From positions 2,175,616-2,239,615 of the forward strand of contig CBDCYF010000005.1 in assembly GCA_965224065.1 (NCBI GenBank): a stretch of 64,000 nt of DNA, read 5' to 3'. The translations under genes and the position numbers were made by a program. Numbering within the stretch: the stretch's first letter is position 1; the number at the start of each line of letters is the position of its first letter. This stretch comes from Candidatus Multivoradales bacterium (lineage in GTDB: Bacteria > Acidobacteriota > Thermoanaerobaculia > Multivoradales > JAHEKO01). The notes under the pieces were generated by a model. It was not told the origin of the DNA. It made no database searches and saw nothing but the letters and a program-made list of their open reading frames with translations. Shown here in pieces: positions 1 to 64,000 of the stretch.

Positions 1-255
1 GATCGACTGGCTCCAGCGCTCCACCCGAGCGCCGTCGCTGCGCCAGGCGAGGACGTCCTGCCGCAGCGATTCGAGTGCCTCCACCACCTCGGTCTCGGTC
101 AGGTCGGTGACCGGATCGCGATTGCTCTTCTGGTTGCAGGCTGCGATCAGCGCGTTGACCGTCAGCGGATAGTACTCGGGAGTCGCCTGCTCCTTTTCGA
201 GCAATGCGCCGAGAACCCGAATCTCGACGGTTTCCAAATCGCGCAGGATCTTCAT
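1..255 (-). CDS. YceH/DUF480-family protein, N-terminal fragment (gene continues beyond window start)
   Basis: Reverse-strand ATG at 255-253 gives MKILRDLETVEIRVLGALLEKEQATPEYYPLTVNALIAACNQKSNRDPV..., the conserved N-terminus of DUF480/YceH proteins. Absent from the ORF track because it is truncated by the window edge. Confidence 0.5.
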   Translation of the reverse strand, partial: MKILRDLETVEIRVLGALLEKEQATPEYYPLTVNALIAACNQKSNRDPVTDLTETEVVEALESLRQDVLAWRSDGARVERWSQSI

Positions 256-624
256 CTCCCGCCCAGTCTAGACCGGATAGGGACCTGAAGGCCCGATGCC
301 GCTTACGCCGACCCCAACTACAGCAGCGGATCCTTTCTGGTCGGACCCGGAGATCATCAGATCACCATCGAAGTGCTGCCGGGGAGCTTCCTGGCCGGCC
401 GCGCCTATATCCGGATCGACCCGCCCACCGACCCGCTTTGCGCGGTGGTGCCGACGATGCCCACTGCTGACCTGGTGGCGCTGCTGGCGGCTCTGCTCCT
501 GGCCGGCGGATGGATTCCTGAGAGCCCACCGGACCGGCGCGGCATCCCGGTCCATTCGGGCCTGACCCGCGGGCCGCACACTCGGCCGCGCACCCGGTCT
601 CGCCGATCGGGCTAAAGTCCGAGC

Positions 625-1815
625 GTGACAGACCTGACCCTCCGCGAAGCCCGGCGACTGGCCCTGGTCCGCGCCGGGCTGCTCAAGCCCGAGTGGACCG
701 GGATGCCGCGGCGGGCCTCCGGACAGGGACAGCGGGCGCGGCGCGCGGCACACGCGGTCATCCGCCGCTTCGGCTATCTCCAACTCGACACCATCTCGAT
801 CGCCGGTGCCCGCAGCCACACGATCACTCTGATGTCGAGGCTTTCGGGTTTCGACCCGAGCATGGGCGAGGCCATCTTGCAGCCCGGGGAGCCGTTGTTC
901 GAGTACTGGGGCCACGAGGCGAGCTGGCTGCCGGTCGAGCTCTACCCCACCTTCGAGTTCCGACGCCGCGAGTTTCACCACCATCCCTGGTGGGGCGACG
1001 TGCTGGGAGAGAATCGCGCGCTGGCCAGGCGGCTTTTGAAGCGCGTTCGCGATGAGGGACCTCTGCGCACAGCCGATTTCGAGGGATCGTGCAGCGCCGA
1101 AATGTGGGCGACCAAAGTGGCGAAAAAGATCGCCCTCACCTTTTGGATGCGTGGCGACCTGGCGATCCGCGAGCGCAGAAACTTCCAACGCGTCTTCGAT
1201 CTCACCGAACGGGTGATCCCAGCGGAGCTCCGGCAAGAGAAGATCAAAAGGCCCGAGGCTCTCCGAACGCTCCTGCTGTACGCGCTGGCCGGCCATGGCT
1301 GGGCACAGACCGGCACACTTGCCGCCACCTGGCGGTTGCGAAACTTGCGACCCCAAATCGGCAAGGCGCTGGAGGAGCTACGGGAAGCCGGGGAGATCGT
1401 TCCCTGTGCCGTCCAGTCCGATGGTAAGACACTTGGCGGCTGGATCCGGCCGGCCGATCTGGAGTTGGCCGGCCGGTTGAGGCGTCTGAGGCCGAGACAG
1501 GACGCCGGGGTCCTGCTCTCCCCCTTCGATCCCGTGTTGTGGGACCGCCCGAGAGTCGAGCGTCTCTTCGGGTTTCACCAGGTTCTGGAGATCTACAAAC
1601 CCGCGCCGCAGCGGATCTACGGCTACTACTGTCTGCCGGTCCTCGCCGGCGAACGATTGGTGGCCCGGGTCGATCTCAAGGCCGAGCGCAAGGCGGGTCG
1701 CTTGCACGTGCTGTCCAAACGCTTCGAAATGGACCGTCCCTCGGCGGCCGACCGGGCGGCGGCCCGAAGCGCCCTCGAGCGCTACGCGGCAAGCCTCGAG
1801 CTCAAACTATCCTGA
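625..1815 (+). CDS. winged-helix DNA-binding protein of the YcaQ/AlkZ-like (DUF1006) family
   Basis: 396-aa ORF with motifs FEYWGHEASW and HHHPWWGDVL, characteristic of the YcaQ crosslink-repair glycosylase-like family. Family call from memory. Confidence 0.6.
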   Translation: MTDLTLREARRLALVRAGLLKPEWTGMPRRASGQGQRARRAAHAVIRRFGYLQLDTISIAGARSHTITLMSRLSGFDPSMGEAILQPGEPLFEYWGHEASWLPVELYPTFEFRRREFHHHPWWGDVLGENRALARRLLKRVRDEGPLRTADFEGSCSAEMWATKVAKKIALTFWMRGDLAIRERRNFQRVFDLTERVIPAELRQEKIKRPEALRTLLLYALAGHGWAQTGTLAATWRLRNLRPQIGKALEELREAGEIVPCAVQSDGKTLGGWIRPADLELAGRLRRLRPRQDAGVLLSPFDPVLWDRPRVERLFGFHQVLEIYKPAPQRIYGYYCLPVLAGERLVARVDLKAERKAGRLHVLSKRFEMDRPSAADRAAARSALERYAASLELKLS

Positions 1816-1839
1816 CCCCCGCACCGTGCGGTTTCCATC

Positions 1840-1950
1840 GACGGCTGGCAGGGTCGCCAGCCGCTTCAGCCAGGTACCCGCATGTCGTGCCCCTGAAGCG
1901 GCCGGCGCCCCTGCCGGCCGTTAGGTCCGGCGCCTCTGCCGGCCGTTCAG
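1840..1950. repeat. cluster of GC-rich REP-like hairpin modules (GCTGGC..GCCAGCCGCTTCAG; CTGAAGCGGCCGGC..GCCGGCC)
   Basis: Intergenic between the YcaQ-like and DUF5916 genes. The same GAAGCGGC-stem-loop modules recur in six other intergenic sites in the window. Confidence 0.45.
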
Positions 1951-1998
1951 CCCGCGCTCTGCCACCCCGTCCGAGTTGAGTATGCTCTCGGTCGCGTC

Positions 1999-4218
1999 AT
2001 GATCCGCTTTGATCCTCGATTCCTCCTCGCGGCCCTGGCGATTCCCGGATCGCTGACCGCGCAAACGGGGACGCCCACCGACGGTGGGCAAAGCCGTCCG
2101 ATCGCCGCCGCGGTCCGGCTGAGCGACACTCCCATCCTCGACGGCGAGGTTGCCGGCGACCCGGCGTGGTCCGGCGCGCCCGCAGCCACGAATTTCGTGC
2201 AGAACACACCGGATGAGGGCGAGCCCGCGACCGAACGCACCGAGGTCTACATCGGCTACACCGACAGCACGCTCTATCTCGGTGTCATCTGCCACGATCG
2301 TGATCCGGCCGGGATTATCGTGGCCGACAGCCGCCGGGACTCCTCGCTCGCCGACACCGACAGCTTCCAGGTGATCTTCGACACCTACCTGGACGGCCAG
2401 AGCGGGTTTGTCTTTGGCACCAACCCGGCCGGGGTCGAATTCGACGGTCAAGTGACCGGAGCCGTGGAGGGCGGCATGAGCTCGGGAAACACACTCAACC
2501 GCAACTGGGACGCCGCTTGGGAAGTGGAAGCTACCACCTCGACAACCGGTTGGAGCGCCGAGCTCGCCATCCCGTTTCGGTCCCTGCGCTTTCCGCCGGG
2601 CAACGAGCAGACCTGGGGAGTCAATTTCCAGCGCAACATCCGGCGCCGCAACGAGATCGCTCACTGGGCGCCGCTCGGGCGCCAGTTCAACCTCTACTGG
2701 GTGTCAGAAGCCGGGCGTCTCGAGGGGGTCGAGCCGCCCAAGCAACGCAATCTGCAGCTCATCCCCTACGCACTCGCCGACGCGACAAGGCGGCCGATCG
2801 CCACTGCAGACGGCTTCGCGACCGAGACCACCGAAGACGCCGACGGTGGTTTCGACCTCAAATACTCCATCACCCCCAGCTTGACCCTGGACGCCACGAT
2901 CAACACCGACTTCGCACAGGTCGAGGCCGACGAGCAGCAGATCAATCTCGACCGGTTCAACCTCTTTTTTCCCGAGAAGCGGCCGTTCTTTCTGGAGAAC
3001 GCGGGTCTCTTTTCGGTGGGCGTCCCCGGGGAGCTACAACTTTTCTTCAGCCGCCGGATCGGACTGGGCCCGCAGGGACGGGAGATTCCGATCGACGGTG
3101 GCCTCCGCCTCTCCGGCAAGCTCGGCCGCAACAACGTCGGGCTCTTGGCCATGAGGGTCGAGGAGTCAGAAGGCCTGACGGCGCGCAACGATTTCACCGT
3201 GGCCCGCTACAGCCGCGATTTGCCCAACCGCTCGTCCATCGGCGCGATGCTCGTCAGCCGCGGTGGCGGTGGGTCACTCGCCGGCCCGGACGACACCAAC
3301 CGCACGTTCGCAATCGACGGCCAATGGGGAATCGGAAAGTACGGCCAGATCCTCGGCTTTGTCGCCCAGACCGACACGCCGGGGGTCAACGGGGATGACC
3401 ACGCCTACCGGGTTGGTGGCCGCTACGACTCCGACACTTGGATTGCCTCGGTCAACTACACTGAAGTCGCCGAGAGCTTTAACCCCGAGGTCGGATTTCT
3501 GAGCCGTCGCGGCTACCGCAAGCCTGACGTTTTCGCGCTCTACCGCATTCGTCCCGAGAAACTCTGGGGGCTTCACGAGCTGCGCCCACATATCTCGTAT
3601 TCGGGGTTCTGGGACTTCGACGACTTTCAGGAAACCGGGTTTTTGCACGTCGACAACCACTGGGAGTGGAAAAACGGTTTCGAAGTCCACACCGGCGTCA
3701 ACTTCCGTCACGAAGGCGTCAAGGAGCCCTTCGAGATCTTCCCCGGCGTGGTCGTGCCCGCCGCGACCTACAAGGACGACGAGGTTCAGCTCGTCTTTCA
3801 GACCAACGAGGCGAAAGCGCTGGCGTTCGAAACGCGGCTCACCGTCGGCGGCTTCTTTGGCGGCGACCGGGTCCGTCTCACGCCCGAGCTGGAGTTCCGC
3901 ATCCGCGAGCGCTTCAACGGCGAGCTCGAATGGGACTACAACGACATCGAGCTGTCGGGTGGCGCCTTCGAGACCAACCTCGGCCGGCTGCGGCTCAACT
4001 ATTCTTTTACGCCGCGAATCTTTGTCCAGACACTGGTGCAGTACAACGACCGGGCCGATGCCTGGGCGACCAATTTGCGTTTTGCCTGGCTCCAGCAGGC
4101 CAACACGGGTCTTTTTGTCGTCTACGACGAGGTGCGCGACATCGGCTCCACAGGGATCGGGATTCCCGGACGCAGCCTGATCGTCAAGTACAGCCGGTTG
4201 GTCGATTTGCTGCGGTAG
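1999..4218 (+). CDS. secreted CBM9-like/DUF5916-type beta-rich protein (putative hydrolase or binding protein)
   Basis: 739 aa with N-terminal signal peptide MIRFDPRFLLAALAIPGSLTAQ. Overall architecture resembles carbohydrate-binding-family-9-like N-domain proteins with a DUF5916 C-domain. Function unknown. Confidence 0.5.
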   Translation: MIRFDPRFLLAALAIPGSLTAQTGTPTDGGQSRPIAAAVRLSDTPILDGEVAGDPAWSGAPAATNFVQNTPDEGEPATERTEVYIGYTDSTLYLGVICHDRDPAGIIVADSRRDSSLADTDSFQVIFDTYLDGQSGFVFGTNPAGVEFDGQVTGAVEGGMSSGNTLNRNWDAAWEVEATTSTTGWSAELAIPFRSLRFPPGNEQTWGVNFQRNIRRRNEIAHWAPLGRQFNLYWVSEAGRLEGVEPPKQRNLQLIPYALADATRRPIATADGFATETTEDADGGFDLKYSITPSLTLDATINTDFAQVEADEQQINLDRFNLFFPEKRPFFLENAGLFSVGVPGELQLFFSRRIGLGPQGREIPIDGGLRLSGKLGRNNVGLLAMRVEESEGLTARNDFTVARYSRDLPNRSSIGAMLVSRGGGGSLAGPDDTNRTFAIDGQWGIGKYGQILGFVAQTDTPGVNGDDHAYRVGGRYDSDTWIASVNYTEVAESFNPEVGFLSRRGYRKPDVFALYRIRPEKLWGLHELRPHISYSGFWDFDDFQETGFLHVDNHWEWKNGFEVHTGVNFRHEGVKEPFEIFPGVVVPAATYKDDEVQLVFQTNEAKALAFETRLTVGGFFGGDRVRLTPELEFRIRERFNGELEWDYNDIELSGGAFETNLGRLRLNYSFTPRIFVQTLVQYNDRADAWATNLRFAWLQQANTGLFVVYDEVRDIGSTGIGIPGRSLIVKYSRLVDLLR

Positions 4219-4468
4219 AGAGGGCGCGCACAAGGGCTGCCGGAGCGGCGCCGATTGACGGCCACGTCACAGGCGGTCCTCTTTTGCTCCCAACGGCAAC
4301 GGCCAGCCGCGGGTCGAAAGCGGCTACTGTGACGCGCACGACACGGAAGGAAAAGATTACTGTAAACATGACAAGGTTGGCGGTGCCACCGAGCGGCTAC
4401 ACCTCGCCGACTTACTTTCCAAAGGGGAAAAACTTGTTGCCTTTTACAGTGATGGACACCCGGCGTCC

Positions 4469-5770
4469 ATGGGGCTCTGCAGCATGATTCGACGATTGGA
4501 GGCAGAAGAGCTACAGGCTTTTGTCGATGCCATTGCGGCCAGCGTCGCCGTTCTGGAGCACGACCCCACCGGGCACCATCTCGTCCGCGTCTGCAACGAT
4601 CGGTTTCGGCAAATGGTCGAGGGTGGAAGTCCTTTGACCCGAACGACCCCCTTTGCGTTGAAAGACCTGCTGCCCGGCTATGCCCGGCGTCCCTTTGCCG
4701 AGGCCATCGACAACTGCTACAACACCACGGAACCGTTGGAATTCGAGCAGGTCTACGACCTGCGCGACGGCACACGCTGGTGGCGCTACACGGCTACGCC
4801 GGTCCTCGAGCCCTCCAACGAAATGTACCGGGTTCTGTTGACGGGTCTCGACATCACGTCAAAGATCGAGCTGGAGCACGAGCTGCGATTCACCAGCTCC
4901 CGTTTCGCCTCAGTGATCGCCGCGGCCTACGACGGTATCGTGACGATTGACCAGCGGGCTCGGATCACGCTGTTCAACCAGGCCGCCGAGCAACTCTTCG
5001 GCTACTCGGAAGAGGAGCTTCTCGGTCAACACCTCAACGTCCTCTTGCCCGAGGACAATCGAGAACACCACGACGCCTACATCGACCAGTTTGGCCGCTC
5101 ACCGGTGCCGTCGCGGCAGATGGACGAGCGCGGGCGGATCTTTGGCCGTCACAAAGACGGAACCGTATTCCCCGTCGAGATCGCGATCTCGAAGATCAAC
5201 GTCGGCGGCTTGATCGAGTTCACGGCGATCATCCGCGACATCAGCGACCGCGTTCGTCTGATGGACATTCTCGAGCAGCAGGCCAAGCTCGACCCGCTGA
5301 CCGGGGTACCCAACCGCCGGGAATTCCGCGAACAGGGCGAGCCGGCGTTCCAGCAGGCTCAGCCCGGCGCGTTCTCACTGCTCATTCTGGATGTGGACCG
5401 TTTCAAGAACATCAACGACACGCACGGGCACGACCGGGGCGACGATGTCTTGCGAGCGCTAGCCGCCACCGCCGCCTCGACCGTCCGCCACCTCGACGTC
5501 TTCGCCCGCTTGGGCGGCGAGGAGTTCGCGGTCTTGATGCCGGACACCGGTGACACGCAGGCCTCCGCTACGGCCGAACGCATCCGGCGGATCTACGACG
5601 AGCAGGCCTTCGAGCATGAGTGGAACGGTGAGCCGATCCCCTTTACCGTCAGTGTCGGGGTGGCGACCAAGACAGAAAGCGACGCCGATTTCGACGCGTT
5701 GCTCAAGCGTGCCGACACGGCGCTCTACCGGGCCAAGGAGTCGGGGAGAAACCGGGTCGAGGTGGACTAG
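4469..5770 (+). CDS. PAS-domain sensor diguanylate cyclase (GGDEF)
   Basis: 433 aa. Two PAS-like segments followed by a GGDEF domain with an intact RLGGEEFAVLMPD active site and an RHLD I-site-like motif 5 aa upstream. Confidence 0.85.
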   Translation: MGLCSMIRRLEAEELQAFVDAIAASVAVLEHDPTGHHLVRVCNDRFRQMVEGGSPLTRTTPFALKDLLPGYARRPFAEAIDNCYNTTEPLEFEQVYDLRDGTRWWRYTATPVLEPSNEMYRVLLTGLDITSKIELEHELRFTSSRFASVIAAAYDGIVTIDQRARITLFNQAAEQLFGYSEEELLGQHLNVLLPEDNREHHDAYIDQFGRSPVPSRQMDERGRIFGRHKDGTVFPVEIAISKINVGGLIEFTAIIRDISDRVRLMDILEQQAKLDPLTGVPNRREFREQGEPAFQQAQPGAFSLLILDVDRFKNINDTHGHDRGDDVLRALAATAASTVRHLDVFARLGGEEFAVLMPDTGDTQASATAERIRRIYDEQAFEHEWNGEPIPFTVSVGVATKTESDADFDALLKRADTALYRAKESGRNRVEVD

Positions 5771-6129
5771 TCGGAGCCGCCGAGGATCTCTCGGATCGAG
5801 GACGCGTCGTAAAAGCCCCGGATCTCCTGGATGGCATCTCCCTCGACACGGACCCAGTCACAGGCTTCGACCACGCCTTTTGGGGTCGTGTTCTCGTACA
5901 GGACCGCCGCCTGATTCCCGCTGGCGATCACATCCTTGACCGAAAGCTCCGACACGCTCTTGCGCGCCATCGGCTCGACCTCGGCGAGGTAGTTGTCGCG
6001 GCCGTCGTATCGCCCCAAGGGACTAACGTGGACAAAGTCGGGGGCCAGCCGCTGCCGAAGCCATTCCATGTCGTACTTGGCCCATGCCTCGATCCAACCT
6101 ACGGCCAACTCTGCGGTGCGTTCACTCAT
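5767..6129 (-). CDS. SnoaL-like/NTF2-fold small protein
   Basis: ORF 5767..6438 trimmed to the internal ATG at 6129-6127 gives a 120-aa protein, MSERTAELAVGWIEAWAKYDMEWLRQRL..., with an NTF2/SnoaL-like pattern. Shares a palindromic CTAG stop (5767-5770) with the convergent GGDEF gene. Confidence 0.5.
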   Translation of the reverse strand: MSERTAELAVGWIEAWAKYDMEWLRQRLAPDFVHVSPLGRYDGRDNYLAEVEPMARKSVSELSVKDVIASGNQAAVLYENTTPKGVVEACDWVRVEGDAIQEIRGFYDASSIREILGGSD

Positions 6130-6167
6130 CGCCGATCTCCTTTCTTGGTTGGTAGCCCGACCCGTGG

Positions 6168-6923
6168 TCAGAGCCGCCGGTAGCGTGCCGGATCGGCGGC
6201 GAGGATCAGCAGATCGCCGCGGCGGCGAACCTGTCCGGTGATCTCGACCGGCTCGGCGACAAAGTCGAGTACCCGGTCGTTGACGGCAGCGCCGTCCTCG
6301 TCGGTGAGCAGAAAATGACGGTAGTCCCCGTCCGCGGTCTCGACCCTCAAGACCGGAGGGATGCCCCCGCTGATACAGCGGGTGGCGCAGGCGCGGTGGG
6401 GCTTGCCGCGGCCGGGCTTCATCACCCCCAGAAAACACTTGCTGTCGACGATCTCGCCGCGCAGGGTCCGGCGGCCGAGATCGACCACGGCCTGGCGGCT
6501 CGCCTGCCTCTGCTCGAGCGGTTCGACGCTGCCCGCGACCATTTCGATCATGTGCTCGCCTTCGCGGTAGATGAGCGAGCCCCGGAGGCGTACCCGCTGC
6601 CCCTCGAGCCCCCCGGTCTCGGGCTCAGCGCCGTGCTTGCCAAAAGCGACGAGCAGGAACCGCGCGGCGGTCGTCTCTCCGAGCTGCACCGGGGCATCGA
6701 GCAGGAGCACCGGGTGCGGCCGCTCGCTCACGACGCCTTCGAAATCGCGAACCACCCCGAACTCGAAGACCCCGGGATCGAAGCGGTCCTGCAAGACGGC
6801 CAGTGCCGCCGCGACGCCCGCTCCGGCCACCAGCAGCAAAACGACGACACGCCGTAGAAAGCCCGCCAGCCCGGCCGGGGCCTGTTTCTGATAGCCGACA
6901 TAGAAGTCGTCGCGGCCGCTCAT
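6168..6923 (-). CDS. hypothetical membrane-anchored protein (one N-terminal TM helix); last gene of the Rieske operon
   Basis: ATG at 6923-6921 overlaps the upstream stop (ATGA). MSGRDDFYVGYQKQAPAGLAGFLRRVVVLLLVAGAGVAAALAVL..., Cys-containing C-terminal region. No family recognised. Confidence 0.45.
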   Translation of the reverse strand: MSGRDDFYVGYQKQAPAGLAGFLRRVVVLLLVAGAGVAAALAVLQDRFDPGVFEFGVVRDFEGVVSERPHPVLLLDAPVQLGETTAARFLLVAFGKHGAEPETGGLEGQRVRLRGSLIYREGEHMIEMVAGSVEPLEQRQASRQAVVDLGRRTLRGEIVDSKCFLGVMKPGRGKPHRACATRCISGGIPPVLRVETADGDYRHFLLTDEDGAAVNDRVLDFVAEPVEITGQVRRRGDLLILAADPARYRRL

Positions 6924-7978
6924 CGGGTGCCTTCCTGAGCCGCGCCGATCGTCGCCGGCTCGACCGGGGTTCCTGCCGGGTTGGGCCGCGGATGGACCAG
7001 CACGCGATCCCCTTCGACTCGCACGCGGAAGGTCGGGACCTTCTCGGTAAACGGAGGCGGTGAAGAGCCGTTCTCCGGCCGGTACTGGAACCCGTGCCAG
7101 GGGCAGGTAATGCATCCGTCGATGATCCTGCCCTCGCCGAGCGGGCCATTCTGATGCTGACAGACATTCGAGACCACCGAGATCTTGCCGTCGTAGCGAA
7201 AGACCGCCACCCGCTCGCCCGCCAGGCAGACGATACGAGCACGCTTCTCGGCGATGTCACCCACCCGGCAGGCTTCGACATAGCCATCCGCGTCTCCAGC
7301 CGCCTGAAGCTCGCGGTCGCCGGCGCGCTCGCGCCAGCCCGCCACCAGATGGAGTCCGAGCACCCAGACCAGACCCAGCCCAAGCAGGCCGGCCAACACC
7401 GGGTGCCGCTCGGATTGCAGTACGCCGAGCGCCACGTGGAGCACGATCAGCCCGTAGGCAACGTAGACCATCATATGGAGCGTCTTCCACACCGGCGCCG
7501 TCAGGTTGGCGAGCCAGAAATCGTGGCTGGTCGCGGCCATCAAGAAGAGGATCGCCAGCGCCGCCAGCCCCAGCGGCTGGAACGGAAACTGCGCCAGATC
7601 CCCCCAGCGACCGTTCGAGGTCAAGACGCTCACCAGCGGGTTGACGTCGCCGAGAGCGTGAAACTGGAAGATCGAAAAACCGCCGTGGACGAGCGCGAGA
7701 AAGAACAGAGTCACGCCCATGTGGCGGCGGTTGTAGAGCAGCGGCAGAAAGCGCGTGTCGAGCCGGCAAAGCGGGCCGATCGAAAGAATGACATGGAGCA
7801 GCAGCAGCGCCGCAGTGCCGAAGGCGCGGATGAGAAGCGTTTCGACGGTGGCGTTGGGACGCGCCAGCGCCCCCAGTCCCACAAACACCACCAGATACAG
7901 GAGCACCCCGGCGAGAAGCGCGCGGTCGTAGATCTTCTTCTGCCGGTTCCAGCCGACAAACCGGTAAGCGTGGCTCAT
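6920..7978 (-). CDS. membrane di-heme-b (ferric-reductase/MsrQ-like) domain fused to a C-terminal Rieske [2Fe-2S] domain
   Basis: 352 aa. N-terminal ~220 aa carry multiple TM helices with conserved His (LLLHVILS, LALVHGGFSIFQFH, ATSHDFW, IVLHVALG), resembling the Ferric_reduct heme-b domain. C-terminal CQHQNGPLGEG...CITCPWHGFQY is a Rieske CxH...CxxH motif. Confidence 0.65.
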   Translation of the reverse strand: MSHAYRFVGWNRQKKIYDRALLAGVLLYLVVFVGLGALARPNATVETLLIRAFGTAALLLLHVILSIGPLCRLDTRFLPLLYNRRHMGVTLFFLALVHGGFSIFQFHALGDVNPLVSVLTSNGRWGDLAQFPFQPLGLAALAILFLMAATSHDFWLANLTAPVWKTLHMMVYVAYGLIVLHVALGVLQSERHPVLAGLLGLGLVWVLGLHLVAGWRERAGDRELQAAGDADGYVEACRVGDIAEKRARIVCLAGERVAVFRYDGKISVVSNVCQHQNGPLGEGRIIDGCITCPWHGFQYRPENGSSPPPFTEKVPTFRVRVEGDRVLVHPRPNPAGTPVEPATIGAAQEGTR

Positions 7979-8112
7979 CGCTGGGCCTCGACTAAGTTCT
8001 CTTCATACGGGCGCTCGGGCCTGGCCGCCAGCGCCGCGAGAAAAAGCACCAGGGCCACCACCGCGATGATCGCCACCAGCCAGAAATGGCGTCGGCGCAG
8101 CGGCCGGATCAC
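7975..8112 (-). CDS. putative small single-TM protein (45 aa, GTG start)
   Basis: GTG at 8112-8110 overlaps the TGA of the upstream ORF (GTGA). VIRPLRRRHFWLVAIIAVVALVLFLAALAARPERPYEENLVEAQR. Stop overlaps the start of the downstream membrane-Rieske gene. Confidence 0.25.
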   Translation of the reverse strand: MIRPLRRRHFWLVAIIAVVALVLFLAALAARPERPYEENLVEAQR

Positions 8113-8402
8113 CGCCGCGTCTCCTTGTGCGACGAAAAGACCGGCCGGCCGGAGCGCGTGAGGTCTCGGTGAGGGTTGCGCTCTTCCGGGGGCGACGCGC
8201 CCCGAATCCACCGCCGCGCCAGCAGCGGCCACAAGGCCGCGGTCGCGGGCAAGATCGCCAGCCGGAACCCCCAGCTACCGCCCACGGCCTGCGGGTCGAT
8301 CCGCTGAGCGCCGCGGATCACAAAGGCAATCCCAAAGAGGAGACCTATGCCCAGGTACACGCCGGTTACGAGTAGCAGCCAACTCGCGATTGTCTCGGTC
8401 AT
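8109..8402 (-). CDS. putative small 2-TM membrane protein
   Basis: MTETIASWLLLVTGVYLGIGLLFGIAFVIRGAQRIDPQAVGGSWGFRLAILPATAALWPLLARRW... The C-terminal tail is low complexity, so the true end or frame is uncertain. Confidence 0.3.
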   Translation of the reverse strand: MTETIASWLLLVTGVYLGIGLLFGIAFVIRGAQRIDPQAVGGSWGFRLAILPATAALWPLLARRWIRGASPPEERNPHRDLTRSGRPVFSSHKETRR

Positions 8403-8432
8403 CTGTTCCGCCGGTTTTGGAGGTTCACGCCT

Positions 8433-10403
8433 TCAGACCAGCTCCGGATCGGCCACGACCTCGACCAGGCTGGGACCGTCGTGCGCCAGTGCCCTGTCTA
8501 GCGCTTCGTCCAGGTCCTCCTTGTCGGTCACCCGGATACCCAGGGCCCCGCACAGCTCCGCGTATTTCGAGAAATCCGGATTGTGAAGCGAGGTCTGCCA
8601 AACCTCCCAGTTGCCCGATCGCTGCTCCTTGGAGATCTTGCCCAGCTCCGAGTTGTTGAGCAGCACGTGGGTGATGTTCATGCCGTACTTGACCGCGGTG
8701 GTGATCTCGCCCAGATACTGGCCAAAGCCGCCGTCGCCGGTCACCGCCACCACCGGGCGGCCCTTGAAGCGCGGATCGTCTTCCTGGGTCGCCGCCCACG
8801 CCCCCATCGCCGCCGGATAGCCAAAGCCGATCGAGCCCAGATACCCCGACATCAAAACGGCCTGCCGGCTGCATTCGAAGTAGCGCCCGAACGAGTAGGT
8901 GTTGTTGCCGACGTCGACCGCGATGACGGCGTCCTCGGGCACCTTGCGGTTCATGGCGGCAAACACCGCCGAGGACGAGACGCCCCGGCCGCGCTCTTCG
9001 GCCTGGCGCCGCTCCTTCTCGTGGCGCCAGATGGCCCACCGCTCGGCGATCTCGGGCCGCTGGTCGACCGTATCGATCCCGTCGCCCAGCTCGTCTCGCA
9101 ACAGCCGCGCGGTCACCCCGATCTCGCCCCACACCGGCACCTTGACGGCGTGGAACTTGCCCAGGATCATCGGGTCGTAGTCGACCTGGACGATCGGACG
9201 CTTGGGGGTGATCCCGGTGTGGTTCGAAAAGCTGGCGCCAAAGACCAGCAGGGCGTCGGACTCGTTCATGAAGTAGCTGGCGATCGGCGTGCCGCTCCGG
9301 CCCAGGACGCCACAGCCCAGCGTGTGGTGGTCCGAAACCAGGCCCTTGCCCTTGAAGGTGGTGAGCACCGGGCTGTTCAAACGCTCGGCCAGCTCGAGGA
9401 TGGCATCCATCTCGAAGCGGGCGCCGTGGCCAACGATGATCACCGGCCGCTTCGATCCGCGGATCACATCGAGTGCCCGGTCCAGGGACTCTCGGGGGGG
9501 CGCAATCTCGCGCGGCGCCACCCGACCCTCAGGGCGGCTCGCTTTGGCATTGGGCGGCGCTTCGAGCGTCTGGACCTCGTCGGGAAAGATGAGATGCGAC
9601 ACGCCCCGGTTGAGGATGGCGCTCTTGGCCGCCAGGTTGACCAGCTCGGCGTGGCGGGAGGTGTGGAGCACCGGCTGGCTCCACTGGGCGACCTTGCCAA
9701 AGGCCGCCGACAGATCGACCTCCTGAAACGCCCCCGGCCCGAGCACCTGGGTATCCACCTGGCCGGTGAGCGCAAGGACCGGCGAACGGTCCACGTTGGC
9801 GTCCCACAGGCCGGTCAGCAGATTGGTCGCGCCCGGCCCGGCGATGGCCAGACAGGCTGCCGGCCGGCCGGTCAGCTTGCCGTAGGCCGAGGCGGCAAAC
9901 GACGCCGCGGCCTCGTGGCGGATGCCGTAGAACGTCAGGTTGCCGGCCTCCTCCTGCCGTCGCAGCGCGTCGGCCAGACCGAGGTTGGAGTGCCCGACCA
10001 TGCCCCAGACATGGCGGATGCCCCAGTTGACCATCGTCTCGGCCATCACGTCGGTCACCGTCGGGACGTGAGTCTCCTCGGGCGCAAAACCGACATAGAC
10101 ACCGTCCTTGCGCTCTTCGACCGGGAACGTCGCCACCCCGTCGTCAAAGCCCGGAGCCTTACCGGTGAGCGGATCGTAGTCCCAACCATGCCAGGGGCAT
10201 CGCAGCAGACCGTTCTCGATCGAGCCCTCTCCCAACGGCCCGCCCTGGTGGGGACAGCGATTGTCGAGCGCGCCGTACTCGCCGTTGTGACGCGTCATAC
10301 AGACCGTGGTGTGCTCGCAGGTCACCGGCTTGACCCGGCCTTCGGCCAGCTCGTCCGGTTCTAAAACCTTCAGCCAGACTCTTTCGCTGGTGTCGCTCGG
10401 CAT
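8433..10403 (-). CDS. Rieske [2Fe-2S] domain fused to a thiamine-diphosphate-dependent enzyme (pyruvate-oxidase/acetolactate-synthase-like)
   Basis: 656 aa. N-terminal CPHQGGPLGEGSI...LLRCPWHGWDY. The remainder has TPP_enzyme N/M/C-like regions including the GDG-X-NN ThDP motif AVTGDGGFGQYLGEITTAVKYGMNITHVLLNNSELG. Confidence 0.75.
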   Translation of the reverse strand: MPSDTSERVWLKVLEPDELAEGRVKPVTCEHTTVCMTRHNGEYGALDNRCPHQGGPLGEGSIENGLLRCPWHGWDYDPLTGKAPGFDDGVATFPVEERKDGVYVGFAPEETHVPTVTDVMAETMVNWGIRHVWGMVGHSNLGLADALRRQEEAGNLTFYGIRHEAAASFAASAYGKLTGRPAACLAIAGPGATNLLTGLWDANVDRSPVLALTGQVDTQVLGPGAFQEVDLSAAFGKVAQWSQPVLHTSRHAELVNLAAKSAILNRGVSHLIFPDEVQTLEAPPNAKASRPEGRVAPREIAPPRESLDRALDVIRGSKRPVIIVGHGARFEMDAILELAERLNSPVLTTFKGKGLVSDHHTLGCGVLGRSGTPIASYFMNESDALLVFGASFSNHTGITPKRPIVQVDYDPMILGKFHAVKVPVWGEIGVTARLLRDELGDGIDTVDQRPEIAERWAIWRHEKERRQAEERGRGVSSSAVFAAMNRKVPEDAVIAVDVGNNTYSFGRYFECSRQAVLMSGYLGSIGFGYPAAMGAWAATQEDDPRFKGRPVVAVTGDGGFGQYLGEITTAVKYGMNITHVLLNNSELGKISKEQRSGNWEVWQTSLHNPDFSKYAELCGALGIRVTDKEDLDEALDRALAHDGPSLVEVVADPELV

Positions 10404-10421
10404 GGATCTCTTCGCCGCCCG

Positions 10422-12041
10422 CTAGAGCGGGACGGCGCCTCCGTAGTGGACGCCGGTGAGGTAGGCAACGTCTCGTTTCCAGGTCGTCAGGTCCTCGATG
10501 CGGAAGTCCGCCAGACGAGAGTGGCCGCAGGCCCGCGCCAGCAGCTTCATCAGCTCGACCGAGGCGCCAAAAAACCGCGCCAACCGCTCGGCCGCCTCGT
10601 CCACCGGCAGGCGTTCGCGCAGTTGCGGTTTCTGCGTCGCGATCCCGACCGGGCAGTTGTTGGTGTGGCACGCCCGCATACCGAGACAGCCGATCGCCTG
10701 GATCGCCGCGTTCGACACCGCGACGCCGTCGGCGCCCAGCGCCAGCGCCTTTGCAAAGTCGGCGGGAGTGCGGAGCCCGCCGGTGATGATCAACGTGACC
10801 TCTCCGCTCTTGCCTCTGAGATCGAGATGCTGCCGCGCCCGCGCCAGCGCCGGCAACGTCGGCACCGAGATGTTGTCGCGAAAGATCAGCGGGGCCGCCC
10901 CCGTGCCCCCGCCACGGCCGTCCAGGATGACGTAGTCCACGCCGATCCGGAGCGCCGCGTCGATGTCGTCCTCGATGTGCTGGGCCGAAAGCTTGAACCC
11001 GATCGGAATGCCGCCCGTGGACTCGCGCACCTCGTCGGCAAAGTGACGAAAGGGCTCCACGTCGTCCCAATCGGGGAAGCGCGACGGCGAGACCGCCTGC
11101 TGCCCCTCCTCGAGACTCCGGACCTCCGCGATCTTGCCCACGACCTTCTCGCCCGGCAGGTGTCCGCCGGTTCCGGTCTTCGCCCCCTGGCCGCCCTTGA
11201 AGTGAAAGGCCTGCACCCCCTGGAGCTTGTCCATCGAGAAACCGAAGCGCGCCGAGGCGAGCTCGTAGAAATAGCGGCTGTTCGCTCCCTGCTCCTCGGG
11301 CAGCATTCCCCCTTCGCCCGAACAGATCCCGGTGCCGGCGAGCTCCGCCCCTTTTGCGAGAGCCACCTTGGCCTCGAAGGACAGCGCGCCAAAGCTCATG
11401 TCCGAGACAAAGAGCGGAATGTCGAGCACCAGCGGCTTGGCGGCGTTTGGGCCGACCACCAGCTCGGTGCCCACCGGTGTGTCGTCGAGCTGGGGCACGC
11501 GCGCGAGCTGGGCGGTGACGAACTGGAGATCGTCCCAGACCGGGAGCTGGCTTCTCGGCACGCCCATTGCCGCCACCGGGCCGTGGTGCCCGACCTTTTC
11601 CAGCCCGTTGGCCGCCAGCTCGCGGATGAACTTGACGTATGGCTCGGCCGGGCTGCCTTTCGAGTGGTCCTGAAAGACTCCTTGGTAGGCGTCGCGCGCA
11701 TAGGGCTGCGGGTTATCACGCTCCCAGGCGGCAACCTCGTCCCGGTCGACCCAGACGCCGCCGTCTTCGACCCAGGAAGAGAACTTGTGGAGCCTCTCCT
11801 CCGGGGCGTAGGAGCTCACCCCGCTTCGAAACTGATAGTCCCAGTTGTGGACTCCGCAGATGATGTCGTCACCACGCACAAAGCCGTCGGACATCAAGGC
11901 ACCACGGTGCTGGCAGCGACCGTAGAGCACCGAGACTTCCTCGTCGTACCGAACCACCACCAAGTCGACGTTGGTAACCAGCGCGTGGGCCGGCTGGCGG
12001 TCGGCCAGCTCTACCCACTCGGCGATCTTCACCTTGTCCAT
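10422..12041 (-). CDS. Rieske [2Fe-2S] domain fused to a glutamate-synthase-like FMN-binding (GltS domain-2) protein
   Basis: 539 aa. N-terminal CQHRGALMSDG...CGVHNWDY. C-terminal ~400 aa match the glutamate-synthase FMN-domain family (GEGGMLPEE, DGRGGGTGAAP, ITGGLRTPADFAKALALGADGV, CHTNNCPVGIATQ). Confidence 0.75.
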   Translation of the reverse strand: MDKVKIAEWVELADRQPAHALVTNVDLVVVRYDEEVSVLYGRCQHRGALMSDGFVRGDDIICGVHNWDYQFRSGVSSYAPEERLHKFSSWVEDGGVWVDRDEVAAWERDNPQPYARDAYQGVFQDHSKGSPAEPYVKFIRELAANGLEKVGHHGPVAAMGVPRSQLPVWDDLQFVTAQLARVPQLDDTPVGTELVVGPNAAKPLVLDIPLFVSDMSFGALSFEAKVALAKGAELAGTGICSGEGGMLPEEQGANSRYFYELASARFGFSMDKLQGVQAFHFKGGQGAKTGTGGHLPGEKVVGKIAEVRSLEEGQQAVSPSRFPDWDDVEPFRHFADEVRESTGGIPIGFKLSAQHIEDDIDAALRIGVDYVILDGRGGGTGAAPLIFRDNISVPTLPALARARQHLDLRGKSGEVTLIITGGLRTPADFAKALALGADGVAVSNAAIQAIGCLGMRACHTNNCPVGIATQKPQLRERLPVDEAAERLARFFGASVELMKLLARACGHSRLADFRIEDLTTWKRDVAYLTGVHYGGAVPL

Positions 12042-12126
12042 GAGTCCTCCGTAATCCAGCCGCTGCGCCGGCGCAGTCTACAAGGCCAAGTCAGCGCTTG
12101 GCCCGTACTACACCGGTTAGGATGGG

Positions 12127-12537
12127 GTGGCGATGAAAGGACTGAGCTGGATCCTCCGAGGCATTGCTGCTGTCATCCTCTTGCAGACGCTGTTCTTCAA
12201 GTTCACCGCGGCGCCCGAGTCGGTCTTTATCTTCGAGACTCTCGGAATGGAGCCCTGGGGCCGGATCGGCTCCGGTGTGGCCGAGCTCGTCGCCGCGGTC
12301 CTCCTCCTCGTGCCGGCAACCACCCTATACGGCGCGATCCTGGCGTTGGGATTGATGGCAGGCGCCATTGTGAGCCATCTGACCCGTCTGGGTATCGAGG
12401 TTCAGGGTGACGGTGGCCTGTTGTTCGGTCTGGCACTGGTCGTTACCGCATGCTGTCTCAGCCTGGTGGCGCTCGACCGGCGCCGTCTCGGTGAGCTTTG
12501 CGCGCGTATCCTCGGGCAGGGCCGGAAGAAAGGGTAA
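12127..12537 (+). CDS. DoxX-family membrane protein
   Basis: 136 aa, four predicted TM helices. Divergent from the Rieske operon. Confidence 0.6.
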   Translation: MAMKGLSWILRGIAAVILLQTLFFKFTAAPESVFIFETLGMEPWGRIGSGVAELVAAVLLLVPATTLYGAILALGLMAGAIVSHLTRLGIEVQGDGGLLFGLALVVTACCLSLVALDRRRLGELCARILGQGRKKG

Positions 12538-14033
12538 GCGCCAAACCCACCGTGGCCGAACCTCGAGAAGACGACCGACCGAAAAGCTCCGACGGCTGGA
12601 GCGGCGCAGTCGGAGGCCGGTCCGAGCGGACGCTCGAACGGCTCTTCGAAGTCGCGTCGGCACAGATCGCGACCGAGCATGAGCTCACCAGCCGCGACCG
12701 CGACCCCGAGGAGCTCTATGACGAGCTGGGGATCGCGCTCTCTGAAGAAGGCGTCTCCTTCGACGAGGTCGTCGACCGGTTGCGGGCCATCCTGGCGGCG
12801 ACTCCGTCCGCGGCGGGTCGCCGCTTCCTCAACCAGCTTTTTGGCGGCCGCGATGAGATCGCCAGCCTGGCCGAGATGCTCACCCCGCTTGTCAACACTT
12901 CGATGTATACCTACAAGGTGGCCGGCCCGCAGGTGCTCCTCGAGCGGGAAGTGCTGGCCCGCATGGGCGCAAAGATCGGTCTGGCCGACGGCGAGGGAAT
13001 CCTGTGTCCCGGCGGCTCGCTGGCTACGCTGACGGCGATGCTGATCGCGCGCAACGAAGCTCTCGACGGGGTGCGGGACCAGGGGCTTGGAGCCATGGCC
13101 GGGCGGGGCTTGACCCTCTACACATCGGTCGACGGCCACTATTCGGTACGCAAGAACGCCGGCATTCTGGGTCTGGGAAGAAGCTCGGTACGCGAGATCG
13201 CGACCGACGACGGCGGCCGTATGGACGTCGAGGCCTTGCGCCAGACTATCCGCTCGGATCGGGCCGCCGGCCACCGGCCCTTGCTGGTCAACGCCACCGC
13301 CGGCTCGACGGTGCTGGGTGCCTTTGACCCGATCCACGAGATCGGCCTCATCGCCCAGGACGAAGGAATGTGGCTGCACGTCGACGGGGCCCTGGGCGGC
13401 TCGGTGGCGCTCTGTTCGCGGCACCGAGACCTGATCGACGGCTCCGAGCTGGCCGACTCCTTTGTCTGGAATGCCCACAAGATGATGGGTGTGCCGCTGC
13501 CGTGCTCGGCGTTGCTCTTGGCCCGGCGTGGCCAGCTTCAGCGCCAGCTTGCCGAGCCGGCCGACTATCTCTTTCAAAGCCACGGCGACGAGCTCAACCC
13601 GGGCACGCGTTCGATCCAGTGCGGGCGCCGCAACGATGCGCTCAAGCTGTGGGCGGCCTGGAAGCTCCACGGAGACCGTGGCTACGACCGACGGCTGAGT
13701 CGCCTGTTCGACCTGGCCCAATACACGGCCTCGCGGGTGGAGGCTGACCCGGCTTTCGAGCTGCTCTTGCCACCGGAATCGATCAACGTGTGTTTCCGGG
13801 TGAAGGGAAGGTCGAGCGCTGACATCTGCGGGCAGCTCGACCGCGAGGGCCGTCTGTTGATCGGACACGGCAAGGCGCAAGGGCGACAGGCGATCCGGCT
13901 GGTCTGTGTGAACCTCGATCTCGAGGAACGAGACATCGACGACGCCTTGGGTGCGATCCGACAAGCCGCCGCGTCTCTGCCGGCCGTCGAAGACCCGACG
14001 CCCGACAATCCCATCCCATCGGCCGCTCGATGA
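12498..14033 (+). CDS. PLP-dependent group II amino-acid decarboxylase (GadB/CSAD/DABA-decarboxylase-like)
   Basis: 511-aa ORF. An alternative in-frame GTG at 12552 lies just after the DoxX stop. PLP-lysine motif NAHKMMGVPLPCS, plus HVDGALGGS. Confidence 0.8.
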   Translation: MRAYPRAGPEERVSAKPTVAEPREDDRPKSSDGWSGAVGGRSERTLERLFEVASAQIATEHELTSRDRDPEELYDELGIALSEEGVSFDEVVDRLRAILAATPSAAGRRFLNQLFGGRDEIASLAEMLTPLVNTSMYTYKVAGPQVLLEREVLARMGAKIGLADGEGILCPGGSLATLTAMLIARNEALDGVRDQGLGAMAGRGLTLYTSVDGHYSVRKNAGILGLGRSSVREIATDDGGRMDVEALRQTIRSDRAAGHRPLLVNATAGSTVLGAFDPIHEIGLIAQDEGMWLHVDGALGGSVALCSRHRDLIDGSELADSFVWNAHKMMGVPLPCSALLLARRGQLQRQLAEPADYLFQSHGDELNPGTRSIQCGRRNDALKLWAAWKLHGDRGYDRRLSRLFDLAQYTASRVEADPAFELLLPPESINVCFRVKGRSSADICGQLDREGRLLIGHGKAQGRQAIRLVCVNLDLEERDIDDALGAIRQAAASLPAVEDPTPDNPIPSAAR

Positions 14034-14812
14034 AGACGCTCAGCCAGGTCTTCCCGCTTCACCGCGAACAGCTTCCCACCACAACCCTGGGGGAGAGCCA
14101 CTACGAGATCCGATTCGCCCAGACTTCGGAAGAGCTCGATGCCATCCAGAAGCTGCGTTTCGAAGTGTTCAACCTCGAGATGGGTGAAGGCCTCGAAGAG
14201 TCATTCGAGAGCGGCCGCGACGCCGACGCCTTCGACCCGGTATGCCACCACTTGATGGTCACCGACCGCAACACCGACTCGATCGTCGGCTGTTACCGGA
14301 TGCAGACCGCCGCGATGGCAAGCGCCAATCGTGGTTTCTATTCGTCGAGCCTCTTCGATCTCTCAACCCTCCCCGAGACCGCAACCGAAAAGTCCATCGA
14401 AGTGGGCCGCGCGTGCGTCGCCAAGAGCCATCGCAGCTCGCTGGTGCTCTTTTTGCTCTGGAAGGGCCTGGCTCTCTATGTCGCCCACAACCAGGTGCGG
14501 TATCTCTTTGGCTGCTGCTCGCTGACCAGCCAGGATCCGGCGGAGGGCAGCGCGGTCTTGCGCTATCTCGAAGAGGGCGGGCGTATGCACCCGGAGTGGT
14601 CGATCCAACCGGTCCCCGACTGTGTGTGCCCCATCGACCGCACCGTCGAGGCGGCCACCGGGGTGCCGACGCTCTTCCGGACATATCTTCGATATGGCGC
14701 CAAGGTCTGCGGTCCCCCGGCGATCGATCGCGAGTTCAAGACCATCGATTACCTGGTGGTGCTCGATATCGACGGGCTGTCTCCGCGAACCCACCGGATG
14801 TTCTTCGATTAA
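14030..14812 (+). CDS. olsB: OlsB-like N-acyltransferase (Acetyltransf_5, hemolysin-like; lyso-ornithine-lipid synthase or N-acyl amino acid synthase family)
   Basis: 260 aa. ATGA overlap with the decarboxylase stop. Pattern LRFEVFNLEMGEG...HLMVTDRNTDSIVGCYRM...LVLFLLWKGLALYV is typical of OlsB-like/N-acyl amino acid synthases. Confidence 0.65.
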   Translation: MKTLSQVFPLHREQLPTTTLGESHYEIRFAQTSEELDAIQKLRFEVFNLEMGEGLEESFESGRDADAFDPVCHHLMVTDRNTDSIVGCYRMQTAAMASANRGFYSSSLFDLSTLPETATEKSIEVGRACVAKSHRSSLVLFLLWKGLALYVAHNQVRYLFGCCSLTSQDPAEGSAVLRYLEEGGRMHPEWSIQPVPDCVCPIDRTVEAATGVPTLFRTYLRYGAKVCGPPAIDREFKTIDYLVVLDIDGLSPRTHRMFFD

Positions 14813-14844
14813 CCCGGGGCCTCACGGGTGCCGAGAGAGCTGGA

Positions 14845-15630
14845 GTGAAAACCCTCCGCGCCGGTTGGCGTCTTCTGCTCGTCGCCAAGACGACGGCTTT
14901 TTTCTACGCCCTGGTGCTTGCCGGGACGGCGGTAGTCGCTTTCGCGCCGCGCCAGCGCATCCGTTGGCGCGATTTCTGTTTCCGCAACTGGTCGCGGTGG
15001 GTGCTTGCGATTCTCCACGTCACCGTCGAGCACCAGGGTACGCCACCTCGGCCACCCTTCTTTCTGGTCGCGAATCATCTGAGCTACATCGACATCCTGG
15101 TGCTGGCCAGCCACGTCGACGCGGTGTTCATCGCCAAATCCGAAGTTCGGTCCTGGCCGATCATCGGGCTTCTCTGCCGCTCGGTCGGCACGCTCTTTGT
15201 CGACCGCGGGTCACGGCGCGACATCCCGCGGGTGATCGCCGAGATCGATCGTGTGCTGGGCCACGGCCAGGGAATCGTCCTCTTCCCCGAGGGCACCAGC
15301 ACCCCGGGTTTCGAGGTCGGCCGCTTCCGGCCCTCGCTCCTCGAGGTGGCCGCGCGCGCCGGGATCCCGGTCTCCCACGCCAGCCTGAGCTACGACACCG
15401 GCGACGAATCAAAGCCGGCCCACCTCACCGTTTGCTGGTGGGGAGACATGGAATTCCCCGGCCACTTCTGGCGTCTGCTGGCACTCCCGAGGTTCACCGC
15501 AAAACTGTCGTTTGGACGCGACACGATTCAGGACGACGACCGCAAGCGTCTCGCCGATCGCCTGCAAGCCGCGGTCGAGCGGCAATTCGTTCCCGTCGTG
15601 TCCGAGGGCGCACCCACGGAGGCGGCGTGA
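14845..15630 (+). CDS. olsA: PlsC-family lyso-lipid O-acyltransferase (OlsA-like)
   Basis: GTG at 14845, 33 nt after the olsB stop. The long ORF 14242..15630 is an out-of-frame read-through artefact. HxxxxD motif in FLVANHLSYIDILVL and the FPEGTSTPG motif. Confidence 0.7.
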   Translation: MKTLRAGWRLLLVAKTTAFFYALVLAGTAVVAFAPRQRIRWRDFCFRNWSRWVLAILHVTVEHQGTPPRPPFFLVANHLSYIDILVLASHVDAVFIAKSEVRSWPIIGLLCRSVGTLFVDRGSRRDIPRVIAEIDRVLGHGQGIVLFPEGTSTPGFEVGRFRPSLLEVAARAGIPVSHASLSYDTGDESKPAHLTVCWWGDMEFPGHFWRLLALPRFTAKLSFGRDTIQDDDRKRLADRLQAAVERQFVPVVSEGAPTEAA

Positions 15631-15652
15631 GGCGGTCGGGCGAGCCACAAGC

Positions 15653-18226
15653 GTGAAGCGCCGGATCTTTCTCGCCCTGGGGGCTGTCTATCTCGCTCTT
15701 CTGGCGATGTCGCACCTCGTGCGCTCGCAGCGCGCCGCACCGGTCCCGCCACCCGAACTTGCCGTCCTGGAGCTGTCCGCAGGATCCGATGGCCGTGACC
15801 CGGTCCGCCTCGGCTACAAGAGCTGGGGCCACTCGACCGACGTTGCGGTCGACGTTGCGGTAGTTCTCCTCCACGGCAGCCCGGGATCCAGCCGTGATTT
15901 CGACGCGCTCGGGCCCCGGCTGGCCGACGACCGCCGGGTGCTGGCGCCGGATCTGCCCGGGTTCGGGTTCTCGACCCAAAGCGTGCCCGACTACTCGATC
16001 GCGGCGCATGCCGGCTATGTTCAGGCGTTTCTGGATCGCCTGGATGTCGGACAGGTCCACGTCCTGGGCTTCAGCATGGGAGGCGGGGTCGCGCTCGAGC
16101 TCGCGGCGCGGCAACCCGATCGGGTGCGCTCGGTGACCCTCCTGTCTTCAATCGGCGTCCAGGAGCTCGAGCTCCTCGGAAGCTACCCCCTCAACCACGG
16201 CGTCCACGGGTTGCAACTCGCCGGCCTGTGGTTGCTCCACGAAGCGGTGCCGCATTTCGGGATACTCGACGGATTCCCGCTCAATGTCCCCTACGCCCGC
16301 AACTTCTTCGACACCGACCAGCGGCCACTGCGAGGCGTTCTGGAGCGGCTCGAGATGCCGATCCTCATCGTCCACGGCGAACACGACTTTCTGGTGCCCG
16401 CGGCGGCCGCCCGCGAGCACCATCGCCTGGCACCTCAGAGCGAGCTGGCGATGATCGACGCCGGCCACTTCATGGTCTTCCGGGACAACCCATCGCTGGC
16501 GTCGACGGTCGGGGATTTCTTGGGACGGGCCGAAGCCGGCCGGGCAGTCCGGCGGGCGGAAGCTCTCTCCGAGCGGCGGGCCGCGGCGCTGGTGCCGTTT
16601 GACGCCGCACAGGTTCCCGCGGCCACCGGCGTCACCCTGGCGGTCTTGATCGCGCTGATCGCGATCGCCACCTTGATCAGCGAAGACGCCACCTGCATCG
16701 CGACCGGCTTGCTGGTCGCGCAGGGCCGCGTCGGGTTTCTGGCGGGCAGCGTGGCTTGCGCCGTCGGCATCCTGGTCGGCGACTTGATGATCTACGCGGC
16801 CGGACGATTTCTGGGGCGACCCGGGCTCCGTCATGTGCCGCTCAAATGGCTCGTCTCGCCACGCGCCCTCGCTCGGGGCTCGGCGTGGTTCGCTCGCCGC
16901 GGACCCGCGGTGATCGTGTCGAGCCGGTTTTTGCCCGGGACTCGGGTGGCCACGTACTTCGCCGCCGGTCTTCTCAAAACCAGCTTCTGGAAGTTTCTGG
17001 GCTATTTTCTGATCGCGGTTCTCGCCTGGACGCCGCTCCTGGTCGGTCTGTCCGCCTGGCTCGGGAGCCGGCTGTCGCAGCACTTCGAGGCGTTTCAGCG
17101 CTGGGCGCTCCCCGGCGCCGTTGCCCTCGCGCTTCTCGCCACCGTCACCCTAAAGCTCGCGCGGGCGCTGTCGAGCTGGAAGGGACGCCGCCTTCTTCTG
17201 GGCGCGCTCGGCCGCAAGCTCAAGTGGGAGTTCTGGCCTTGGTGGCTGATCTATGTTCCGGTCGCCCCGTGGATCGCCTGGGTGGGGCTGCGTCACCGGA
17301 GCCCGACGCTCTTTACCGCCGTCAACCCGGCGATTCCGGCAGGCGGGTTTGTCGGTGAGTCGAAGGCGGCGATTCTGGGATCGATCGACCCCCGGTGGGT
17401 GGCGCGGTTTCGGAAAATTCCCGCCGGGGGATCACCCGCGTCCCGACTCGGGATGGCCCAAGACTTCTTGCGCCGCGAGCGGCTCGAGCTGCCGGTGGTG
17501 GTCAAGCCCGACGTCGGCGAGCGGGGGACTGGATTTGCGATCGTCCGCACCGAACAAGAGCTCGAAGAAGCGATCGCGGAGCAGAGTCACGATCTGCTCG
17601 TTCAGGAGTACGTCGGGGGCGTCGAGCTGGGGATCTTCTACACCCGACGGCCCCAGGAAGACAGCGGCCGGATCTTCTCGATCACCGAGAAGAGACTGAC
17701 CACACTGACTGGCGACGGAACGTCGAGCATCGAGAAGCTGATCCTCGCCGATCGGCGCGCCGTGCTGCAGGCCCCGATCCACCTCGACAAGATGGCCGGC
17801 GAGCTCGACCGCGTCCCGGAAGCCGGCGAACAAGTGGCGCTGGTCGAGATGGGCGTCCACAGTCGGGGGGCGCTTTTTCTGGATGGCTCCGGCTTTCACA
17901 CCGAGGCCCTCGAACGGACGATCGACGGGATCAGCCGTTCCTTCGATGGGTTCTTCTTTGGACGCTACGACGTGCGAGCGCCGTCCCACGACGCTTTTCG
18001 CCGCGGCGAGGGTCTCAAGATCCTCGAGCTCAACGGTGTGACCTCCGAGGCCACCCATATCTACGACCCAAAGAACTCATTTTTGGACGCGACCCACTTA
18101 CTCCGCCGCCAGTGGACGCTGGCCTTCGAGATCGGAGCACAGAACCGGGCCCGCGGTGCGCGACCTGTCGGTATCGGCACGCTGGCCCGGCTGGTCTTCC
18201 GGCACTATTTTCCCGAGAGCCGCTAA
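15653..18226 (+). CDS. three-domain fusion: alpha/beta-hydrolase + DedA/SNARE-associated membrane domain + C-terminal ATP-grasp ligase
   Basis: GTG at 15653, 23 nt after the olsA stop. HGSPGSSRDF..GFSMGGGVA (GxSxG) hydrolase fold. VIVSSRFLPGTRVATYFAAGLL DedA motif with several TM helices. C-terminal VVVKPDVGERGTGFAIVRTEQELEEAI...LVQEYVGGVELGIFY ATP-grasp. Confidence 0.7.
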   Translation: MKRRIFLALGAVYLALLAMSHLVRSQRAAPVPPPELAVLELSAGSDGRDPVRLGYKSWGHSTDVAVDVAVVLLHGSPGSSRDFDALGPRLADDRRVLAPDLPGFGFSTQSVPDYSIAAHAGYVQAFLDRLDVGQVHVLGFSMGGGVALELAARQPDRVRSVTLLSSIGVQELELLGSYPLNHGVHGLQLAGLWLLHEAVPHFGILDGFPLNVPYARNFFDTDQRPLRGVLERLEMPILIVHGEHDFLVPAAAAREHHRLAPQSELAMIDAGHFMVFRDNPSLASTVGDFLGRAEAGRAVRRAEALSERRAAALVPFDAAQVPAATGVTLAVLIALIAIATLISEDATCIATGLLVAQGRVGFLAGSVACAVGILVGDLMIYAAGRFLGRPGLRHVPLKWLVSPRALARGSAWFARRGPAVIVSSRFLPGTRVATYFAAGLLKTSFWKFLGYFLIAVLAWTPLLVGLSAWLGSRLSQHFEAFQRWALPGAVALALLATVTLKLARALSSWKGRRLLLGALGRKLKWEFWPWWLIYVPVAPWIAWVGLRHRSPTLFTAVNPAIPAGGFVGESKAAILGSIDPRWVARFRKIPAGGSPASRLGMAQDFLRRERLELPVVVKPDVGERGTGFAIVRTEQELEEAIAEQSHDLLVQEYVGGVELGIFYTRRPQEDSGRIFSITEKRLTTLTGDGTSSIEKLILADRRAVLQAPIHLDKMAGELDRVPEAGEQVALVEMGVHSRGALFLDGSGFHTEALERTIDGISRSFDGFFFGRYDVRAPSHDAFRRGEGLKILELNGVTSEATHIYDPKNSFLDATHLLRRQWTLAFEIGAQNRARGARPVGIGTLARLVFRHYFPESR

Positions 18227-20085
18227 CCGCAGGTCAGCCGGATGCGACGCCGGTTGGCTCGGTACTCGGCGAGCGCGAGCTCCTGGAGCTCGTCCAAACC
18301 GTCGGCCTCTACCCAACGTCTTCTGATCTCGAGCTCTCGCTCGAGGCTGAAGCTTCCCGGCGTCTCGCGGTGCCGCACGGTCTGGATGAGGGCACCGAGC
18401 GAGTTCTCGACGGTTCGCGCCGTCTGCCCCGGTGGGCAAAGCCCTTCCGGCAGGGTGATATTCCACACCGTCGACGTCAATCGCGGCGCGATCACCACCG
18501 CTGTTTCTCGCTCGACGAGCGCCGATGGCTCGGGCAGCGATTCGAGCGCCACCGCCTCGAAGGACGGCGCCCCGCTCTCCAGCCCCTGGACCAACGACTG
18601 GAACCCGACCTGCGCGGTCAGGTGAATCGTCGGCACCTCCCCCTCTTGCTCGGCCCACGAGACCGGACCGAGACGAGCCGCCGGGACGAGCGCCGAGAAC
18701 AGCCCCCGGGTCTCCTCCTCGTTGCGCGCGGATGGTTGCGCCGCGAACCGGTGGAGCACACCGCTCGCCGCCGACCCCACAAAGGACAGCGCTGCGCCGC
18801 CGTTGGCGCTTCCATCCGGCTTTACCGTGAGGGTCACCGTCATCTCGCGGCGCTCGTGCTGGGGGCGCTGGGGAGTCCGAGCCAAAGTTCCTCCCCGGCC
18901 GGTGACCACGAGTGCGTGCTGGTCCTGCACGCCCGGGTGCAGCCAGCCGGCGGTGCCACGGGTCTGCGTCGGATCGACAAAAAAGAAGCCGTCGCCCACC
19001 GGATCGTCGCCCTCCGCCGAAACCTCACCCTCCGGGATGGCCACGATCATGTGGTTGAACTGGGTCGGAGACGGAAACTCGCTGCGAACCCGACCGCGCC
19101 GCGCCGACAAGATCAACGCAGGGTACGCCTCGATCTCGGCTTCGCGCAACAGGTCCAGAAGCAAAAGCGATTTGTCCTTGCAGTCGCCCCAACGCCGCTC
19201 CAGAACTTCTCCGGGCGGCGAGGGCCGGTAGCCCCCGATGCCGACTTCGACGGCCACATAACGGATCTGGCGACGCAGATAGGCGAGCAGACTCTCGAGC
19301 CGTTCGCGTGGGCTGGTGGCCTCGGCGATAAGCTCGCGCGCCTTGCCGCGAACCTGTGGGTCGCCGCGCGCCAACCCGGACGCGACCCCCTCGTACCAAC
19401 GCGCCACGCCGGCCCAAGTCGCGTCCTCACTCCAGGCGACCAAAAGATACGACGCTTGCGCCTCCTCCGGCGCCCGAGCCGGTGCGATGACGCCCTCGAG
19501 ACCGTTTCCACGAACCGTCAAAGCGCCTTCCGCGACGCTGGCTTCCAAGTCCCCATGAGGTCCGAGAAACTGCCAGCGCATACCGGACCCACCCCCGACA
19601 ACTCGCACCGAGAGCTTCTCGACCGGCTCCTCGCCACGAAGCCACAGCGTGCTGGCCGGGAAGTAGGGTCGAACCTCGAGCGTGTACGAGATGTCGATCA
19701 CCGAGCCGGTGCCGAGACCCGGCAGCTCGAGAATTTCAAAGCTGGCCGAAGAATGAAGCAAGTCTCCGGAGTACTCGACCCGGTCCTTGTGCCGCCGCTT
19801 GACCCGGTCGCGGCGGCCGTCGGCGTGAATGGCAAAAGCCTCGACTCCTTCGAGCTTCCGGTTTTTGTTGAGACGGATGGGATAGACCGACCAGTCGGCC
19901 GCGTCTGCCGCCGAGTCCATCCGAACCCTCATACGGACCCGCTCGACAAACCGATCGGCGCCCTGAATGTCGACGGTTACCGTCCGTTCGAGAATCGTCG
20001 CTGCCGCAAGTGGCTCCGCGCCGACCGCCAAGACGGCAGCCATGAAAAGAACGCTAGCGCGACACCAAAACCAGTCTCTGCGCAT
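18223..20085 (-). CDS. secreted DUF3857 + transglutaminase-like (Cys-protease fold) protein
   Basis: Signal peptide MRRDWFWCRASVLFMAAVLAVGAEPLAAA. Transglutaminase core RRWGDCKDKSLLLLDLLREAEIEAYPALIL with a catalytic Cys. The start could also be the upstream ATG at 20106. Confidence 0.6.
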   Translation of the reverse strand: MRRDWFWCRASVLFMAAVLAVGAEPLAAATILERTVTVDIQGADRFVERVRMRVRMDSAADAADWSVYPIRLNKNRKLEGVEAFAIHADGRRDRVKRRHKDRVEYSGDLLHSSASFEILELPGLGTGSVIDISYTLEVRPYFPASTLWLRGEEPVEKLSVRVVGGGSGMRWQFLGPHGDLEASVAEGALTVRGNGLEGVIAPARAPEEAQASYLLVAWSEDATWAGVARWYEGVASGLARGDPQVRGKARELIAEATSPRERLESLLAYLRRQIRYVAVEVGIGGYRPSPPGEVLERRWGDCKDKSLLLLDLLREAEIEAYPALILSARRGRVRSEFPSPTQFNHMIVAIPEGEVSAEGDDPVGDGFFFVDPTQTRGTAGWLHPGVQDQHALVVTGRGGTLARTPQRPQHERREMTVTLTVKPDGSANGGAALSFVGSAASGVLHRFAAQPSARNEEETRGLFSALVPAARLGPVSWAEQEGEVPTIHLTAQVGFQSLVQGLESGAPSFEAVALESLPEPSALVERETAVVIAPRLTSTVWNITLPEGLCPPGQTARTVENSLGALIQTVRHRETPGSFSLERELEIRRRWVEADGLDELQELALAEYRANRRRIRLTCG

Positions 20086-22030
20086 CGCTCTTGACGACCC
20101 AATCAAACAGATCTCGAATCGTTTTGTAGGATTCCTGTCCGGGAAAGAGCGTCTGCCGGACGTCCACGCGACGCGTATAGCGGAGCCGGCGTTGCTCTTT
20201 GTCGACCTCGAGCCGCGCGGCCAACGATCCGGCCGAGCTGTCGAACTGTCGATCCTGAGGAGTTATCTCGATGTCCCAGCCCGCAGGCCATGCAAGCTCC
20301 AGCACCACCTCGTCGCGATCGGCGAAAGGCATCAGAACCGGTGTGGCGCGGCGGCTTGGATCGAGGGCAAAGGGCTGACCCACCGGCCCGAGCGGCCGGC
20401 TGGGAATCACGGATGCTTCGTCTCCCAGCACCTCCTCCTCCCGCTGCGCCATCGACCAGCCGACGCGGATCATCTGTTCCTCGACCCGCTCCTCGACCCC
20501 GACGTCGTCGATCCCATAGCCGGGGAAGCGATCTTCGAGCCATCCGCTCCAATAGTCGAGCCGTGCTTCCTCGTCCTCCCCCGAGCGAAGGGCCACCCAG
20601 GCATGATGACCCAAAAGCTGCAACGACCCGGAGCCGCGGACCCGGCCCTCCGGATCGAGCGCGAGATCGAGCTCGGCGCGGCGCGTGTTGTCGTCAAACG
20701 GTCGCGACGGCAGGACGATCACCTCGGGCTTGCGGTGATGAAAAACCAGCGCCTGAGTCCCTTCGAAGTCAGGAGCCAGACGCCCCATGGCGAGACCCCG
20801 ATCCGATGGATCGAGAAAAACCTGTTGTCCTTCGACTTCGACCCGGACCAGAGAGCGGTCAAACCACCAGGGATTGGCGACGGTCAGATCGGCGCCACCC
20901 TCACTTCGGCGGGTGGCCCAGATGAGATCCGGCTTGAGCTTGAGCGTCTCGAGCATGGTCCGCAACAACAGTGCTTTCTCGAGCTCGCTACCGGCCCTCT
21001 CCGTCAGAACCAGATCGGCCCTGCGGCCCTCATCGACGCCAAAGTCGAGGGTCGAGAGCGTGCGGATCTCGTCTCGGACAAACCGATAGATCGCGTCGAT
21101 CGACGCCCGCAGGCTAGGTTGACCGGCTGCGAGCTCGGCGGCCTCCTTCTTGGTCTTGGACTTGCGGCCGACAAAATTGTTATGCGACTCGCGAAAGAGC
21201 TCGCACGCGCTCTTCCAAGAGTCAAGGAGTGGGTACGGCGAACCACTCAGCATCACGCTCACCGGGATCATCATGATGCGGCTCGACAGCGCACGGACCG
21301 GCAACGAAGACGGCTCCTCGGGAATGGCCCGCACATTCTCCATCCACACCCGCACCCGGCGTCCGACGGCCCCCCTCTCAAGTTCCGTCTTGATCTCGTT
21401 GCGGGTCGAGCTCACCCACCAGCGCTTGACCGAGAGATTTCCGGGAACGATGTAGGTGATCTCGGACTCGAGCGCCGGCAGCGAGCCGGCGAAATACCAC
21501 GGCTCGAGAAAAAAAAGTGAATCCCAGCGCATGTCGTAGCGGTAGTCGAGGATCGCCCCCACTTCGACTGCCGGAAACGCCAGCTTGGTCACAAAATACT
21601 TTTCCGAGCGCGACCGGCGCTGTTCGAAGACCGCGTCCTTGGGTAGCTCGACGACTCTTCCGTCCGGCAACACGGTGCGGCCTTCCACGTTCTTGAGTCG
21701 GAAGAACCGGCTGTGCGGGATCTCCACCTCGCCGAAACGGATTCCGGCCTCGGTCAGCACCTTGAGGCGAACCTCGACTTGGAAACGCGACGAGGCCTCG
21801 GTCGGAAAGTCCATAAACTGCAGCTCGCCGCTGCGGAAGAGGACCACCGCCGCGGCTTCGGGATCGTACGGCGGCGCTCCCTGGGCTTTCTCGGCGTCGG
21901 TGATCGGTCGAAAGCCGGCGGCCTGAACAGGGGAAGTTGCGAGCCCCGAGGTCACTGACAGGGCCAACCAAGCAATCGCGGCAGCAAGCGCACCGCTTAC
22001 GCGGGTCCCTCCCCGTTTTGTCCCGCTCAA
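20054..22030 (-). CDS. DUF3857/transglutaminase-like paralog lacking the catalytic Cys
   Basis: 658 aa with signal peptide. The region RAGSELEKALLLRTMLETLKLKPDLIW aligns with the GDCKDKS core of the neighbour but has Cys replaced by Glu. Confidence 0.5.
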   Translation of the reverse strand: MSGTKRGGTRVSGALAAAIAWLALSVTSGLATSPVQAAGFRPITDAEKAQGAPPYDPEAAAVVLFRSGELQFMDFPTEASSRFQVEVRLKVLTEAGIRFGEVEIPHSRFFRLKNVEGRTVLPDGRVVELPKDAVFEQRRSRSEKYFVTKLAFPAVEVGAILDYRYDMRWDSLFFLEPWYFAGSLPALESEITYIVPGNLSVKRWWVSSTRNEIKTELERGAVGRRVRVWMENVRAIPEEPSSLPVRALSSRIMMIPVSVMLSGSPYPLLDSWKSACELFRESHNNFVGRKSKTKKEAAELAAGQPSLRASIDAIYRFVRDEIRTLSTLDFGVDEGRRADLVLTERAGSELEKALLLRTMLETLKLKPDLIWATRRSEGGADLTVANPWWFDRSLVRVEVEGQQVFLDPSDRGLAMGRLAPDFEGTQALVFHHRKPEVIVLPSRPFDDNTRRAELDLALDPEGRVRGSGSLQLLGHHAWVALRSGEDEEARLDYWSGWLEDRFPGYGIDDVGVEERVEEQMIRVGWSMAQREEEVLGDEASVIPSRPLGPVGQPFALDPSRRATPVLMPFADRDEVVLELAWPAGWDIEITPQDRQFDSSAGSLAARLEVDKEQRRLRYTRRVDVRQTLFPGQESYKTIRDLFDWVVKSDAQRLVLVSR

Positions 22031-22073
22031 GATGCCCGGAATTGTAACACTCGCGCGCCGGGCCGCGGGAGCG

Positions 22074-23162
22074 TCACTGCCGGCCGCCGTAGACCCGGCA
22101 GGCCGTGGCCTTGATCACCAGAAAGACCCCGCGGCCGAGCTCGAGCCCGAGATCGGCCGGTGTCGATTCGGTGACTTCGACAACGACCGGTGGCAGACCC
22201 GGATCGAGATCGAGCCGTACTAGCGCCGCCGCGCCTACCGGCTGGATCTCCCGCACGCGTGCGGCGAGCGCGTTACGCGCCGAGAGCCCGCGCGGCGAAT
22301 CGGTGGCGATCAGGACCTGGTTGGCCGCCAGGCCGATCAACACCTCGTCCCCGACGGCCGCCCGCGCCTCGCCGGTCACCAGCTCGGCTCCTTTTTCACC
22401 CAGAGCGACCCTCGCTCCCCGCCCAGTGCTTTCGACCAGCCGACCGGGCAAAACGTTGACAAAGCCCTCGAGCTCGGAGAGCGGAAAGACCTCGGGATCG
22501 CTCAACACCCGCGATGGCTCACCGGTAGCGGCCACCCTCCCTTCGCGCAGAACGAACGCGACGTCGCACAGGGCCTGAACCTCGATCGGGTCGTGGGTGA
22601 CCAGGAGCATCGGCACGGTCAACTGCGAGCGCACCCGGCGCAGCATCATCAGCAGACGCCGCCGGAGCGGCCGGTCGAGCGAGGCCAGCGGCTCGTCCAG
22701 AAGCAGGAGCGCGGGGTGCGAGCACAGCGCCCGCCCCAGCGCCACCCGTTGCCGCTCGCCACCGGAGAGTGTCGCCGGCCAGCGGTCCAGCAGCTCGTTC
22801 AACTCGAGGAGACGCGCGATGTCTTCGAGCGACGCACCCGGTCGCGAAGAAGAGTGCGCCCCCGCCAGCAGGTTCTGGCGCACGCTCCAGTGCGGGAACA
22901 GCAGCCCCTCCTGGGGCACGTAGCCGATGCCGCGCCGTTCGGGTGGCACGTTGATCCCACGCTCGCTGTCGAGCCACACTTCTTCGCCATAGACGATCCG
23001 TCCGCGCGCTTCCCGGCGAGCACCCGCGATCGTCTCCAACAGACTGGTCTTTCCCGCACCCGAGGGACCAAAAACGCCGGTCGCCGGCCCGTCGGTGGCG
23101 AGACCGACATCGAGCTCGAACCGGTCGAGCGGCAGCGAAACCCGAGCGTCCAGCCTTTTCAT
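22074..23162 (-). CDS. modC: molybdate-type ABC transporter ATP-binding protein with C-terminal TOBE/MOP domain
   Basis: Walker A GPSGAGKTSLL, signature LSGGERQRVALGRAL, Walker B LLLLDEP. C-terminal MOP-like beta region. Start taken at MKRLDARV (23162); the ORF extends to 23195. Confidence 0.7.
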   Translation of the reverse strand: MKRLDARVSLPLDRFELDVGLATDGPATGVFGPSGAGKTSLLETIAGARREARGRIVYGEEVWLDSERGINVPPERRGIGYVPQEGLLFPHWSVRQNLLAGAHSSSRPGASLEDIARLLELNELLDRWPATLSGGERQRVALGRALCSHPALLLLDEPLASLDRPLRRRLLMMLRRVRSQLTVPMLLVTHDPIEVQALCDVAFVLREGRVAATGEPSRVLSDPEVFPLSELEGFVNVLPGRLVESTGRGARVALGEKGAELVTGEARAAVGDEVLIGLAANQVLIATDSPRGLSARNALAARVREIQPVGAAALVRLDLDPGLPPVVVEVTESTPADLGLELGRGVFLVIKATACRVYGGRQ

Positions 23163-23208
23163 CTCGCGCCTCGACGGCCGGGAAAGGGCCGGCACTGCCC
23201 TCGCCGCC

Positions 23209-24150
23209 TCACGCGTCGCCTGCGTACTCCTGGTAGATCACGTGACCGCACGACTTGCAGTGGCTGGCGTCGGGATCGTGTCCGGTCAAGCCGCAGCGCT
23301 CGCAGGTCGTCTCCACTTTCCCGAGTCGGAAGAGCACCCGGCGCGCAAGCGTGGTGAGCTGCCAGGGGATCATCAGGACCCCCACCAGAATCATGACCAT
23401 CGTGACCATCTTGCCGGCCAGGGTGTGGGGCGTCATGTCGCCAAAGCCGACGGTGGTAAGCGTCACCACCGCGAAGTAGATGCCGTCGAACAGGCTCGGC
23501 CAGGTCTCCGGGTGCGCCTCGTGCTCGAGCTCGTAGAGCGTGCCTCCGGTGACAAACACGAGACAGACCACGGTAAGGACGATGCGCAGCACGATCAGGT
23601 GCTCGGCCGTCACCTCGCCAAAGAAGAACTTGCGGCTCTGGACGAGTCGCAGCAGCCGGAAGAAGCGCACCAACCGGACCAACTGGAGCTGCGGACCGAG
23701 AAAGAGCGGCAGGATCGCGGCACCGTCGATCAGCGCCATGGGCGACACCAGATAGCGCAGCGAAAACCCTTTGGCCCACCAGCGCACCAGATACTCGACC
23801 AGAAAGATCACCGTGATGGCGACTTCGAGCGTCCGGATGACCCGCATGGTCGCCGGGGGCAGCTCCAGGGTGCTCAAGATAAAAAGCGCGCAGATGGCCA
23901 GGATGAGGGCCCCGACCACCGCTTCGATCACCCTGCCGGTGGTCGAGGCCGGCTCGTTCAAGTACCAGTCCATCCGGTCCTGAAACGACAGCTCGGACGG
24001 GTCGACGACTTCGTAGACATCGTCGACGTCGCGGAACAACCGAGCGTCCCGACCCTGCAGGAGCCGCAATTTGGCGGTTGAGGAGCCGCTGTCGGACTCG
24101 CTGGGGCGCGGGCTCACGCGCCCGAGTTTAGCCTGACCGCCTGCGACCAT
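23209..24150 (-). CDS. tetrameric K+ channel (6TM/ion_trans type) with C-terminal zinc ribbon
   Basis: Selectivity filter TLTTVGFGDMTP, Arg-rich S4-like helix RLVRFFRLLRLV, C-terminal CERCG...CKSCG. N-terminal start uncertain. Confidence 0.7.
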   Translation of the reverse strand: MVAGGQAKLGRVSPRPSESDSGSSTAKLRLLQGRDARLFRDVDDVYEVVDPSELSFQDRMDWYLNEPASTTGRVIEAVVGALILAICALFILSTLELPPATMRVIRTLEVAITVIFLVEYLVRWWAKGFSLRYLVSPMALIDGAAILPLFLGPQLQLVRLVRFFRLLRLVQSRKFFFGEVTAEHLIVLRIVLTVVCLVFVTGGTLYELEHEAHPETWPSLFDGIYFAVVTLTTVGFGDMTPHTLAGKMVTMVMILVGVLMIPWQLTTLARRVLFRLGKVETTCERCGLTGHDPDASHCKSCGHVIYQEYAGDA

Positions 24151-24214
24151 GCGCTGCTAGACTTGCGCGTCGACCCACCGACCGTCACCTTCAACCTTCA
24201 GCCGAGGAGGCGAG

Positions 24215-25780
<1,566 letters not shown>

Positions 25781-25783
25781 TGC

Positions 25784-25940
25784 GGCGGGCCGGGGCAAGC
25801 CCGGCCCCTACAAAATTGAAGCGGCCGCCGCCTCTGGCGGCCGGCGGGCCGGGGCAAGCCCGGCCCCTACAAGATCGAAGCGGCTTGCACGCGGGACTGA
25901 AGCGGCCGGACCTGTGCCGGCCGTTTGGGCCGGCGCCCAG
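25784..25940. repeat. REP/BIME-like cluster: 2 x GGGCCGGGGCAAGCCCGGCCCCTACAA hairpin + GAAGCGGCCGCCGCCTCTGGCGGCCG hairpin
   Basis: Intergenic between convergent abgT-like and TrxR-like genes. 8-bp GC stem with GCAAG loop. Confidence 0.5.
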
Positions 25941-25977
25941 GCGGGTGTTGCCGTCGCTGGCCGCCGACGCACCTGAT

Positions 25978-26913
25978 TCAGCCGGCCGCGACGTCGGCGC
26001 GCCGCAGGTGCTGGTCGATCATCACCGCCGCGATGTTCCCGGTCCCCATCGCCACCGAGACTTGCTGGGTCATCGGCCGCAGGTCACCCGCCACCCACAC
26101 ACCCGCCACATTGGTGTCGCCACGCTGTGAGCTGGGCTGGGCGTGGTGGCCGGTGGGCGCGATCTTCACCCCGAGCTGCTCGGCGAGATCGGTCCGTCCG
26201 ATCGCCGGGCTCGACACAAAAAAGGCCTCGGCTTCGAGCGTGGCGCCGTCTTTCAGGCGAACCGCCCGCAGATGTTGGCGCTCGCCCACCAGCTCGGCGA
26301 TCTCGCCTTCGACAACCGCAATGCCCTTACCGGCCAAGCGGTCCGCGCGGCCCTCGGAAAGCTCCCGGCCGCCGGTCGACAGCACCGTGATCTCGTCGGT
26401 GTAGCGACTCAAACCGATCGCCATCCCCGCGGCGCCGTCGGCCGATCCGACACCGATCACTACCGTTCGCTTGTCGCGAATCTCGGGCGCCTCGCAATCG
26501 GGACAGTAAAAGAGGTTGCCCTTGCCGGCGTATTTAAAGCACGGCCGGTAGTCGCCGTCGACCGTCGGATGGTAGCGGGCGACGCCGGTCGCCAGAAGGA
26601 GTGTCCGAGCCCTCCACTCCTCGCCCTTCTCGCCGGTCAGCACAAAGTCGCCTTCCTCCCCTGAGGCCCCGACCACATTGGCGCGCTCGAGCTCGACGCC
26701 CAGCTCTTCGGCCTGCGCGCGCAGCCGGCGCTGGAGGTCGATCCCGCGGACCGCCGGCTGGCCGGGAACGTTCCACAGCTTCTCGAGCGTGAAGAAAAGC
26801 GGCCCGGTTCGGCGATCGATCAGCAGAACCCGCCGATCGTGCCACGCCAGGTGAATCGCCGCAGTCAACCCCGCGGGGCCTCCTCCCACCACGATCGTTT
26901 CGTAGCTCTCCAT
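25978..26913 (-). CDS. FAD/NAD(P)-dependent thioredoxin-reductase-like oxidoreductase
   Basis: MESYETIVVGGGPAGLTAA dinucleotide-binding motif. Second Rossmann motif RTVVIGVGSADGAAG. CPDC redox-pair candidate. Confidence 0.65.
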   Translation of the reverse strand: MESYETIVVGGGPAGLTAAIHLAWHDRRVLLIDRRTGPLFFTLEKLWNVPGQPAVRGIDLQRRLRAQAEELGVELERANVVGASGEEGDFVLTGEKGEEWRARTLLLATGVARYHPTVDGDYRPCFKYAGKGNLFYCPDCEAPEIRDKRTVVIGVGSADGAAGMAIGLSRYTDEITVLSTGGRELSEGRADRLAGKGIAVVEGEIAELVGERQHLRAVRLKDGATLEAEAFFVSSPAIGRTDLAEQLGVKIAPTGHHAQPSSQRGDTNVAGVWVAGDLRPMTQQVSVAMGTGNIAAVMIDQHLRRADVAAG

Positions 26914-26977
26914 CGCGGGCCGCATTCTAGACCCTCTCTATAATCCTCTCGCGCTCGAGAGACGAGCGCTCTGCAAC

Positions 26978-28717
26978 ATGAACGCTTTCGATACCGACGC
27001 CGTCTCGCCGGACGGGGACTCGCGGCGCCGGTCGGGACTCCTGCTCGGCGTCGTGGGCTTCTTGGGAACCCTCCTCGCCCCGGCGATCGCTCGGGTCCCG
27101 GAAGCTCGCCTGGGCTGGATCGGCATGGCGCTGCTCGTGGCGGCAGCCGCAGTGGCGATCCGCGGCTTCGCAAAGAAGACGCCTGCGGCCACCGCCGCGG
27201 CCGCCCTGCTCGCCTGCCTGGCTCTGGTGAGCTTCGCCGCGCCCTACACCGCCGGCATGTCCCAGGCGGCCCGAGCCACGCTGGCCTCTACCGTCCTGAT
27301 GGCCGCCTGGTGGGTGACGCTGGCGGTCCCGATCGCCGCAACTTCACTGCTTCCGCTGGTTCTCTTTCCGGTTCTGGGCGTCGGCACCAGCTCCGAGACC
27401 GCGGCCGCCTACGCCAACAACAACATCTTCCTGTTCCTCGGCGGCTTCATCCTCGCCCTGGGGATCCAGCGCTGGGGCCTCCACCGGCGCATCGCTCTCC
27501 AGATCGTGCGCCTGATCGGCTCCAACCCGTCGCGGATGGTACTGGGCTTCATGGTGGCCACCGCTTTTCTGTCGATGTGGATCTCCAACACCGCGACGGC
27601 GCTGATGATGCTCCCCATCGCGCTCGCGGTGATCTCCTCGATGCGCGAGGTCGGTGGAGGCCAGCGGCTGGGTGGCTTCGCTCCGGCGCTGCTGTTGGGA
27701 GTGGCCTATTCGGCCTCGCTCGGCGGGCTCGCGACCCCCATCGGCACGCCGCCCAACATCTCCTTTCTGAGAATCCTCGAGATCCTCTACCCCGAGGCGC
27801 CGCCGATCTCCTTCGGCCGCTGGCTGGTATCGTTTCTGCCCCTGGTGGTGATCTTCCTCCCGCTGGCCTGGCTCGTTCTCACCCGCGTAGCCCACCGTCC
27901 GTTGCGCCGCTCGATCGCCGCCGGCGCGCAGGTCATCCGCGCCGAGCTCGACCGGCTCGGACCCCTGGCGGGCGCCGAGCGGCGAATGCTGTGGATCTTC
28001 GCCGCTACCGCGGTGCTGTGGACGACACGCGGCGATCTGGACCTCGGCCGGCTGCATGTTCCCGGTTGGGCGGGGCTCGTCGAGCGCTGGCTCGGCAGCC
28101 CGTTTGCCGCCTCCAACCTCCACGACTCAACCGTCGCCGTCGCCATGGCCGTGCTCACCTTCATCCTCGCCGGCGACCCCGACGAGGCCGGCCGCCGCCG
28201 CGCGTTGATGGACTGGGAGACCGCCAAGAAACTCCCCTGGGGGATCCTGCTGCTCTTTGGCGGCGGCTTTGCGCTCGCCGGAGCGTTCAAGACCTCGGGG
28301 CTGTCTCGCTTTCTCGGCGACAGCTTTGCCGGCCAGGTCTCAGGGCTCCCTCCTTTGTTGCTGGTCGCCTCTTCCTGCTTCCTCCTGACCTTTATGACCG
28401 AGGTCACCTCCAACACCGCCACCACCGAAGTGATGCTCCCGGTCCTCGCCGGCACTGCCGCCGGTTTGGGTGTTCATCCGTTGCTGTTGATGATCCCGGC
28501 GACCTTGTCGGCGAGCTGCGCCTTCATGCTGCCGATCGCAACACCCCCCAACGCCATCGTCTTTGGCTCAGGCGAGCTCGAAATGCGTCAGATGGTGCGC
28601 GCCGGGGTTCTTCTCAACTTGCTCGGGATCCTGTTGATCTCCCTTTTCTTCTACTTTGCCGGCTCGGCACTCCTGGGTGTCGACCTCGGCACCGTCCCGG
28701 CCTGGGCCACCGATTGA
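26978..28717 (+). CDS. DASS/SLC13-family anion (di/tricarboxylate or sulfate) transporter
   Basis: 579 aa polytopic. Duplicated hairpin motifs SNTATALMMLPIA and TSNTATTEVMLPV are typical of SLC13/DASS carriers. Confidence 0.75.
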   Translation: MNAFDTDAVSPDGDSRRRSGLLLGVVGFLGTLLAPAIARVPEARLGWIGMALLVAAAAVAIRGFAKKTPAATAAAALLACLALVSFAAPYTAGMSQAARATLASTVLMAAWWVTLAVPIAATSLLPLVLFPVLGVGTSSETAAAYANNNIFLFLGGFILALGIQRWGLHRRIALQIVRLIGSNPSRMVLGFMVATAFLSMWISNTATALMMLPIALAVISSMREVGGGQRLGGFAPALLLGVAYSASLGGLATPIGTPPNISFLRILEILYPEAPPISFGRWLVSFLPLVVIFLPLAWLVLTRVAHRPLRRSIAAGAQVIRAELDRLGPLAGAERRMLWIFAATAVLWTTRGDLDLGRLHVPGWAGLVERWLGSPFAASNLHDSTVAVAMAVLTFILAGDPDEAGRRRALMDWETAKKLPWGILLLFGGGFALAGAFKTSGLSRFLGDSFAGQVSGLPPLLLVASSCFLLTFMTEVTSNTATTEVMLPVLAGTAAGLGVHPLLLMIPATLSASCAFMLPIATPPNAIVFGSGELEMRQMVRAGVLLNLLGILLISLFFYFAGSALLGVDLGTVPAWATD

Positions 28718-28721
28718 AACG

Positions 28722-29045
28722 GCGCGGCTTCTGCCGACCGCCGGGCGGGGGCAAGCCCCGCCCCTACAAGAAATGACCTCTGAAGCGGCCGCCGCCTCTG
28801 GCGGCCGTCGGGCCGGGGCAAGCCCGGCCCCTACAGGAAGGGGTGCCGCCAAGGGTGCGCCCGTCGGAATCGAAGATGTAGGGGCGGGGCTTGCCCCCGC
28901 CCGACAATGCACCCAACCCGACGTCTACCCGTTGGCCGAACGCAGGGCCGGATCCGCCGGCGTTCCCGCCAGGCGGATATGATGCCCGAAGCGGCCGCCG
29001 CCTCTGGCGGCCGTCCGGCCGACGCCTCCGCCGGCCGAACCGCCA
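28722..29045. repeat. REP/BIME-like cluster (3 GCAAG/CTTGC-loop hairpins + 2 GAAGCGGCCGCC..GGCGGCCG hairpins)
   Basis: Same modules as at 25.8 kb, 39.4 kb, 40.4 kb and 58.4 kb. Forms the left boundary of the DUF1566 island. Confidence 0.5.
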
Positions 29046-29056
29046 GAGGAACCGCT

Positions 29057-29347
29057 ATGCCGACCTTTATCGTTCTGCTCGACTACACCGACCAGGGAAT
29101 CCGCAACCTGAAGGACTCTCCCCAGCGGGCCGACGCCTTCAACGAATTTGCCGAAAAAGCCGGCGTCAAGATCCATAGCCAGTACTGGACCATCGGCAAC
29201 CACGACGGAATCTTCATCATGGAGGCACCGTCCGAGGAGGTCGCGGCTTCGGTGCTCCTTCACCTCGGAGCGGGCGGCAACGTACGCACGACGACCCTGC
29301 GCGCCTACGACTGGGCCGAGGCTCAAGACCTGATCGAAGCGGGCTAG
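29057..29347 (+). CDS. GYD-domain protein
   Basis: 96 aa from ATG 29057: MPTFIVLLDYTDQGIRNLKDSPQRADAFNEFAEKAGVKIHSQYWTIGNHDGIFIMEAP... The upstream part of ORF 28907..29347 runs through REP repeats and is discounted. Confidence 0.6.
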   Translation: MPTFIVLLDYTDQGIRNLKDSPQRADAFNEFAEKAGVKIHSQYWTIGNHDGIFIMEAPSEEVAASVLLHLGAGGNVRTTTLRAYDWAEAQDLIEAG

Positions 29348-29366
29348 CGACCCGTACTAGAGACGG

Positions 29367-29999
29367 TCACTGGCCGCCGCGAACCGGCCAGACGACGTTG
29401 CCGTTGGTCTTGCCGCCGCGCCCGACGTGGCCGACGTTGAGGAATACCTCCCAGGCGAGGGTGTGGTTGTCGGTGGCGGTCGTCGACGTCCAATAACGGA
29501 ACAGCCACGTCACGCCGTAGAAGCTGCTCGGGCCGTTCACCCAGCAATCACTGCCGCTGTCATTCGTAATCGTCGGTGGCGATGCGGTGCAGTCCGGGTC
29601 GCCCACAAAACCCAGAGCGTCGGAGACCATCCTCTGCCACTCGGCGGCCGTCGGCAGTCGCCACTCGCCGGGAGAGGATTTGTCACCCAAGCCACAGTCC
29701 TGGTCGGCCAACGGGCTGCCAAGGCGCTGGGGGGGAAGATCCGACAAGTTGGCGACGATCTCCGTCGCCTCGTGCCATTCCATCGGGCCGTAGCAGTCCG
29801 CGTTCTTGAGCCACACCAGCCCGGTGCGGTTGTCCGTCACCGTTCCGTTACCGCAGTCGACGTAAATGTCGCCACTGTTGTCCGGGCAGGCCGGGTCGGC
29901 GGTCTGCAACGCCACCATCCCGTCGCCCCCGAGCACCGGCGCGGCGCCCGGCCACAACAGCATGAATCCTGATACCAACGCTCCTGCCCATTTCATCAT
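29367..29999 (-). CDS. secreted DUF1566 (Lcl C-terminal-like) domain protein, paralog 1
   Basis: Signal peptide, then DCGNGTVTDNRTGLVWLKNA...GEWRLPTAAEWQRM...YWTSTT...AWEVF...VVWPVRGGQ, matching the DUF1566 pattern. Confidence 0.65.
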   Translation of the reverse strand: MMKWAGALVSGFMLLWPGAAPVLGGDGMVALQTADPACPDNSGDIYVDCGNGTVTDNRTGLVWLKNADCYGPMEWHEATEIVANLSDLPPQRLGSPLADQDCGLGDKSSPGEWRLPTAAEWQRMVSDALGFVGDPDCTASPPTITNDSGSDCWVNGPSSFYGVTWLFRYWTSTTATDNHTLAWEVFLNVGHVGRGGKTNGNVVWPVRGGQ

Positions 30000-30209
30000 C
30001 GACGGTCCTCCGGTTGTTGGCTCCCCCTAACCTCTACAACGCAAACGGGGAGCCGTTTGGATCAAACGAAGGGTCGGGGGGCGCCAGGCCGGAGAGATGA
30101 ACAGGCGGCAACCCAGGTATATTCTTGCTCCAGCCAGTTACTCATGACGCAGACCCGTGCAACCGCAAACACGCGCCGGCGCACGGGGCCTCGGCAAGGA
30201 GGTCCTTCG

Positions 30210-30803
30210 ATGCAGCAATCCACTACCGCAGCGGCCATTCTCTTCGCGCTACTGTCGTGGCCCCTGGCGGCCGACGACGGCGCCGAAGCCAGCCGGCAGA
30301 CGGCCTTGGACATGATCGAGGCCATCAACGAGCGCGACCTCGATGCACTGGATACCGTCGTCGCGCCGAACATGGTCCGGCACAGCGCCGCCACACCGGG
30401 AGCCACGATCGAGAGCCTCGATCAGTTCAAGGCTTTCTTGACCGAGGACTTCAAGGCGGTACCCGATTCCCAGGTGACGGTAGACACCCTCTTAGCCACC
30501 GAGAACATGGTCGCGATCCGAGCGATCTATGCCGGCACCCAAACCGGACCCATGGGGCCATTTCCACCCAGCGACAAGAAAGTCGAGCTGCCCTTTCTCG
30601 GCATCCTGCGCATCGAAGCCGGAAAGATCGTCGAGATGTGGGTCGAGTGGGACAACCTGTACATGCTGACTCAACTCGGCCACTTTCCGCCGCCTGATGC
30701 GGAGCCGGCCGCGGACAACCGGTGCGAGGCCTGCAAGATGCATGACCGTCAGCACGATGCGGCCTGCGCTCACGGCGGCTCCCACACGCCCGACGGGCCA
30801 TGA
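30210..30803 (+). CDS. secreted SnoaL-like/NTF2-fold protein
   Basis: ATG at 30210 gives MQQSTTAAAILFALLSWPLAADDG signal peptide, then an NTF2/SnoaL-like domain. The ORF-track start (TTG 30057) is probably too far upstream. Confidence 0.5.
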   Translation: MQQSTTAAAILFALLSWPLAADDGAEASRQTALDMIEAINERDLDALDTVVAPNMVRHSAATPGATIESLDQFKAFLTEDFKAVPDSQVTVDTLLATENMVAIRAIYAGTQTGPMGPFPPSDKKVELPFLGILRIEAGKIVEMWVEWDNLYMLTQLGHFPPPDAEPAADNRCEACKMHDRQHDAACAHGGSHTPDGP

Positions 30804-31276
30804 CCCGTTCCGGGCGGGATCGAGCCGCGGTTCGGGTCCCACCACCACTCGTCTTTGTGCTCGTGGTCGCCGCCGGGTTCTTCCTCCACCGATCGCTCCA
30901 GCCCCTACCTCTCGGGCTTCCCGATGGGCTGCGCAAAGCGGCTTCCGCGGTCACACTACTTTCCGGCGCCGGGCTCCTGGCATGGTCGCTGACGCTTTTT
31001 CTCAGGAGCGGTCAAGACCCGGCACCCTGGAAGAGCACTCCCGAAATGATCTTCAAAGGCCCTTTTCGGTTTAGCCGCAACCCCATGTATCTGTCGATGG
31101 CCTTACTCCAGATCGCCGCCGGTCTCTGGTACTCAAACAGCTGGATCCTGGGCTTGCTGCCCTTAGCGCTTTTTTGCGTCTACCGGACGGCCATCCGCCA
31201 CGAGGAAGCGTACTTGGAGTCCAAATTCGGGGACTCGTACCGGGAGTACAAGGCCGAAGTGCGGAGATGGATCTAG
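30800..31276 (+). CDS. isoprenylcysteine carboxyl methyltransferase (ICMT)/phospholipid methyltransferase-family membrane protein
   Basis: 158 aa. ATGA overlap with the upstream gene. Motifs GPFRFSRNPMYLSMAL and HEEAYLESKFGDSYREY are typical of the ICMT/PEMT family. Confidence 0.65.
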   Translation: MTRSGRDRAAVRVPPPLVFVLVVAAGFFLHRSLQPLPLGLPDGLRKAASAVTLLSGAGLLAWSLTLFLRSGQDPAPWKSTPEMIFKGPFRFSRNPMYLSMALLQIAAGLWYSNSWILGLLPLALFCVYRTAIRHEEAYLESKFGDSYREYKAEVRRWI

Positions 31277-31392
31277 GGCCTAGGGCTCTAGGCTCGGATC
31301 GATTTCGGCGGCAAACACGTCTCCCTCGACCGAGAACTCGTTCGTAAGCCGAATTTCCTGTCCAGCGCAAGCCAAAGGCTCCCAAGAGCCAA

Positions 31393-32070
31393 TCATTGTC
31401 CGCCGCGAACCGGCCAGACATAGTAGGTGCTGGCCTTGTTGCTAATGCTGAAGGCGCCGTTGGCGAGGAACACGGCCCAAGCGCTCGTGGGGAAGGGGAC
31501 ATCGGTTCTAGCCGACCAATAGAAGGTCGACACCACGCCGGTAAAACTACAAGTCCGACCCGAAAGAAAACACACGAGAGGATCGGCCCAGCAACCGGTC
31601 CCCTCATCGTCGGTGATCGCAGGACTGCAAGCCAACACGTTTGGCGACATCATCGCCTCCCACTCCCCCACCGATGGCAACCGCCACTCCCCGGGCGACG
31701 AACCGTCCGACAGACTGCAGTCTTGCGCCGCAGCAGCCGACGTCGCCGGCTCGTCTGACAGACCGGCCACGAACTCCATCGCCGTATGCCAGTCCACTTG
31801 GCCCGGCGGGGCACCAACCCCACCGCCGGCAGAACCGATACAGTTCGCGTCCTGCAGCCATACCAGCCCCGTCCAGTTGTCCGTCACCGTGCCGTTGCCG
31901 CAGTCGATGTAGCGGTCGCTGTTCGTCGGGTCCGCACACGACGGGTCCGCGGTCTGTAGTGCGACCACCCCGTCGCCCGCCCAGGCTGCCGAAACGCCCC
32001 ACAACAGACAACAGAGCAGACAAGCCAAAGCAGTGGTACCTCTCGATCTCGTGATGCTGTAGTGCCTCAT
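31393..32070 (-). CDS. secreted DUF1566 domain protein, paralog 2
   Basis: MRHYSITRSRGTTALACLLCCLLWGVSAAWAG signal peptide. DUF1566 motifs. GGAGGG RBS 6 nt upstream of the ATG. Confidence 0.7.
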   Translation of the reverse strand: MRHYSITRSRGTTALACLLCCLLWGVSAAWAGDGVVALQTADPSCADPTNSDRYIDCGNGTVTDNWTGLVWLQDANCIGSAGGGVGAPPGQVDWHTAMEFVAGLSDEPATSAAAAQDCSLSDGSSPGEWRLPSVGEWEAMMSPNVLACSPAITDDEGTGCWADPLVCFLSGRTCSFTGVVSTFYWSARTDVPFPTSAWAVFLANGAFSISNKASTYYVWPVRGGQ

Positions 32071-32136
32071 CTCGAACCCTCCATTAGAAAAGCACCGTGG
32101 CAGCTACCCCGAAGGGCCAAGGCTCCCAAGAGCCAA

Positions 32137-32778
32137 TCATTGTCCGCCGCGAACCGGCCAGACATAGGCGGTGCCGGACTTGCTGCCGGCGACGAGGATG
32201 CCGCCAAGGTTCGCGCCCAACGCGAACGTTGGGTTGAGGACACTGGTACTAGCCGACCAATATAACTCCGACAGCACGCCGGTAAAACTACAAGTCCGAC
32301 CCGAAAGAAAACACACGAGAGGATCGGCCCAGCAACCGGTCCCCTCATCGTCGGTGATCGCCGGATTGCAAGCCAACACGGTTGGCGACATCATCGCCTC
32401 CCACTCCTCCACCGATGGCAACCGCCACTCCCCCGGCGACGATCCGTCCGACAGACCGCAGTCGATCGATGCCACCACCGACGTCGACGGCTTGTCCGAT
32501 AGCCCCGCTACGAACTCCATTGCCGTGCGCCAGTCGTAGGCGCCGTCCAGACAGTTGGCGTTTGCAAGCCATACCAGCCCCGTGGCGTTGTCCGTCACCG
32601 TGCCGTTCCCGCAGTCCACGTACCGATCGCCGCTGTCGTCCGCGCACGACGGGTCCGCCGTCTGTAGTGCGACCACCCCGTCGCCCGCCCAGGCTGCAGA
32701 AACGCCCCACAACAGACAACAGAGCAGACAAGCCAAAGCAGTGGTACCTCTTGATCTCGTGATGCTGTAGTGCCTCAT
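32137..32778 (-). CDS. secreted DUF1566 domain protein, paralog 3
   Basis: N-terminal 47 aa identical to paralog 2. Mosaic middle. Divergent C-terminal 35 aa. Confidence 0.7.
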   Translation of the reverse strand: MRHYSITRSRGTTALACLLCCLLWGVSAAWAGDGVVALQTADPSCADDSGDRYVDCGNGTVTDNATGLVWLANANCLDGAYDWRTAMEFVAGLSDKPSTSVVASIDCGLSDGSSPGEWRLPSVEEWEAMMSPTVLACNPAITDDEGTGCWADPLVCFLSGRTCSFTGVLSELYWSASTSVLNPTFALGANLGGILVAGSKSGTAYVWPVRGGQ

Positions 32779-32826
32779 CGCGAACCCTCCACTAGAAAAG
32801 CACCGTGGCAGCTACGCGCCAACCTC

Positions 32827-32860
32827 TGAAAGAAAAAGCAGGGGGGCTCACGCCCCCTGC
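32827..32860 (-). terminator. rho-independent terminator downstream of DUF1566 paralog 4
   Basis: Minus-strand RNA GCAGGGGGCGUGAGCCCCCCUGC followed by UUUUUCUUUCA: a perfect 9-bp GC stem plus U-run. Confidence 0.5.
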
Positions 32861-32894
32861 ACCCTCCCGAAGAGCCAAAACTCCCAAGAGCCAA

Positions 32895-33563
32895 TCATTG
32901 TCCGCCGCGAACCGGCCAGACATAGTAGTCGGCGGCCTTGGCGCCGCCGCCGACGGTGCCGAAGCTGAGGAACGCGACCCAGGCGGTCGACGGGACGCTG
33001 ACCCTGGTACTAGCCGACCAATAGATGGACGACACCACGCCGGAAAACGAGCAAGCACCCACGGTCACACACGCCACGTCCCAGCAGCCATTGCCGGCGT
33101 CGTTCGTGATCGTAGGGTCACAACCCAAGGCAACCGCATCGGCGACCATCGCCTCCCACTCCTCCACCGATGGCAACCGCCACTCCCCAGGCGACGACCC
33201 GTCCGACAGACCGCAGTCGTGCGCAGCAGCAGACCCCGCCGGCTTGTCCGACAGCCCCGCCACGAACTCCATTGCCGTGCGCCAGTCCACTTCGCCCGGC
33301 GGGGTACCAACTCCACCGCCGGCAGAACCGATACAGTTCGCGTCCTGCAACCACACCAGTCCCGTGGCGTTGTCCGTCACCGTGCCGTTGCCGCAGTCGA
33401 TGTAGCGATCGCTGTTCGTCGGGTCAGCACACGACGGATCCGCCGTCTGTAGTGCGACCACCCCGTCGCCGGCCCAGGCTGCCCCAACGCCCAACGAGAG
33501 ACAACAGAGCAGACAAGCCAAAGCAGCGGTACCTCTCGATCTCGTGATGCTGTAGTGCCTCAT
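32895..33563 (-). CDS. secreted DUF1566 domain protein, paralog 4
   Basis: Near-identical N-terminus to paralogs 2 and 3. Ends WPVRGGQ. Confidence 0.7.
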   Translation of the reverse strand: MRHYSITRSRGTAALACLLCCLSLGVGAAWAGDGVVALQTADPSCADPTNSDRYIDCGNGTVTDNATGLVWLQDANCIGSAGGGVGTPPGEVDWRTAMEFVAGLSDKPAGSAAAHDCGLSDGSSPGEWRLPSVEEWEAMVADAVALGCDPTITNDAGNGCWDVACVTVGACSFSGVVSSIYWSASTRVSVPSTAWVAFLSFGTVGGGAKAADYYVWPVRGGQ

Positions 33564-33690
33564 CTCGAACCCTCCATTAGAAAAGCACCGTGGCAGCTAC
33601 GCCGCGCCGTAGAACGAAACTCAAGAAACGAGTCGTAAAAGCCCTATCACCGGCGAGGCCCCCCGAAGGGCCAAGGCTCCCAAGACCCAA

Positions 33691-34347
33691 TCATTGGCCG
33701 CCGCGAACCGGCCAAATATAGTAATCGGTGATCTTGGTGCTGATGATGCCGACGGTGCCGTCGCCGAGGTCCGCGAACCAGGCGCCCGTGGTGGGGAAGG
33801 TGACGACGACGGTACTAGCCGACCAATAGTGCGACGACACCACGCCGGTAAAACTACAAGTCCGACCCGAAAGAAAACACACGAGAGGATCGGCCCAGCA
33901 ACCGGTCCCCTGATCGTCGGTGATCGCCGGACTGCAAGCCAACACGTTCGCACCCGACATCATCGCCTCCCACTCGGCCAACGACGGCAAACGCCACTCC
34001 CCGGGCGACGAACCGTCCGACAGACCGCAGTCGTGCGCCGCAGCAGCAGATGACGCCGGCTGGTCCGACAGCCCCGCCACGAACTCCATCGCCGTATGCC
34101 AGTCGTAGGCGCCGTCCAGACAGTTGGCGTTTGCAAGCCATACCAGCCCCGTGGCGTTGTCCGTCACCGTGCCGTTCCCGCAGTCCACGTACCGATCGCC
34201 GCTGTCGTCCGCGCACGACGGGTCCGCCGTCTGTAGTGCGACCATCCCGTCGCCCGCCCAGGCTGCCCCAACGCCCCACACCATCAAAGCCGCGGCAAGC
34301 GAGCCACAAACAGTCATTCTCTGCGTCATCCCGGTCTCCTTCCTCAT
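33691..34347 (-). CDS. secreted DUF1566 domain protein, paralog 5
   Basis: Different signal peptide (MRKETGMTQRMTVCGSLAAALMVWGVGAAWAG) but the same domain. The start may be the internal Met. Confidence 0.65.
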   Translation of the reverse strand: MRKETGMTQRMTVCGSLAAALMVWGVGAAWAGDGMVALQTADPSCADDSGDRYVDCGNGTVTDNATGLVWLANANCLDGAYDWHTAMEFVAGLSDQPASSAAAAHDCGLSDGSSPGEWRLPSLAEWEAMMSGANVLACSPAITDDQGTGCWADPLVCFLSGRTCSFTGVVSSHYWSASTVVVTFPTTGAWFADLGDGTVGIISTKITDYYIWPVRGGQ

Positions 34348-34643
34348 TGACAGAGTCCGTTACCGAGTCATTTTGCTCAAAGAAGATGCGCTGCAAGCCA
34401 AGCGCGTGACCGAAGGCAGCAGCGCCTCAGTCAAAACGAGCCGTGATTCGCTACCAAAGTGAGGACGGCGGAGCCGTCCGAGCCGCGTCCGAGATCACGG
34501 ACGCGTTACGAACGACCGAGCGACGCGAGGGGCATCGGCTCCCCTACGGGATTCGCTCTAGAGGACTTCGGATGGAATCCGAAGTCCGACGACCGAGATC
34601 ACGGACGCGCTGCCGGACCGAGCGCAGCTTGCTGAGCGAGGGA

Positions 34644-34719
34644 TGGTAGCGCGTACGGGATTCGAACCCGTGTTACCGGCGTGAGAGGCCGGCGTCCTAG
34701 ACCCCTAGACGAACGCGCC
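34644..34719 (-). tRNA. tRNA-Glu(CUC): tRNA-Glu (anticodon CUC)
   Basis: Reverse complement GGCGCGTTCGTCTAGGGGTCTAGGACGCCGGCCTCTCACGCCGGTAACACGGGTTCGAATCCCGTACGCGCTACCA. Aligns position-by-position with bacterial tRNA-Glu (D-arm TCGTCTAGxGGxxxAGGAC, T-arm GGTTCGAATCC). Anticodon loop CUCUCAC gives CUC. CCA is encoded. Confidence 0.85.
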
Positions 34720-34784
34720 ACGGGATTGTGGAGGGTAGCAGAAGGGAGCGCGGGGGCTCAAGGTCGGACGGACGGCAGGGAGGC

Positions 34785-34975
34785 CGGCTTCCAAACGGCC
34801 GCCAGAGGCGGCGGCCGCTTCAGAGAGTTGTGCGCGGCGCGGGGCCGCCAGCCGCTTCAGGGAGCCGTGCACGACACAGGACCGCCGGCCGCCAGCCGCT
34901 TTAGGGAGCCGTCGGCCGCCAGAGGCGGCGGCCGCTTCAGAGAGCTGTGCGCGGCGCGGCACCGCCGCCGGCATC
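34785..34975. repeat. REP-like cluster: four alternating GGCCGCCAGAGGCGGCGGCCGCTTCAG / GCCGCCAGCCGCTT modules
   Basis: Between tRNA-Glu and the formamidase gene. Forms the right boundary of the DUF1566 island. Confidence 0.45.
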
Positions 34976-36044
34976 AGGGAACGGCAGGCGCCTCAAAGAT
35001 GCTCTTGGGCAGGTGCATGGCCACCAGCATGTGGGGCACGTCGACGGTCTCGGCGATTTTCAGGTCGCCGGCCAGCGAGCAGAGCATGTAAGCGTCGTTC
35101 CGGCTGAGGCCGCGGGTCTCGACGAGGTAGTCGATCATGTATCGGGTGGCCTTTTTCGCCGCCTCGTCGATGGTGGTGGCAAAGCCGGTGGTGGCGTAGT
35201 AGGTGTCGGTCTCGTACTGGGGCTCTTGGATGGACCGGTCGCCCTCGACCACGCTGACCCGGTAGACGATCCGCATGGGGGTCTCGATGGCGGTGCCGGA
35301 GACTTCACCCAGGCCCTGTGCGCCGTGGGTATCGCCGATCGAGAACAGCGCGCCCTCGACAAAGACCGGGAAGTAGACGGTGGTGCCGGCCACCAGGTGG
35401 GGGTCGTCCATGTTGCCGCCGTTAGCGCGCGGCGGGATGGTGTTCAGCATTTCATCGGTGTCCGGGGCCACGCCCATGACACCGGGAAAGGGCCGAAGCG
35501 GAACGGTGATGCCTTCGGCGTACTCCAGAACGCCTCGCTCTTTGTCGAGTGGAAAGATCTTGAGCACCGACTCCTGGAACTCCTCCGCCAGGAAGCCAAA
35601 GCCCGGGGCGATGGCCATCCAGCCCCAGTCGGCGGTCTCGAGTTCGAGCAACTCGACCGCCAGGACATCGCCCGGCCGGGCGTCTTCGACATAGACCGGT
35701 CCGGTCAGGGTGTGAATCCGGTCCATGTCGAGGGTGGCGAGATCGTCTGGGGTCGAGTCGGGGCCGAACTGGCCGCCGGTGGCCTCGTGGGTGGAGACTT
35801 CGATGACGCTTCCCGAGGGAACACGGATGGCGGGCGGGATCGAGCGGCTGAACTTGTCGTGGGTCTGATCGGCGGTGAGGACGAAATCGGGCTCGGGGAC
35901 CTTCGACTCCGCTGCCGGTTCCGCCGCGGGCGCCGGCTCGGAAGCCGTCGGGGCCTGGGTGCAGGCGCCGAGAAGCACCAGGCAAACGGCCACGGACGCG
36001 CAAACGGCGCCGACGTCGAGACGAGGATTGTTGGACGTCATCAT
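34974..36044 (-). CDS. acetamidase/formamidase (FmdA_AmdA)-family lipoprotein
   Basis: 356 aa. Lipoprotein signal MMTSNNPRLDVGAVCASVAVCLVLLGAC. Strong FmdA/AmdA family pattern (GPVYVEDA, GGNMDD, FSIGDTHGAQG). Confidence 0.75.
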   Translation of the reverse strand: MMTSNNPRLDVGAVCASVAVCLVLLGACTQAPTASEPAPAAEPAAESKVPEPDFVLTADQTHDKFSRSIPPAIRVPSGSVIEVSTHEATGGQFGPDSTPDDLATLDMDRIHTLTGPVYVEDARPGDVLAVELLELETADWGWMAIAPGFGFLAEEFQESVLKIFPLDKERGVLEYAEGITVPLRPFPGVMGVAPDTDEMLNTIPPRANGGNMDDPHLVAGTTVYFPVFVEGALFSIGDTHGAQGLGEVSGTAIETPMRIVYRVSVVEGDRSIQEPQYETDTYYATTGFATTIDEAAKKATRYMIDYLVETRGLSRNDAYMLCSLAGDLKIAETVDVPHMLVAMHLPKSIFEAPAVP

Positions 36045-36063
36045 TTTTTGTGACCGGGTCAGC

Positions 36064-36468
36064 CTAGTGCGGGTGGTCGTCTTCCATGAATAGAATCTTG
36101 ACCCCGTCCGGGTCGTGGGTCTCGAAGACCAGCTTGCCGTCGGCGAGGTGTTTCAATCCGCCCGGGATGTTTTTCTCGCGAAAGATCAGATCTTCGTAGG
36201 CCTTCTCGGCCGACGGCACCGACAGGGTCAGGGTCATCTTGTGCAACGGGCCCTGGTAGGAGAACTCGTCCTCACCCAGCGACCCCGCCGGCACCGACGG
36301 CCGCCCACGGACTTCGACCAGCCCGGAACCGGCCTGAAACACCGCTCCACGTCCGTTCTCGCCATCCCAGCTCGCGATCCCGGGCAACCCCAGGACCTCG
36401 CCGTAGAAACGCGCGGTCTGAACAAAATCGCGGACCCGCAAGACGACCCGAAACTCTTGGATTTCCAT
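36064..36468 (-). CDS. VOC-family (glyoxalase/bleomycin-resistance fold) protein
   Basis: 134 aa. VLRVRDFVQTARFYGEVLGL ... paired beta-alpha-beta-beta-beta module pattern. Confidence 0.6.
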   Translation of the reverse strand: MEIQEFRVVLRVRDFVQTARFYGEVLGLPGIASWDGENGRGAVFQAGSGLVEVRGRPSVPAGSLGEDEFSYQGPLHKMTLTLSVPSAEKAYEDLIFREKNIPGGLKHLADGKLVFETHDPDGVKILFMEDDHPH

Positions 36469-36517
36469 GCCTTAGCTCTCCCCGGCGCCGGATTGCCGGT
36501 GGTATCCTCGACCCGCC

Positions 36518-38032
36518 GTGGGCCGCTCCACCCTTCGTCTCTTCCTCTCCATCTTACTGCCGATCGCGTTGTTTTCGGGAGCGGTGACCGCGCGTGAGGT
36601 CATCAAGCCCCCGGCGATCGTCGAGGCGGGTTTTGCGGACGCCCGGCTCCCCGGAAACCGCGGCCCGGTGAGCTACTCGCGGACCGCGTTCGGGCCGCTG
36701 GTCTCGCTGGCGCCGATCGTCGCGGCGCTCGGCGGCAACCTCGATGTCGGGCCGCTGCGGCAGAGGCACGAGCTGACGATCGGCGAGGAGAGTTTTTTGT
36801 TTGGTCCCGGCGCTTCCGCGGTGACCGTCGGGCAGGAGATCGACGACCTGAGCCAGCCGCCTCAGAAGGGGCCGGAAGGGCTCCAGGTGCCGCTCGATCT
36901 GCTCGAGATGATCTATGGGCGTCTGCTGGGCTATGACTTCCGGTGGCGGCCGACCGGACCTCAGCTCGAAGTCTCCCGGCGCCCGGCCCGCACGATCCCG
37001 CTGGTGTTCGACATTGTCAACCTACAAGGCGTGACGACGCTGGTGTTTCAGTTCCCGAGCCCGCCCCGGTATCGCATCGAGCGTTCGCCCTCGCGCCTCG
37101 AGGTCGAGATGATCGGCGACCGGCTGGAGCTGGGATCGAAGCGCTTGTTCCCCGCCGACGACCTGGTCCGCGACGTCCGCCTGACGCCGGAGAAGATCTT
37201 GATCGACCTGGCTCCCGGCACTGTCGCCCAGGACTACGAGCTGGAGCAGCCGTTCCGGCTGGTTTTCGACGTGCTGCGCGATACCGGCTCGGGCCGGCGC
37301 ACGGCGGCTAATGTGCCGCGGCGCAGTCCGCGGCGGGCTTCCTCGATCCGCACCATCGTTCTCGACCCCGGCCACGGGGGCACCGACCCCGGGGCTCGCG
37401 GGCCGGGCGGGACCGAGGAGAAAACCCTCACTCTGGCACTCGCTCGCTCGCTCAAACAGAGGCTCGAGCAGCGCCTGCCGGTGCGCGTCGTGCTCACCCG
37501 GACCGGGGACTCGCTGCTCCCCCACGACACCCGCTCGGCGCTGGCCAACCAGCACAAGGCCGACCTCTTTATCTCGGTGCACATCAACTCATCGCCGGCG
37601 GCCGGCGCCAGCGGCGCGGAGACCTATTTCGCCAGCCTCGAAGCCAGCGACGAGCGCGCCGCCGAGGCGGCGACGGCCGCAAACCACGGCGACCCGCTCT
37701 ACGATCTTCAACTGATCCTGTGGGATCTGGCGCAGAGCCGCCATCTGGCCGAGAGCCAGCGGTTCGCATCGCTGATTCAAGCCGAGCTCAACGACACGCT
37801 CAACTTGAAGAACCGCGGCGTCAAGCAAGCGCCCTTCCGAGTTCTCATGGGCGCCGCGATGCCCGCGGTTCTGGTCGAACTGGGCTTCCTGAGCAACCCC
37901 CGGGAAGAGTCGCGTCTGGGAGACCCGGAGTACCGCGCCCGGCTGGTCGACGCCCTGGCCCGCGCGGTCGGACGTTACAAGGCCCAGATCGAAGGCGTCC
38001 CGGCGACGTCGCAAGATACGACCGGTCGATGA
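36518..38032 (+). CDS. N-acetylmuramoyl-L-alanine amidase (Amidase_3, AmiC-like) with N-terminal AMIN-like domain
   Basis: Signal peptide. Catalytic domain IVLDPGHGGTDPGARGP...LFISVHINS...RVLMGAAMPAVLVELGFLSN. Confidence 0.8.
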   Translation: MGRSTLRLFLSILLPIALFSGAVTAREVIKPPAIVEAGFADARLPGNRGPVSYSRTAFGPLVSLAPIVAALGGNLDVGPLRQRHELTIGEESFLFGPGASAVTVGQEIDDLSQPPQKGPEGLQVPLDLLEMIYGRLLGYDFRWRPTGPQLEVSRRPARTIPLVFDIVNLQGVTTLVFQFPSPPRYRIERSPSRLEVEMIGDRLELGSKRLFPADDLVRDVRLTPEKILIDLAPGTVAQDYELEQPFRLVFDVLRDTGSGRRTAANVPRRSPRRASSIRTIVLDPGHGGTDPGARGPGGTEEKTLTLALARSLKQRLEQRLPVRVVLTRTGDSLLPHDTRSALANQHKADLFISVHINSSPAAGASGAETYFASLEASDERAAEAATAANHGDPLYDLQLILWDLAQSRHLAESQRFASLIQAELNDTLNLKNRGVKQAPFRVLMGAAMPAVLVELGFLSNPREESRLGDPEYRARLVDALARAVGRYKAQIEGVPATSQDTTGR

Positions 38033-38613
38033 ACCGCGGCATCGCCAACTACCTGCTGGCGTCGATCTTCGCCGTGGGGCTCGTCGGGATCGGCATCTGG
38101 CTGTGGACGACAAAAGGCGACGCGTCCGGCGCAGGCGGGGGACGCGGCGACGACTCGGCCCGCCTCGGCAGGACGGCGCAGTTGATGTTCCCCGGTCCGG
38201 GAAACATGCTCCACACCGAGACCCGGGAGCTCGACGAAGCCTCCGATGAGGAGGAAAGACTTCGCCGGCTGGTGGAAGCGCTTCTCGAGGGTCCGCAAAC
38301 CGAAGGGCTTTTTCGGCCCTTCCCCGAGGGAATCGAGCTGGCCTCGATCCTGATCGCAACCGACGGCACCGCGATCGTCGATCTGGCTTCGAGCGAGGGT
38401 GGCCCGCCTCCGTCCTCGGGATCGACCGAGGAGCTGCTCGCCGTCTACAGCCTGGTCAATACGGTGCTGCTCGACGCGCCCGATCTGCGCCGTGTCGCCC
38501 TGCTATGGAACGGGCAGCATCGCCCGACGCTCGCCGGACACGTCGATCTGACCCGGCCGCTCGGCCTCGCCCGCCAACTGATCGCCGGCGAGCCCTCGCC
38601 CGCCGCTTCGTGA
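38029..38613 (+). CDS. GerMN-domain protein (membrane-anchored)
   Basis: ATGA overlap with the amidase stop. N-terminal TM helix. GerMN-like pattern LFRPFPEGIELASILIATDGTAIVDL...LVNTVLL. Confidence 0.55.
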   Translation: MNRGIANYLLASIFAVGLVGIGIWLWTTKGDASGAGGGRGDDSARLGRTAQLMFPGPGNMLHTETRELDEASDEEERLRRLVEALLEGPQTEGLFRPFPEGIELASILIATDGTAIVDLASSEGGPPPSSGSTEELLAVYSLVNTVLLDAPDLRRVALLWNGQHRPTLAGHVDLTRPLGLARQLIAGEPSPAAS

Positions 38614-39401
38614 GCCGCTCGATCGGCGTCTTTGACTCCGGTGTCGGAGGGCTGACCGTGGTCGAAGCCCTGCGCCGCCGGCTGCCGGACGAGCCCATCC
38701 TCTACCTGGGCGACACGGCTCGGCTTCCCTACGGCACCAAGTCGGCCGACACCGTGGTGCGCTACACCCGGCGCAACTTGTCCTTTCTCGCCGAGCGCGG
38801 GGTCAAGGCCATCGTCGTCGCCTGCAACACCGCGTCGGCGCTCGCTCTTGCCCACATCGATTCTCCCGTGCCGGTCTGGGGAGTGGTCGAGGCGGGTGCG
38901 GCGGAGGCGGCAAAAGTCAGCGCGGGGAGTGTCGGTGTGCTCGCCACCGAGACGACCGTGCGCTCGGGCGCCTACCCGCGCGCGATCCAAAGGCGGCGGC
39001 CCGAGCTCGAGGTCCACAGCCAATCGTGCGCGCTCTTTGTGCCCCTGGTGGAAGAGGGCTGGCAGGATGACCCGGTGGCGGTCGAGATCGCTCGACGCTA
39101 TCTGGAGCCGCTGCTTGCGGCCGGCGTCGACACCTTGGTCCTCGGGTGCACCCACTACCCGCTGCTCGAGAAGACGATCCGCCGGGTCGCCGGACCCGAG
39201 ACACGGTTGGTGAGCTCGGCCGAATCGGCGGCGGCGCGGGTCGCGGCAGATCTCGAGGGTCTGGGCCTGGCGGCGGGGCCGAGCGAACCGGACGCTGGGC
39301 GGGTTCATCTGTGCATGACCGACAATGCGGAGCGGTTCGAGGCGATGGCGCGGCGGATTTTGGGGGAGTTGGAGCGGCCCCCGGAGCATGTCGACGTGTA
39401 G
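38610..39401 (+). CDS. murI: glutamate racemase
   Basis: GTG at 38610 overlapping the upstream TGA. IGVFDSGVGGLTV, VVACNTAS, LVLGCTHYPLL catalytic-Cys motifs. Confidence 0.85.
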   Translation: MSRSIGVFDSGVGGLTVVEALRRRLPDEPILYLGDTARLPYGTKSADTVVRYTRRNLSFLAERGVKAIVVACNTASALALAHIDSPVPVWGVVEAGAAEAAKVSAGSVGVLATETTVRSGAYPRAIQRRRPELEVHSQSCALFVPLVEEGWQDDPVAVEIARRYLEPLLAAGVDTLVLGCTHYPLLEKTIRRVAGPETRLVSSAESAAARVAADLEGLGLAAGPSEPDAGRVHLCMTDNAERFEAMARRILGELERPPEHVDV

Positions 39402-39404
39402 CGG

Positions 39405-39525
39405 CGCGGGCCGGGGCAAGCCCGGCCCCTACACGGTCGAAACGAGTGCGAAGCGGCCGGCGCCTCTGCCGGCCGTTTGGGCCGCCGCCCCTGGCGGCCG
39501 TTCGGACACCGCAACCAGCCGGTGA
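39405..39525. repeat. REP/BIME-like unit (GGGCCGGGGCAAGCCCGGCCCCTACA + CGAAGCGGCCGGCGCCTCTGCCGGCCG modules)
   Basis: Intergenic murI-rph. Confidence 0.5.
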
Positions 39526-39553
39526 TCCCGCAGCGTCGTAGAATGACGGCCCC

Positions 39554-40372
39554 ATGAGCGACGCGACCCGACCCGCCGGCCGAAGCGACGACGCCCTTCG
39601 CGACATCGGCATCGCGCTCGGCGCGATGAAGTTCGCCGACGGCTCGGCGCAGATCGACGCCGGCGACACCCGCGTGCTCGTCGGGGCGACGATCGAGAAC
39701 CGCGTGCCCCCGTTTCTCATCGATTCCGGCAAGGGCTGGGCCACCGCCGAGTACGCGATGCTGCCGCGCGCCACCTCGACCCGCTCGCGCCGCGAGGTCA
39801 CCCGCGGCCGGCCCTCCGGCCGCAGCTCGGAGATCCAACGCCTGATCGGCCGCAGCCTGCGCGCGGGGCTGGATCTGACCGCACTGGGCGAGCGTACGTT
39901 GATCCTCGACTGCGACGTCTTGCAGGCCGACGGCGGAACGCGAACCGCGGCGATCACCGGCGCTTACGTCGCGGCGGTCGAGGCGCTTTCCGGGATCCTG
40001 CTGGCCGGCGACATCGACCGCTGGCCGGTGATCCGTCAGATCGCCGCGGTCTCGGTGGGCATCGTCGACGGACGGCCGCTTCTGGATCTCGAGGCGAGCG
40101 AAGACCAGCGGGCCGACGTGGACATGAACGTGGTCGCCACCTCGGAGGGCGAGATCGTCGAAGTTCAGGGCACCGGCGAGGGGCGGAGCTTTACCCGCGG
40201 AGAGCACGATCGCCTCGTGGACCTGGCGCTCGAGGGCATCGCCGAGCTGGTGCGGCGGCAAAACAAAGCGCTGGCCCCGGTGATGGCCGAGGTCGAGGCG
40301 GTGCTCGCCAAGGGAAGCCGGCGCCCGGCGCCGCCCAAAGACGAGCGCGACGTCTGGGACCGGCCGCGGTAA
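39554..40372 (+). CDS. rph: ribonuclease PH
   Basis: 272 aa. Canonical RNase PH sequence (TRSRREVTRGR, LDCDVLQADGGTRTAAITGA). Confidence 0.9.
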   Translation: MSDATRPAGRSDDALRDIGIALGAMKFADGSAQIDAGDTRVLVGATIENRVPPFLIDSGKGWATAEYAMLPRATSTRSRREVTRGRPSGRSSEIQRLIGRSLRAGLDLTALGERTLILDCDVLQADGGTRTAAITGAYVAAVEALSGILLAGDIDRWPVIRQIAAVSVGIVDGRPLLDLEASEDQRADVDMNVVATSEGEIVEVQGTGEGRSFTRGEHDRLVDLALEGIAELVRRQNKALAPVMAEVEAVLAKGSRRPAPPKDERDVWDRPR

Positions 40373-40382
40373 CAAAGGGTCC

Positions 40383-40650
40383 CGGGCTCACTCGTGTAGG
40401 GGCAGGGCTTGCCCCGGCCCAAACGGCCGCCAGAGGCGGCGGCCGCTTCAGAGACAGTCCAATGTTGAAGCGGCTGGCGACTCTGCCAGCCGGTAAGGCG
40501 GCGGCGGCTTCTTTCTTTAGGTAGGGGCCGGGCTTGCCCCGGCCCAAACGGCCGCCAGAGGCAGCAGCCGCTTCAGAGACAGTCCAATGTCGAAGCGGTT
40601 GGCGACTCTGCCAGCCGGTAAGGCGGCGGCCGCTTCAGATCCTTCGGGCT
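40383..40650. repeat. two tandem ~123-bp composite REP/BIME-like units
   Basis: GTAGGGGC(A/C)GGGCTTGCCCCGGCCC + GGCCGCCAGAGGC(G/A)GC(G/A)GCCGCTTCAG + GAAGCGG(C/T)TGGCGACTCTGCCAGCCGG, repeated twice. Confidence 0.5.
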
Positions 40651-40657
40651 TCCGCCG

Positions 40658-41674
40658 CTACAGCACCGTCCCGGACACGTCGACCTCGACCACCGGCTGC
40701 AGCCGGCTGGAGGTTTGGAGCCGGACCTTGCCCTCGAACGGACCCTTTTGCATCTCGGGATCGAGTGTCAGGCGCAGGCGGAACTTCTTGCCACCCTCGA
40801 CCTCTTCGACGTCGGCCGCCAGGCCTTCGATGTCGGCGCTCGCCGAAGTCACCGAAACGTTCGCCGAGCTCAAGTTCTCGACTTCCAGGAAGGCGCTGTA
40901 CGGCCCATCCAGCTCCCGGCGCCCAAAGTCGGCGGTCCGCGGCCGCACCGCGATCACCGGCCTGACAAACCCCGACACCGGCAGCTCGACCGTCCTGCGC
41001 TTTGGCTGGTTGGTGCGAATTCGCACAAAGTCGGCCATCGGCCCCACCGGCGCATCGTCGGCCAGGGCGATGACGATTTTCCATTGCCGGTCCGGTCCGT
41101 CGGAACGCCGCTCGGCCTCGGTGGCTTCGCGGTAGGACACATCCAGAAACGGGTAGGGCGAGTCCACCGACTGGATCTCCATCGGCGGACCTTCGGTCGC
41201 CCACAACAGGTGCTCGCTCGACGGGTGTTTTTCACCGACCACCACGACAAACCGTGCGTAGACCGGCTGCAGCTCGAACTGCGGCCGCACGTCGGCCTTG
41301 ACCACCAGGCTGATCCGCGGATTGGTGGGATCGGTGGTGAAAACGGTGACCGACTTGGCGATCGGACCGCGAAAATCCTTGGTCTCGATCCGGGTCACCA
41401 CCCGCCCGCTCCGCCCCGGCGAGATCGTGCGGTCGTACTCAGCGACCGCGCAGCCGCAGGACGCGGTGACGTCGCGGATGCGCAGGGCCTCGTTGCCGTC
41501 GTTGCGGATCTCGAAGGTGTGCTCGACGGTGTCCCCCTTGTCGACCGAGCCGACGTCGTGGACCGGCGAGACCGGAACCGCCCGCGGCTGGGCCGACGCC
41601 GGGGCCGACACGAGAGCAAAACACACCGCGGTCAACAGGAAAAACGCTTTTCGTCGCAAGGCTTTGACCTCCAA
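40658..41674 (-). CDS. secreted DUF1573 (Ig-like fold) domain protein
   Basis: Signal peptide MEVKALRRKAFFLLTAVCFALVSAPASAQ. DUF1573-like motif GDTVEHTFEIRNDGNEALRIRDVTASCGC. Confidence 0.6.
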   Translation of the reverse strand: MEVKALRRKAFFLLTAVCFALVSAPASAQPRAVPVSPVHDVGSVDKGDTVEHTFEIRNDGNEALRIRDVTASCGCAVAEYDRTISPGRSGRVVTRIETKDFRGPIAKSVTVFTTDPTNPRISLVVKADVRPQFELQPVYARFVVVVGEKHPSSEHLLWATEGPPMEIQSVDSPYPFLDVSYREATEAERRSDGPDRQWKIVIALADDAPVGPMADFVRIRTNQPKRRTVELPVSGFVRPVIAVRPRTADFGRRELDGPYSAFLEVENLSSANVSVTSASADIEGLAADVEEVEGGKKFRLRLTLDPEMQKGPFEGKVRLQTSSRLQPVVEVDVSGTVL

Positions 41675-41733
41675 ATCGAGTCCGAGCGCAATGCTATACT
41701 GACCGCAACTCGACGCAAACCGCGCCCCGCAGC

Positions 41734-43146
41734 TTGGACATCTATCTCATCGCCATCGGCGGCACCGGAGTCGCGCCGCTGGCTTGTCTCCTCCAGGAGG
41801 AGGGCCACCGGGTGAGCGGCTCCGACGGCCCGCTCTACCCGCCGATGAGCACGCTCCTCGAGTCCACCGGCATCGAGATCCATCAAGGCTACGATGCCGC
41901 GCACCTCGATCCGGCCCCCGATCTCGTGGTGGTCGGCAACGCGGTGCCGCGCACCAACCCGGAAGCCGAGGAGGTCGAGCGGCTCGGTCTCGAGCGCGTC
42001 TCGATGCCCGAGGCGCTGTATCGCTTCTTTCTCGAGGACCGCAAGCCGCTGGTGGTCTCGGGAACCCACGGCAAGACCACCACCACGGCGATGGCGGCCT
42101 GGGTCTACCTCGAGTGCGACGCCGACCCGGGGTTTCTGATCGGCGGTCTGCCCAAGGATCTGAGCCGCAACTTCCGGCGTGGCCGGGGCGAGCGCTTCAT
42201 TCTGGAGGGCGATGAGTACAACGCCGCCTATTTCGATCGCGGGCCCAAGTTCTTCCACTACCGGCCCGAGACCCTGATCCTCACCAGTGTCGAGTTCGAC
42301 CACGCGGATCTCTATCCCGACGCCGAGGCGGTCGAAGCCGTCTTTGTCGAACTGGTCGAGCGGATGCCGGACGACGGTCTGTTGATCGCCTGCGGTGACT
42401 CACCCGATGTGCGACGGGTTGCCGGGCACGCCCGTTGCCGGACTCTCTTCTACGGTCTGGAGCACGACAACGATCTTCACCCCACGGCCACGCCCGATAC
42501 CGACGCCGATTCGACCCGTTTCGAGCTCCTCGATCCCGACGCCGGGGAGGTCACCGTCCGGCTGGGGCTGGCCGGTCATCACAATGTGCAGAACGCGCTG
42601 GCGGTCTGGGCGGCCGCGCGCGCCGACGGTCTTCCGGCCGAGGCCGTGGCGGCGGCGCTGGGGAGCTTTGGCGGCGTCAAGCGGCGTCTCGAGCTGGTCG
42701 GCCGGCCCCGCGGCATCGCGGTGATGGACGACTTCGCCCACCACCCCACCGCGGTGTCCAAGACGCTCCAGGCGCTCAAGGCCCGCTTCCCGTTTCGCCG
42801 CCTGCTGGCGGCCTTCGAGCCGCGCTCCTTGACCACCGCCCGCAATCTGTTCTTCTCCGAGTATTGCGAGGCCTTTACTCACGCCGACCGGGTTTTCTTT
42901 GCGCCGATCTACCACGCGGCCCGCTTCGAGCCCCACGAGCAGCTCGATCTCGAAGGGATCGCGCGCCACTTGGCCCGCCATGGCAAGCGCACCGTGCTGA
43001 CGGCAACGACCGACGAGCTGCTGGCGCGGCTCACCGCCGAAGCGGAGCCCGGCGATGTGATCGTGACCATGTCCTCGGGCAGCTTCGACGGCCTGCCCCA
43101 CCGGCTGGCGGCCGCACTCGAGGAGGAGTCTCAGGCCTCGTCCTAA
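41734..43146 (+). CDS. mpl: UDP-N-acetylmuramate:L-alanyl-gamma-D-glutamyl-meso-diaminopimelate ligase (murein peptide ligase)
   Basis: 470 aa. MDIYLIAIGGTGVAPLA, VSGTHGKTTTTAM P-loop, Mur-ligase middle and C domains. Mpl-like N-terminal pattern rather than MurC. Confidence 0.8.
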   Translation: MDIYLIAIGGTGVAPLACLLQEEGHRVSGSDGPLYPPMSTLLESTGIEIHQGYDAAHLDPAPDLVVVGNAVPRTNPEAEEVERLGLERVSMPEALYRFFLEDRKPLVVSGTHGKTTTTAMAAWVYLECDADPGFLIGGLPKDLSRNFRRGRGERFILEGDEYNAAYFDRGPKFFHYRPETLILTSVEFDHADLYPDAEAVEAVFVELVERMPDDGLLIACGDSPDVRRVAGHARCRTLFYGLEHDNDLHPTATPDTDADSTRFELLDPDAGEVTVRLGLAGHHNVQNALAVWAAARADGLPAEAVAAALGSFGGVKRRLELVGRPRGIAVMDDFAHHPTAVSKTLQALKARFPFRRLLAAFEPRSLTTARNLFFSEYCEAFTHADRVFFAPIYHAARFEPHEQLDLEGIARHLARHGKRTVLTATTDELLARLTAEAEPGDVIVTMSSGSFDGLPHRLAAALEEESQASS

Positions 43147-44063
43147 AGACCGGCTCGAGCAAGCGCGTTCTCGAGGATCAGCCCGTCGTGGAAATTCTCG
43201 ATCCCGAGCTCCGCCGGGGAGCTACTTTCCAGGGCCTCGCCCGGTATGAGACCCACCAGCTCGGTTCCAACGACCCGAGTCTCCCGACGGGCCGCTTCGC
43301 GCTCGACGGCCTCCAGCGCGCGCGCCGGTGAGGTCACCCGGTAATCGACCAGGTTCATGCTCACTTGAGCGCAACCGCGAGATTCGAGCGCGACCCCGAT
43401 CGCCTTGAGCGCCGGCAACCCACCGCTCGCAGTACGCACCCGGCGGGCAATCGCGCGAGCTACGCGCACGTCGTCTGTGTCCAGGAAAGCGTTGAAAGCC
43501 ACCAGAAAGTCCCGGGCGCCGACCGCTACGGCCCCGGCGCTCGGATGGAGGCCGGCGGGACCAAAATCCGGCTCGCCACCCACCCGCGCCAACCGCTGGG
43601 CGACGCCACGCAGCCCGTCTTGTCTCAGCGCCGAAAGCTCCGCTCTCTCCGGCCGGCGGGCGGCCCGGCCATAGAGAAAAACGGGCAGCTCGAACCTCCG
43701 GGCCGCGCGCTCGGCCAGTGAGAGCGCCGTCCGTACCGCGACCGCCATCGGAGCGTCGCGAAGCGGCACAAACGGCACCACGTCGACGGCGCCGATTCGT
43801 GGATGGACTCCCGACTGCCGCCGCAGATCGATCCGGTCCACGGCCACCGCCATCAATTCCTCCAGGACCTCGACCAGCGGCTCGGGGCTTCCCGCCAGCG
43901 TCAGGACGGTTCGATTGTGGTCGAGGTCGGAGCTGCGATCGAGAAGGTGGGCGCCCGCCACGGACCCCGCCACCTCGCCCAACCGTTCGATCACTTCCGG
44001 CCGCCGGCCCTCGCTGAAGTTGGGAACGCACTCCAGGATCGCGTCAGAGGACGACCGTTTCAC
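43143..44063 (-). CDS. ftcD: glutamate formimidoyltransferase (formiminotransferase domain)
   Basis: ILECVPNFSEGR N-terminal signature and duplicated FT sub-domains. Confidence 0.75.
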   Translation of the reverse strand: MKRSSSDAILECVPNFSEGRRPEVIERLGEVAGSVAGAHLLDRSSDLDHNRTVLTLAGSPEPLVEVLEELMAVAVDRIDLRRQSGVHPRIGAVDVVPFVPLRDAPMAVAVRTALSLAERAARRFELPVFLYGRAARRPERAELSALRQDGLRGVAQRLARVGGEPDFGPAGLHPSAGAVAVGARDFLVAFNAFLDTDDVRVARAIARRVRTASGGLPALKAIGVALESRGCAQVSMNLVDYRVTSPARALEAVEREAARRETRVVGTELVGLIPGEALESSSPAELGIENFHDGLILENALARAGL

Positions 44064-44138
44064 GGCCGCACTGTACCGAACCCGATCTGCTAATATTTCG
44101 GCTCCCCACCGCGGTTGCGGCTAAGGGATTTCTCTACA

Positions 44139-46040
44139 ATGACTTACCCCGGCAACCGATCTCTCTCCGAAGAGATCCGCGAGAGGATTACGACCACTTT
44201 CGAGCAAACGCTCGATCTGGCGGCCGAGGGCAGGCTCCAGGAAGCACGGACCGGATGCAACTTCGTGCTGCAGCTCGACCCGCTGTTGGAGCCGGCGCGA
44301 ACCCTCAAAGACCGGTTGGAGTCGGCGACCGGTCCGGTGGCGACCGAGGACCTGCGGATGTCCGCGGAGGGCACGACCGCCCCGGCAGCCGAGGGGGCTC
44401 CGGGACCCGAGCCGGCTGCCGAGCCGAGCGAGGAGGTCTTCGACTTGTCACCGGCCGCGGGAGATCAGGAGCCCACAGAGCCCATTGTGGAGCCGCCGGC
44501 AGCGCCCCCGAGCGGAGAGAAACCGGATGCCTCCGCCCATGACGAGGGCACCGAGCGTCTCGAAGCGGCGCTCGATCTGAGTATGCTCGGGTCGACGGCG
44601 GAAACGCCGGACACTGTCGAGCCGGCCGCGCCCCCGGAACAAGTGCCCGTGGCTTCGGACGGCGGGAGCGCCGCGAGCGAAGACGAGCCGGCCGGCGAAC
44701 CGGCGGCCGCTCTCGACGCCGAGAGCGAAGGACGCATCACCGAGCTTTTGGCCGAGGGTCAGGCCGCTTTCGAGGAGAAGCAGTACCAGTCGGCGATCGA
44801 CGCCTGGTCGCGGATCTTTCTCGTCGACATCGACCATGCCGAGGCCAGCCGGAGGATCGAGCTGGCCCGCAAGCTCAAGGCCGAGGTCGAGCGCCAGGTC
44901 GAGGAGACGTTTCACGAGGCGGTGGCACAGGTCGAGGGCGGGGACTTCGATGCGGCGCGGGAGGGCTTTCAGCGCGTCCTCGAGATGCATCCCAGCCATC
45001 TGAGCGCGCAGGAGTATCTGGAGAAGCTCGACTCGGGCGGATTTGCGCCCCCTTCGGCCGAGCCGGCGCCGCCTTCCGTGCCGCCTGCCGCGCCGACCAT
45101 CGACCCGGGACCCGACGACCCCGGTCTCGCCGCGCCGGTGGAAGATTCCTTCGGAGACGCCCTCGGCTCTCCGGCCGACGAGACAACCGTCGAGGCACCC
45201 AAAGGACCGCCGCCCCAGGCCAAACCCCAGCGTCCGCCCGCCAAGCAGGGCAGGTTTCGCCCTTCGTTGCTCTATCTCGGCGGCGCGGTCCTGCTCCTCG
45301 TCCTCGCCGGTATCTGGTTTCTTTGGAGCAACTGGGACAGCACGTTTCCCAACGCCGGCGACCAACCTGTCGCCCAGAAGCGGCCCCGGATCGACCCCAT
45401 CGCTCGCGCCATGAAGGTCCACGACGATGGCAACGCCGCGCTGGCCATCGCTCAGCTCAAGCGGCTACCGCCCAGCCACGAACGCTACGCCGAGGCCCAG
45501 GCGCTGATTGCCCAATGGGAGGCGCCTGCCGAGGAAGAGGAGGTCGCCGAGGTGGTCACGGCCGAGCAGACCGCGGCTCGCGACCTGTTCGTTCAACAAG
45601 CCCAAAGCGCCGCGGACCGCCGGGAGTTTCTTCTCGCCCAGGATCTGCTGACACAGGCAGCCGACAGCGCTCCTCTTGAGGAGGGTTCGCTCGCGCTGCA
45701 GAACACCGTCGAGCAAGCGCTGGCTCCGCTGGCGACCGAGCTCGAGATCTTCCGGCAGGGCGAATGGGCGCACGGGCTGCGGAAGCTCTGGACGCTGCGT
45801 GAGAGCAATCCCACCAACCCCGACATTCAACGGCTGATGGTGGATTCGTACTACAACCTGGGGGTACGCGACCTACAGCGGCAGGAGCCCCTGACCGCGG
45901 TGGAAAACCTCACCGAGGCGCTTCAGCTCGCCGGCGCGGACCCCGAGGTCCAGCGCCTGCTGGATTTCGCCCGCGCATACGAAAAACAGCCGGTGGATCT
46001 TCTCTATCGCATTTTTGTCAAGTACGTCCCGTTCCGATAG
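44139..46040 (+). CDS. hypothetical protein with Pro/Ala/Glu-rich linker, one TM helix and TPR-like helical repeats
   Basis: ATG 44139 (MTYPGNRSL...). Low-complexity acidic region 44.3-45.2 kb. TM LLYLGGAVLLLVLAGIWFLW. C-terminal helical repeats. Confidence 0.5.
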   Translation: MTYPGNRSLSEEIRERITTTFEQTLDLAAEGRLQEARTGCNFVLQLDPLLEPARTLKDRLESATGPVATEDLRMSAEGTTAPAAEGAPGPEPAAEPSEEVFDLSPAAGDQEPTEPIVEPPAAPPSGEKPDASAHDEGTERLEAALDLSMLGSTAETPDTVEPAAPPEQVPVASDGGSAASEDEPAGEPAAALDAESEGRITELLAEGQAAFEEKQYQSAIDAWSRIFLVDIDHAEASRRIELARKLKAEVERQVEETFHEAVAQVEGGDFDAAREGFQRVLEMHPSHLSAQEYLEKLDSGGFAPPSAEPAPPSVPPAAPTIDPGPDDPGLAAPVEDSFGDALGSPADETTVEAPKGPPPQAKPQRPPAKQGRFRPSLLYLGGAVLLLVLAGIWFLWSNWDSTFPNAGDQPVAQKRPRIDPIARAMKVHDDGNAALAIAQLKRLPPSHERYAEAQALIAQWEAPAEEEEVAEVVTAEQTAARDLFVQQAQSAADRREFLLAQDLLTQAADSAPLEEGSLALQNTVEQALAPLATELEIFRQGEWAHGLRKLWTLRESNPTNPDIQRLMVDSYYNLGVRDLQRQEPLTAVENLTEALQLAGADPEVQRLLDFARAYEKQPVDLLYRIFVKYVPFR

Positions 46041-46056
46041 GTGATGGCGGCTCGCG

Positions 46057-46668
46057 ATGAAACGCCCCGATCGGTCGTCTGAAGTCGACCTCCTTTTCGA
46101 CCTGCCGCTCGAGAAACCGGACCCCCACACGGCGGCGGACGATATCGCCGACTTCGACGCCGACTTTGTCGAGGTCCAGAAACCGCTGGTCTTCGAATCG
46201 ACCTCCGAGCCGGATCCCGCAGGCGAGACCAAGGTGCCGCCCTTTGCGGGGCGGAGCGCTTCCGAGCCGCCGGTCTCATCGCGTTTTCTCGCCGCGATCC
46301 TCGATCTCGGAACGGTCGCGGCAGGCGTCGCGGTGGCGCTGGCGGCCGCCGCCCTCCTCGGCGCTCGCCCCCACCCCGCGGCGTGGCCGCCGTTTGTGCT
46401 TTTTGGACTGTGTTTTTCCTTTCTCTACACCGTCGTTCCACTGGCCTTCTGGGGCAAGACACCCGGGATGGCCTACGCCGGGATCGTCAGCCGCGGCAAG
46501 GACGGGCTGCCGCTGACCATTCCGCAGACGGTTCTCCGGTGGCTCGGTCAGATGATCGTCTACGCCGGAGCCGGGCTGCCCGCGCTCCTCGCCCTGAGCG
46601 GCGTGTCGCTCTCCGACCTGCTCAGCCGCTCGCGCGTAACGATCGACGACTCACCGGCTACGCAGTAG
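46057..46668 (+). CDS. RDD-family membrane protein
   Basis: 203 aa, C-terminal RDD-like TM domain. The stop TAG (46666-68) lies inside MITE-derived sequence. Confidence 0.6.
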   Translation: MKRPDRSSEVDLLFDLPLEKPDPHTAADDIADFDADFVEVQKPLVFESTSEPDPAGETKVPPFAGRSASEPPVSSRFLAAILDLGTVAAGVAVALAAAALLGARPHPAAWPPFVLFGLCFSFLYTVVPLAFWGKTPGMAYAGIVSRGKDGLPLTIPQTVLRWLGQMIVYAGAGLPALLALSGVSLSDLLSRSRVTIDDSPATQ

Positions 46669-46873
46669 ATTCCCGGTGAGAACGTCTGGCTAGCCTGACT
46701 TTCTCACCAACCTCCGGCCCGAAGGCCGGAAATGCCTGAATCTACTGCGTTGCGCTCCCATCGGGCTCCTCGACGTAGCTACGGCTACGCCTGCGTCGCC
46801 CTCGGTCGCAAGCCTTGCATCTCCAGGCATTTGCAGCCTTCTGCCTCGAACGCTGGTGAGAAAGTCAGGCTAG
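46661..46873. mobile_element. MITE-like element, copy 1 (184-bp core 46690..46873 with 19-bp terminal inverted repeats CTAGCCTGACTTTCTCACC / GGTGAGAAAGTCAGGCTAG, plus partial extra end 46661..46689)
   Basis: Perfect 19-bp TIRs. Internal sequence ~85% identical to the inverted copy at 50290..50472. No ORF. Internal long palindromic structure. Confidence 0.7.
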
Positions 46874-47463
46874 GGAATCGTTCCCTCCAGCAGCAGCCGG
46901 CCGACCTCGGCGATGAGAGAGCGGCGCCTTTGCTCGCCGAACAGCTTGACGTCGCGGCTGAGATTGGCCAGTAGACCCAGGCCCACGAGGGCCCACGCCG
47001 CTTGCTCGGCGTCGAGCGCACTCGCCCCCTTCCGCCGCTCGCCATGCTCTTCGATCCGGCCGCTGATTTCCTTGTGGAAGCTGTGGAACATGCGGCGCAG
47101 CGCGGTCCGGATCTCGGCGTCATCCGCCTCGCTGAGCCCCGCAAAAATGATGCGGTAGAGGCCGAATTCCCCCAAGTGGCGGGACTCGTACTCCAAAAGC
47201 CGCTCGGCGCGGCTTCCCCCCTCACCGGGTCGGTCGAGGACCTCTTGCCAGATACGGGCGGAATTCTGGTAGACGTGCTCGATCGCCGCCAGGAACATCT
47301 CCTTTTTCCCGGGCCAGAGCCGGTAGAGAATCGTCTCCTGGACGCCACAGGCTTCAGCCAGCTCCGCGGTCGTGGTGCGCCGATACCCTCGTTCCACAAA
47401 ACACTGCGCGATAACGGGCAGTAGCTTGGCGCGCTTTTCCTCGCTCAGGTTGGGTCTGGCCAC
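46870..47463 (-). CDS. TetR/AcrR-family transcriptional regulator
   Basis: N-terminal HTH RRTTTAELAEACGVQETILYRLWPGKKEMF. The stop codon lies inside the MITE TIR. Confidence 0.8.
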   Translation of the reverse strand: MARPNLSEEKRAKLLPVIAQCFVERGYRRTTTAELAEACGVQETILYRLWPGKKEMFLAAIEHVYQNSARIWQEVLDRPGEGGSRAERLLEYESRHLGEFGLYRIIFAGLSEADDAEIRTALRRMFHSFHKEISGRIEEHGERRKGASALDAEQAAWALVGLGLLANLSRDVKLFGEQRRRSLIAEVGRLLLEGTIP

Positions 47464-47549
47464 GATGGTCTCCCAGGATCTCCGTTGCTGGCACGAATGG
47501 ACGACAGCACGAAGATCATACCGGGGCCATACTGGATAAGATCCCTCCA

Positions 47550-49247
47550 GTGCGTATCGCCGCGCTCGCCCAAATTGTCCTACTCGGCCTTTGCGCAGCC
47601 ATAGGCTTGCTGGGCACTTTCGCGGTCGCGAGCGACTGGATCCGAGGTCTCGACACCTGGTTCTGGGAAGAGACGGTTTGCACGATCGAGTCGTCCGAGG
47701 CGGTGCGGCGCCCGCAATACGGGGACACCGAGCTCCAGGTCTCGTACCGGTACGACCACCGTGCCCAACCCTACTTGGGAAACGCCTACCGCCACGGCTA
47801 TGCTGGGTCCGAGACGGTCTCCGAGGCCCAGGTTCTGGCCGGGCGGTATCGAGCCGGCGACAAAGTGACGTGCTGGGTCGACCCGGAAGAGCCCGGCCGA
47901 TCGTATCTGCGCCGGTCCAATCTCTGGGAAGGGTTTTGGATCCTGGTGCCCCTGGTCTTTCTGGCCGTCGGGGCCGGTGCCCTCTGGCTGTTGCACGGCC
48001 CTCCTTCCCGAACCGACGGGGAGGAGACCGCGGGCGACGGCCCGTTGCCCAAGAAGGCCCGCTCCGGACTGGCGGTCGCCGCGATCATCTTCTTCCCCGG
48101 CATCTTCTTTCTGGTCGGCGCCGGTTTTCTGATCCCGTTTTTCATCTGGCCGGCTCTCCAAGTCGTCGAGGCCCGCTCCTGGCTCGAGGTGCCGTGCGAG
48201 ATCCTGTCGAGCGGGGTGCGGTCGCATCCGGGTGACGACAGCACCACCTACAGTGTCGATGCGCTGTATCGGTACGAGATCGACGGGCGTTCGTATCAAT
48301 CGAACCGCTACGGTTTCATGGGCGGTTCCTCCAGCGGCTACGAGCGCAAAGCCAGGATCGTCGCCGGGCTCGAGGAAGGAACCACCACGCTTTGCTACGT
48401 CGATCCGAACGACCCGTTCAATGCCGTCATCGAACGGGGCTTCACCGCCGATTACCTGTTTGGCGTCATCCCCCTCCTGTTCACGCTGATCGGCGCCGGT
48501 GGGCTCGTCTTCGTGATCAAGGGCCTGAGGGACGCCAGGCGGGACGCGGCACGCCCTTCCTGGGCCGCGCCCACCGAACCGGGCGATGCGCCGGCACTCG
48601 GCCGATTCGCCGCCGGTCCGACCCCGGAACAGCCGGTCACCGATTCTCTCGTGCTCGAACCGACGACGGGCCCGCTCGGCAAACTGGGGTGCACGATTCT
48701 CGGCGCGCTGTTCTGGAACGGTTTTCTCTCGATCTTCGTATGGCAGGTGGTCGAAAGTTGGAAGGCCGGAACCAAGGAGTGGTTCGTCATCCTGGTCCTG
48801 ACCCCATTTGTTCTCATCGGCCTGCTGCTGCTCGCCGGCATCCCCTATTCCATCCTGGCTCTCCTCAACCCACGCGCGCGCGTCAGCCTCACCCCGGGCA
48901 CTCTCCGGGTTGGTGAATCGGCTCAGCTCAAGTGGTCCTTCACCGGGTTTGCGAGCCGCGTCCGGCACCTCGAGGTCTGGCTCGAAGCCACCGAGACCCA
49001 AACCCATCACAAGGAATCGGGGGTTCGCATAGAAACAAGGCCTCTCGACACGCCCAAAGTCTCGATCCTGGACCGCGGGCGAGACCAACCACTGGAGTCC
49101 GGCGGTGTGACGTTCACGATTCCCACCGGCACGCCTCTTTCGTCCGACGGCGACCCTTCGATCGCCTGGAAGCTCAAGCTCCACGGCGAGATCGCCTACT
49201 GGCCCGACGTCGCCGAGGAGTACGAGGTGCGGCTGAGCGGGCTCTAG
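47550..49247 (+). CDS. membrane protein with two DUF3592-like modules
   Basis: Two repeats of the pattern TM helix - C..E/ILSS..v...YRY..dg..Y......ag..vtCwVDPeeP (DUF3592-like), plus extra TM helices. Confidence 0.55.
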   Translation: MRIAALAQIVLLGLCAAIGLLGTFAVASDWIRGLDTWFWEETVCTIESSEAVRRPQYGDTELQVSYRYDHRAQPYLGNAYRHGYAGSETVSEAQVLAGRYRAGDKVTCWVDPEEPGRSYLRRSNLWEGFWILVPLVFLAVGAGALWLLHGPPSRTDGEETAGDGPLPKKARSGLAVAAIIFFPGIFFLVGAGFLIPFFIWPALQVVEARSWLEVPCEILSSGVRSHPGDDSTTYSVDALYRYEIDGRSYQSNRYGFMGGSSSGYERKARIVAGLEEGTTTLCYVDPNDPFNAVIERGFTADYLFGVIPLLFTLIGAGGLVFVIKGLRDARRDAARPSWAAPTEPGDAPALGRFAAGPTPEQPVTDSLVLEPTTGPLGKLGCTILGALFWNGFLSIFVWQVVESWKAGTKEWFVILVLTPFVLIGLLLLAGIPYSILALLNPRARVSLTPGTLRVGESAQLKWSFTGFASRVRHLEVWLEATETQTHHKESGVRIETRPLDTPKVSILDRGRDQPLESGGVTFTIPTGTPLSSDGDPSIAWKLKLHGEIAYWPDVAEEYEVRLSGL

Positions 49248-49852
49248 TCCGTCCGATCCGAGCGATCCCGCCGCCGCACCCCCCAGGCCAGCCAGAGGTT
49301 GCCGGCCGCAGCCGCGATGGCGAACGCCAGCAGCGGGTCGACGCCCGGCACCAGCGCCGCCAGTCCGCCGATCTGGTAGATCAACCCGGCGGCGCGGAAG
49401 GGCGGAAATCCCAGTCCCCCGTGAGCGTAGAACGAGTGGCCGAGCACCAGCAGCCAGAGACCCGGCAGCAGGCTCGCCTGTCCGGCCCACAGCAACGCCA
49501 GGGAGAGAGCGATGGCGACGAGCGACAGATTTCCCTGGCTTCGCAGGACCCAGCGGGCGAGCTCGGAAGGCCGGTGTGCGCGAGAGCCGCGGAAGAGCAC
49601 GACGCCTTCGACCACTCCACCCAGCAGAATCGCCACCGACCACAGCAAGGTGACGGCGGCCACGCCGCCGGTCTCGACGCGCCGCGTCAGCAGGGCGGCG
49701 GCGGCCAGCACCACCGCCCACACCACCCAGGACAGAGGCGAGCGCAGAAAGCTCTCCGCCGAGCGGGAGAACTGCTCTCGAACCCGCTCGAGGTCGGACG
49801 GACCGGCGTTCAGGTCCGACGGTGGAACGAGCGGGTCGTAGTCGGAAGCCAC
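49244..49852 (-). CDS. hypothetical polytopic membrane protein
   Basis: 202 aa, five or more TM helices. Immediately downstream of atpC. Shares a CTAG stop overlap with the convergent DUF3592 gene. Confidence 0.4.
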   Translation of the reverse strand: MASDYDPLVPPSDLNAGPSDLERVREQFSRSAESFLRSPLSWVVWAVVLAAAALLTRRVETGGVAAVTLLWSVAILLGGVVEGVVLFRGSRAHRPSELARWVLRSQGNLSLVAIALSLALLWAGQASLLPGLWLLVLGHSFYAHGGLGFPPFRAAGLIYQIGGLAALVPGVDPLLAFAIAAAAGNLWLAWGVRRRDRSDRTD

Positions 49853-49860
49853 CGCGATGG

Positions 49861-50268
49861 CTACTTTTGCTTCTCGAGCAGCCTCAACTGGGTGCGCGCG
49901 CGTTTGAACACGCGCTCGCGCTGAGCGGCCGCACCGTCGGCGCGGTCCTTCATCTCGCGAGCTTCGGCCAGCAGCGCCTCGGCCTGCTCGCGGTCTAGTT
50001 CTTCGACCCGCCGCGCGTCCTCGGTCAGCACCGTCAGCCGGTTGTCGATCATCTCGACAAACCCGCCGTCGATAAAAAAGACCTCATCGCCTTCCTCGGT
50101 CTCGATCCGCAACCGGCCGACGTCGAGCTTGGCCAGGATGGGTGCGCGGCTGCGCAGAAAGCCCAGCTCGCCATCGTGCGCCGGCACGGCGACAAAACGA
50201 GCCTCGCCGTCGAAGACCGCCTTCTCGGGGGTCACGACGGCGACTTGGAAGCTCTTGGAATCGGCCAT
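49861..50268 (-). CDS. atpC: F1 ATP synthase epsilon subunit
   Basis: 135 aa, MADSKSFQVAVVTPEKAVFDGEARFVAVPAHDGELG. Confidence 0.85.
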   Translation of the reverse strand: MADSKSFQVAVVTPEKAVFDGEARFVAVPAHDGELGFLRSRAPILAKLDVGRLRIETEEGDEVFFIDGGFVEMIDNRLTVLTEDARRVEELDREQAEALLAEAREMKDRADGAAAQRERVFKRARTQLRLLEKQK

Positions 50269-50289
50269 GGCGCGTGCTTTGGGGGCGGG

Positions 50290-51938
<1,649 letters not shown>

Positions 51939-51947
51939 CTAAGCTAT

Positions 51948-52826
51948 CTAGGCCAGGGCGTTGGCTCCCCCGACGATGTCCAAAAGCTCCATCGTGATCT
52001 GTGTCTGCCGCGCCCGGTTGTACTGCTGGGTCAGGCGCTTGATCATCTCGCCCGCCGCGTCGGTCGCCGCCTTCATCGCCACCATCCGGGCGATCTGCTC
52101 CGACACCGCGGCATCGGTAAAGCTCTGAAAAAGCCGCACCCGCACCGTGGCCGGCAGGATCTCGTTGAGCAGGGTCTGCGGGTCGGGCGAGAACTCGTAC
52201 TCGGCCGACGAGCCCGCGTCCGCTTCGCCTCCCGTGGCCGCCTCGCGCTCGAGCGGCAGGATCTTCTCGACCACCGGCTTTTGCCGGCCGGTCGAGATGA
52301 ACTTTGTGTAGGCCACGTAGACCGAGTCGAGCTCACCCGAGACAAAGCGCTCGATCATCCGGTTGGCAAAGGGCTCGACGTCTTCGAAACGGACGTTCTC
52401 GCCGGCCTCGGCGTCGGTCGAGGCCATCTCGTGGCCGAGAAACTGAAAATAGGCGATGCCCTTCTTGCCCACCATGTGGGTCTCGCACTCCACCCCCTGC
52501 TCGGACAACCCCTTCAAATGGTCCATGGCCGCCCGCAGCACATTGCTGTTGTAACCGCCGCACAGACCGCGGTTGCTGGTCAGCACCACCAGCGCCGCCC
52601 GCTTTTCGGCCTCGGGCTGGTGCATCAACGGATGGTCGATCCCGGATGCCGCACGCGACAGATTGCCGACCAGCTCGGCGAGCTTGTCGGTGTACGGGCG
52701 GCCCGCCACCGCAGCGCTGTAAGCCGCCTGAAAACGCGCCGTGGCAATGAGCTGCATCGTCCGCGTGATCTTGCGGATGTTGCGAGCCGCCTTGCGGCGC
52801 TTGACCAGTACTCTGCGATTCGCCAT
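51948..52826 (-). CDS. atpG: F1 ATP synthase gamma subunit
   Basis: 292 aa. N-terminus IRKITRTMQLIATARF and C-terminus ITMELLDIVGGANAL. Confidence 0.9.
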   Translation of the reverse strand: MANRRVLVKRRKAARNIRKITRTMQLIATARFQAAYSAAVAGRPYTDKLAELVGNLSRAASGIDHPLMHQPEAEKRAALVVLTSNRGLCGGYNSNVLRAAMDHLKGLSEQGVECETHMVGKKGIAYFQFLGHEMASTDAEAGENVRFEDVEPFANRMIERFVSGELDSVYVAYTKFISTGRQKPVVEKILPLEREAATGGEADAGSSAEYEFSPDPQTLLNEILPATVRVRLFQSFTDAAVSEQIARMVAMKAATDAAGEMIKRLTQQYNRARQTQITMELLDIVGGANALA

Positions 52827-52841
52827 CGGGCTCTACCGGCT

Positions 52842-54581
52842 CTACGCGGCCTCGTCCGACTCCATCCGGTTGACAAAGTTGGTCTTGAGGTCGCCGACGA
52901 TCTTCTCCAGGCTTTCGGCGAGCTCGTCCGAGAGCTTGCCGCTCTCGGTGATCTCGTCGAGCACCTCAGGGAACTCGTCCCGCAGGTGCCGCACCAGGTC
53001 GGCCTCGAACTCGCCCACCTTTGCAGGGGGCAGATCGTCGAGATGGCCGCGGGTGCCCGCAAAGATCGAGGCAATCTGGTCCTCGACCGCGAAGGGCTGA
53101 TACTGCGGCTGCTTGAGCAACTCGACCATGCGCTCGCCGCGGTCGAGCTGACGCTGGGTGGCGGCATCGAGCTCGGTGCCGAGCTGGGCAAAGGCCTCGA
53201 GCTCGCGAAACGCCGCCAGGTCCAGGCGCAGCGTACTGGCGATCTTCTTCATCGCCTTGATCTGCGCGTTGCCGCCGACACGCGACACCGAGATACCGAC
53301 ATTGACCGCCGGCCGCACGCCGGCGAAAAAGAGGTCGGGCTCGAGATAGATCTGGCCGTCGGTGATCGAGATCACGTTGGTCGGGATGTAGGCCGAGACC
53401 TCGCCCTCGAGGGTCTCGATGATCGGCAACGCGGTCATCGAGCCGCCCGAGTCGTAGAACTTGTGGACCCGATAGTCGTCCTTGTCGTCCAGCGACTCGA
53501 GCCAGGCCTCGGCCCGCTCGCGGCCCTCGGGCCGGTGATAGATGCCCCCCGCATCGTCGGGACGGTGTTCGGCCGAAGCGTCAGCCCCATCGGGGTGGGT
53601 ACGGGCCAGCGACCGGTCGGTCGAGTCTTCGGGTGTGTCCTTGGGCACGACGGCAAACTCATCGCGCAGCTTGACCGCGCGCTCGAGCAGGCGCGAGTGG
53701 AGATAGAAGACGTCGCCCGGGTAGGCCTCGCGTCCCGGCGGCCGGCGGAGCAACAACGAGAGCTGGCGGTAGGCGTGCGCCTGTTTGGACAGATCGTCGT
53801 AGACCACCAAGGTGGCCCGCCCCTGGCCGTACATGAAGTACTCGGCCATGGCGGCCCCGGCATAGGGCGCGATGTACTGGAGCGGCGCCGGATCCGAGGC
53901 CGAGGCCGAGACCACGATGGTGTAGTCCATGGCGCCCAGCTCGGTCAGCTTGTCGACCACTCCGGCCACGGTCGACTCTTTCAACCCCACCGCCACATAG
54001 ATACAGATGACGTCGCCGCCTTTCTGATTGACGATGGTGTCGAGCGCGATCGCGGTCTTGCCGGTCTTGCGGTCGCCGATGATGAGCTCGCGCTGGCCGC
54101 GGCCGATTGGAATCATCGAGTCGATGGCCTTGATACCCGTCTGGAGCGGCTCGTCCACCGGCTGCCGCGCGGCGATTCCGGGCGCCTTGTACTCGAGCGG
54201 CCGGCGTTCGCCGGTCTCGACCACGCCCTTGCCGTCGAGCGGCCGTCCCAGCGGGTCGACCACCCGGCCCACCAGGGCCTCGCCACACGGAATCGACAGC
54301 AGGTTGCCGGTGCGCCGCACCTCGTCGCCTTCCTTGATGTCCAGATACTCGCCAAAGATGACCACACCGACCGAGCTCTCCTCGAGATTGAAGACCTGGC
54401 CGAACTGGCCGTTGGCGAACTCGAGCTGCTCGCCGGCCATGGCACCCGTCAGGCCGTAGACTCGGGCGATCCCGTCGCCCACCTCGAGCACCCGTCCGAC
54501 CTCGGACAGATCGACTTCGCTGCGGTAGTTCTGGATCTCTTCGGTGAGAACGGATGAGATCTCGTCAACGTTGAACTTCAT
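52842..54581 (-). CDS. atpA: F1 ATP synthase alpha subunit (579 aa, with ~57-aa insertion)
   Basis: [16 protein letters not shown]-loop. Canonical apart from the insertion between HSRLLERA and [10 protein letters not shown]. Confidence 0.95.
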
Positions 54582-54596
54582 GGATCAATCCTCGTT

Positions 54597-55220
54597 TCAA
54601 GGCGCGGTCTCGCCGCCGCCTCCGTCTGAGAAGTACGTCTTGCCGCTCAAGAGCTCTTGGGACGAACGCTCGAACAGACGCTCGCCGAGCGTCGAGAGCT
54701 CGCGCGAGACGCTGGTGTCGAATTTGCGGTCGCCGACCTGGACCACCATGCCCCCCAGAAGATCGGGGTCTACCGCCTCGACCAGACGCGGGGTAGCGTC
54801 CAGAATGCGCGCGGCCAACTCTTCGGTGCGTCGGCGGTTCTCGGCGCTCAGCGGCACCGCCGTCGCCACCCGCACCTCGACCACGCCCTTGGCCTTCTCG
54901 AGCGCCTTGCGATAGGCCTCGGCCAGGGCCCGCAACAGGACCAGCCGGCCCTTGCGGTTCATCACCTGAAAGGAATCGACCAGCAGATCGCTGGCCCGGC
55001 CCCGGAACGCCCGCTCGATGGTCTCGCGCCGGCTTTCGGCATCGACCAGCGGCGTGGCCAGCGCGAGCTCGATGTCGGGGTCGCGGTCGAGTAGCTCGAC
55101 TGTGCCCTCGAGCTCGCCGAGCAGCTCGTCTTCGGTGCCGCCGGCCTTCGCCAGACCCAATATGGCCTCGGCGTAGAGGTTGGCTACCGCCAGCTCGCGT
55201 TCGTCGATTCCGGTGCTCAC
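54597..55220 (-). CDS. atpH: F1 ATP synthase delta subunit
   Basis: 207 aa OSCP-like. Operon position between atpF and atpA. Confidence 0.75.
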   Translation of the reverse strand: MSTGIDERELAVANLYAEAILGLAKAGGTEDELLGELEGTVELLDRDPDIELALATPLVDAESRRETIERAFRGRASDLLVDSFQVMNRKGRLVLLRALAEAYRKALEKAKGVVEVRVATAVPLSAENRRRTEELAARILDATPRLVEAVDPDLLGGMVVQVGDRKFDTSVSRELSTLGERLFERSSQELLSGKTYFSDGGGGETAP

Positions 55221-55222
55221 GA

Positions 55223-55795
55223 TCAGTTGGTCTCGGTCTCGTCGAGCTTGGCGAGCGACTCGGCGATCAAGCGCTCCTGGTCCTCGACCGTCAGCTCTTT
55301 TCTGACGATGCGCGAGGCCATATCGGTAGCCAGCGTCGCGCTGGTCGAATAGAGCTCCTTGATCGCGGTCTGTTTGGCGATGTCGATCTCACGCTTGGCC
55401 CGATCGACCATCTTGTCGGCCTCGGCCCGCGCCTCCTCTTCGATCCGGGCGCGCACCACATCGGCATCGCGCCGCCCCTCTTCGACGATCGCGGTGGCCT
55501 CGGCCCGCGCCTCGTCCAGCTTGTCGGAGTACTCCTTGAGCCGCTCCTCGGCGGACTCCCGGTCCTCCTTGGCCTTCTCCAGCGAGTCGCGGATAAACCG
55601 CTCACGCTGCTGGAGCGAATCGAGCAGCGGCCCCCAGGCGTACTTGCCGAGCACAAACAGGACGGCGCCAAAGATCAGCACCGTCCAGATCATGTTGCCC
55701 AGGTCGCCGGCGAAGATGTTCTCGTCGCCGCCGCCGGCCGCAAAGACCGGCGCCGCCGCCAGAGCCACGACCACGGATAAAAAGATCCGCTTCAT
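55223..55795 (-). CDS. atpF: Fo ATP synthase subunit b
   Basis: 190 aa. N-terminal TM then a long charged coiled coil. Confidence 0.8.
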   Translation of the reverse strand: MKRIFLSVVVALAAAPVFAAGGGDENIFAGDLGNMIWTVLIFGAVLFVLGKYAWGPLLDSLQQRERFIRDSLEKAKEDRESAEERLKEYSDKLDEARAEATAIVEEGRRDADVVRARIEEEARAEADKMVDRAKREIDIAKQTAIKELYSTSATLATDMASRIVRKELTVEDQERLIAESLAKLDETETN

Positions 55796-55817
55796 CTGTG
55801 CGCCCTTGTCAGGCCGC

Positions 55818-56159
55818 TTATTTCGCGAACCAGATGACGATCAGCGCGAAAAACGTCGCGCCTTCGATAAACGCGGCCGTTACCACCATGGGGGTGAAGA
55901 TCTGGCCGGCGACTTCGGGCTGGCGTGCCATCGACTCGACGGCGCTGCCGCCGATGCGACCGATCCCCAGACCGGCGCCGATGATCACCAGGCCGGCACC
56001 GATGCCGTTGCCGATCTTGGTGGCGCCCAGTGTGCTGAAAAGGCTGCCGCCGTCCGCAGCGGCACCTTCAGCGGCCGCGGCCGGCCCGGAAGGCACCAAC
56101 ATCAGGACGAGGCCTGCGACGATCAAACCGAGGGTCAGCTTCGAGAACCTCTTGCTCAT
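55818..56159 (-). CDS. atpE: Fo ATP synthase subunit c with ~35-aa N-terminal extension
   Basis: C-terminal GAGLVIIGAGLGIGRIGG...MVVTAAFIEGATFFALIV c-ring hairpin with carboxylate Glu. N-terminal signal-like extension MSKRFSKLTLGLIVAGLVLMLVPSGPAAAAEG. Confidence 0.8.
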   Translation of the reverse strand: MSKRFSKLTLGLIVAGLVLMLVPSGPAAAAEGAAADGGSLFSTLGATKIGNGIGAGLVIIGAGLGIGRIGGSAVESMARQPEVAGQIFTPMVVTAAFIEGATFFALIVIWFAK

Positions 56160-56300
56160 CAGATGTTCCTCTTTTTCTTCGAACGATCGCCACCCCGCGG
56201 GAAGGGTGACTTTTTGAGAATCGCCATCGCGTCAGTCCGCCTCGCGGCCCCGAGACCCGCCGTCCGGAGCATGGCGACGATTTCATTTTTTGTCTTGCCC

Positions 56301-57155
56301 CTAGTGAGCCGGCGCCTCCTCGTGCTCGTCGTGGTGAAAGACCACCGACATTCCGATAAAGAGCGTCGTCAAAAAGGTAAAGATAAACGCCTGTAGGAAG
56401 GCGACAAACAGCTCGAGCAGGGTGAACGCGATGCTCCCCAGCACCACCGGCACCGCCACCGCCAGTCCCGCCGTCGCCGAGACGGCGCCGGCCCCGAGGA
56501 TAAAGCCCACCAGCACCGCCAGGATCAAGTGGCCGGCCACCATATTGGCAAAGAGCCGCACGGTGAGGGCGAAGATCTTGGCGAATAGGCCGGCGATCTC
56601 GATCGGCACCAAAAGGGGCGCCATCCACACCGGGCCGGGGCAGAAGTGCTTGATGTAATCCATGCCGCCGAGCCGCAGGCCGTTGACCACCATCATCAGA
56701 AGGGTCATGACGGCCAGGGTGCCGTTGACCCAGATGTTGGCGGTCGCGGTGCCGCCGATGTGAGTCCCCAGCACCGGGGTGATCGAGCCCAGCGGGATCA
56801 GCCCCAGGAGGTTCATCGCCAGCACAAAGAAGAACAGGCTCCAGATGTACTTGATGAACCGGTCGGTGTGGTGCTCGAGGACCGGGCGGGCGATGTCCTC
56901 GCGCAGGAACTGGCAGATCAGCTCGATCAGATTGCCCGGGCCCGCGGGGACCAACCCGTCGATCCCTTCCCGGCCCCGCCGTTTGCGCAGGGCCCACGGG
57001 ACCAGCACGCACAGCAGGAGCCCCGCCAGAATGATCATGACGATGTGATCGCTCATGATCGTCACCACGCCCTCAGGCGTCAGCAGCCCGGCGTCGAACT
57101 CTTTTTCGACGAGCGGGTGCTGGACGACGTGGCCTAACGGACTTCCGGTCGACAT
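56301..57155 (-). CDS. atpB: Fo ATP synthase subunit a
   Basis: 284 aa. Conserved RLFANMVAGH stator Arg motif. Confidence 0.9.
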   Translation of the reverse strand: MSTGSPLGHVVQHPLVEKEFDAGLLTPEGVVTIMSDHIVMIILAGLLLCVLVPWALRKRRGREGIDGLVPAGPGNLIELICQFLREDIARPVLEHHTDRFIKYIWSLFFFVLAMNLLGLIPLGSITPVLGTHIGGTATANIWVNGTLAVMTLLMMVVNGLRLGGMDYIKHFCPGPVWMAPLLVPIEIAGLFAKIFALTVRLFANMVAGHLILAVLVGFILGAGAVSATAGLAVAVPVVLGSIAFTLLELFVAFLQAFIFTFLTTLFIGMSVVFHHDEHEEAPAH

Positions 57156-57253
57156 CTAACCGTGCGGGCGAATCGGGCGAGTTCTGAGGTGTTTCGAAAA
57201 GCTGCCTGACGACAGCGGCGGCGATCCTACCGGAACTGGCTTCCCTGGGAAAG

Positions 57254-57283
57254 AGTATACGCGCTTGTGAAATTTTTCACAAG
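57254..57283 (-). promoter_or_regulatory. sigma70-like promoter TTGTGA-N17-TATACT within a 9-2-9 palindrome (CTTGTGAAATTTTTCACAAG), upstream of atpB
   Basis: AT-rich island in a GC-rich context. -35 at 57282-57277 overlaps the atpI stop. -10 at 57259-57254. About 95 nt upstream of the atpB ATG. Confidence 0.4.
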
Positions 57284-57663
57284 CTCCGGAGCACGCGGAC
57301 CGAGTAGGCCGTATCGACCGCGAGTAGCACCAGATAGGCGATCACCAGCGCGAACAGAAACGGCGTCCGGGAGACGTCGAGTGCCAGCAAGCACCAGACG
57401 CAGAGGCCGGCCACCAGCAACAATCGCGCCCCCATCGCCACGAGAAAGCGGTTGAGCGCCGACTGCGGGCTGCCACCCGGGACCGCCAGCAACACACCCG
57501 AGATCGCGGTCGCCAGCCCGCACGATAGGACGGCGGCGACGATGGCCTCAAAAGACCAGCCGCCCCGCTTGGCGAGCGCGTAGCCGACCGCCAGGAGCAG
57601 CAGCACAGCCCCAACCACCCAGGCTAGAAACCGCAAGTACGCGGCCGGCGACCAGCCCTTCAT
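57277..57663 (-). CDS. atpI: AtpI-like 4-TM membrane protein
   Basis: 128 aa from ATG 57663 (MKGWSPAAYLRFLAWVVGAVLLLLAVGYALA...), 4 TM helices. Only this part of ORF 57277..58311 is credible. Confidence 0.5.
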   Translation of the reverse strand: MKGWSPAAYLRFLAWVVGAVLLLLAVGYALAKRGGWSFEAIVAAVLSCGLATAISGVLLAVPGGSPQSALNRFLVAMGARLLLVAGLCVWCLLALDVSRTPFLFALVIAYLVLLAVDTAYSVRVLRSL

Positions 57664-57857
57664 CGGCGCCTCCCTTGCTGTGCCGCCCGCGACGCCTGCC
57701 GGATGAAGTTGTAGAGCCCTCCAACAATCCCGACCAGGGCGCCGATGACAACGCCCCACGGCTCGCTTTCGAGCTGGCGGTCGATCCAGTACCCCAGGAG
57801 CGTCGCGCCGAGCACCGCCGCGGCCAGCTCCAGGCCCAGCCCCGCGAGCCCCATGGG
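57660..57857 (-). CDS. atpZ: AtpZ/ATPase_gene1-family small membrane protein
   Basis: 65 aa from the internal ATG: MGLAGLGLELAAAVLGATLLGYWIDRQLESEPWGVVIGALVGIVGGLYNFIRQA. ATGA overlap with atpI. Confidence 0.5.
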   Translation of the reverse strand, partial: PMGLAGLGLELAAAVLGATLLGYWIDRQLESEPWGVVIGALVGIVGGLYNFIRQASRAAQQGRRR

Positions 57858-57901
57858 CGCGCGGCGTCTCCGGCGAGGGTCCTTGGTCTCCGGTGGCGGG
57901 C

Positions 57902-58342
57902 TCAATAGTCGATCCGGATCTGGGTGCCGGGCCGGGTGTCGGCCAGAGCCCACACGACCCGGCGCTCGCCGCGCGCCGACGAGAAACCGCCTCCCGCCGG
58001 CTCCACCGACCAGCCGAGGTCCCGCAGCCGGCGCGACAGGCTTTCGCGCACCGCGCCGAGCTGGGCCGGGGTCTGGAGAACGACGTACGCGTCGTCGGTC
58101 CCGGTGCCCAGATCCACAATGGAAAACTGCGCCGGCAACGGAAGGTCCGCGGGAAAGTCGCCGGGCAACACGGCGCCCGGACGGGCCACCTGGCGGCCCT
58201 TCTCGTCGTCCTCGGTCGACAGCTCGACGTCGATGCCGCCCCCGATCTCCTCGCTCTCGAGGGGGGTGTCCTCAAAGGCCGGGCGCTCGGGCGAACAGGC
58301 GACGAAGACAAAGACGATCAACAGGCCCGAGATTCGCAGCAC
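57902..58342 (-). CDS. small lipoprotein of unknown function
   Basis: GTG 58342-40 gives VLRISGLLIVFVFVACSPERPAFEDTPLESEE... The part of ORF 57902..58822 upstream of this is read-through of REP repeats. Confidence 0.4.
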   Translation of the reverse strand: MLRISGLLIVFVFVACSPERPAFEDTPLESEEIGGGIDVELSTEDDEKGRQVARPGAVLPGDFPADLPLPAQFSIVDLGTGTDDAYVVLQTPAQLGAVRESLSRRLRDLGWSVEPAGGGFSSARGERRVVWALADTRPGTQIRIDY

Positions 58343-58369
58343 GGAGAAAACGTAGCACAGGCAGGCGGA

Positions 58370-58790
58370 CGGGCGGGGGCAAGCCCCGCCCCTACATAAA
58401 CCAGTTGTCCGACCCGCAGTCTCTCTCGGTGTAGGGGCGGGGCTTGCCCCCGCCCGAGATCGGTTGAAGCGGCTGGCGACTCTGCCAGCCGGGGTTGAGA
58501 CACAACCATCGAACGGCCGCCAGAGGCGGCGGCCCAACGGCTCTCGGTGTAGGGGCGGGGCTTGCCCCCGCCCGAGATCGGTTGAAGCGGCTGGCGACTC
58601 TGCCAGCCGGGGTTGTGACACAACCATCGAACGGCCGCCAGAGGCGGCGGCCCAACGGCTCTCGGTGTAGGGGCGGGGCTTGCCCCCGCCCGAGATCGGT
58701 TGAAGCGGCTGGCGACTCTGCCAGCCGGGGTTGTGACACAACCATTGAACGGCCGCCAGAGGCGGCGGCCGCTTCAATCCTGAAGCTATC
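58370..58790. repeat. tandem array: 3 x 118-bp composite REP/BIME-like units (period 118; units at 58423, 58541, 58659) preceded by a partial unit
   Basis: Each unit has GTAGGGGCGGGGCTTGCCCCCGCCC + GAAGCGGCTGGCGACTCTGCCAGCCGG + GGTTGTGACACAACC + GGCCGCCAGAGGCGGCGGCC hairpins. Units 98-100% identical. Confidence 0.7.
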
Positions 58791-58838
58791 TCGAGCGCGG
58801 GGAGATCCGAGCACGGAGCCACCGCACCGCGCGCAGGA

Positions 58839-59540
58839 TCACCCGCGCTCTGTATCGGTCCGAAGCCACCCCAACAACCCGTCGAGCCTCGCGATGTCTC
58901 CGCCTTTCCTCACGCGGTCGAGATGTAACGCCCGCATTCCCACGGCCTCGGCCCCTTCGACGTCGTGGCGGCGGCGGTCGCCGACGTGGAGTGTCTGATC
59001 CGGTTCGACTCCGATGCCGTCCAGGGCGTGACGGAAGATCGCCGCGTGGGGCTTCTCGACGCCGACGGCTTGCGAATACGACACCACTCGGAATTTCCCG
59101 GCGAGCCCGAGCCGGTCGAGGACTCGCGGCAGACGCTCGTCCCAGTTGCTGACCACGCCAAGCTCGAAGCCCCGCAAAGCCAGCCGTTCGAGAACCGCCG
59201 GCACCTCCCCGAAGACTTCCCAGGCGTCCGCCCCCGCAAACCGCTCGTAGAGCTCGGCCGCCGCAAAGGGCGGCGCTGACCCGTCGCCCAGATGGGCGCA
59301 AAAACGGTCGAGAAATCTCTTCCACCAGCCGCGCGCGCCTTCGGGGTGGGCGGCAAAGCGGTCGCGTGCCGGTTCGGAGGCGCAATCGAATTCGAGCCAC
59401 ACCCGGCGCACCAGCTCCGCCGCCTCGCCGGCGCCGACCTCGACTCCGTGCCGGCCCAGGACCTCGGAGTAGATCGCGCCCAGGCGCGGAGCGTGGAAGA
59501 GTGTCCCGGTGGCGTCGAAAGTGATCGCCCGGATCGTCAT
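58839..59540 (-). CDS. HAD-family hydrolase
   Basis: ITFDATGTLF (DxD/T motif I), VVSNWDE, HVGDRRRHDVEGA motifs. Confidence 0.7.
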   Translation of the reverse strand: MTIRAITFDATGTLFHAPRLGAIYSEVLGRHGVEVGAGEAAELVRRVWLEFDCASEPARDRFAAHPEGARGWWKRFLDRFCAHLGDGSAPPFAAAELYERFAGADAWEVFGEVPAVLERLALRGFELGVVSNWDERLPRVLDRLGLAGKFRVVSYSQAVGVEKPHAAIFRHALDGIGVEPDQTLHVGDRRRHDVEGAEAVGMRALHLDRVRKGGDIARLDGLLGWLRTDTERG

Positions 59541-59561
59541 GAGCGGTGTGAGAAAGACCGG

Positions 59562-59732
59562 CTAACTGCGCCAGCGATCAAACGTCCGCCAGGCCGAGAA
59601 GACCAGCGCGCCGGCCGCGAGGCCGACGATCAGAGCGTGGCTCCAGAAAAATCCCCGCGCAAACCGCAGGATGAGCAGGACGACCGTAGCAGTGACCACC
59701 GCGGCGAGATAGCGAAACGCGAGACCCGACAC
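59562..59732 (-). CDS. possible 56-aa two-TM membrane protein (not in ORF track, below size cut-off)
   Basis: GTG 59732-30: VSGLAFRYLAAVVTATVVLLILRFARGFFWSHALIVGLAAGALVFSAWRTFDRWRS, stop at 59564-62. Immediately downstream of the ABC permease. Confidence 0.2.
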   Translation of the reverse strand: MSGLAFRYLAAVVTATVVLLILRFARGFFWSHALIVGLAAGALVFSAWRTFDRWRS

Positions 59733-59741
59733 GGTCGAATT

Positions 59742-60743
59742 CTAAACCCCGGCGCCGCCGCGGCCTCTCGACATCAGAAGCCACAGAAAGAACGGCCCGC
59801 CGAGAAGAGCGGTGAGGACACCCACCGGCAGCTCCATCGGGGCCAGAACTCGTCTCGCCGCCAGGTCGCACAGCGCGAGAAACGCGCCGCCCCCCAAAAG
59901 GCACGCGGGCAGAAGCACCAGATGATGGTGCCCGACCCACCGGCGGAGGATGTGCGGCACCACCAGGCCGACAAAGCCGATCGGCCCCGCGACCGCCACC
60001 AGGGCGCCGACCATGCCCGAGACCGCCGCCAGAACCACCAGACGCAGCCGGTCCAGATCGACCCCGCGGCTGGCCGCGACCTCTTCGCCGGTCAGAAGCT
60101 GGTCGAGGTCGCGCGCGCGAAACAAAAGCACCGCAAAGCCAACGGCCGCCCAGAGGCCGACCCACAAGACCTCGCGGTAGCCGACGACCGCCAGACCGCC
60201 CATCATCCAGCGCACCATGCGAAAGGTGCGGGTGAAATCGGCCAGATACTGGACGAACAAGATCAGGGCCGAGCACGACAGCGAGACCGCGATTCCGGCG
60301 AGCAGCAGGGTCGAGGTCTGAATGCCTCCCCGGCCGCGCGCCAGACCCAGGATCGTGAGCCCCACCAGTACCGCGCCCGCAAAACTCGCCGCCGAGACCA
60401 GCGGAAAACCGGCCGCCGAGCCCGTGAGGCTCAGGTGCTGCGCCAGCACCGCGCCCAGGGCCGCGCCGCTCGCCAGACCCAGGGTGTAGGGCTCGGCCAG
60501 CGGGTTGCGAAACAGGGTCTGAAACGCCACGCCACCCATCGCCAGGGCGCCCCCGGCGAGCAGTCCCAGGAGCACGCGCGGCAGCCGCAGACGCCAAACG
60601 ATGGTGTGGGTGGCCGTGTCGGGTGAGAACAGATCGGCGATCGAAGCGTCCTGGCTGCCGATAGTCGGACCCAAAAACAGAACCGCCAGCCAGGCGAGCG
60701 CGAGGATCGCAAGAGCCCACCCGGCTCGCATCGACCCGCTCAC
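59742..60743 (-). CDS. FecCD/BtuC-family ABC transporter permease (cobalamin or iron-siderophore)
   Basis: 333 aa. Typical FecCD pattern. Confidence 0.85.
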   Translation of the reverse strand: MSGSMRAGWALAILALAWLAVLFLGPTIGSQDASIADLFSPDTATHTIVWRLRLPRVLLGLLAGGALAMGGVAFQTLFRNPLAEPYTLGLASGAALGAVLAQHLSLTGSAAGFPLVSAASFAGAVLVGLTILGLARGRGGIQTSTLLLAGIAVSLSCSALILFVQYLADFTRTFRMVRWMMGGLAVVGYREVLWVGLWAAVGFAVLLFRARDLDQLLTGEEVAASRGVDLDRLRLVVLAAVSGMVGALVAVAGPIGFVGLVVPHILRRWVGHHHLVLLPACLLGGGAFLALCDLAARRVLAPMELPVGVLTALLGGPFFLWLLMSRGRGGAGV

Positions 60744-61654
60744 CGATCGGTCCTCACCGGGCCGCTGCCCACGCGGTCACTCACCGAAGAGGCCCTGTAG
60801 TCGAGATGTACACGCCGCCCGGAGCCGCCCCCAGAGCCGTCGGTGCCGCCGGTCGCGACCTCGAACGGTGCGTCAAAGAGCCGCGTCAACAGCTCGGGAC
60901 GGAGCACCTCGGCCGCCGGCCCCGACTCGAGGATCCGGCCGGCTTTCAGCGCCACCACATGGTCCGCCACGTGGGCCGCCAGATCCAAGTCGTGGGTCGC
61001 CAGCACCAGCGTCCGCGCCATCTCGCCGTCCGTCCGCCGATCGGGCCTGCCCAGGCGCTCGAGCAGCGACGCCACTTGCAGCCGGTGCGACGGATCGAGG
61101 TGAGTGGTCGGCTCGTCGAGCACCAGGAGCTCGGCCTCCTGGGCCAGGGCGGCCGCCACATACACCGCCTGGCGCTCTCCCCCGGAGAGCCGATCGACGA
61201 CGCGATCCTCGAGTCCGGACAGGCCGGACAGCTCGATCGCACTCTCTACCGCGCGATAGTCGGAGGTTCGCGGCGCGAGCTGCCAGCGCCCAAAGTGCGG
61301 GTGGCGTCCCAGCAGAATCATCTGCCGCACCGTCAGGGGGACCGACGCCGGTCTCACCTGGGGGACATAGGCGATTCGGCGCGCCAGCTCGCGGCGGCCC
61401 AACCGCCGGAAATCGGTTCCGCGCCATTCGATCCGGCCACCCGAGGGAACCAGTACCCCGCAAAGCAATTTGAGCAGGGTCGTCTTGCCCGCGCCGTTGG
61501 GACCGATCAGGACGAACGTCCGGCTGACCGGCCCGGTACCCGGGCGGCCGCCGCCGATCTCGAGATCGAGCGGCCCCAGCACCAGGCGCTCTTCATAGCG
61601 CGCCTCGACCGAGGTGGCGGTCAGCACGGCCCCGGTCATCGCGCTCCCTTGCAT
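60740..61654 (-). CDS. ABC transporter ATP-binding protein (BtuD/FecE-like)
   Basis: GPNGAGKTTLL, LSGGERQAVYVAAAL, LLVLDEPTTHLD. ATGA overlap with the permease. Confidence 0.85.
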   Translation of the reverse strand: MQGSAMTGAVLTATSVEARYEERLVLGPLDLEIGGGRPGTGPVSRTFVLIGPNGAGKTTLLKLLCGVLVPSGGRIEWRGTDFRRLGRRELARRIAYVPQVRPASVPLTVRQMILLGRHPHFGRWQLAPRTSDYRAVESAIELSGLSGLEDRVVDRLSGGERQAVYVAAALAQEAELLVLDEPTTHLDPSHRLQVASLLERLGRPDRRTDGEMARTLVLATHDLDLAAHVADHVVALKAGRILESGPAAEVLRPELLTRLFDAPFEVATGGTDGSGGGSGRRVHLDYRASSVSDRVGSGPVRTDR

Positions 61655-62604
61655 CTCGCGATCGCCGCCTCGAGCTCGGCCATCAAACGCATGAGGCGCG
61701 GGCCCGGGCTCAGCACGTGCTCGCCGGTGAGGACTTCAACACAAACTCGCGCGCTCCCCTGCCTCTGAAACTCCGGAAACTCGAGCTCGGCCCATTCGGC
61801 CATCAGATTCTCGCGGGCCACCATGTCCAACTCGTCCGGCTGCAGCTCAAGGACGACGTCCGGCGCGCGCCGCAGCACCTCTTCGAGACCGACCTCAGCG
61901 TAGGCGCGCTCGAGATCGCCAAAGACGTTGTGGGCTCCGGTCTGGTTCAGAAGCTCGGCCAAAAAGGTCCTCGAGCCGACGACCGTCATCGACGCCAGAT
62001 CCCCCGGCTCGCGGGCCACCACCAGGATGGTTCGCAACCCGGCCTCCGTGGAGTTGCCGTCGGGCTCGACGGACAGCGCGCCTCGCGACGGGTCTCCGAG
62101 CCCACGCCGCCAGCGGGCGATGAGCTCGCGACCCCGTTCGTCCACGCCCGCTCGCCGGGCGATCGACTCGAACGACGCCTCGATGTCGGCCAGCGTCTCG
62201 TGCTCGACGGTGAGGACTTCGATCCCCAGACGCCCGAGCTCCACCGCCAGCTTCTCTTCGCTCGGCAGCAGGATCGCAAGATCGGGCTCCAGCGCGACGA
62301 TGTCCTCGAGATGGGGGTCGAACAGACCGCCGATCCGCGGCTTGTTCGCGGCCTCCGGTGGCCACGAGACATAGTCCCCCACGGCCACGACCCGCTCTCC
62401 CAGACCCAGCTCGAAGAGAATCTCGACCAGACTCGGGGCGACGGCGAGGATCCGGTCGGGTGCCGTCACCGGCTCTGTGGCCGGTCCGGGGCCTCCCGTC
62501 CGGGTGGCCGCTCGGTCCCCGAGGCCCGCCGGCTGGCAGGCGGCACAAACCAGCGCCGCCGCCAGAGCGACGAACCGCGCTCGGGGCACGCGGGTCACTC
62601 CCAA
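61636..62604 (-). CDS. periplasmic substrate-binding protein, BtuF/FhuD-like (Peripla_BP_2)
   Basis: Lipoprotein-like signal ALAAALVCAAC. RILAVAPSLVEILFELGLGERVVAV motif. Confidence 0.7.
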   Translation of the reverse strand: MGVTRVPRARFVALAAALVCAACQPAGLGDRAATRTGGPGPATEPVTAPDRILAVAPSLVEILFELGLGERVVAVGDYVSWPPEAANKPRIGGLFDPHLEDIVALEPDLAILLPSEEKLAVELGRLGIEVLTVEHETLADIEASFESIARRAGVDERGRELIARWRRGLGDPSRGALSVEPDGNSTEAGLRTILVVAREPGDLASMTVVGSRTFLAELLNQTGAHNVFGDLERAYAEVGLEEVLRRAPDVVLELQPDELDMVARENLMAEWAELEFPEFQRQGSARVCVEVLTGEHVLSPGPRLMRLMAELEAAIARCKGAR

Positions 62605-64000
62605 CCGGTCAGCAAGCCGACGATGAGTGTTCGGCCCGGAGCCGGAAATCCCAAGGCTTCCTGGTACTCACGGTCGGCGAGGTTCTCGATCCGTGCGTAG
62701 GGAGCGAGCCGTCGAACCGGTTTCCACTTCGCCGCCAGATCGAACCGAACATAGCCGGGGTTCTCGGAGCGGGCAAAGGTCACCGGGTCGACGTCCGGCC
62801 GCGGCCCGACGTAGCGCCCGGTCAGGTGCAGCCCCACCCGCCGGACGGGAAACGAGACCAGCAGGTTGCTGCTCTCACGGGGACGGCGCAACAGCGGCTC
62901 GTCGCTGGTCGCGTCCACGGCATCGAGAAACGTCACGTTCCATCGCCAGGAAAGCGCCTTCGTCCGTCGACCGAGCCATCCTTCGACCCCTTGGGTCTCG
63001 GCCCGGCCCCGGTTGACGTTGGAGAAGGTCACAAAGTCGAAATCGATCAGGTTGATCAGCCGGGTGTCAAAACCGGTTACCCCAGCCTGCCATCTCGCGC
63101 CCTCGTACTCGACCCCCAGCTCGAGGCTTTCGCTCTCCTCGGGCTCGAGCTCCCGGTTGCCGCTCGAGGGGAAGAACAGCTCCCCCAGAGACGGCGCCCG
63201 GAACCCCTCGCCATAGGATGCCTTGATCCGGCCGTGCGAGCCCAGCTCGGCGGAGACGCCGAAACGCGGAGAGGTCCGAGACCCGTAGACGTCGTTGTCG
63301 TCATAGCGGACCCCGGCGTCGACGTGAAAACGGCCCAGCTTTCGGAATGCCTCGGCAAAAAACGCCCGGGTCTCCTGCTGCGCGCCCACCAGGTTGATCC
63401 CAAAAACCGACCGGTCGTCCACCTCCAGCCGCTCGACCTCGGTGCCAAAGGCCAGCCAGCTCGAACCGGAAAAATGACGCGACGCGGTGGCACGCACCCT
63501 CAAGGCCTCTGAGTCGGTGTCCGAGGCGGTGAAGCCAAAGGCGTCCTCGGGGTCCCGGAAGGCGGTCTCGTAGACCACCTGGGAGAGCTGGGCGTCCAAT
63601 CGCCAAGCTCCCGATTCGACGCGAAAGGGCACCGCCAGCTCGCGCTCCTGCCAGGAGATCCGACGGCTTGGTGAAGGGGCGCCGCCCGAAAACGGGATTC
63701 CGACGTCCGATTGGTTGAGCCGCGCGATCACACCGATCGTCGCGGTCTCGCCCAGGTTCCACTGCGCCCGCGCGGCGGCCTCCTCGCTCTCGTACCGGTC
63801 GTTGACGAAATCGCCGCTGCCGGTTCGAAAATGACCCAGCACTTCCAGCTCAAAACCTGGGGAGCTCATCCCCGTCGCCAGCGCGGCTCGGAAGTAGTCT
63901 CCGTCGCCACCTTCGAGTCGCAAGCTTCCGCCGTCGACCGCCTCGGTCAAGACCTGTATGACCCCACCGATCGCATCACTGCCGTGGACGGCGCTGAACG
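62595..64000 (-). CDS. TonB-dependent outer-membrane receptor (BtuB-like), C-terminal ~450 aa; N-terminus beyond window end
   Basis: Beta-barrel repeats. C-terminal region ...RIENLADREYQEALGFPAPGRTLIVGLLTGWE. Confidence 0.75.
   Translation of the reverse strand, partial: FSAVHGSDAIGGVIQVLTEAVDGGSLRLEGGDGDYFRAALATGMSSPGFELEVLGHFRTGSGDFVNDRYESEEAAARAQWNLGETATIGVIARLNQSDVGIPFSGGAPSPSRRISWQERELAVPFRVESGAWRLDAQLSQVVYETAFRDPEDAFGFTASDTDSEALRVRATASRHFSGSSWLAFGTEVERLEVDDRSVFGINLVGAQQETRAFFAEAFRKLGRFHVDAGVRYDDNDVYGSRTSPRFGVSAELGSHGRIKASYGEGFRAPSLGELFFPSSGNRELEPEESESLELGVEYEGARWQAGVTGFDTRLINLIDFDFVTFSNVNRGRAETQGVEGWLGRRTKALSWRWNVTFLDAVDATSDEPLLRRPRESSNLLVSFPVRRVGLHLTGRYVGPRPDVDPVTFARSENPGYVRFDLAAKWKPVRRLAPYARIENLADREYQEALGFPAPGRTLIVGLLTGWE

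What the first reader, a model, noticed from the sequence alone, without database searches (positions are those of the whole stretch)
29367..34347. Array of five secreted DUF1566 (Lcl C-terminal-like) paralogs with mosaic segments and a hypervariable C-terminus
Paralog 1 stands apart and paralogs 2-5 are in tandem.

Paralogs 2-4 share identical signal peptides, RBS (GGAGGG) and 3' ends (WPVRGGQ-stop plus ~40 nt). Their interiors are mosaic. The block ADPTNSDRYIDCGNG...IGSAGGGVG occurs in paralogs 2 and 4. The block ADDSGDRYVDCGNG...LDGAYDW occurs in paralogs 3 and 5. This points to gene conversion. The last ~35 residues before WPVRGGQ differ completely in every copy.

This is the signature of a diversifying surface or secreted protein family, for example adhesin-like proteins or targets of phage or immune pressure. 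A clean rho-independent terminator (32827..32860) separates paralog 4 from paralog 3, so at least some copies are independently transcribed.
Basis: seen in the sequence. Interest (0 to 1): 0.65.

Follow-up and report, generated by a model that had tools for sequence, protein, structure and literature searches.

The report
Retroelement-written variable tails on lectin-like genes
The five small secreted lectin-like genes are real, and their hypervariable tails carry the chemical fingerprint of a diversity-generating retroelement (a reverse-transcriptase system that rewrites a gene segment while randomising adenines), although the retroelement itself is not in this window and probably not in this genome.

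Summary
Five minus-strand Lcl_C/DUF1566 genes are present: one apart and four in tandem, with sharply mosaic interiors and a hypervariable C-terminal tail.

The tail is not ordinary fast evolution. It is a diversity-generating-retroelement (DGR) variable region (VR). A template repeat (TR) found in an unrelated metagenome contig (L027: bAvd, TR, reverse transcriptase) matches the tails codon for codon. Paralog 4 differs from it at 25/39 template adenines but only 5/102 other bases (p=3e-13). Within AAC template codons, positions 1-2 changed 74/110 times and position 3 changed 5/55 times.

The invariant 3' end is an adenine-free 17-nt block identical to the TR. Paralogs 1, 2, 3 and 5 lack it.

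No reverse transcriptase, Avd, MutS-like gene or TR lies in the 64 kb window. No closely related reverse transcriptase appeared on the 3.99 Mb source contig.

Best reading: Legionella-type DGR target genes, now probably orphaned or serviced only occasionally, then shuffled by recombination between paralogs. This is a new member of a known kind, of moderate interest.

The parts
29367..29999 (-). Paralog 1, a 210 aa secreted Lcl_C/DUF1566 protein, set apart from the tandem array
   Evidence: ORF. Pfam PF07603 at E=6e-18. 51-53% identical to paralogs 2-5.
29373..29516 (-). Paralog 1 VR-like tail (degraded)
   Evidence: Versus TR27, adenine sites changed 21/39 and non-adenine sites 27/102 (p=0.003). 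AAC codons: positions 1/2 changed 18/28, position 3 changed 1/14. The 3' flank is unrelated to the other copies and has no hairpin.
31393..32070 (-). Paralog 2, 225 aa
   Evidence: Identical to database protein P0001 on a 3,986,945 bp contig.
31399..31539 (-). Paralog 2 variable region (141 nt, same length as TR27)
   Evidence: Adenine sites changed 20/39, non-adenine sites 8/102, p=6e-8. Coordinates.
32137..32778 (-). Paralog 3, 213 aa
32143..32280 (-). Paralog 3 variable region (138 nt, one codon shorter than TR27)
   Evidence: Adenine sites changed 21/37, non-adenine sites 13/101, p=5e-7.
32895..33563 (-). Paralog 4, 222 aa, the copy with the most complete DGR-target anatomy
   Evidence: AlphaFold model with pLDDT 89; best PDB match is the Legionella Lcl C-terminal domain, followed by C-type lectin-like domains.
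32901..33041 (-). Paralog 4 variable region (141 nt)
   Evidence: Adenine sites changed 25/39, non-adenine sites 5/102, p=3e-13 versus TR27.
33691..34347 (-). Paralog 5, 218 aa (212 aa if the second ATG is used, as in database protein P0005)
33697..33846 (-). Paralog 5 variable region (150 nt, three codons longer than TR27)
   Evidence: Adenine sites changed 21/39, non-adenine sites 11/102, p=2.5e-7.
32902..32918 (-). Adenine-free GC-rich block TGGCCGGTTCGCGGCGG at the 3' end of the variable region (IMH-like). The same block lies at 29374-29390, 31400-31416, 32144-32160 and 33698-33714.
   Evidence: Identical in all five copies and in TR27. Conserved at the DNA level, including rare GTT/GGA/CAA codons, in other genomes.
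32861..32894 (-). Conserved 3' flank after the stop codon (TTGGCTCTTGGGAG..TTGGC.CTTCGGG). Equivalent stretches lie at about 31360-31392, 32104-32136 and 33658-33690.
   Evidence: Shared by P2-P5 and by relatives L003, L006, L014 and L084, with a looser version in L021 and L023.
32838..32860 (-). GC hairpin GCAGGGGGC-GTGA-GCCCCCCTGC followed by a T-tract. A candidate DGR target-recognition hairpin that may also act as a terminator.
   Evidence: Found by the terminator scan. The same GCAGGGGG...CCCCCTGC hairpin lies about 40-50 nt after the stop codon in genuine DGR targets L021 and L023 (two VRs), without a T-tract; L084 shows the same flank running into GGGGGGTGCA at the edge of the stretch read. 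Absent after P1, P2, P3 and P5.
31930..32107 (-). Shared 5'UTR, GGAGGG RBS and signal-peptide block. Further copies at 32638-32815 and 33423-33600.
   Evidence: Direct-repeat family D3, 94-97% identical. Sliding-window identity. RBS.

Best explanation
The five genes encode small Sec-secreted, disulphide-rich C-type-lectin-fold proteins of the DUF1566/Lcl_C (CLec2) class. This is the class diversified by Legionella-type DGRs, whose cassette order is target, MutS-like gene, avd, TR, reverse transcriptase.

The last ~140 nt of each gene is a DGR variable region. It was written by reverse transcription of a template repeat almost identical to the one on metagenome contig L027, with template adenines replaced by random bases. 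The cDNA was then copied into the gene, anchored at the adenine-free block TGGCCGGTTCGCGGCGG.

This randomises about 17 codons, mostly AAC in the template, that form the ligand-binding face, while leaving the scaffold intact.

Shown:
- the adenine-specific, third-base-sparing footprint;
- the match to a real TR;
- shared 3' recognition anatomy with genuine targets;
- absence of the cassette from the window;
- recombination between paralogs.

Inferred: the cassette is no longer resident in this genome, or is only intermittently present (about 0.6). The tails would then be largely frozen products of past homing that have since drifted (non-adenine changes; indels in P3 and P5) and been reshuffled by duplication and gene conversion. 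Paralog 4 alone keeps the downstream GC hairpin and fits the template best, so it is the copy most recently written and the one still competent to be rewritten.
For: - Pfam Lcl_C for all five genes. C-type-lectin-like model with top PDB hit the Lcl C-terminal domain.
- Codon usage. In the tails the four-fold codon families end in C 78 times and in G 18 times, versus 124:257 in the rest of the same genes (p=3e-18). Valine is GTC:GTG 18:1 versus 8:44.
- An idealised Asn-rich template translation retrieved 74 short ORFs. The ones whose contexts were fetched are TRs inside bAvd-TR-RVT_1 cassettes, most also with a target gene and a MutS_I gene.
- TR27 versus the window tails: adenine sites changed 20-25 of 37-39, non-adenine sites 5-13 of ~102, p=3e-13 to 5e-7 for P2-P5.
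- Within AAC codons, positions 1/2 changed 74/110 and position 3 changed 5/55 (p=4e-13). Outside the tails third positions diverge more than first and second positions.
- The 17-nt adenine-free block is identical to TR27. The 3' flank and GC hairpin are shared with genuine targets.
- Positive control: a real cassette differs between samples only by 8 substitutions at template adenines in one VR, plus a single SNP, over about 8.3 kb, leaving aside the divergent last ~100 nt at the contig ends.
- Absence of the cassette: no YxDD ORF, no TR-like sixth copy and no AAC-rich stretch in the window. tblastn with RT, Avd and MSL finds nothing.
- No RT on the 3,986,945 bp contig among the 120 best relatives (56-86% identical) of the L027 RT. 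TR similarity predicts that the cognate RT should rank near the top.
- A related RT-less array is invariant across three samples.
- Literature: DUF1566 = CLec2 targets, MSL accessory gene, remote and tandem targets (PMC5758913). Hairpin requirement (PMC3240598).
Against: - The cognate TR and RT of this genome were never seen. TR27 comes from another sample, so 5-13 non-adenine mismatches remain unexplained in detail.
- The rest of the 3.99 Mb genome could not be read. The RT check is indirect: it relies on contig length in a top-120 hit list, so a divergent, unannotated or pseudogenised RT, or one on another replicon, would be missed.
- P3 and P5 tails differ in length from TR27, which a single current template cannot produce.
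- The hairpin loops here (GTGA, TGT, TATT) do not fit the GRNA consensus reported for phage DGRs. The hairpin also lies about 40 nt from the VR end, slightly beyond the reported 4-34 bp range.
- No population data exist for this locus itself.
Confidence: 0.6

Rival explanations
1. The genes have the same DGR-target identity, but they are live remote targets. An intact DGR cassette lies elsewhere in the 3.99 Mb genome, at least 29 kb from the array on either side, and still rewrites one or more of these tails in trans.
For: - Remote targets more than 100 kb from the RT, and up to seven non-adjacent targets, are documented for non-phage DGRs (PMC5758913).
- Scaffold identity of P4 to TR27 is very high (97/102 non-adenine sites), including rare synonymous codons, which suggests recent writing.
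- The IMH-like block is intact in all copies and the hairpin is intact in P4.
- The genome holds at least ten paralogs.
Against: - No RT from the 3,986,945 bp contig appears among the 120 closest relatives of the L027 RT. That genome's proteins are in the database, and TR similarity predicts a very close RT.
- No TR-like ORF from that contig was found.
- Length differences in the P3 and P5 tails and private non-adenine changes point away from a shared current template.
- An RT-less array in a relative is invariant across samples.
Confidence: 0.3
2. No retroelement was ever involved. The tails diverged by ordinary point mutation under diversifying selection on a binding loop, combined with gene conversion between paralogs.
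For: - Gene conversion or recombination is clearly active in the interiors.
- No RT or TR is present in the window or next to about 11 related arrays.
- TR adenines coincide with positions where the fold tolerates change, so some enrichment there would arise anyway.
Against: - Ordinary selection does not protect the third base of hypervariable codons. Here positions 1/2 changed 67% of the time and position 3 changed 9%.
- Tail codon usage is inverted relative to the rest of the same genes.
- The variable columns in 104 homologues are dominated by residues reachable from AAC.
- The scaffold, including rare synonymous codons and non-coding 3' flank, is near-identical to a real TR and to real DGR targets in unrelated samples.
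Confidence: 0.04
3. Assembly artefact: the tandem copies and their mosaic are chimeric joins of reads from different strains or paralogs.
For: - Repeats of 90-100% identity over 120-300 nt are hard to assemble.
- Contigs of two relatives (L002, L005) end inside such genes.
Against: - The source is a single 3.99 Mb contig.
- Each copy is an intact ORF with its own unique tail and spacer.
- Similar tandem arrays occur independently in several MAGs and metagenomes.
Confidence: 0.03

Closest known systems
Legionella pneumophila DGR and its target LdtA (CLec2 / DUF1566 class; 'Architecture D' cassettes with MutS-like (MSL) and avd accessory genes; Wu et al. 2018, PMC5758913)
   Same: - DUF1566/Lcl_C C-type-lectin fold with the variable region at the extreme C-terminus.
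- Exported protein.
- Related cassettes found here (L021, L023, L084) have the same order: target, MSL, avd, TR, RT.
- About half of this target class are short DUF1566-only proteins, as here.
   Different: - No cassette lies next to the window genes, and none was detected in the genome.
- The signal peptide is Sec-type with an AWA|GDG site rather than LdtA's lipoprotein signal (inference from sequence only).
- There are five copies here, plus at least five elsewhere, with inter-paralog recombination.
Treponema denticola DGR (TvpA plus up to seven non-adjacent targets) and the Stenotrophomonas DGR with eight tandem targets
   Same: Many target genes are served by one template, and targets can lie far from the RT or in tandem arrays (PMC5758913).
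   Different: - Those targets were assigned because a cognate TR with A-to-N-only differences exists in the same genome. Here that feature is missing.
- The Treponema element uses HRDC rather than MSL, and FGE-sulfatase-type CLec1 targets.
Bordetella phage BPP-1 DGR target site (IMH plus downstream hairpin/cruciform; Guo et al. 2011, PMC3240598)
   Same: - A GC-rich, adenine-free block at the 3' end of the VR, shared with the TR.
- A GC-rich 8-9 bp hairpin a few tens of nt downstream, conserved in structure among genuine targets of the clade.
   Different: - The loop sequences (GTGA, TGT, TATT) do not fit the GRNA consensus.
- The distance from the VR end is about 40 nt, versus 4-34 bp.
- The function of the hairpin in this clade is untested.
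- In the window it is followed by a T-tract and could also terminate transcription.
Legionella Lcl C-terminal domain (PDB 8q4e), the founding structure of Pfam PF07603
   Same: Best structural match of the paralog 4 model, and same Pfam family.
   Different: - Only 16% identity and TM 0.31-0.50.
- Lcl is a collagen-like adhesin that is not DGR-diversified.
- The window proteins carry an extra N-terminal Cys-rich segment (GDGVVALQTADPSC..YVDCGNG).

Membership tests
Pfam PF07603 Lcl_C / DUF1566 (C-type-lectin-like) | Significant full-length match to the family HMM | tested here: met
   All five genes score 53.9-66 bits against a cut-off of 34.9, covering profile positions 1-117 of 117.
Pfam PF07603 Lcl_C / DUF1566 (C-type-lectin-like) | C-type-lectin-like fold | tested here: met
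   AlphaFold model of paralog 4 has pLDDT 89.4, with the tail residues at 97-98. The top Foldseek hit is 8q4e (Lcl C-terminal domain), followed by snake-venom, LOX-1 and intimin/invasin CTLDs. E-values are weak, 3e-3 and above.
DGR variable-protein (target) gene | Variable region at the 3' end of the ORF whose differences from a template repeat lie at template adenines only | tested here: inconclusive
   Against the closest available, non-cognate TR (L027): P4 25/39 adenine sites versus 5/102 other sites, with P2, P3 and P5 similar. Positions 1/2 versus 3 of AAC codons changed 74/110 versus 5/55. The pattern is met statistically, but not 'adenines only', and not with a template from the same genome.
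DGR variable-protein (target) gene | Cognate template repeat present in the same genome | tested here: not met
   No sixth copy or A-rich stretch in the 64 kb window. No TR-like ORF from the 3,986,945 bp contig among 74 TR-like ORFs. The rest of the genome could not be read, so this holds for the window only.
DGR variable-protein (target) gene | DGR-clade reverse transcriptase (with Avd or another accessory gene) in the same genome | tested here: not met
   No YxDD ORF in the window. tblastn with three RTs, three Avds and two MSLs gives all E>0.2. No hit on the source contig among the top 120 relatives of the L027 RT. This is indirect for the rest of the genome.
DGR variable-protein (target) gene | IMH-like GC-rich block at the 3' end of the VR, shared with the TR | tested here: met
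   TGGCCGGTTCGCGGCGG contains no adenine and is identical in all five copies and in TR27. VR and TR diverge immediately after GGCGGA.
DGR variable-protein (target) gene | GC-rich hairpin/cruciform downstream of the VR | tested here: inconclusive
   Present after paralog 4 (32838-32860) and homologous to the hairpins after genuine targets in L021 and L023 (the L084 flank runs into the same motif). Absent after paralogs 1, 2, 3 and 5. The loop does not fit the GRNA consensus.
DGR variable-protein (target) gene | VR sequence heterogeneity within or between populations while the flanks stay constant | not testable with these tools
   No second sample of this locus exists: the exact-protein look-ups for the source genome failed. 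A related RT-less array is invariant in three samples. A genuine cassette shows adenine-site rewriting between samples.

The most novel reading that the evidence does not exclude
Arrays of DGR-written lectin-like genes persist and spread in Thermoanaerobaculia genomes without a resident retroelement. They would act as chromosomal 'landing pads' that are rewritten only when a mobile MSL-avd-TR-RT cassette passes through the lineage. Between visits they would diversify by a second tier, namely recombination between paralogs that shuffles N-domains, cores and frozen variable tails. Loss or retention of the downstream GC hairpin would then decide which copies remain rewritable.
Probability: 0.2. 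Interest if true: 0.65.

Novelty: new member of a known kind. Interest (0 to 1): 0.45.

Why it matters
The finding turns an unexplained "hypervariable C-terminus" into a specific, testable mechanism. It also shows that a DGR footprint can be recognised from target genes alone, using NNC codon bias, an adenine-free 3' block and a conserved 3' flank, even when the RT and TR are tens of kilobases away or absent.

If RT-less arrays like this one are common, standard DGR surveys would miss much DGR-derived diversity, because they start from the RT. The homology search returned 763 homologues, and about 11 related arrays had no RT within 10 kb.

The locus also offers a natural experiment on target competence, because one copy has the downstream hairpin and four lack it.

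Tried and rejected
- Search for a TR in the window by repeat finding, sensitive blastn of the five 3' ends and an AAC/A-richness scan: nothing.
- Search for an RT by YxDD regex in six frames, and by tblastn with RT, Avd and MSL from related cassettes: nothing.
- Fetching the source genome through exact-protein look-ups of P2 and of three paralogs on the same contig (P0008, P0010, P0019): not on record. The cluster look-up gave no accession.
- Scan of viral contigs for the 17-nt block: five chance hits in unrelated genes.
- Scan of viral contigs for the L027 RT: none, so there is no evidence that this DGR clade is phage-borne.
- Looking for an RT within 10 kb of related arrays in MAGs and metagenomes (L001-L015): none.
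- Metagenome scan with the L027 RT: it returned RT relatives, but none with a flanking target of the window's exact subfamily.
- I considered that enrichment at adenine sites might only reflect coincidence between template adenines and structurally tolerant positions. I rejected this with the within-codon test and the codon-usage inversion.
- I considered a lipoprotein signal as in LdtA. The sequence around the cysteines does not fit a lipobox, and an AXA site (AWA|GDG) is present. This was not tested with a predictor.


Full report
**What is there.** Five ORFs on the minus strand all match Pfam PF07603 (Lcl_C/DUF1566) end to end, at E 6e-18 to 2.7e-14. Their coordinates are 29367-29999, 31393-32070, 32137-32778, 32895-33563 and 33691-34347. 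Paralog 1 is separated from the others by two plus-strand genes (SnoaL-like and PEMT-like). Paralogs 2-5 are in tandem with spacers of 66-127 nt. Each protein has a basic and hydrophobic N-terminus ending AWA|GDG, which I read as a Sec signal peptide (inference). Each also has several invariant cysteines. An AlphaFold model of paralog 4 is confident (pLDDT 89.4, with 97-98 over the tail). Its best solved match is the Legionella Lcl C-terminal domain, followed by classical C-type-lectin-like domains.

It is essentially right. A sliding-window comparison shows a sharp mosaic:
- The 5'UTR, GGAGGG RBS and signal peptide are 95-100% identical in P2, P3 and P4, but 40-57% in P5.
- The next ~150 nt are 100% identical between P3 and P5 and 90-93% between P2 and P4, with cross pairs at 32-82%.
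- The core is 95-100% identical among P2, P3 and P5, and 52-75% to P4.
- The tail is 56-80% in every pair.

This pattern requires recombination or gene conversion. Small corrections: the P4 signal peptide differs at four residues, and the tail keeps about 13 scaffold residues.

**The tail is a DGR variable region.** Three independent lines support this.

1. Codon usage. In the tails the four-fold codon families end in C 78 times and in G 18 times. In the rest of the same genes the ratio is 124:257 (Fisher p=3e-18), and in 25 other genes of the window it is 3423:3018. Valine is GTC:GTG 18:1 in the tails and 8:44 elsewhere in the genes. In 104 homologues the variable columns are dominated by residues reachable from an AAC codon by changing its two adenines, and Asn is among the commonest at many of them.

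2. A matching template.
   - I queried the 5.8-billion-protein collection with an idealised template translation carrying N at every variable column. It returned 74 short ORFs, 70-93% identical to the query.
   - The contexts I fetched are canonical DGR cassettes with the order Lcl_C target(s), MutS_I-domain protein, bAvd, TR, RVT_1. One contig holds only bAvd, TR and RT. In the two cassettes compared, TR and VR differ almost only at template adenines.
   - The TR on L027 (GC 67%, like the window) matches the window tails codon for codon.
   - Adenine sites versus other sites changed: P4 25/39 versus 5/102 (p=3e-13); P2 20/39 versus 8/102; P3 21/37 versus 13/101; P5 21/39 versus 11/102; P1 21/39 versus 27/102.
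   - Template adenines might simply coincide with tolerant positions, so I tested within AAC codons. Positions 1/2 changed 74/110 times and position 3 changed 5/55 times (p=4e-13). Outside the tails third positions diverge more (0.248 per site) than first and second positions (0.151). Selection on amino acids would not spare the third base.

3. Target-site anatomy.
   - The variable stretch ends in a 17-nt adenine-free block, TGGCCGGTTCGCGGCGG. It is identical in all five copies and in TR27, and VR and TR diverge right after it.
   - This block and about 30 nt of non-coding flank are conserved at the DNA level in other genomes whose proteins are only about 46-62% identical. The conservation includes rare GTT, GGA and CAA codons.
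- Genuine targets in L021 and L023 (two VRs) carry a GCAGGGGG..CCCCCTGC hairpin about 40-50 nt after the stop codon, without a T-tract, and the L084 flank runs into the same motif.
   - A GC-rich hairpin downstream of the VR is required for homing in phage BPP-1 and is conserved in other DGRs (PMC3240598). Here the loop sequence and the distance deviate somewhat from that description.

**Where is the retroelement?** It is not in this window.
- There is no sixth TR-like copy, no A-rich stretch and no YxDD ORF, and no tblastn match to RT, Avd or MSL from related cassettes.
- The window comes from a 3,986,945 bp contig that carries at least five further paralogs. I could not read that genome.
- As an indirect test I searched the L027 RT against the protein collection, which does contain this genome's proteins. 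None of the 120 best hits (56-86% identical) lies on a contig of that length.
- Calibration within the clade: other TRs match TR27 at 72-79% of non-adenine sites when their RTs are 64-74% identical. Paralog 4 matches at 95%, so its cognate RT should have ranked near the top.
- None of about 11 related arrays in MAGs and metagenomes has an RT within 10 kb.

**Is it active?** Two natural comparisons bear on this.
- In a genuine cassette sampled three times (L023-L025), about 8.3 kb are identical except for one SNP and a cluster of eight substitutions. All eight lie at template adenines in the 3' part of one VR, which is fresh homing. I left aside the last ~100 nt, where the contigs diverge completely at their ends.
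- In an RT-less array sampled three times (L011-L013), the three Lcl_C genes are identical while 12-24 SNPs lie elsewhere.

In the window, P3 and P5 have tails of a different length from the template. Every copy carries private non-adenine changes, with the fewest in P4. I therefore rate a currently resident, active DGR at about 0.3, and orphaned or only intermittently serviced targets at about 0.6. Paralog 4 is the most recently written copy and the only one with complete target anatomy.

**Comparison with what is known.** DUF1566 targets are the 'CLec2' class exemplified by Legionella LdtA. MSL plus avd cassettes are 'Architecture D'. Tandem targets (eight in Stenotrophomonas) and remote targets (seven in Treponema, some more than 100 kb away) are documented (PMC5758913; PMC4159848). 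The window array is therefore a new member of a known kind. Two features are less usual: the apparent absence of the cassette from the genome, and the superimposed recombination between targets.

**Verdict.** The mechanism is DGR mutagenic retrohoming (confidence about 0.9 for origin), with current activity uncertain. Interest is moderate.

Noticed in passing
window 34644-34719 (-): A tRNA-Glu(CTC) gene lies directly upstream of paralog 5. The array region (31-34 kb) has 62-63% GC, against 65-70% in most of the window. This could indicate an island inserted next to a tRNA gene.
   Followed up: partly
window 1888-1957, 25783-25885, 28703-29055, 34796-34980, 39404-39512, 40396-40654, 58367-58409: A family of REP-like GC-rich palindromic repeats (GAAGCGGCCGCCGCCTCTGGCGGCCG... 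and GGGCCGGGGCAAGCCCGGCCCCTAC). Clusters sit on both sides of the paralog region, at 28.7-29.05 kb and 34.8-35.0 kb. A related array (L011) has a Y1 (REP-associated-type) transposase gene nearby.
   Followed up: no
window 58423-58776: Three head-to-tail copies of a 118-nt unit, 93-99% identical, between an F0F1-ATPase gene-1-like ORF and a HAD hydrolase gene. Nature unknown.
   Followed up: no
window 46725-46837 and 50325-50437: 113-nt inverted repeats (90% complementary) bracket a 3.5 kb segment holding TetR, DUF3592, a hypothetical gene and the ATP-synthase epsilon gene. Each arm is itself flanked by shorter inverted repeats (46675-46716/46847-46888 and 50291-50345/50417-50471).
   Followed up: partly
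L024:1269-1288 versus L023 and L025 (same locus in different JGI samples): Direct evidence of recent mutagenic homing in a related cassette. There are eight substitutions, all at template adenines, confined to the 3' part of VR1. This fits 3'-anchored cDNA integration with a variable 5' boundary.
   Followed up: yes
L011:10001-11176 (protein P0004, 391 aa): A fused protein with two complete Lcl_C domains, each with its own variable-type tail. The internal tail ends ...YVWPVRGSAAVAGSG and runs straight into the next domain, so an internal VR-like segment has no stop codon or 3' flank.
   Followed up: no
L002 and L005 (MAG contigs): Both contigs end inside an Lcl_C paralog. This suggests that these repeated or variable genes break short-read assemblies, so copy numbers in MAGs are probably underestimated.
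   Followed up: no
L007-L010 (Nostoc/Calothrix): Distant cyanobacterial homologues (38% identical) have a conserved, non-variable tail (...AWAIFLNFGGVVNTSKPSLVYGWPVR) and show no adenine-site enrichment against TR27 (p=0.09-0.34). They serve as a useful negative control for the footprint.
   Followed up: partly

What the first reader, a model, noticed from the sequence alone, without database searches (positions are those of the whole stretch)
46661..46873. MITE-like element with 19-bp perfect terminal inverted repeats supplying the stop codons of both flanking convergent genes
A 184-bp non-coding element (46690..46873) has TIRs CTAGCCTGACTTTCTCACC / GGTGAGAAAGTCAGGCTAG and a long internal palindrome. 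A second, inverted copy lies at 50290..50472 with ~85% core identity. The terminal CTAG places TAG on both strands. The TetR gene stops inside the right TIR (46870-72). The RDD gene stops at 46666-68 within an additional partial element end (46661..46689, CGCAGTAGATTCccGGTGAGAA), which abuts the left TIR head-to-head. This suggests nested or repeated insertion at this site and C-terminal remodelling of RDD.
Basis: seen in the sequence. Interest (0 to 1): 0.6.

Follow-up and report, generated by a model that had tools for sequence, protein, structure and literature searches.

The report
Stop-codon-seeking miniature transposon (MITE) copies
The two ~178-bp hairpin-forming repeats are copies of a small non-coding mobile element (MITE) of Acidobacteriota that inserts at the rare sequence CTAG; because CTAG contains the stop codon TAG on both strands, copies usually sit exactly on gene ends. 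This is a tidy but ordinary case of a known kind of element.

Summary
Copy 1 (46693-46870) and copy 2 (50293-50469, inverted) are 84% identical. Each has 16-bp terminal inverted repeats (GCCTGAnnTTCTCACC), is flanked by TA, and folds into one long hairpin.

A public genome scan found at least 30 further copies (~176-177 bp) at unrelated sites in several Acidobacteriota MAGs, almost always in the context cTA-element-TAg.

A relative that keeps the RDD and atp genes in the same order has "empty" sites. There atpD ends in gcCTAGtt with no element.

The stop-codon overlap is family-wide. Of 25 elements, 21 abut a TAG that ends an ORF of at least 100 codons, and 5 do so at both ends. The cause is target choice: CTAG is about 7-fold under-represented, and half of the free CTAG sites are already gene stops.

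Full-length insertion sequences with the same ends (one 16/16 identical) and the same TA flanks encode IS1380-family transposases, not IS630. One of these is in an Acidobacteriota MAG.

The 37-bp piece at 46654-46690 is a remnant of an older, copy-2-like element. It supplies only RDD's last ~4 codons.

No promoter, terminator or Rfam match was found. Verdict: a new member of a known kind, of modest interest.

The parts
46693..46870 (+). MITE copy 1 (178 bp, family 'forward' orientation). TIRs at 46693-46708 and 46855-46870. The whole element is an imperfect hairpin.
   Evidence: It aligns along its full length with 24 other copies (82% mean column identity).
46691..46692 (.). TA flank on the left of copy 1. 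It is shared with the terminus of the older fragment, giving the junction ...GGC-TA-GCC...
46871..46872 (.). TA flank on the right of copy 1. With C46870 it forms the TAG stop of the TetR-family gene on the minus strand.
46654..46690 (-). A ~37-bp remnant (the terminal, left-end part) of an older, copy-2-like element. Its terminus at 46690 abuts copy 1. It contains the RDD stop codon TAG at 46666-46668.
   Evidence: 30/37 identity to copy 2's left end, and homology ends after about 36 nt; the TIR matches with 2 mismatches.
46057..46668 (+). RDD-family membrane protein gene. Its last ~4 codons (A-T-Q-stop) lie in the element remnant.
46870..47463 (-). TetR-family regulator gene. Its stop codon is made of the junction TA plus the element's terminal base.
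50293..50469 (-). MITE copy 2 (177 bp, family orientation on the minus strand). It lies inside the F1Fo ATP synthase operon, between atpD and atpC. TIRs at 50293-50308 and 50454-50469, with TA flanks at 50291-50292 and 50470-50471.
   Evidence: The empty site in relative L051 is shown.
50469..51920 (-). atpD (ATP synthase beta subunit). Its stop TAG is the junction TA (50470-50471) plus the complement of C50469.
49861..50268 (-). atpC (epsilon subunit), downstream of copy 2 in the same operon. The hairpin must therefore be co-transcribed if atpC has no promoter of its own.
   Evidence: No promoter-like site was found.

Best explanation
These are copies of a non-autonomous DNA transposon (MITE) family of Acidobacteriota.

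Anatomy: about 177 bp, 16-bp terminal inverted repeats GCCTGA(nn)TTCTCACC, and an interior that forms one long imperfect hairpin.

Mechanism (inferred): the element is cut and pasted in trans by a DDE transposase of the IS1380 family. A clade of full-length IS elements of that family carries the same ends. Insertion occurs at the TA of a preferred 5'-CTAG-3' target and leaves TA on both sides. Whether 2 bp (TA) or 4 bp (CTAG) are duplicated is not settled.

Why it sits on stop codons: the element begins with G and ends with C, so CTAG is rebuilt at both junctions. In these 66% G+C genomes CTAG is rare, and about half of its occurrences are TAG stop codons. Insertions inside genes are also purged by selection. 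Surviving copies therefore sit exactly on stop codons, often on the shared CTAG of two convergent genes, and preserve those stops.

Repeated insertion: the rebuilt junction CTAG is itself a fresh target. This explains the head-to-head remnant next to copy 1. An older, copy-2-like element lay at the TetR stop. Copy 1 landed in its junction TA. A later deletion left 37 bp of the older element fused to the 3' end of RDD.

Shown versus inferred: multicopy status, TIRs, TA flanks, the CTAG context, the empty site at atpD, the stop-codon statistics and the TIR match with IS1380-family IS elements are shown. Mobilisation by that transposase, the order of events at the RDD/TetR site and any RNA-level effect are inferred.
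For: 1. Multicopy status and mobility. The genome-contig scan returned 50 loci. At least 30 carry full elements of ~176-177 bp at unrelated sites, in MAGs B78T1B8 (18 loci), Thermoanaerobaculia Mix_sand03 (14 loci), SF_Bin62 and SF_Bin12.

2. Flanks. 25 elements have TA on both sides. The base 5' of the left TA is C in 21 of 25, and the base 3' of the right TA is G in 23 of 25.

3. Empty site. Relative L051/L052/L053 (RDD 66% identical, with the RDD and atp genes in the same order) has no element. atpD ends in gcCTAGtt and a 17-bp spacer leads to atpC. The window's right flank aligns from that same TA.

4. Stop codons. In 21 of 25 elements an ORF of at least 100 codons ends in a junction TAG at one or both ends; in 5 of 25 this holds at both ends. 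Of 170 unoccupied CTAG sites in the same 324 kb, 85 end such an ORF on one strand and 5 on both (Fisher p = 0.002 and 0.004). The frame-specific signal is visible. The window has 29 free CTAG sites against about 199 expected from base composition, and 13 of them are ORF stops.

5. Cognate IS.
- L054 and L099 are full IS elements (1734 and 1845 bp) of the form TA-GCCTGATTTTCTCACC...GGTGAGACATGCAGGC-TA. They encode a 463-aa protein matching Pfam DDE_Tnp_1_4 (8.6e-138) and NCBIfam transpos_IS1380 (1.5e-95).
- IS copies fetched by protein homology alone (L101, L102, L105-L108) end in TA-GCC(n5)T(T/C)TCTCACC, mostly in cTA...TAg context. L106 is from an Acidobacteriota MAG.
- L069 has one end 16/16 identical to the MITE consensus TIR. 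Its other end abuts the TAG stop of a host gene.
- The MITE-rich MAG B78T1B8 holds a remnant of an IS1380-like transposase gene.

6. Remnant. It matches the copy-2-type left end at 30 of 37 positions. A similar arrangement of partial end, TA and full element occurs in L033.
Against: - No transposase is encoded in the 64-kb window (tblastn). The rest of the ~4-Mb source genome could not be retrieved, so an active partner in this genome is unproven.
- The IS elements share only the ~16-bp ends with the MITE, not the interior.
- As far as I recall, IS1380-family elements classically give 4-5 bp duplications (IS1247: 5 bp, PMC3281130). A plain 2-bp TA duplication would be atypical. The data here favour TA plus element-borne G/C, because the outer flank bases vary while the inner G/C stay constant in about 8 informative cases. 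They do not exclude a 4-bp CTAG duplication.
- The TA/CTAG behaviour is also the textbook signature of IS630 (Tenzen and Ohtsubo 1991, cited in PMC2170065).
- One IS end (L054/L099 left) was selected by my own DNA pattern, so its match to the TIR is not independent evidence. The other ends and loci L101-L108 are independent.
Confidence: 0.72

Rival explanations
1. It is the same kind of MITE, but mobilised by an IS630/Tc1-mariner-family transposase, the classical TA-duplicating and CTAG-preferring family, rather than by IS1380.
For: TA flanks and a CTAG context are exactly what is published for IS630 and ISY100 (PMC2170065 and the Tenzen and Ohtsubo 1991 title cited there). The 2-bp reading of the duplication is the one slightly favoured here.
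Against: Every full-length element found with these ends encodes an IS1380-family transposase. No IS630-type gene was seen next to such ends in about 0.5 Mb of fetched loci. This was not an exhaustive search.
Confidence: 0.12
2. It is an IS5-family derivative: either the IS427 group (2-bp duplication) or the IS5 group (4-bp CTAG/YTAA duplication, as for MITEPsy1).
For: MITEPsy1 of Pseudomonas syringae duplicates CTAG or YTAA (PMC3189936). IS427-group elements give 2-bp repeats (Table 2 of PMC3281130).
Against: No IS5-family element with these ends was found. The TIR sequence matches the IS1380-clade ends at 11-16 of 16 positions.
Confidence: 0.04
3. The element is mobile in origin but has been domesticated as an RNA or DNA structural module. 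The 177-nt hairpin at gene ends would act as a bidirectional transcription barrier between convergent genes, or as an mRNA stabiliser or RNase III processing site. Inside the atp operon it could tune the atpD:atpC ratio.
For: - Hairpin pairing is maintained across subfamilies: 94.4% of cells are paired, and 12 pairs show changes on both sides, a value reached by only 4 of 500 shuffles.
- Folding is very stable.
- The position immediately after stop codons, and inside an essential operon, is tolerated.
- Comparable roles are documented for other bacterial MITEs such as Correia, ERIC and REP (own knowledge; review PMC3184786).
Against: - There is no T-run terminator or promoter and no Rfam match even at E<=1.
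- Orientation relative to the upstream gene shows no clear bias: 11 forward against 6 reverse, counted by hand.
- The sites are empty in a relative.
- The covariation controls can be inflated by subfamily relatedness.
- Placement at stop codons is already explained by the CTAG target.
Confidence: 0.1
4. It is not mobile: a conserved orthologous intergenic regulatory sequence that happens to be duplicated.
For: Only two full copies are visible in the 64-kb window.
Against: There are dozens of copies next to unrelated genes in several MAGs, with TA flanks. A relative with the same gene order has empty sites.
Confidence: 0.01

Closest known systems
IS1380-family insertion sequences (transposase Pfam PF13701 / NCBIfam NF033539), specifically the clade represented here by loci L054, L069, L099, L101, L102 and L104-L108
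   Same: The terminal inverted repeat pattern is the same: TA-GCC(n5)TTCTCACC, with 16/16 identity to the MITE consensus in L069. The TA flanks and cTA...TAg context are the same. One IS also sits on a host gene's TAG stop.
   Different: The MITE is about 177 bp and encodes no transposase. Its interior is unrelated to the IS interior. The classical family members I recall give 4-5 bp duplications (IS1247: 5 bp, PMC3281130), whereas here TA, or possibly CTAG, flanks every copy.
IS630 / ISY100 (the Tc1-mariner superfamily in bacteria) and their MITEs, such as RUP of Streptococcus pneumoniae
   Same: Insertion at TA with TA on both sides, and IS630's published preference for TA within 5'-CTAG-3' (PMC2170065 and the reference it cites). 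It is also a small TIR-bounded non-autonomous element.
   Different: No IS630-family transposase was found associated with these ends. The TIR sequence matches IS1380-family elements instead.
Correia elements (Neisseria), ERIC, and Nezha (cyanobacteria): bacterial MITEs that fold into long hairpins and lie at gene ends
   Same: They are about 100-200 bp, have TIRs, form a stable foldback, are co-transcribed with neighbouring genes, are flanked by short target duplications, and show filled/empty site polymorphism (review PMC3184786).
   Different: The sequences and host phylum differ. Here a strict CTAG context places copies on TAG stop codons. No RNA-level function has been tested for this family.
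MITEPsy1 of Pseudomonas syringae (related to the IS5-family element ISPsy2)
   Same: It inserts at CTAG or YTAA (PMC3189936).
   Different: It is 100 nt long with different TIRs, shows a clear 4-nt duplication, and its partner belongs to the IS5 family.

Membership tests
MITE (miniature inverted-repeat transposable element) | Small size and no coding capacity | tested here: met
   The copies are 177-178 bp. All reading frames that enter the element hit stops within a few to about 180 nt. No ORF of at least 50 aa is confined to the element.
MITE (miniature inverted-repeat transposable element) | Terminal inverted repeats | tested here: met
   16-bp TIRs, perfect in copy 1. TIR columns are 92-100% conserved across 25 copies.
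MITE (miniature inverted-repeat transposable element) | Short target-site duplication flanking the copies | tested here: met
   TA lies on both sides in 25 of the ~34 TIR-bounded elements listed. Whether the duplication is 2 bp or 4 bp is unresolved.
MITE (miniature inverted-repeat transposable element) | Many copies at non-orthologous sites, with filled and empty alleles | tested here: met
   At least 30 copies in four or more MAGs. The atpD/atpC site is empty in L051-L053.
MITE (miniature inverted-repeat transposable element) | TIRs shared with an autonomous IS that can supply the transposase | tested here: met
   IS1380-family IS elements carry matching ends. Presence of such an IS in the source genome itself is not testable from the 64-kb window (none in the window).
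IS1380-family-derived non-autonomous element | Ends and flanks like those of IS1380-family IS elements | tested here: met
   11-16 of 16 TIR positions are shared, and the TA/CTAG flanks are the same in 9 IS loci.
IS1380-family-derived non-autonomous element | The family's usual 4-5 bp duplication and ends starting with CC (recalled from ISfinder; IS1247 5 bp in PMC3281130) | tested here: inconclusive
   If CTAG is the duplication, the ends read CC...GG and the length is 4 bp. However, the outer flank bases vary while the inner G/C do not, in about 8 cases. This favours TA plus an element-borne G/C.
IS1380-family-derived non-autonomous element | Transposase shown to bind or move the element | not testable with these tools
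   This needs a transposition or binding assay.
IS630/Tc1-mariner-derived MITE | TA target duplicated; CTAG preference (IS630) | tested here: met
   Literature: PMC2170065.
IS630/Tc1-mariner-derived MITE | TIRs shared with an IS630-family IS | tested here: not met
   All TIR-sharing full-length elements found encode IS1380-family transposases. The search was not exhaustive.
REP/BIME elements (RAYT-mobilised) | Palindromic units of about 20-40 nt without TIR or target duplication | tested here: not met
   The unit is 177 bp with TIRs and TA flanks. Separate REP-like repeats do exist elsewhere in the window.
Known structured RNA family (Rfam) or intrinsic terminator | A covariance-model match, or a hairpin followed by a T-run | tested here: not met
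   No Rfam hit at the gathering threshold or at E<=1. No terminator-like site lies in either copy.

The most novel reading that the evidence does not exclude
This may be a previously undescribed MITE family together with an IS1380 clade that differs from the classical family behaviour by inserting site-specifically at CTAG, with TA duplicated in the manner of IS630/mariner. The elements systematically colonise TAG stop codons, including the shared CTAG of convergent gene pairs. The hairpin, kept intact by compensatory changes, may have been co-opted as a bidirectional 3'-end or insulator module.
Probability: 0.15. Interest if true: 0.5.

Novelty: new member of a known kind. Interest (0 to 1): 0.3.

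Why it matters
- **Annotation.** In Acidobacteriota genomes and MAGs these copies overlap stop codons, can rewrite the last few codons of genes (as in RDD) and sit inside operons. Gene callers and comparative analyses should mask them.
- **Mechanism.** The case shows cleanly how target-site choice alone can make a transposon appear to donate stop codons. CTAG is a rare tetranucleotide that is half made up of TAG stops.
- **IS1380 family.** It links a MITE to the IS1380 family and points to a clade of that family with IS630-like TA/CTAG targeting. That would be worth a biochemical look.
- **Strain typing.** Presence or absence of these copies could serve as strain markers.

It does not open a new class of biology.

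Tried and rejected
1. **IS630 as the mobilising family.** This was my first hypothesis, based on the TA/CTAG flanks. I dropped it to a rival once every full-length element with these ends turned out to be IS1380-family.
2. **Source genome.** Exact-protein look-ups for atpD and RDD gave no retrievable contig. Only an unnamed 3,986,945-bp NCBI/ENA contig is on record. Genome-wide copy number therefore could not be counted.
3. **All-against-all BLAST of locus ORFs** to spot a repeated transposase. Nothing useful emerged.
4. **Listing long ORFs inside solo ends** was too noisy. It was narrowed by hand to 10 candidates, one of which was the IS1380 transposase.
5. **Plasmid collection blastn.** No match.
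6. **Composite transposon idea.** The two inverted copies bracket TetR, a 713-aa ORF and atpC. I rejected this because atpC is a core operon gene in its conserved position, and the far boundary of the variable segment (49722-49860) has no element.
7. **Strand-specific RNA function.** The orientation count of 11:6 gives no support.
8. **Promoter, terminator and Rfam scans** were all negative.
9. **Literature searches** for IS1380 with CTAG, or for MITEs derived from IS1380, turned up nothing directly relevant.
10. **Second, ~230-bp repeat family with the same TIR** (L056, L057, L061, L068, L074, L098). I first suspected an IS end, but it has no transposase.

Full report
**1.

- CTAGCCTGACTTTCTCACC (46690-46708) and GGTGAGAAAGTCAGGCTAG (46855-46873) are perfect reverse complements.
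- A search with up to 3 mismatches finds five such ends in the window, against 0.00 expected from shuffles: two for copy 1, two for copy 2 (50290-50308 and 50454-50472), and one extra at 46675-46693.
- The two copies are in inverted orientation and 84% identical overall (150/178). A 113-nt core is 90% matched.
- Each folds into a single long imperfect hairpin far more stable than shuffled sequence (-102 and -111 kcal/mol; z = -5.3 and -9.8).
- ORF ends are as stated. The RDD-family gene is 46057-46668. The TetR-family gene, 46870-47463 (-), has its stop on the element's terminal CTA.
Copy 2 therefore sits inside the F1Fo ATP synthase operon, between atpD and atpC.

**2. It is a multicopy mobile family**

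I made one scan of the 185,579-species genome collection with a half-element pattern, GCCTGANNTTCTCACCN{20,23}AAATG, which deliberately omits the flanking TA. It returned 50 loci.
- About a dozen are chance hits in unrelated phyla.
- The rest cluster in a few Acidobacteriota MAGs: "Acidobacteria bacterium B78T1B8" (18 loci), "Thermoanaerobaculia bacterium Mix_sand03" (14 loci), and two "Acidobacteriota bacterium" bins.
- These loci contain at least 30 full elements of 176-178 bp next to unrelated genes, plus shorter variants of 80-150 bp and solo ends.
- Twenty-five copies align end to end with 82% mean column identity and fall into subfamilies. The window's copy 1 resembles the Mix_sand03 type and copy 2 the B78T1B8 type.
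- The window's own genome is not among the species representatives. Its RDD protein is on record only on an unnamed 3.99-Mb NCBI/ENA contig that could not be fetched. RDD homologues are annotated as Acidobacteriota or Thermoanaerobaculia.

**3. Flanks and target**

- Nearly every copy is bounded by TA on both sides.
- Among the 25 copies with TA on both sides, the base before the left TA is C in 21 and the base after the right TA is G in 23. The preferred target is therefore CTAG.
- The element starts with G and ends with C, so CTAG is regenerated at both junctions.
- Where the outer bases differ from C or G, the inner G/C stay constant. The cases are L005, L007, L019, L027, window copy 2, and the IS copies in L099, L069 and L105. 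This favours a 2-bp TA duplication with G...C belonging to the element.
- A 4-bp CTAG duplication followed by drift of the outer copies cannot be excluded. A few inner-base variants exist (L050, L104, L108), and selection on stop codons could protect the inner G.

**4. Empty sites**

The closest RDD homologue (66% identity) lies on contigs L051-L053, which keep the same genes around the site: murC-like, TPR, RDD, and the atp operon from atpC upstream.
- There atpD ends in ...gcCTAGtt..., with a 17-bp spacer to atpC and no element.
- The window's sequence to the right of copy 2 aligns from exactly that TA. Copy 2 therefore inserted into the TA of the atpD stop codon.
- The RDD side is less informative. 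In the relative, RDD ends TAA, four bases before the TAA of an unrelated 197-aa convergent gene.

**5. Why the stop codons coincide**

This is a property of the family, not of this locus.
- Reading into each TA-flanked end, the frame in which TA+G forms TAG closes an ORF of at least 100 codons in roughly 38 of 68 ends. The other two frames give about 10 and 17.
- Per element, 21 of 25 have such an ORF at one or both ends, and 5 of 25 at both ends.
- The background explains most of this. CTAG is scarce, with 29 free sites in the 64-kb window against about 199 expected from composition.
- Of 170 unoccupied CTAG sites in the same 324 kb of loci, 85 already are the TAG of an ORF of at least 100 codons on one strand, and 5 on both.
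- The further enrichment (odds ratios 5.3 and 8.3; p = 0.002 and 0.004) is what purifying selection against intragenic insertions would produce.
- So the element does not donate stops. It seeks CTAG, which is often a stop and sometimes the overlapping stop of two convergent genes, and it rebuilds CTAG on both sides.

**6. The cognate transposase family**

I used the single metagenome scan with the TIR plus "anti-MITE" constraints: IUPAC not-codes at the positions where a 176-178-bp copy would have its second TIR.

Most hits were chance matches, truncated copies, or a second ~230-bp repeat family with the same TIR but a different interior (L056, L057, L061, L068, L074, L098).

Full-length IS elements found through this scan:
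- L054 and L099 are full insertion sequences (1734 and 1845 bp) with the structure TA-GCCTGATTTTCTCACC...GGTGAGACATGCAGGC-TA. They encode an IS1380-family transposase: Pfam DDE_Tnp_1_4 at 8.6e-138 and NCBIfam transpos_IS1380 at 1.5e-95.
- L069 is a third IS of the family (1714 bp). One end is identical to the MITE consensus TIR at all 16 positions. The other end supplies the last base of a host gene's TAG stop.

IS copies fetched by protein homology alone, and therefore not selected by any DNA pattern:
- L101, L102, L103 and L104 and L105-L108 end in TA-GCC(n5)T(T/C)TCTCACC, mostly in cTA...TAg context.
- L106 comes from an "Acidobacteriota bacterium" MAG (P0323).

Other points:
- The MITE-rich MAG B78T1B8 carries a remnant of an IS1380-like transposase gene interrupted by an IS3-family element.
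- No such transposase lies in the 64-kb window.
- I therefore assign the MITE to an IS1380-family clade rather than to IS630. IS630 has the same published target behaviour (PMC2170065, citing Tenzen and Ohtsubo 1991), and the assignment remains an inference from shared ends.

**7. The partial end and RDD**

- Positions 46654-46690, read from 46690 inwards, match the left end of the copy-2 type at 30 of 37 positions. The other three ends in the window match at 21-25 of 37. Homology stops after about 36 nt.
- Its terminus shares a single TA with copy 1's left terminus.
- Simplest history (inferred): an older, copy-2-like element sat on the TetR stop. Copy 1 inserted into the regenerated junction CTAG. 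A deletion then removed most of the older element and fused the remainder to RDD.
- RDD now ends ...IDDSPATQ* using a TAG inside the conserved CTACTGCG motif of the element. Its closest homologues end ...IDDRPRHQT* or ...DDRTGG*.
- The remodelling is real, but it affects only about 4 residues of a tail that varies across the family.
- A similar "partial end, TA, full copy" arrangement occurs in L033.

**8. Structure and possible function**

- The consensus hairpin is supported by covariation across subfamilies. 94.4% of cells are paired. Twelve pairs show changes on both sides, a value reached by only 4 of 500 shuffles. Sliding the pairing partners reduces pairing to about 35%. Subfamily relatedness inflates such measures.
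- There is no sigma-70-like promoter or hairpin-plus-T-run terminator in either copy, and no Rfam match even at E<=1.
- Orientation relative to the upstream gene shows no significant bias: 11 against 6, counted by hand.
- A co-opted RNA role (3'-end stabiliser, convergent-gene insulator, or tuning of the atpD:atpC ratio) is possible by analogy with Correia, ERIC and REP elements (PMC3184786). It is untested here.

**9. Verdict**

It is a new family-level member of a well-known kind: a bacterial MITE. It has two mildly interesting twists, a clean mechanistic explanation for sitting on stop codons and a likely IS1380-family partner with TA/CTAG targeting. Interest is modest (0.3).

Noticed in passing
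window 1888-1957, 25783-25885, 28703-29055, 34791-34980, 39404-39512, 40388-40654, 58360-58785: Two other families of short GC-rich palindromic repeats recur in intergenic clusters: GAAGCGGCCGCCGCCTCTGGCGGCCG-type and GGGCCGGGGCAAGCCCGGCCCCTACA-type. They look like REP/BIME-like elements and are unrelated to the MITE.
   Followed up: no
window 58423-58776: Three tandem copies of a 118-bp unit (93-100% identical). Each contains the TGTAGGGGCGGGGCTTGCCCCCGCCCGA palindrome (families D8 and D14).
   Followed up: no
window 29338-34255, with a tRNA at 34647-34719 (-): A run of repeated segments with a period of ~740-800 bp (63-97% identical; families D1-D7). This suggests a tandem array of paralogous genes ending near a tRNA gene.
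   Followed up: no
window 46873-49860 compared with L051 6626-7233: Between RDD and atpC the window carries a TetR-family gene plus a 713-aa ORF with no Pfam match (47580-49721, -). The relative with the same flanking genes has a single unrelated 197-aa gene there. This is a variable segment whose left border is the MITE site.
   Followed up: partly
L056 196, L057 6064, L061 12449 (-), L068 1447, L074 1893, L098 1194 (-): A second, ~230-bp non-coding repeat family in soil or sediment metagenomes has the same cTA-GCCTGAC(C/T)TTCTCACC end but a completely different interior (ACAGGAACGGGACCGCGCC...). It is probably another MITE served by the same transposase clade.
   Followed up: partly
L069 1087-1300: The 3' non-coding end of this IS1380-family IS starts with an internal inverted copy of the TIR (1285-1300) that overlaps the transposase stop codon. 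The last 214 bp therefore look like a ready-made MITE, a possible way such elements are born.
   Followed up: partly
L010 4372-4548 and L014 2449-2625: The same locus and the same MITE copy occur in two MAGs from one study, one binned as Acidobacteriota and the other as Gammaproteobacteria. This is probably a binning error.
   Followed up: no
L027 2442-4392: In the MITE-rich Acidobacteria MAG, an IS3-family element (orfA 3389-3883, orfB 2442-3389) has inserted into the end of an IS1380-like transposase remnant.
   Followed up: partly
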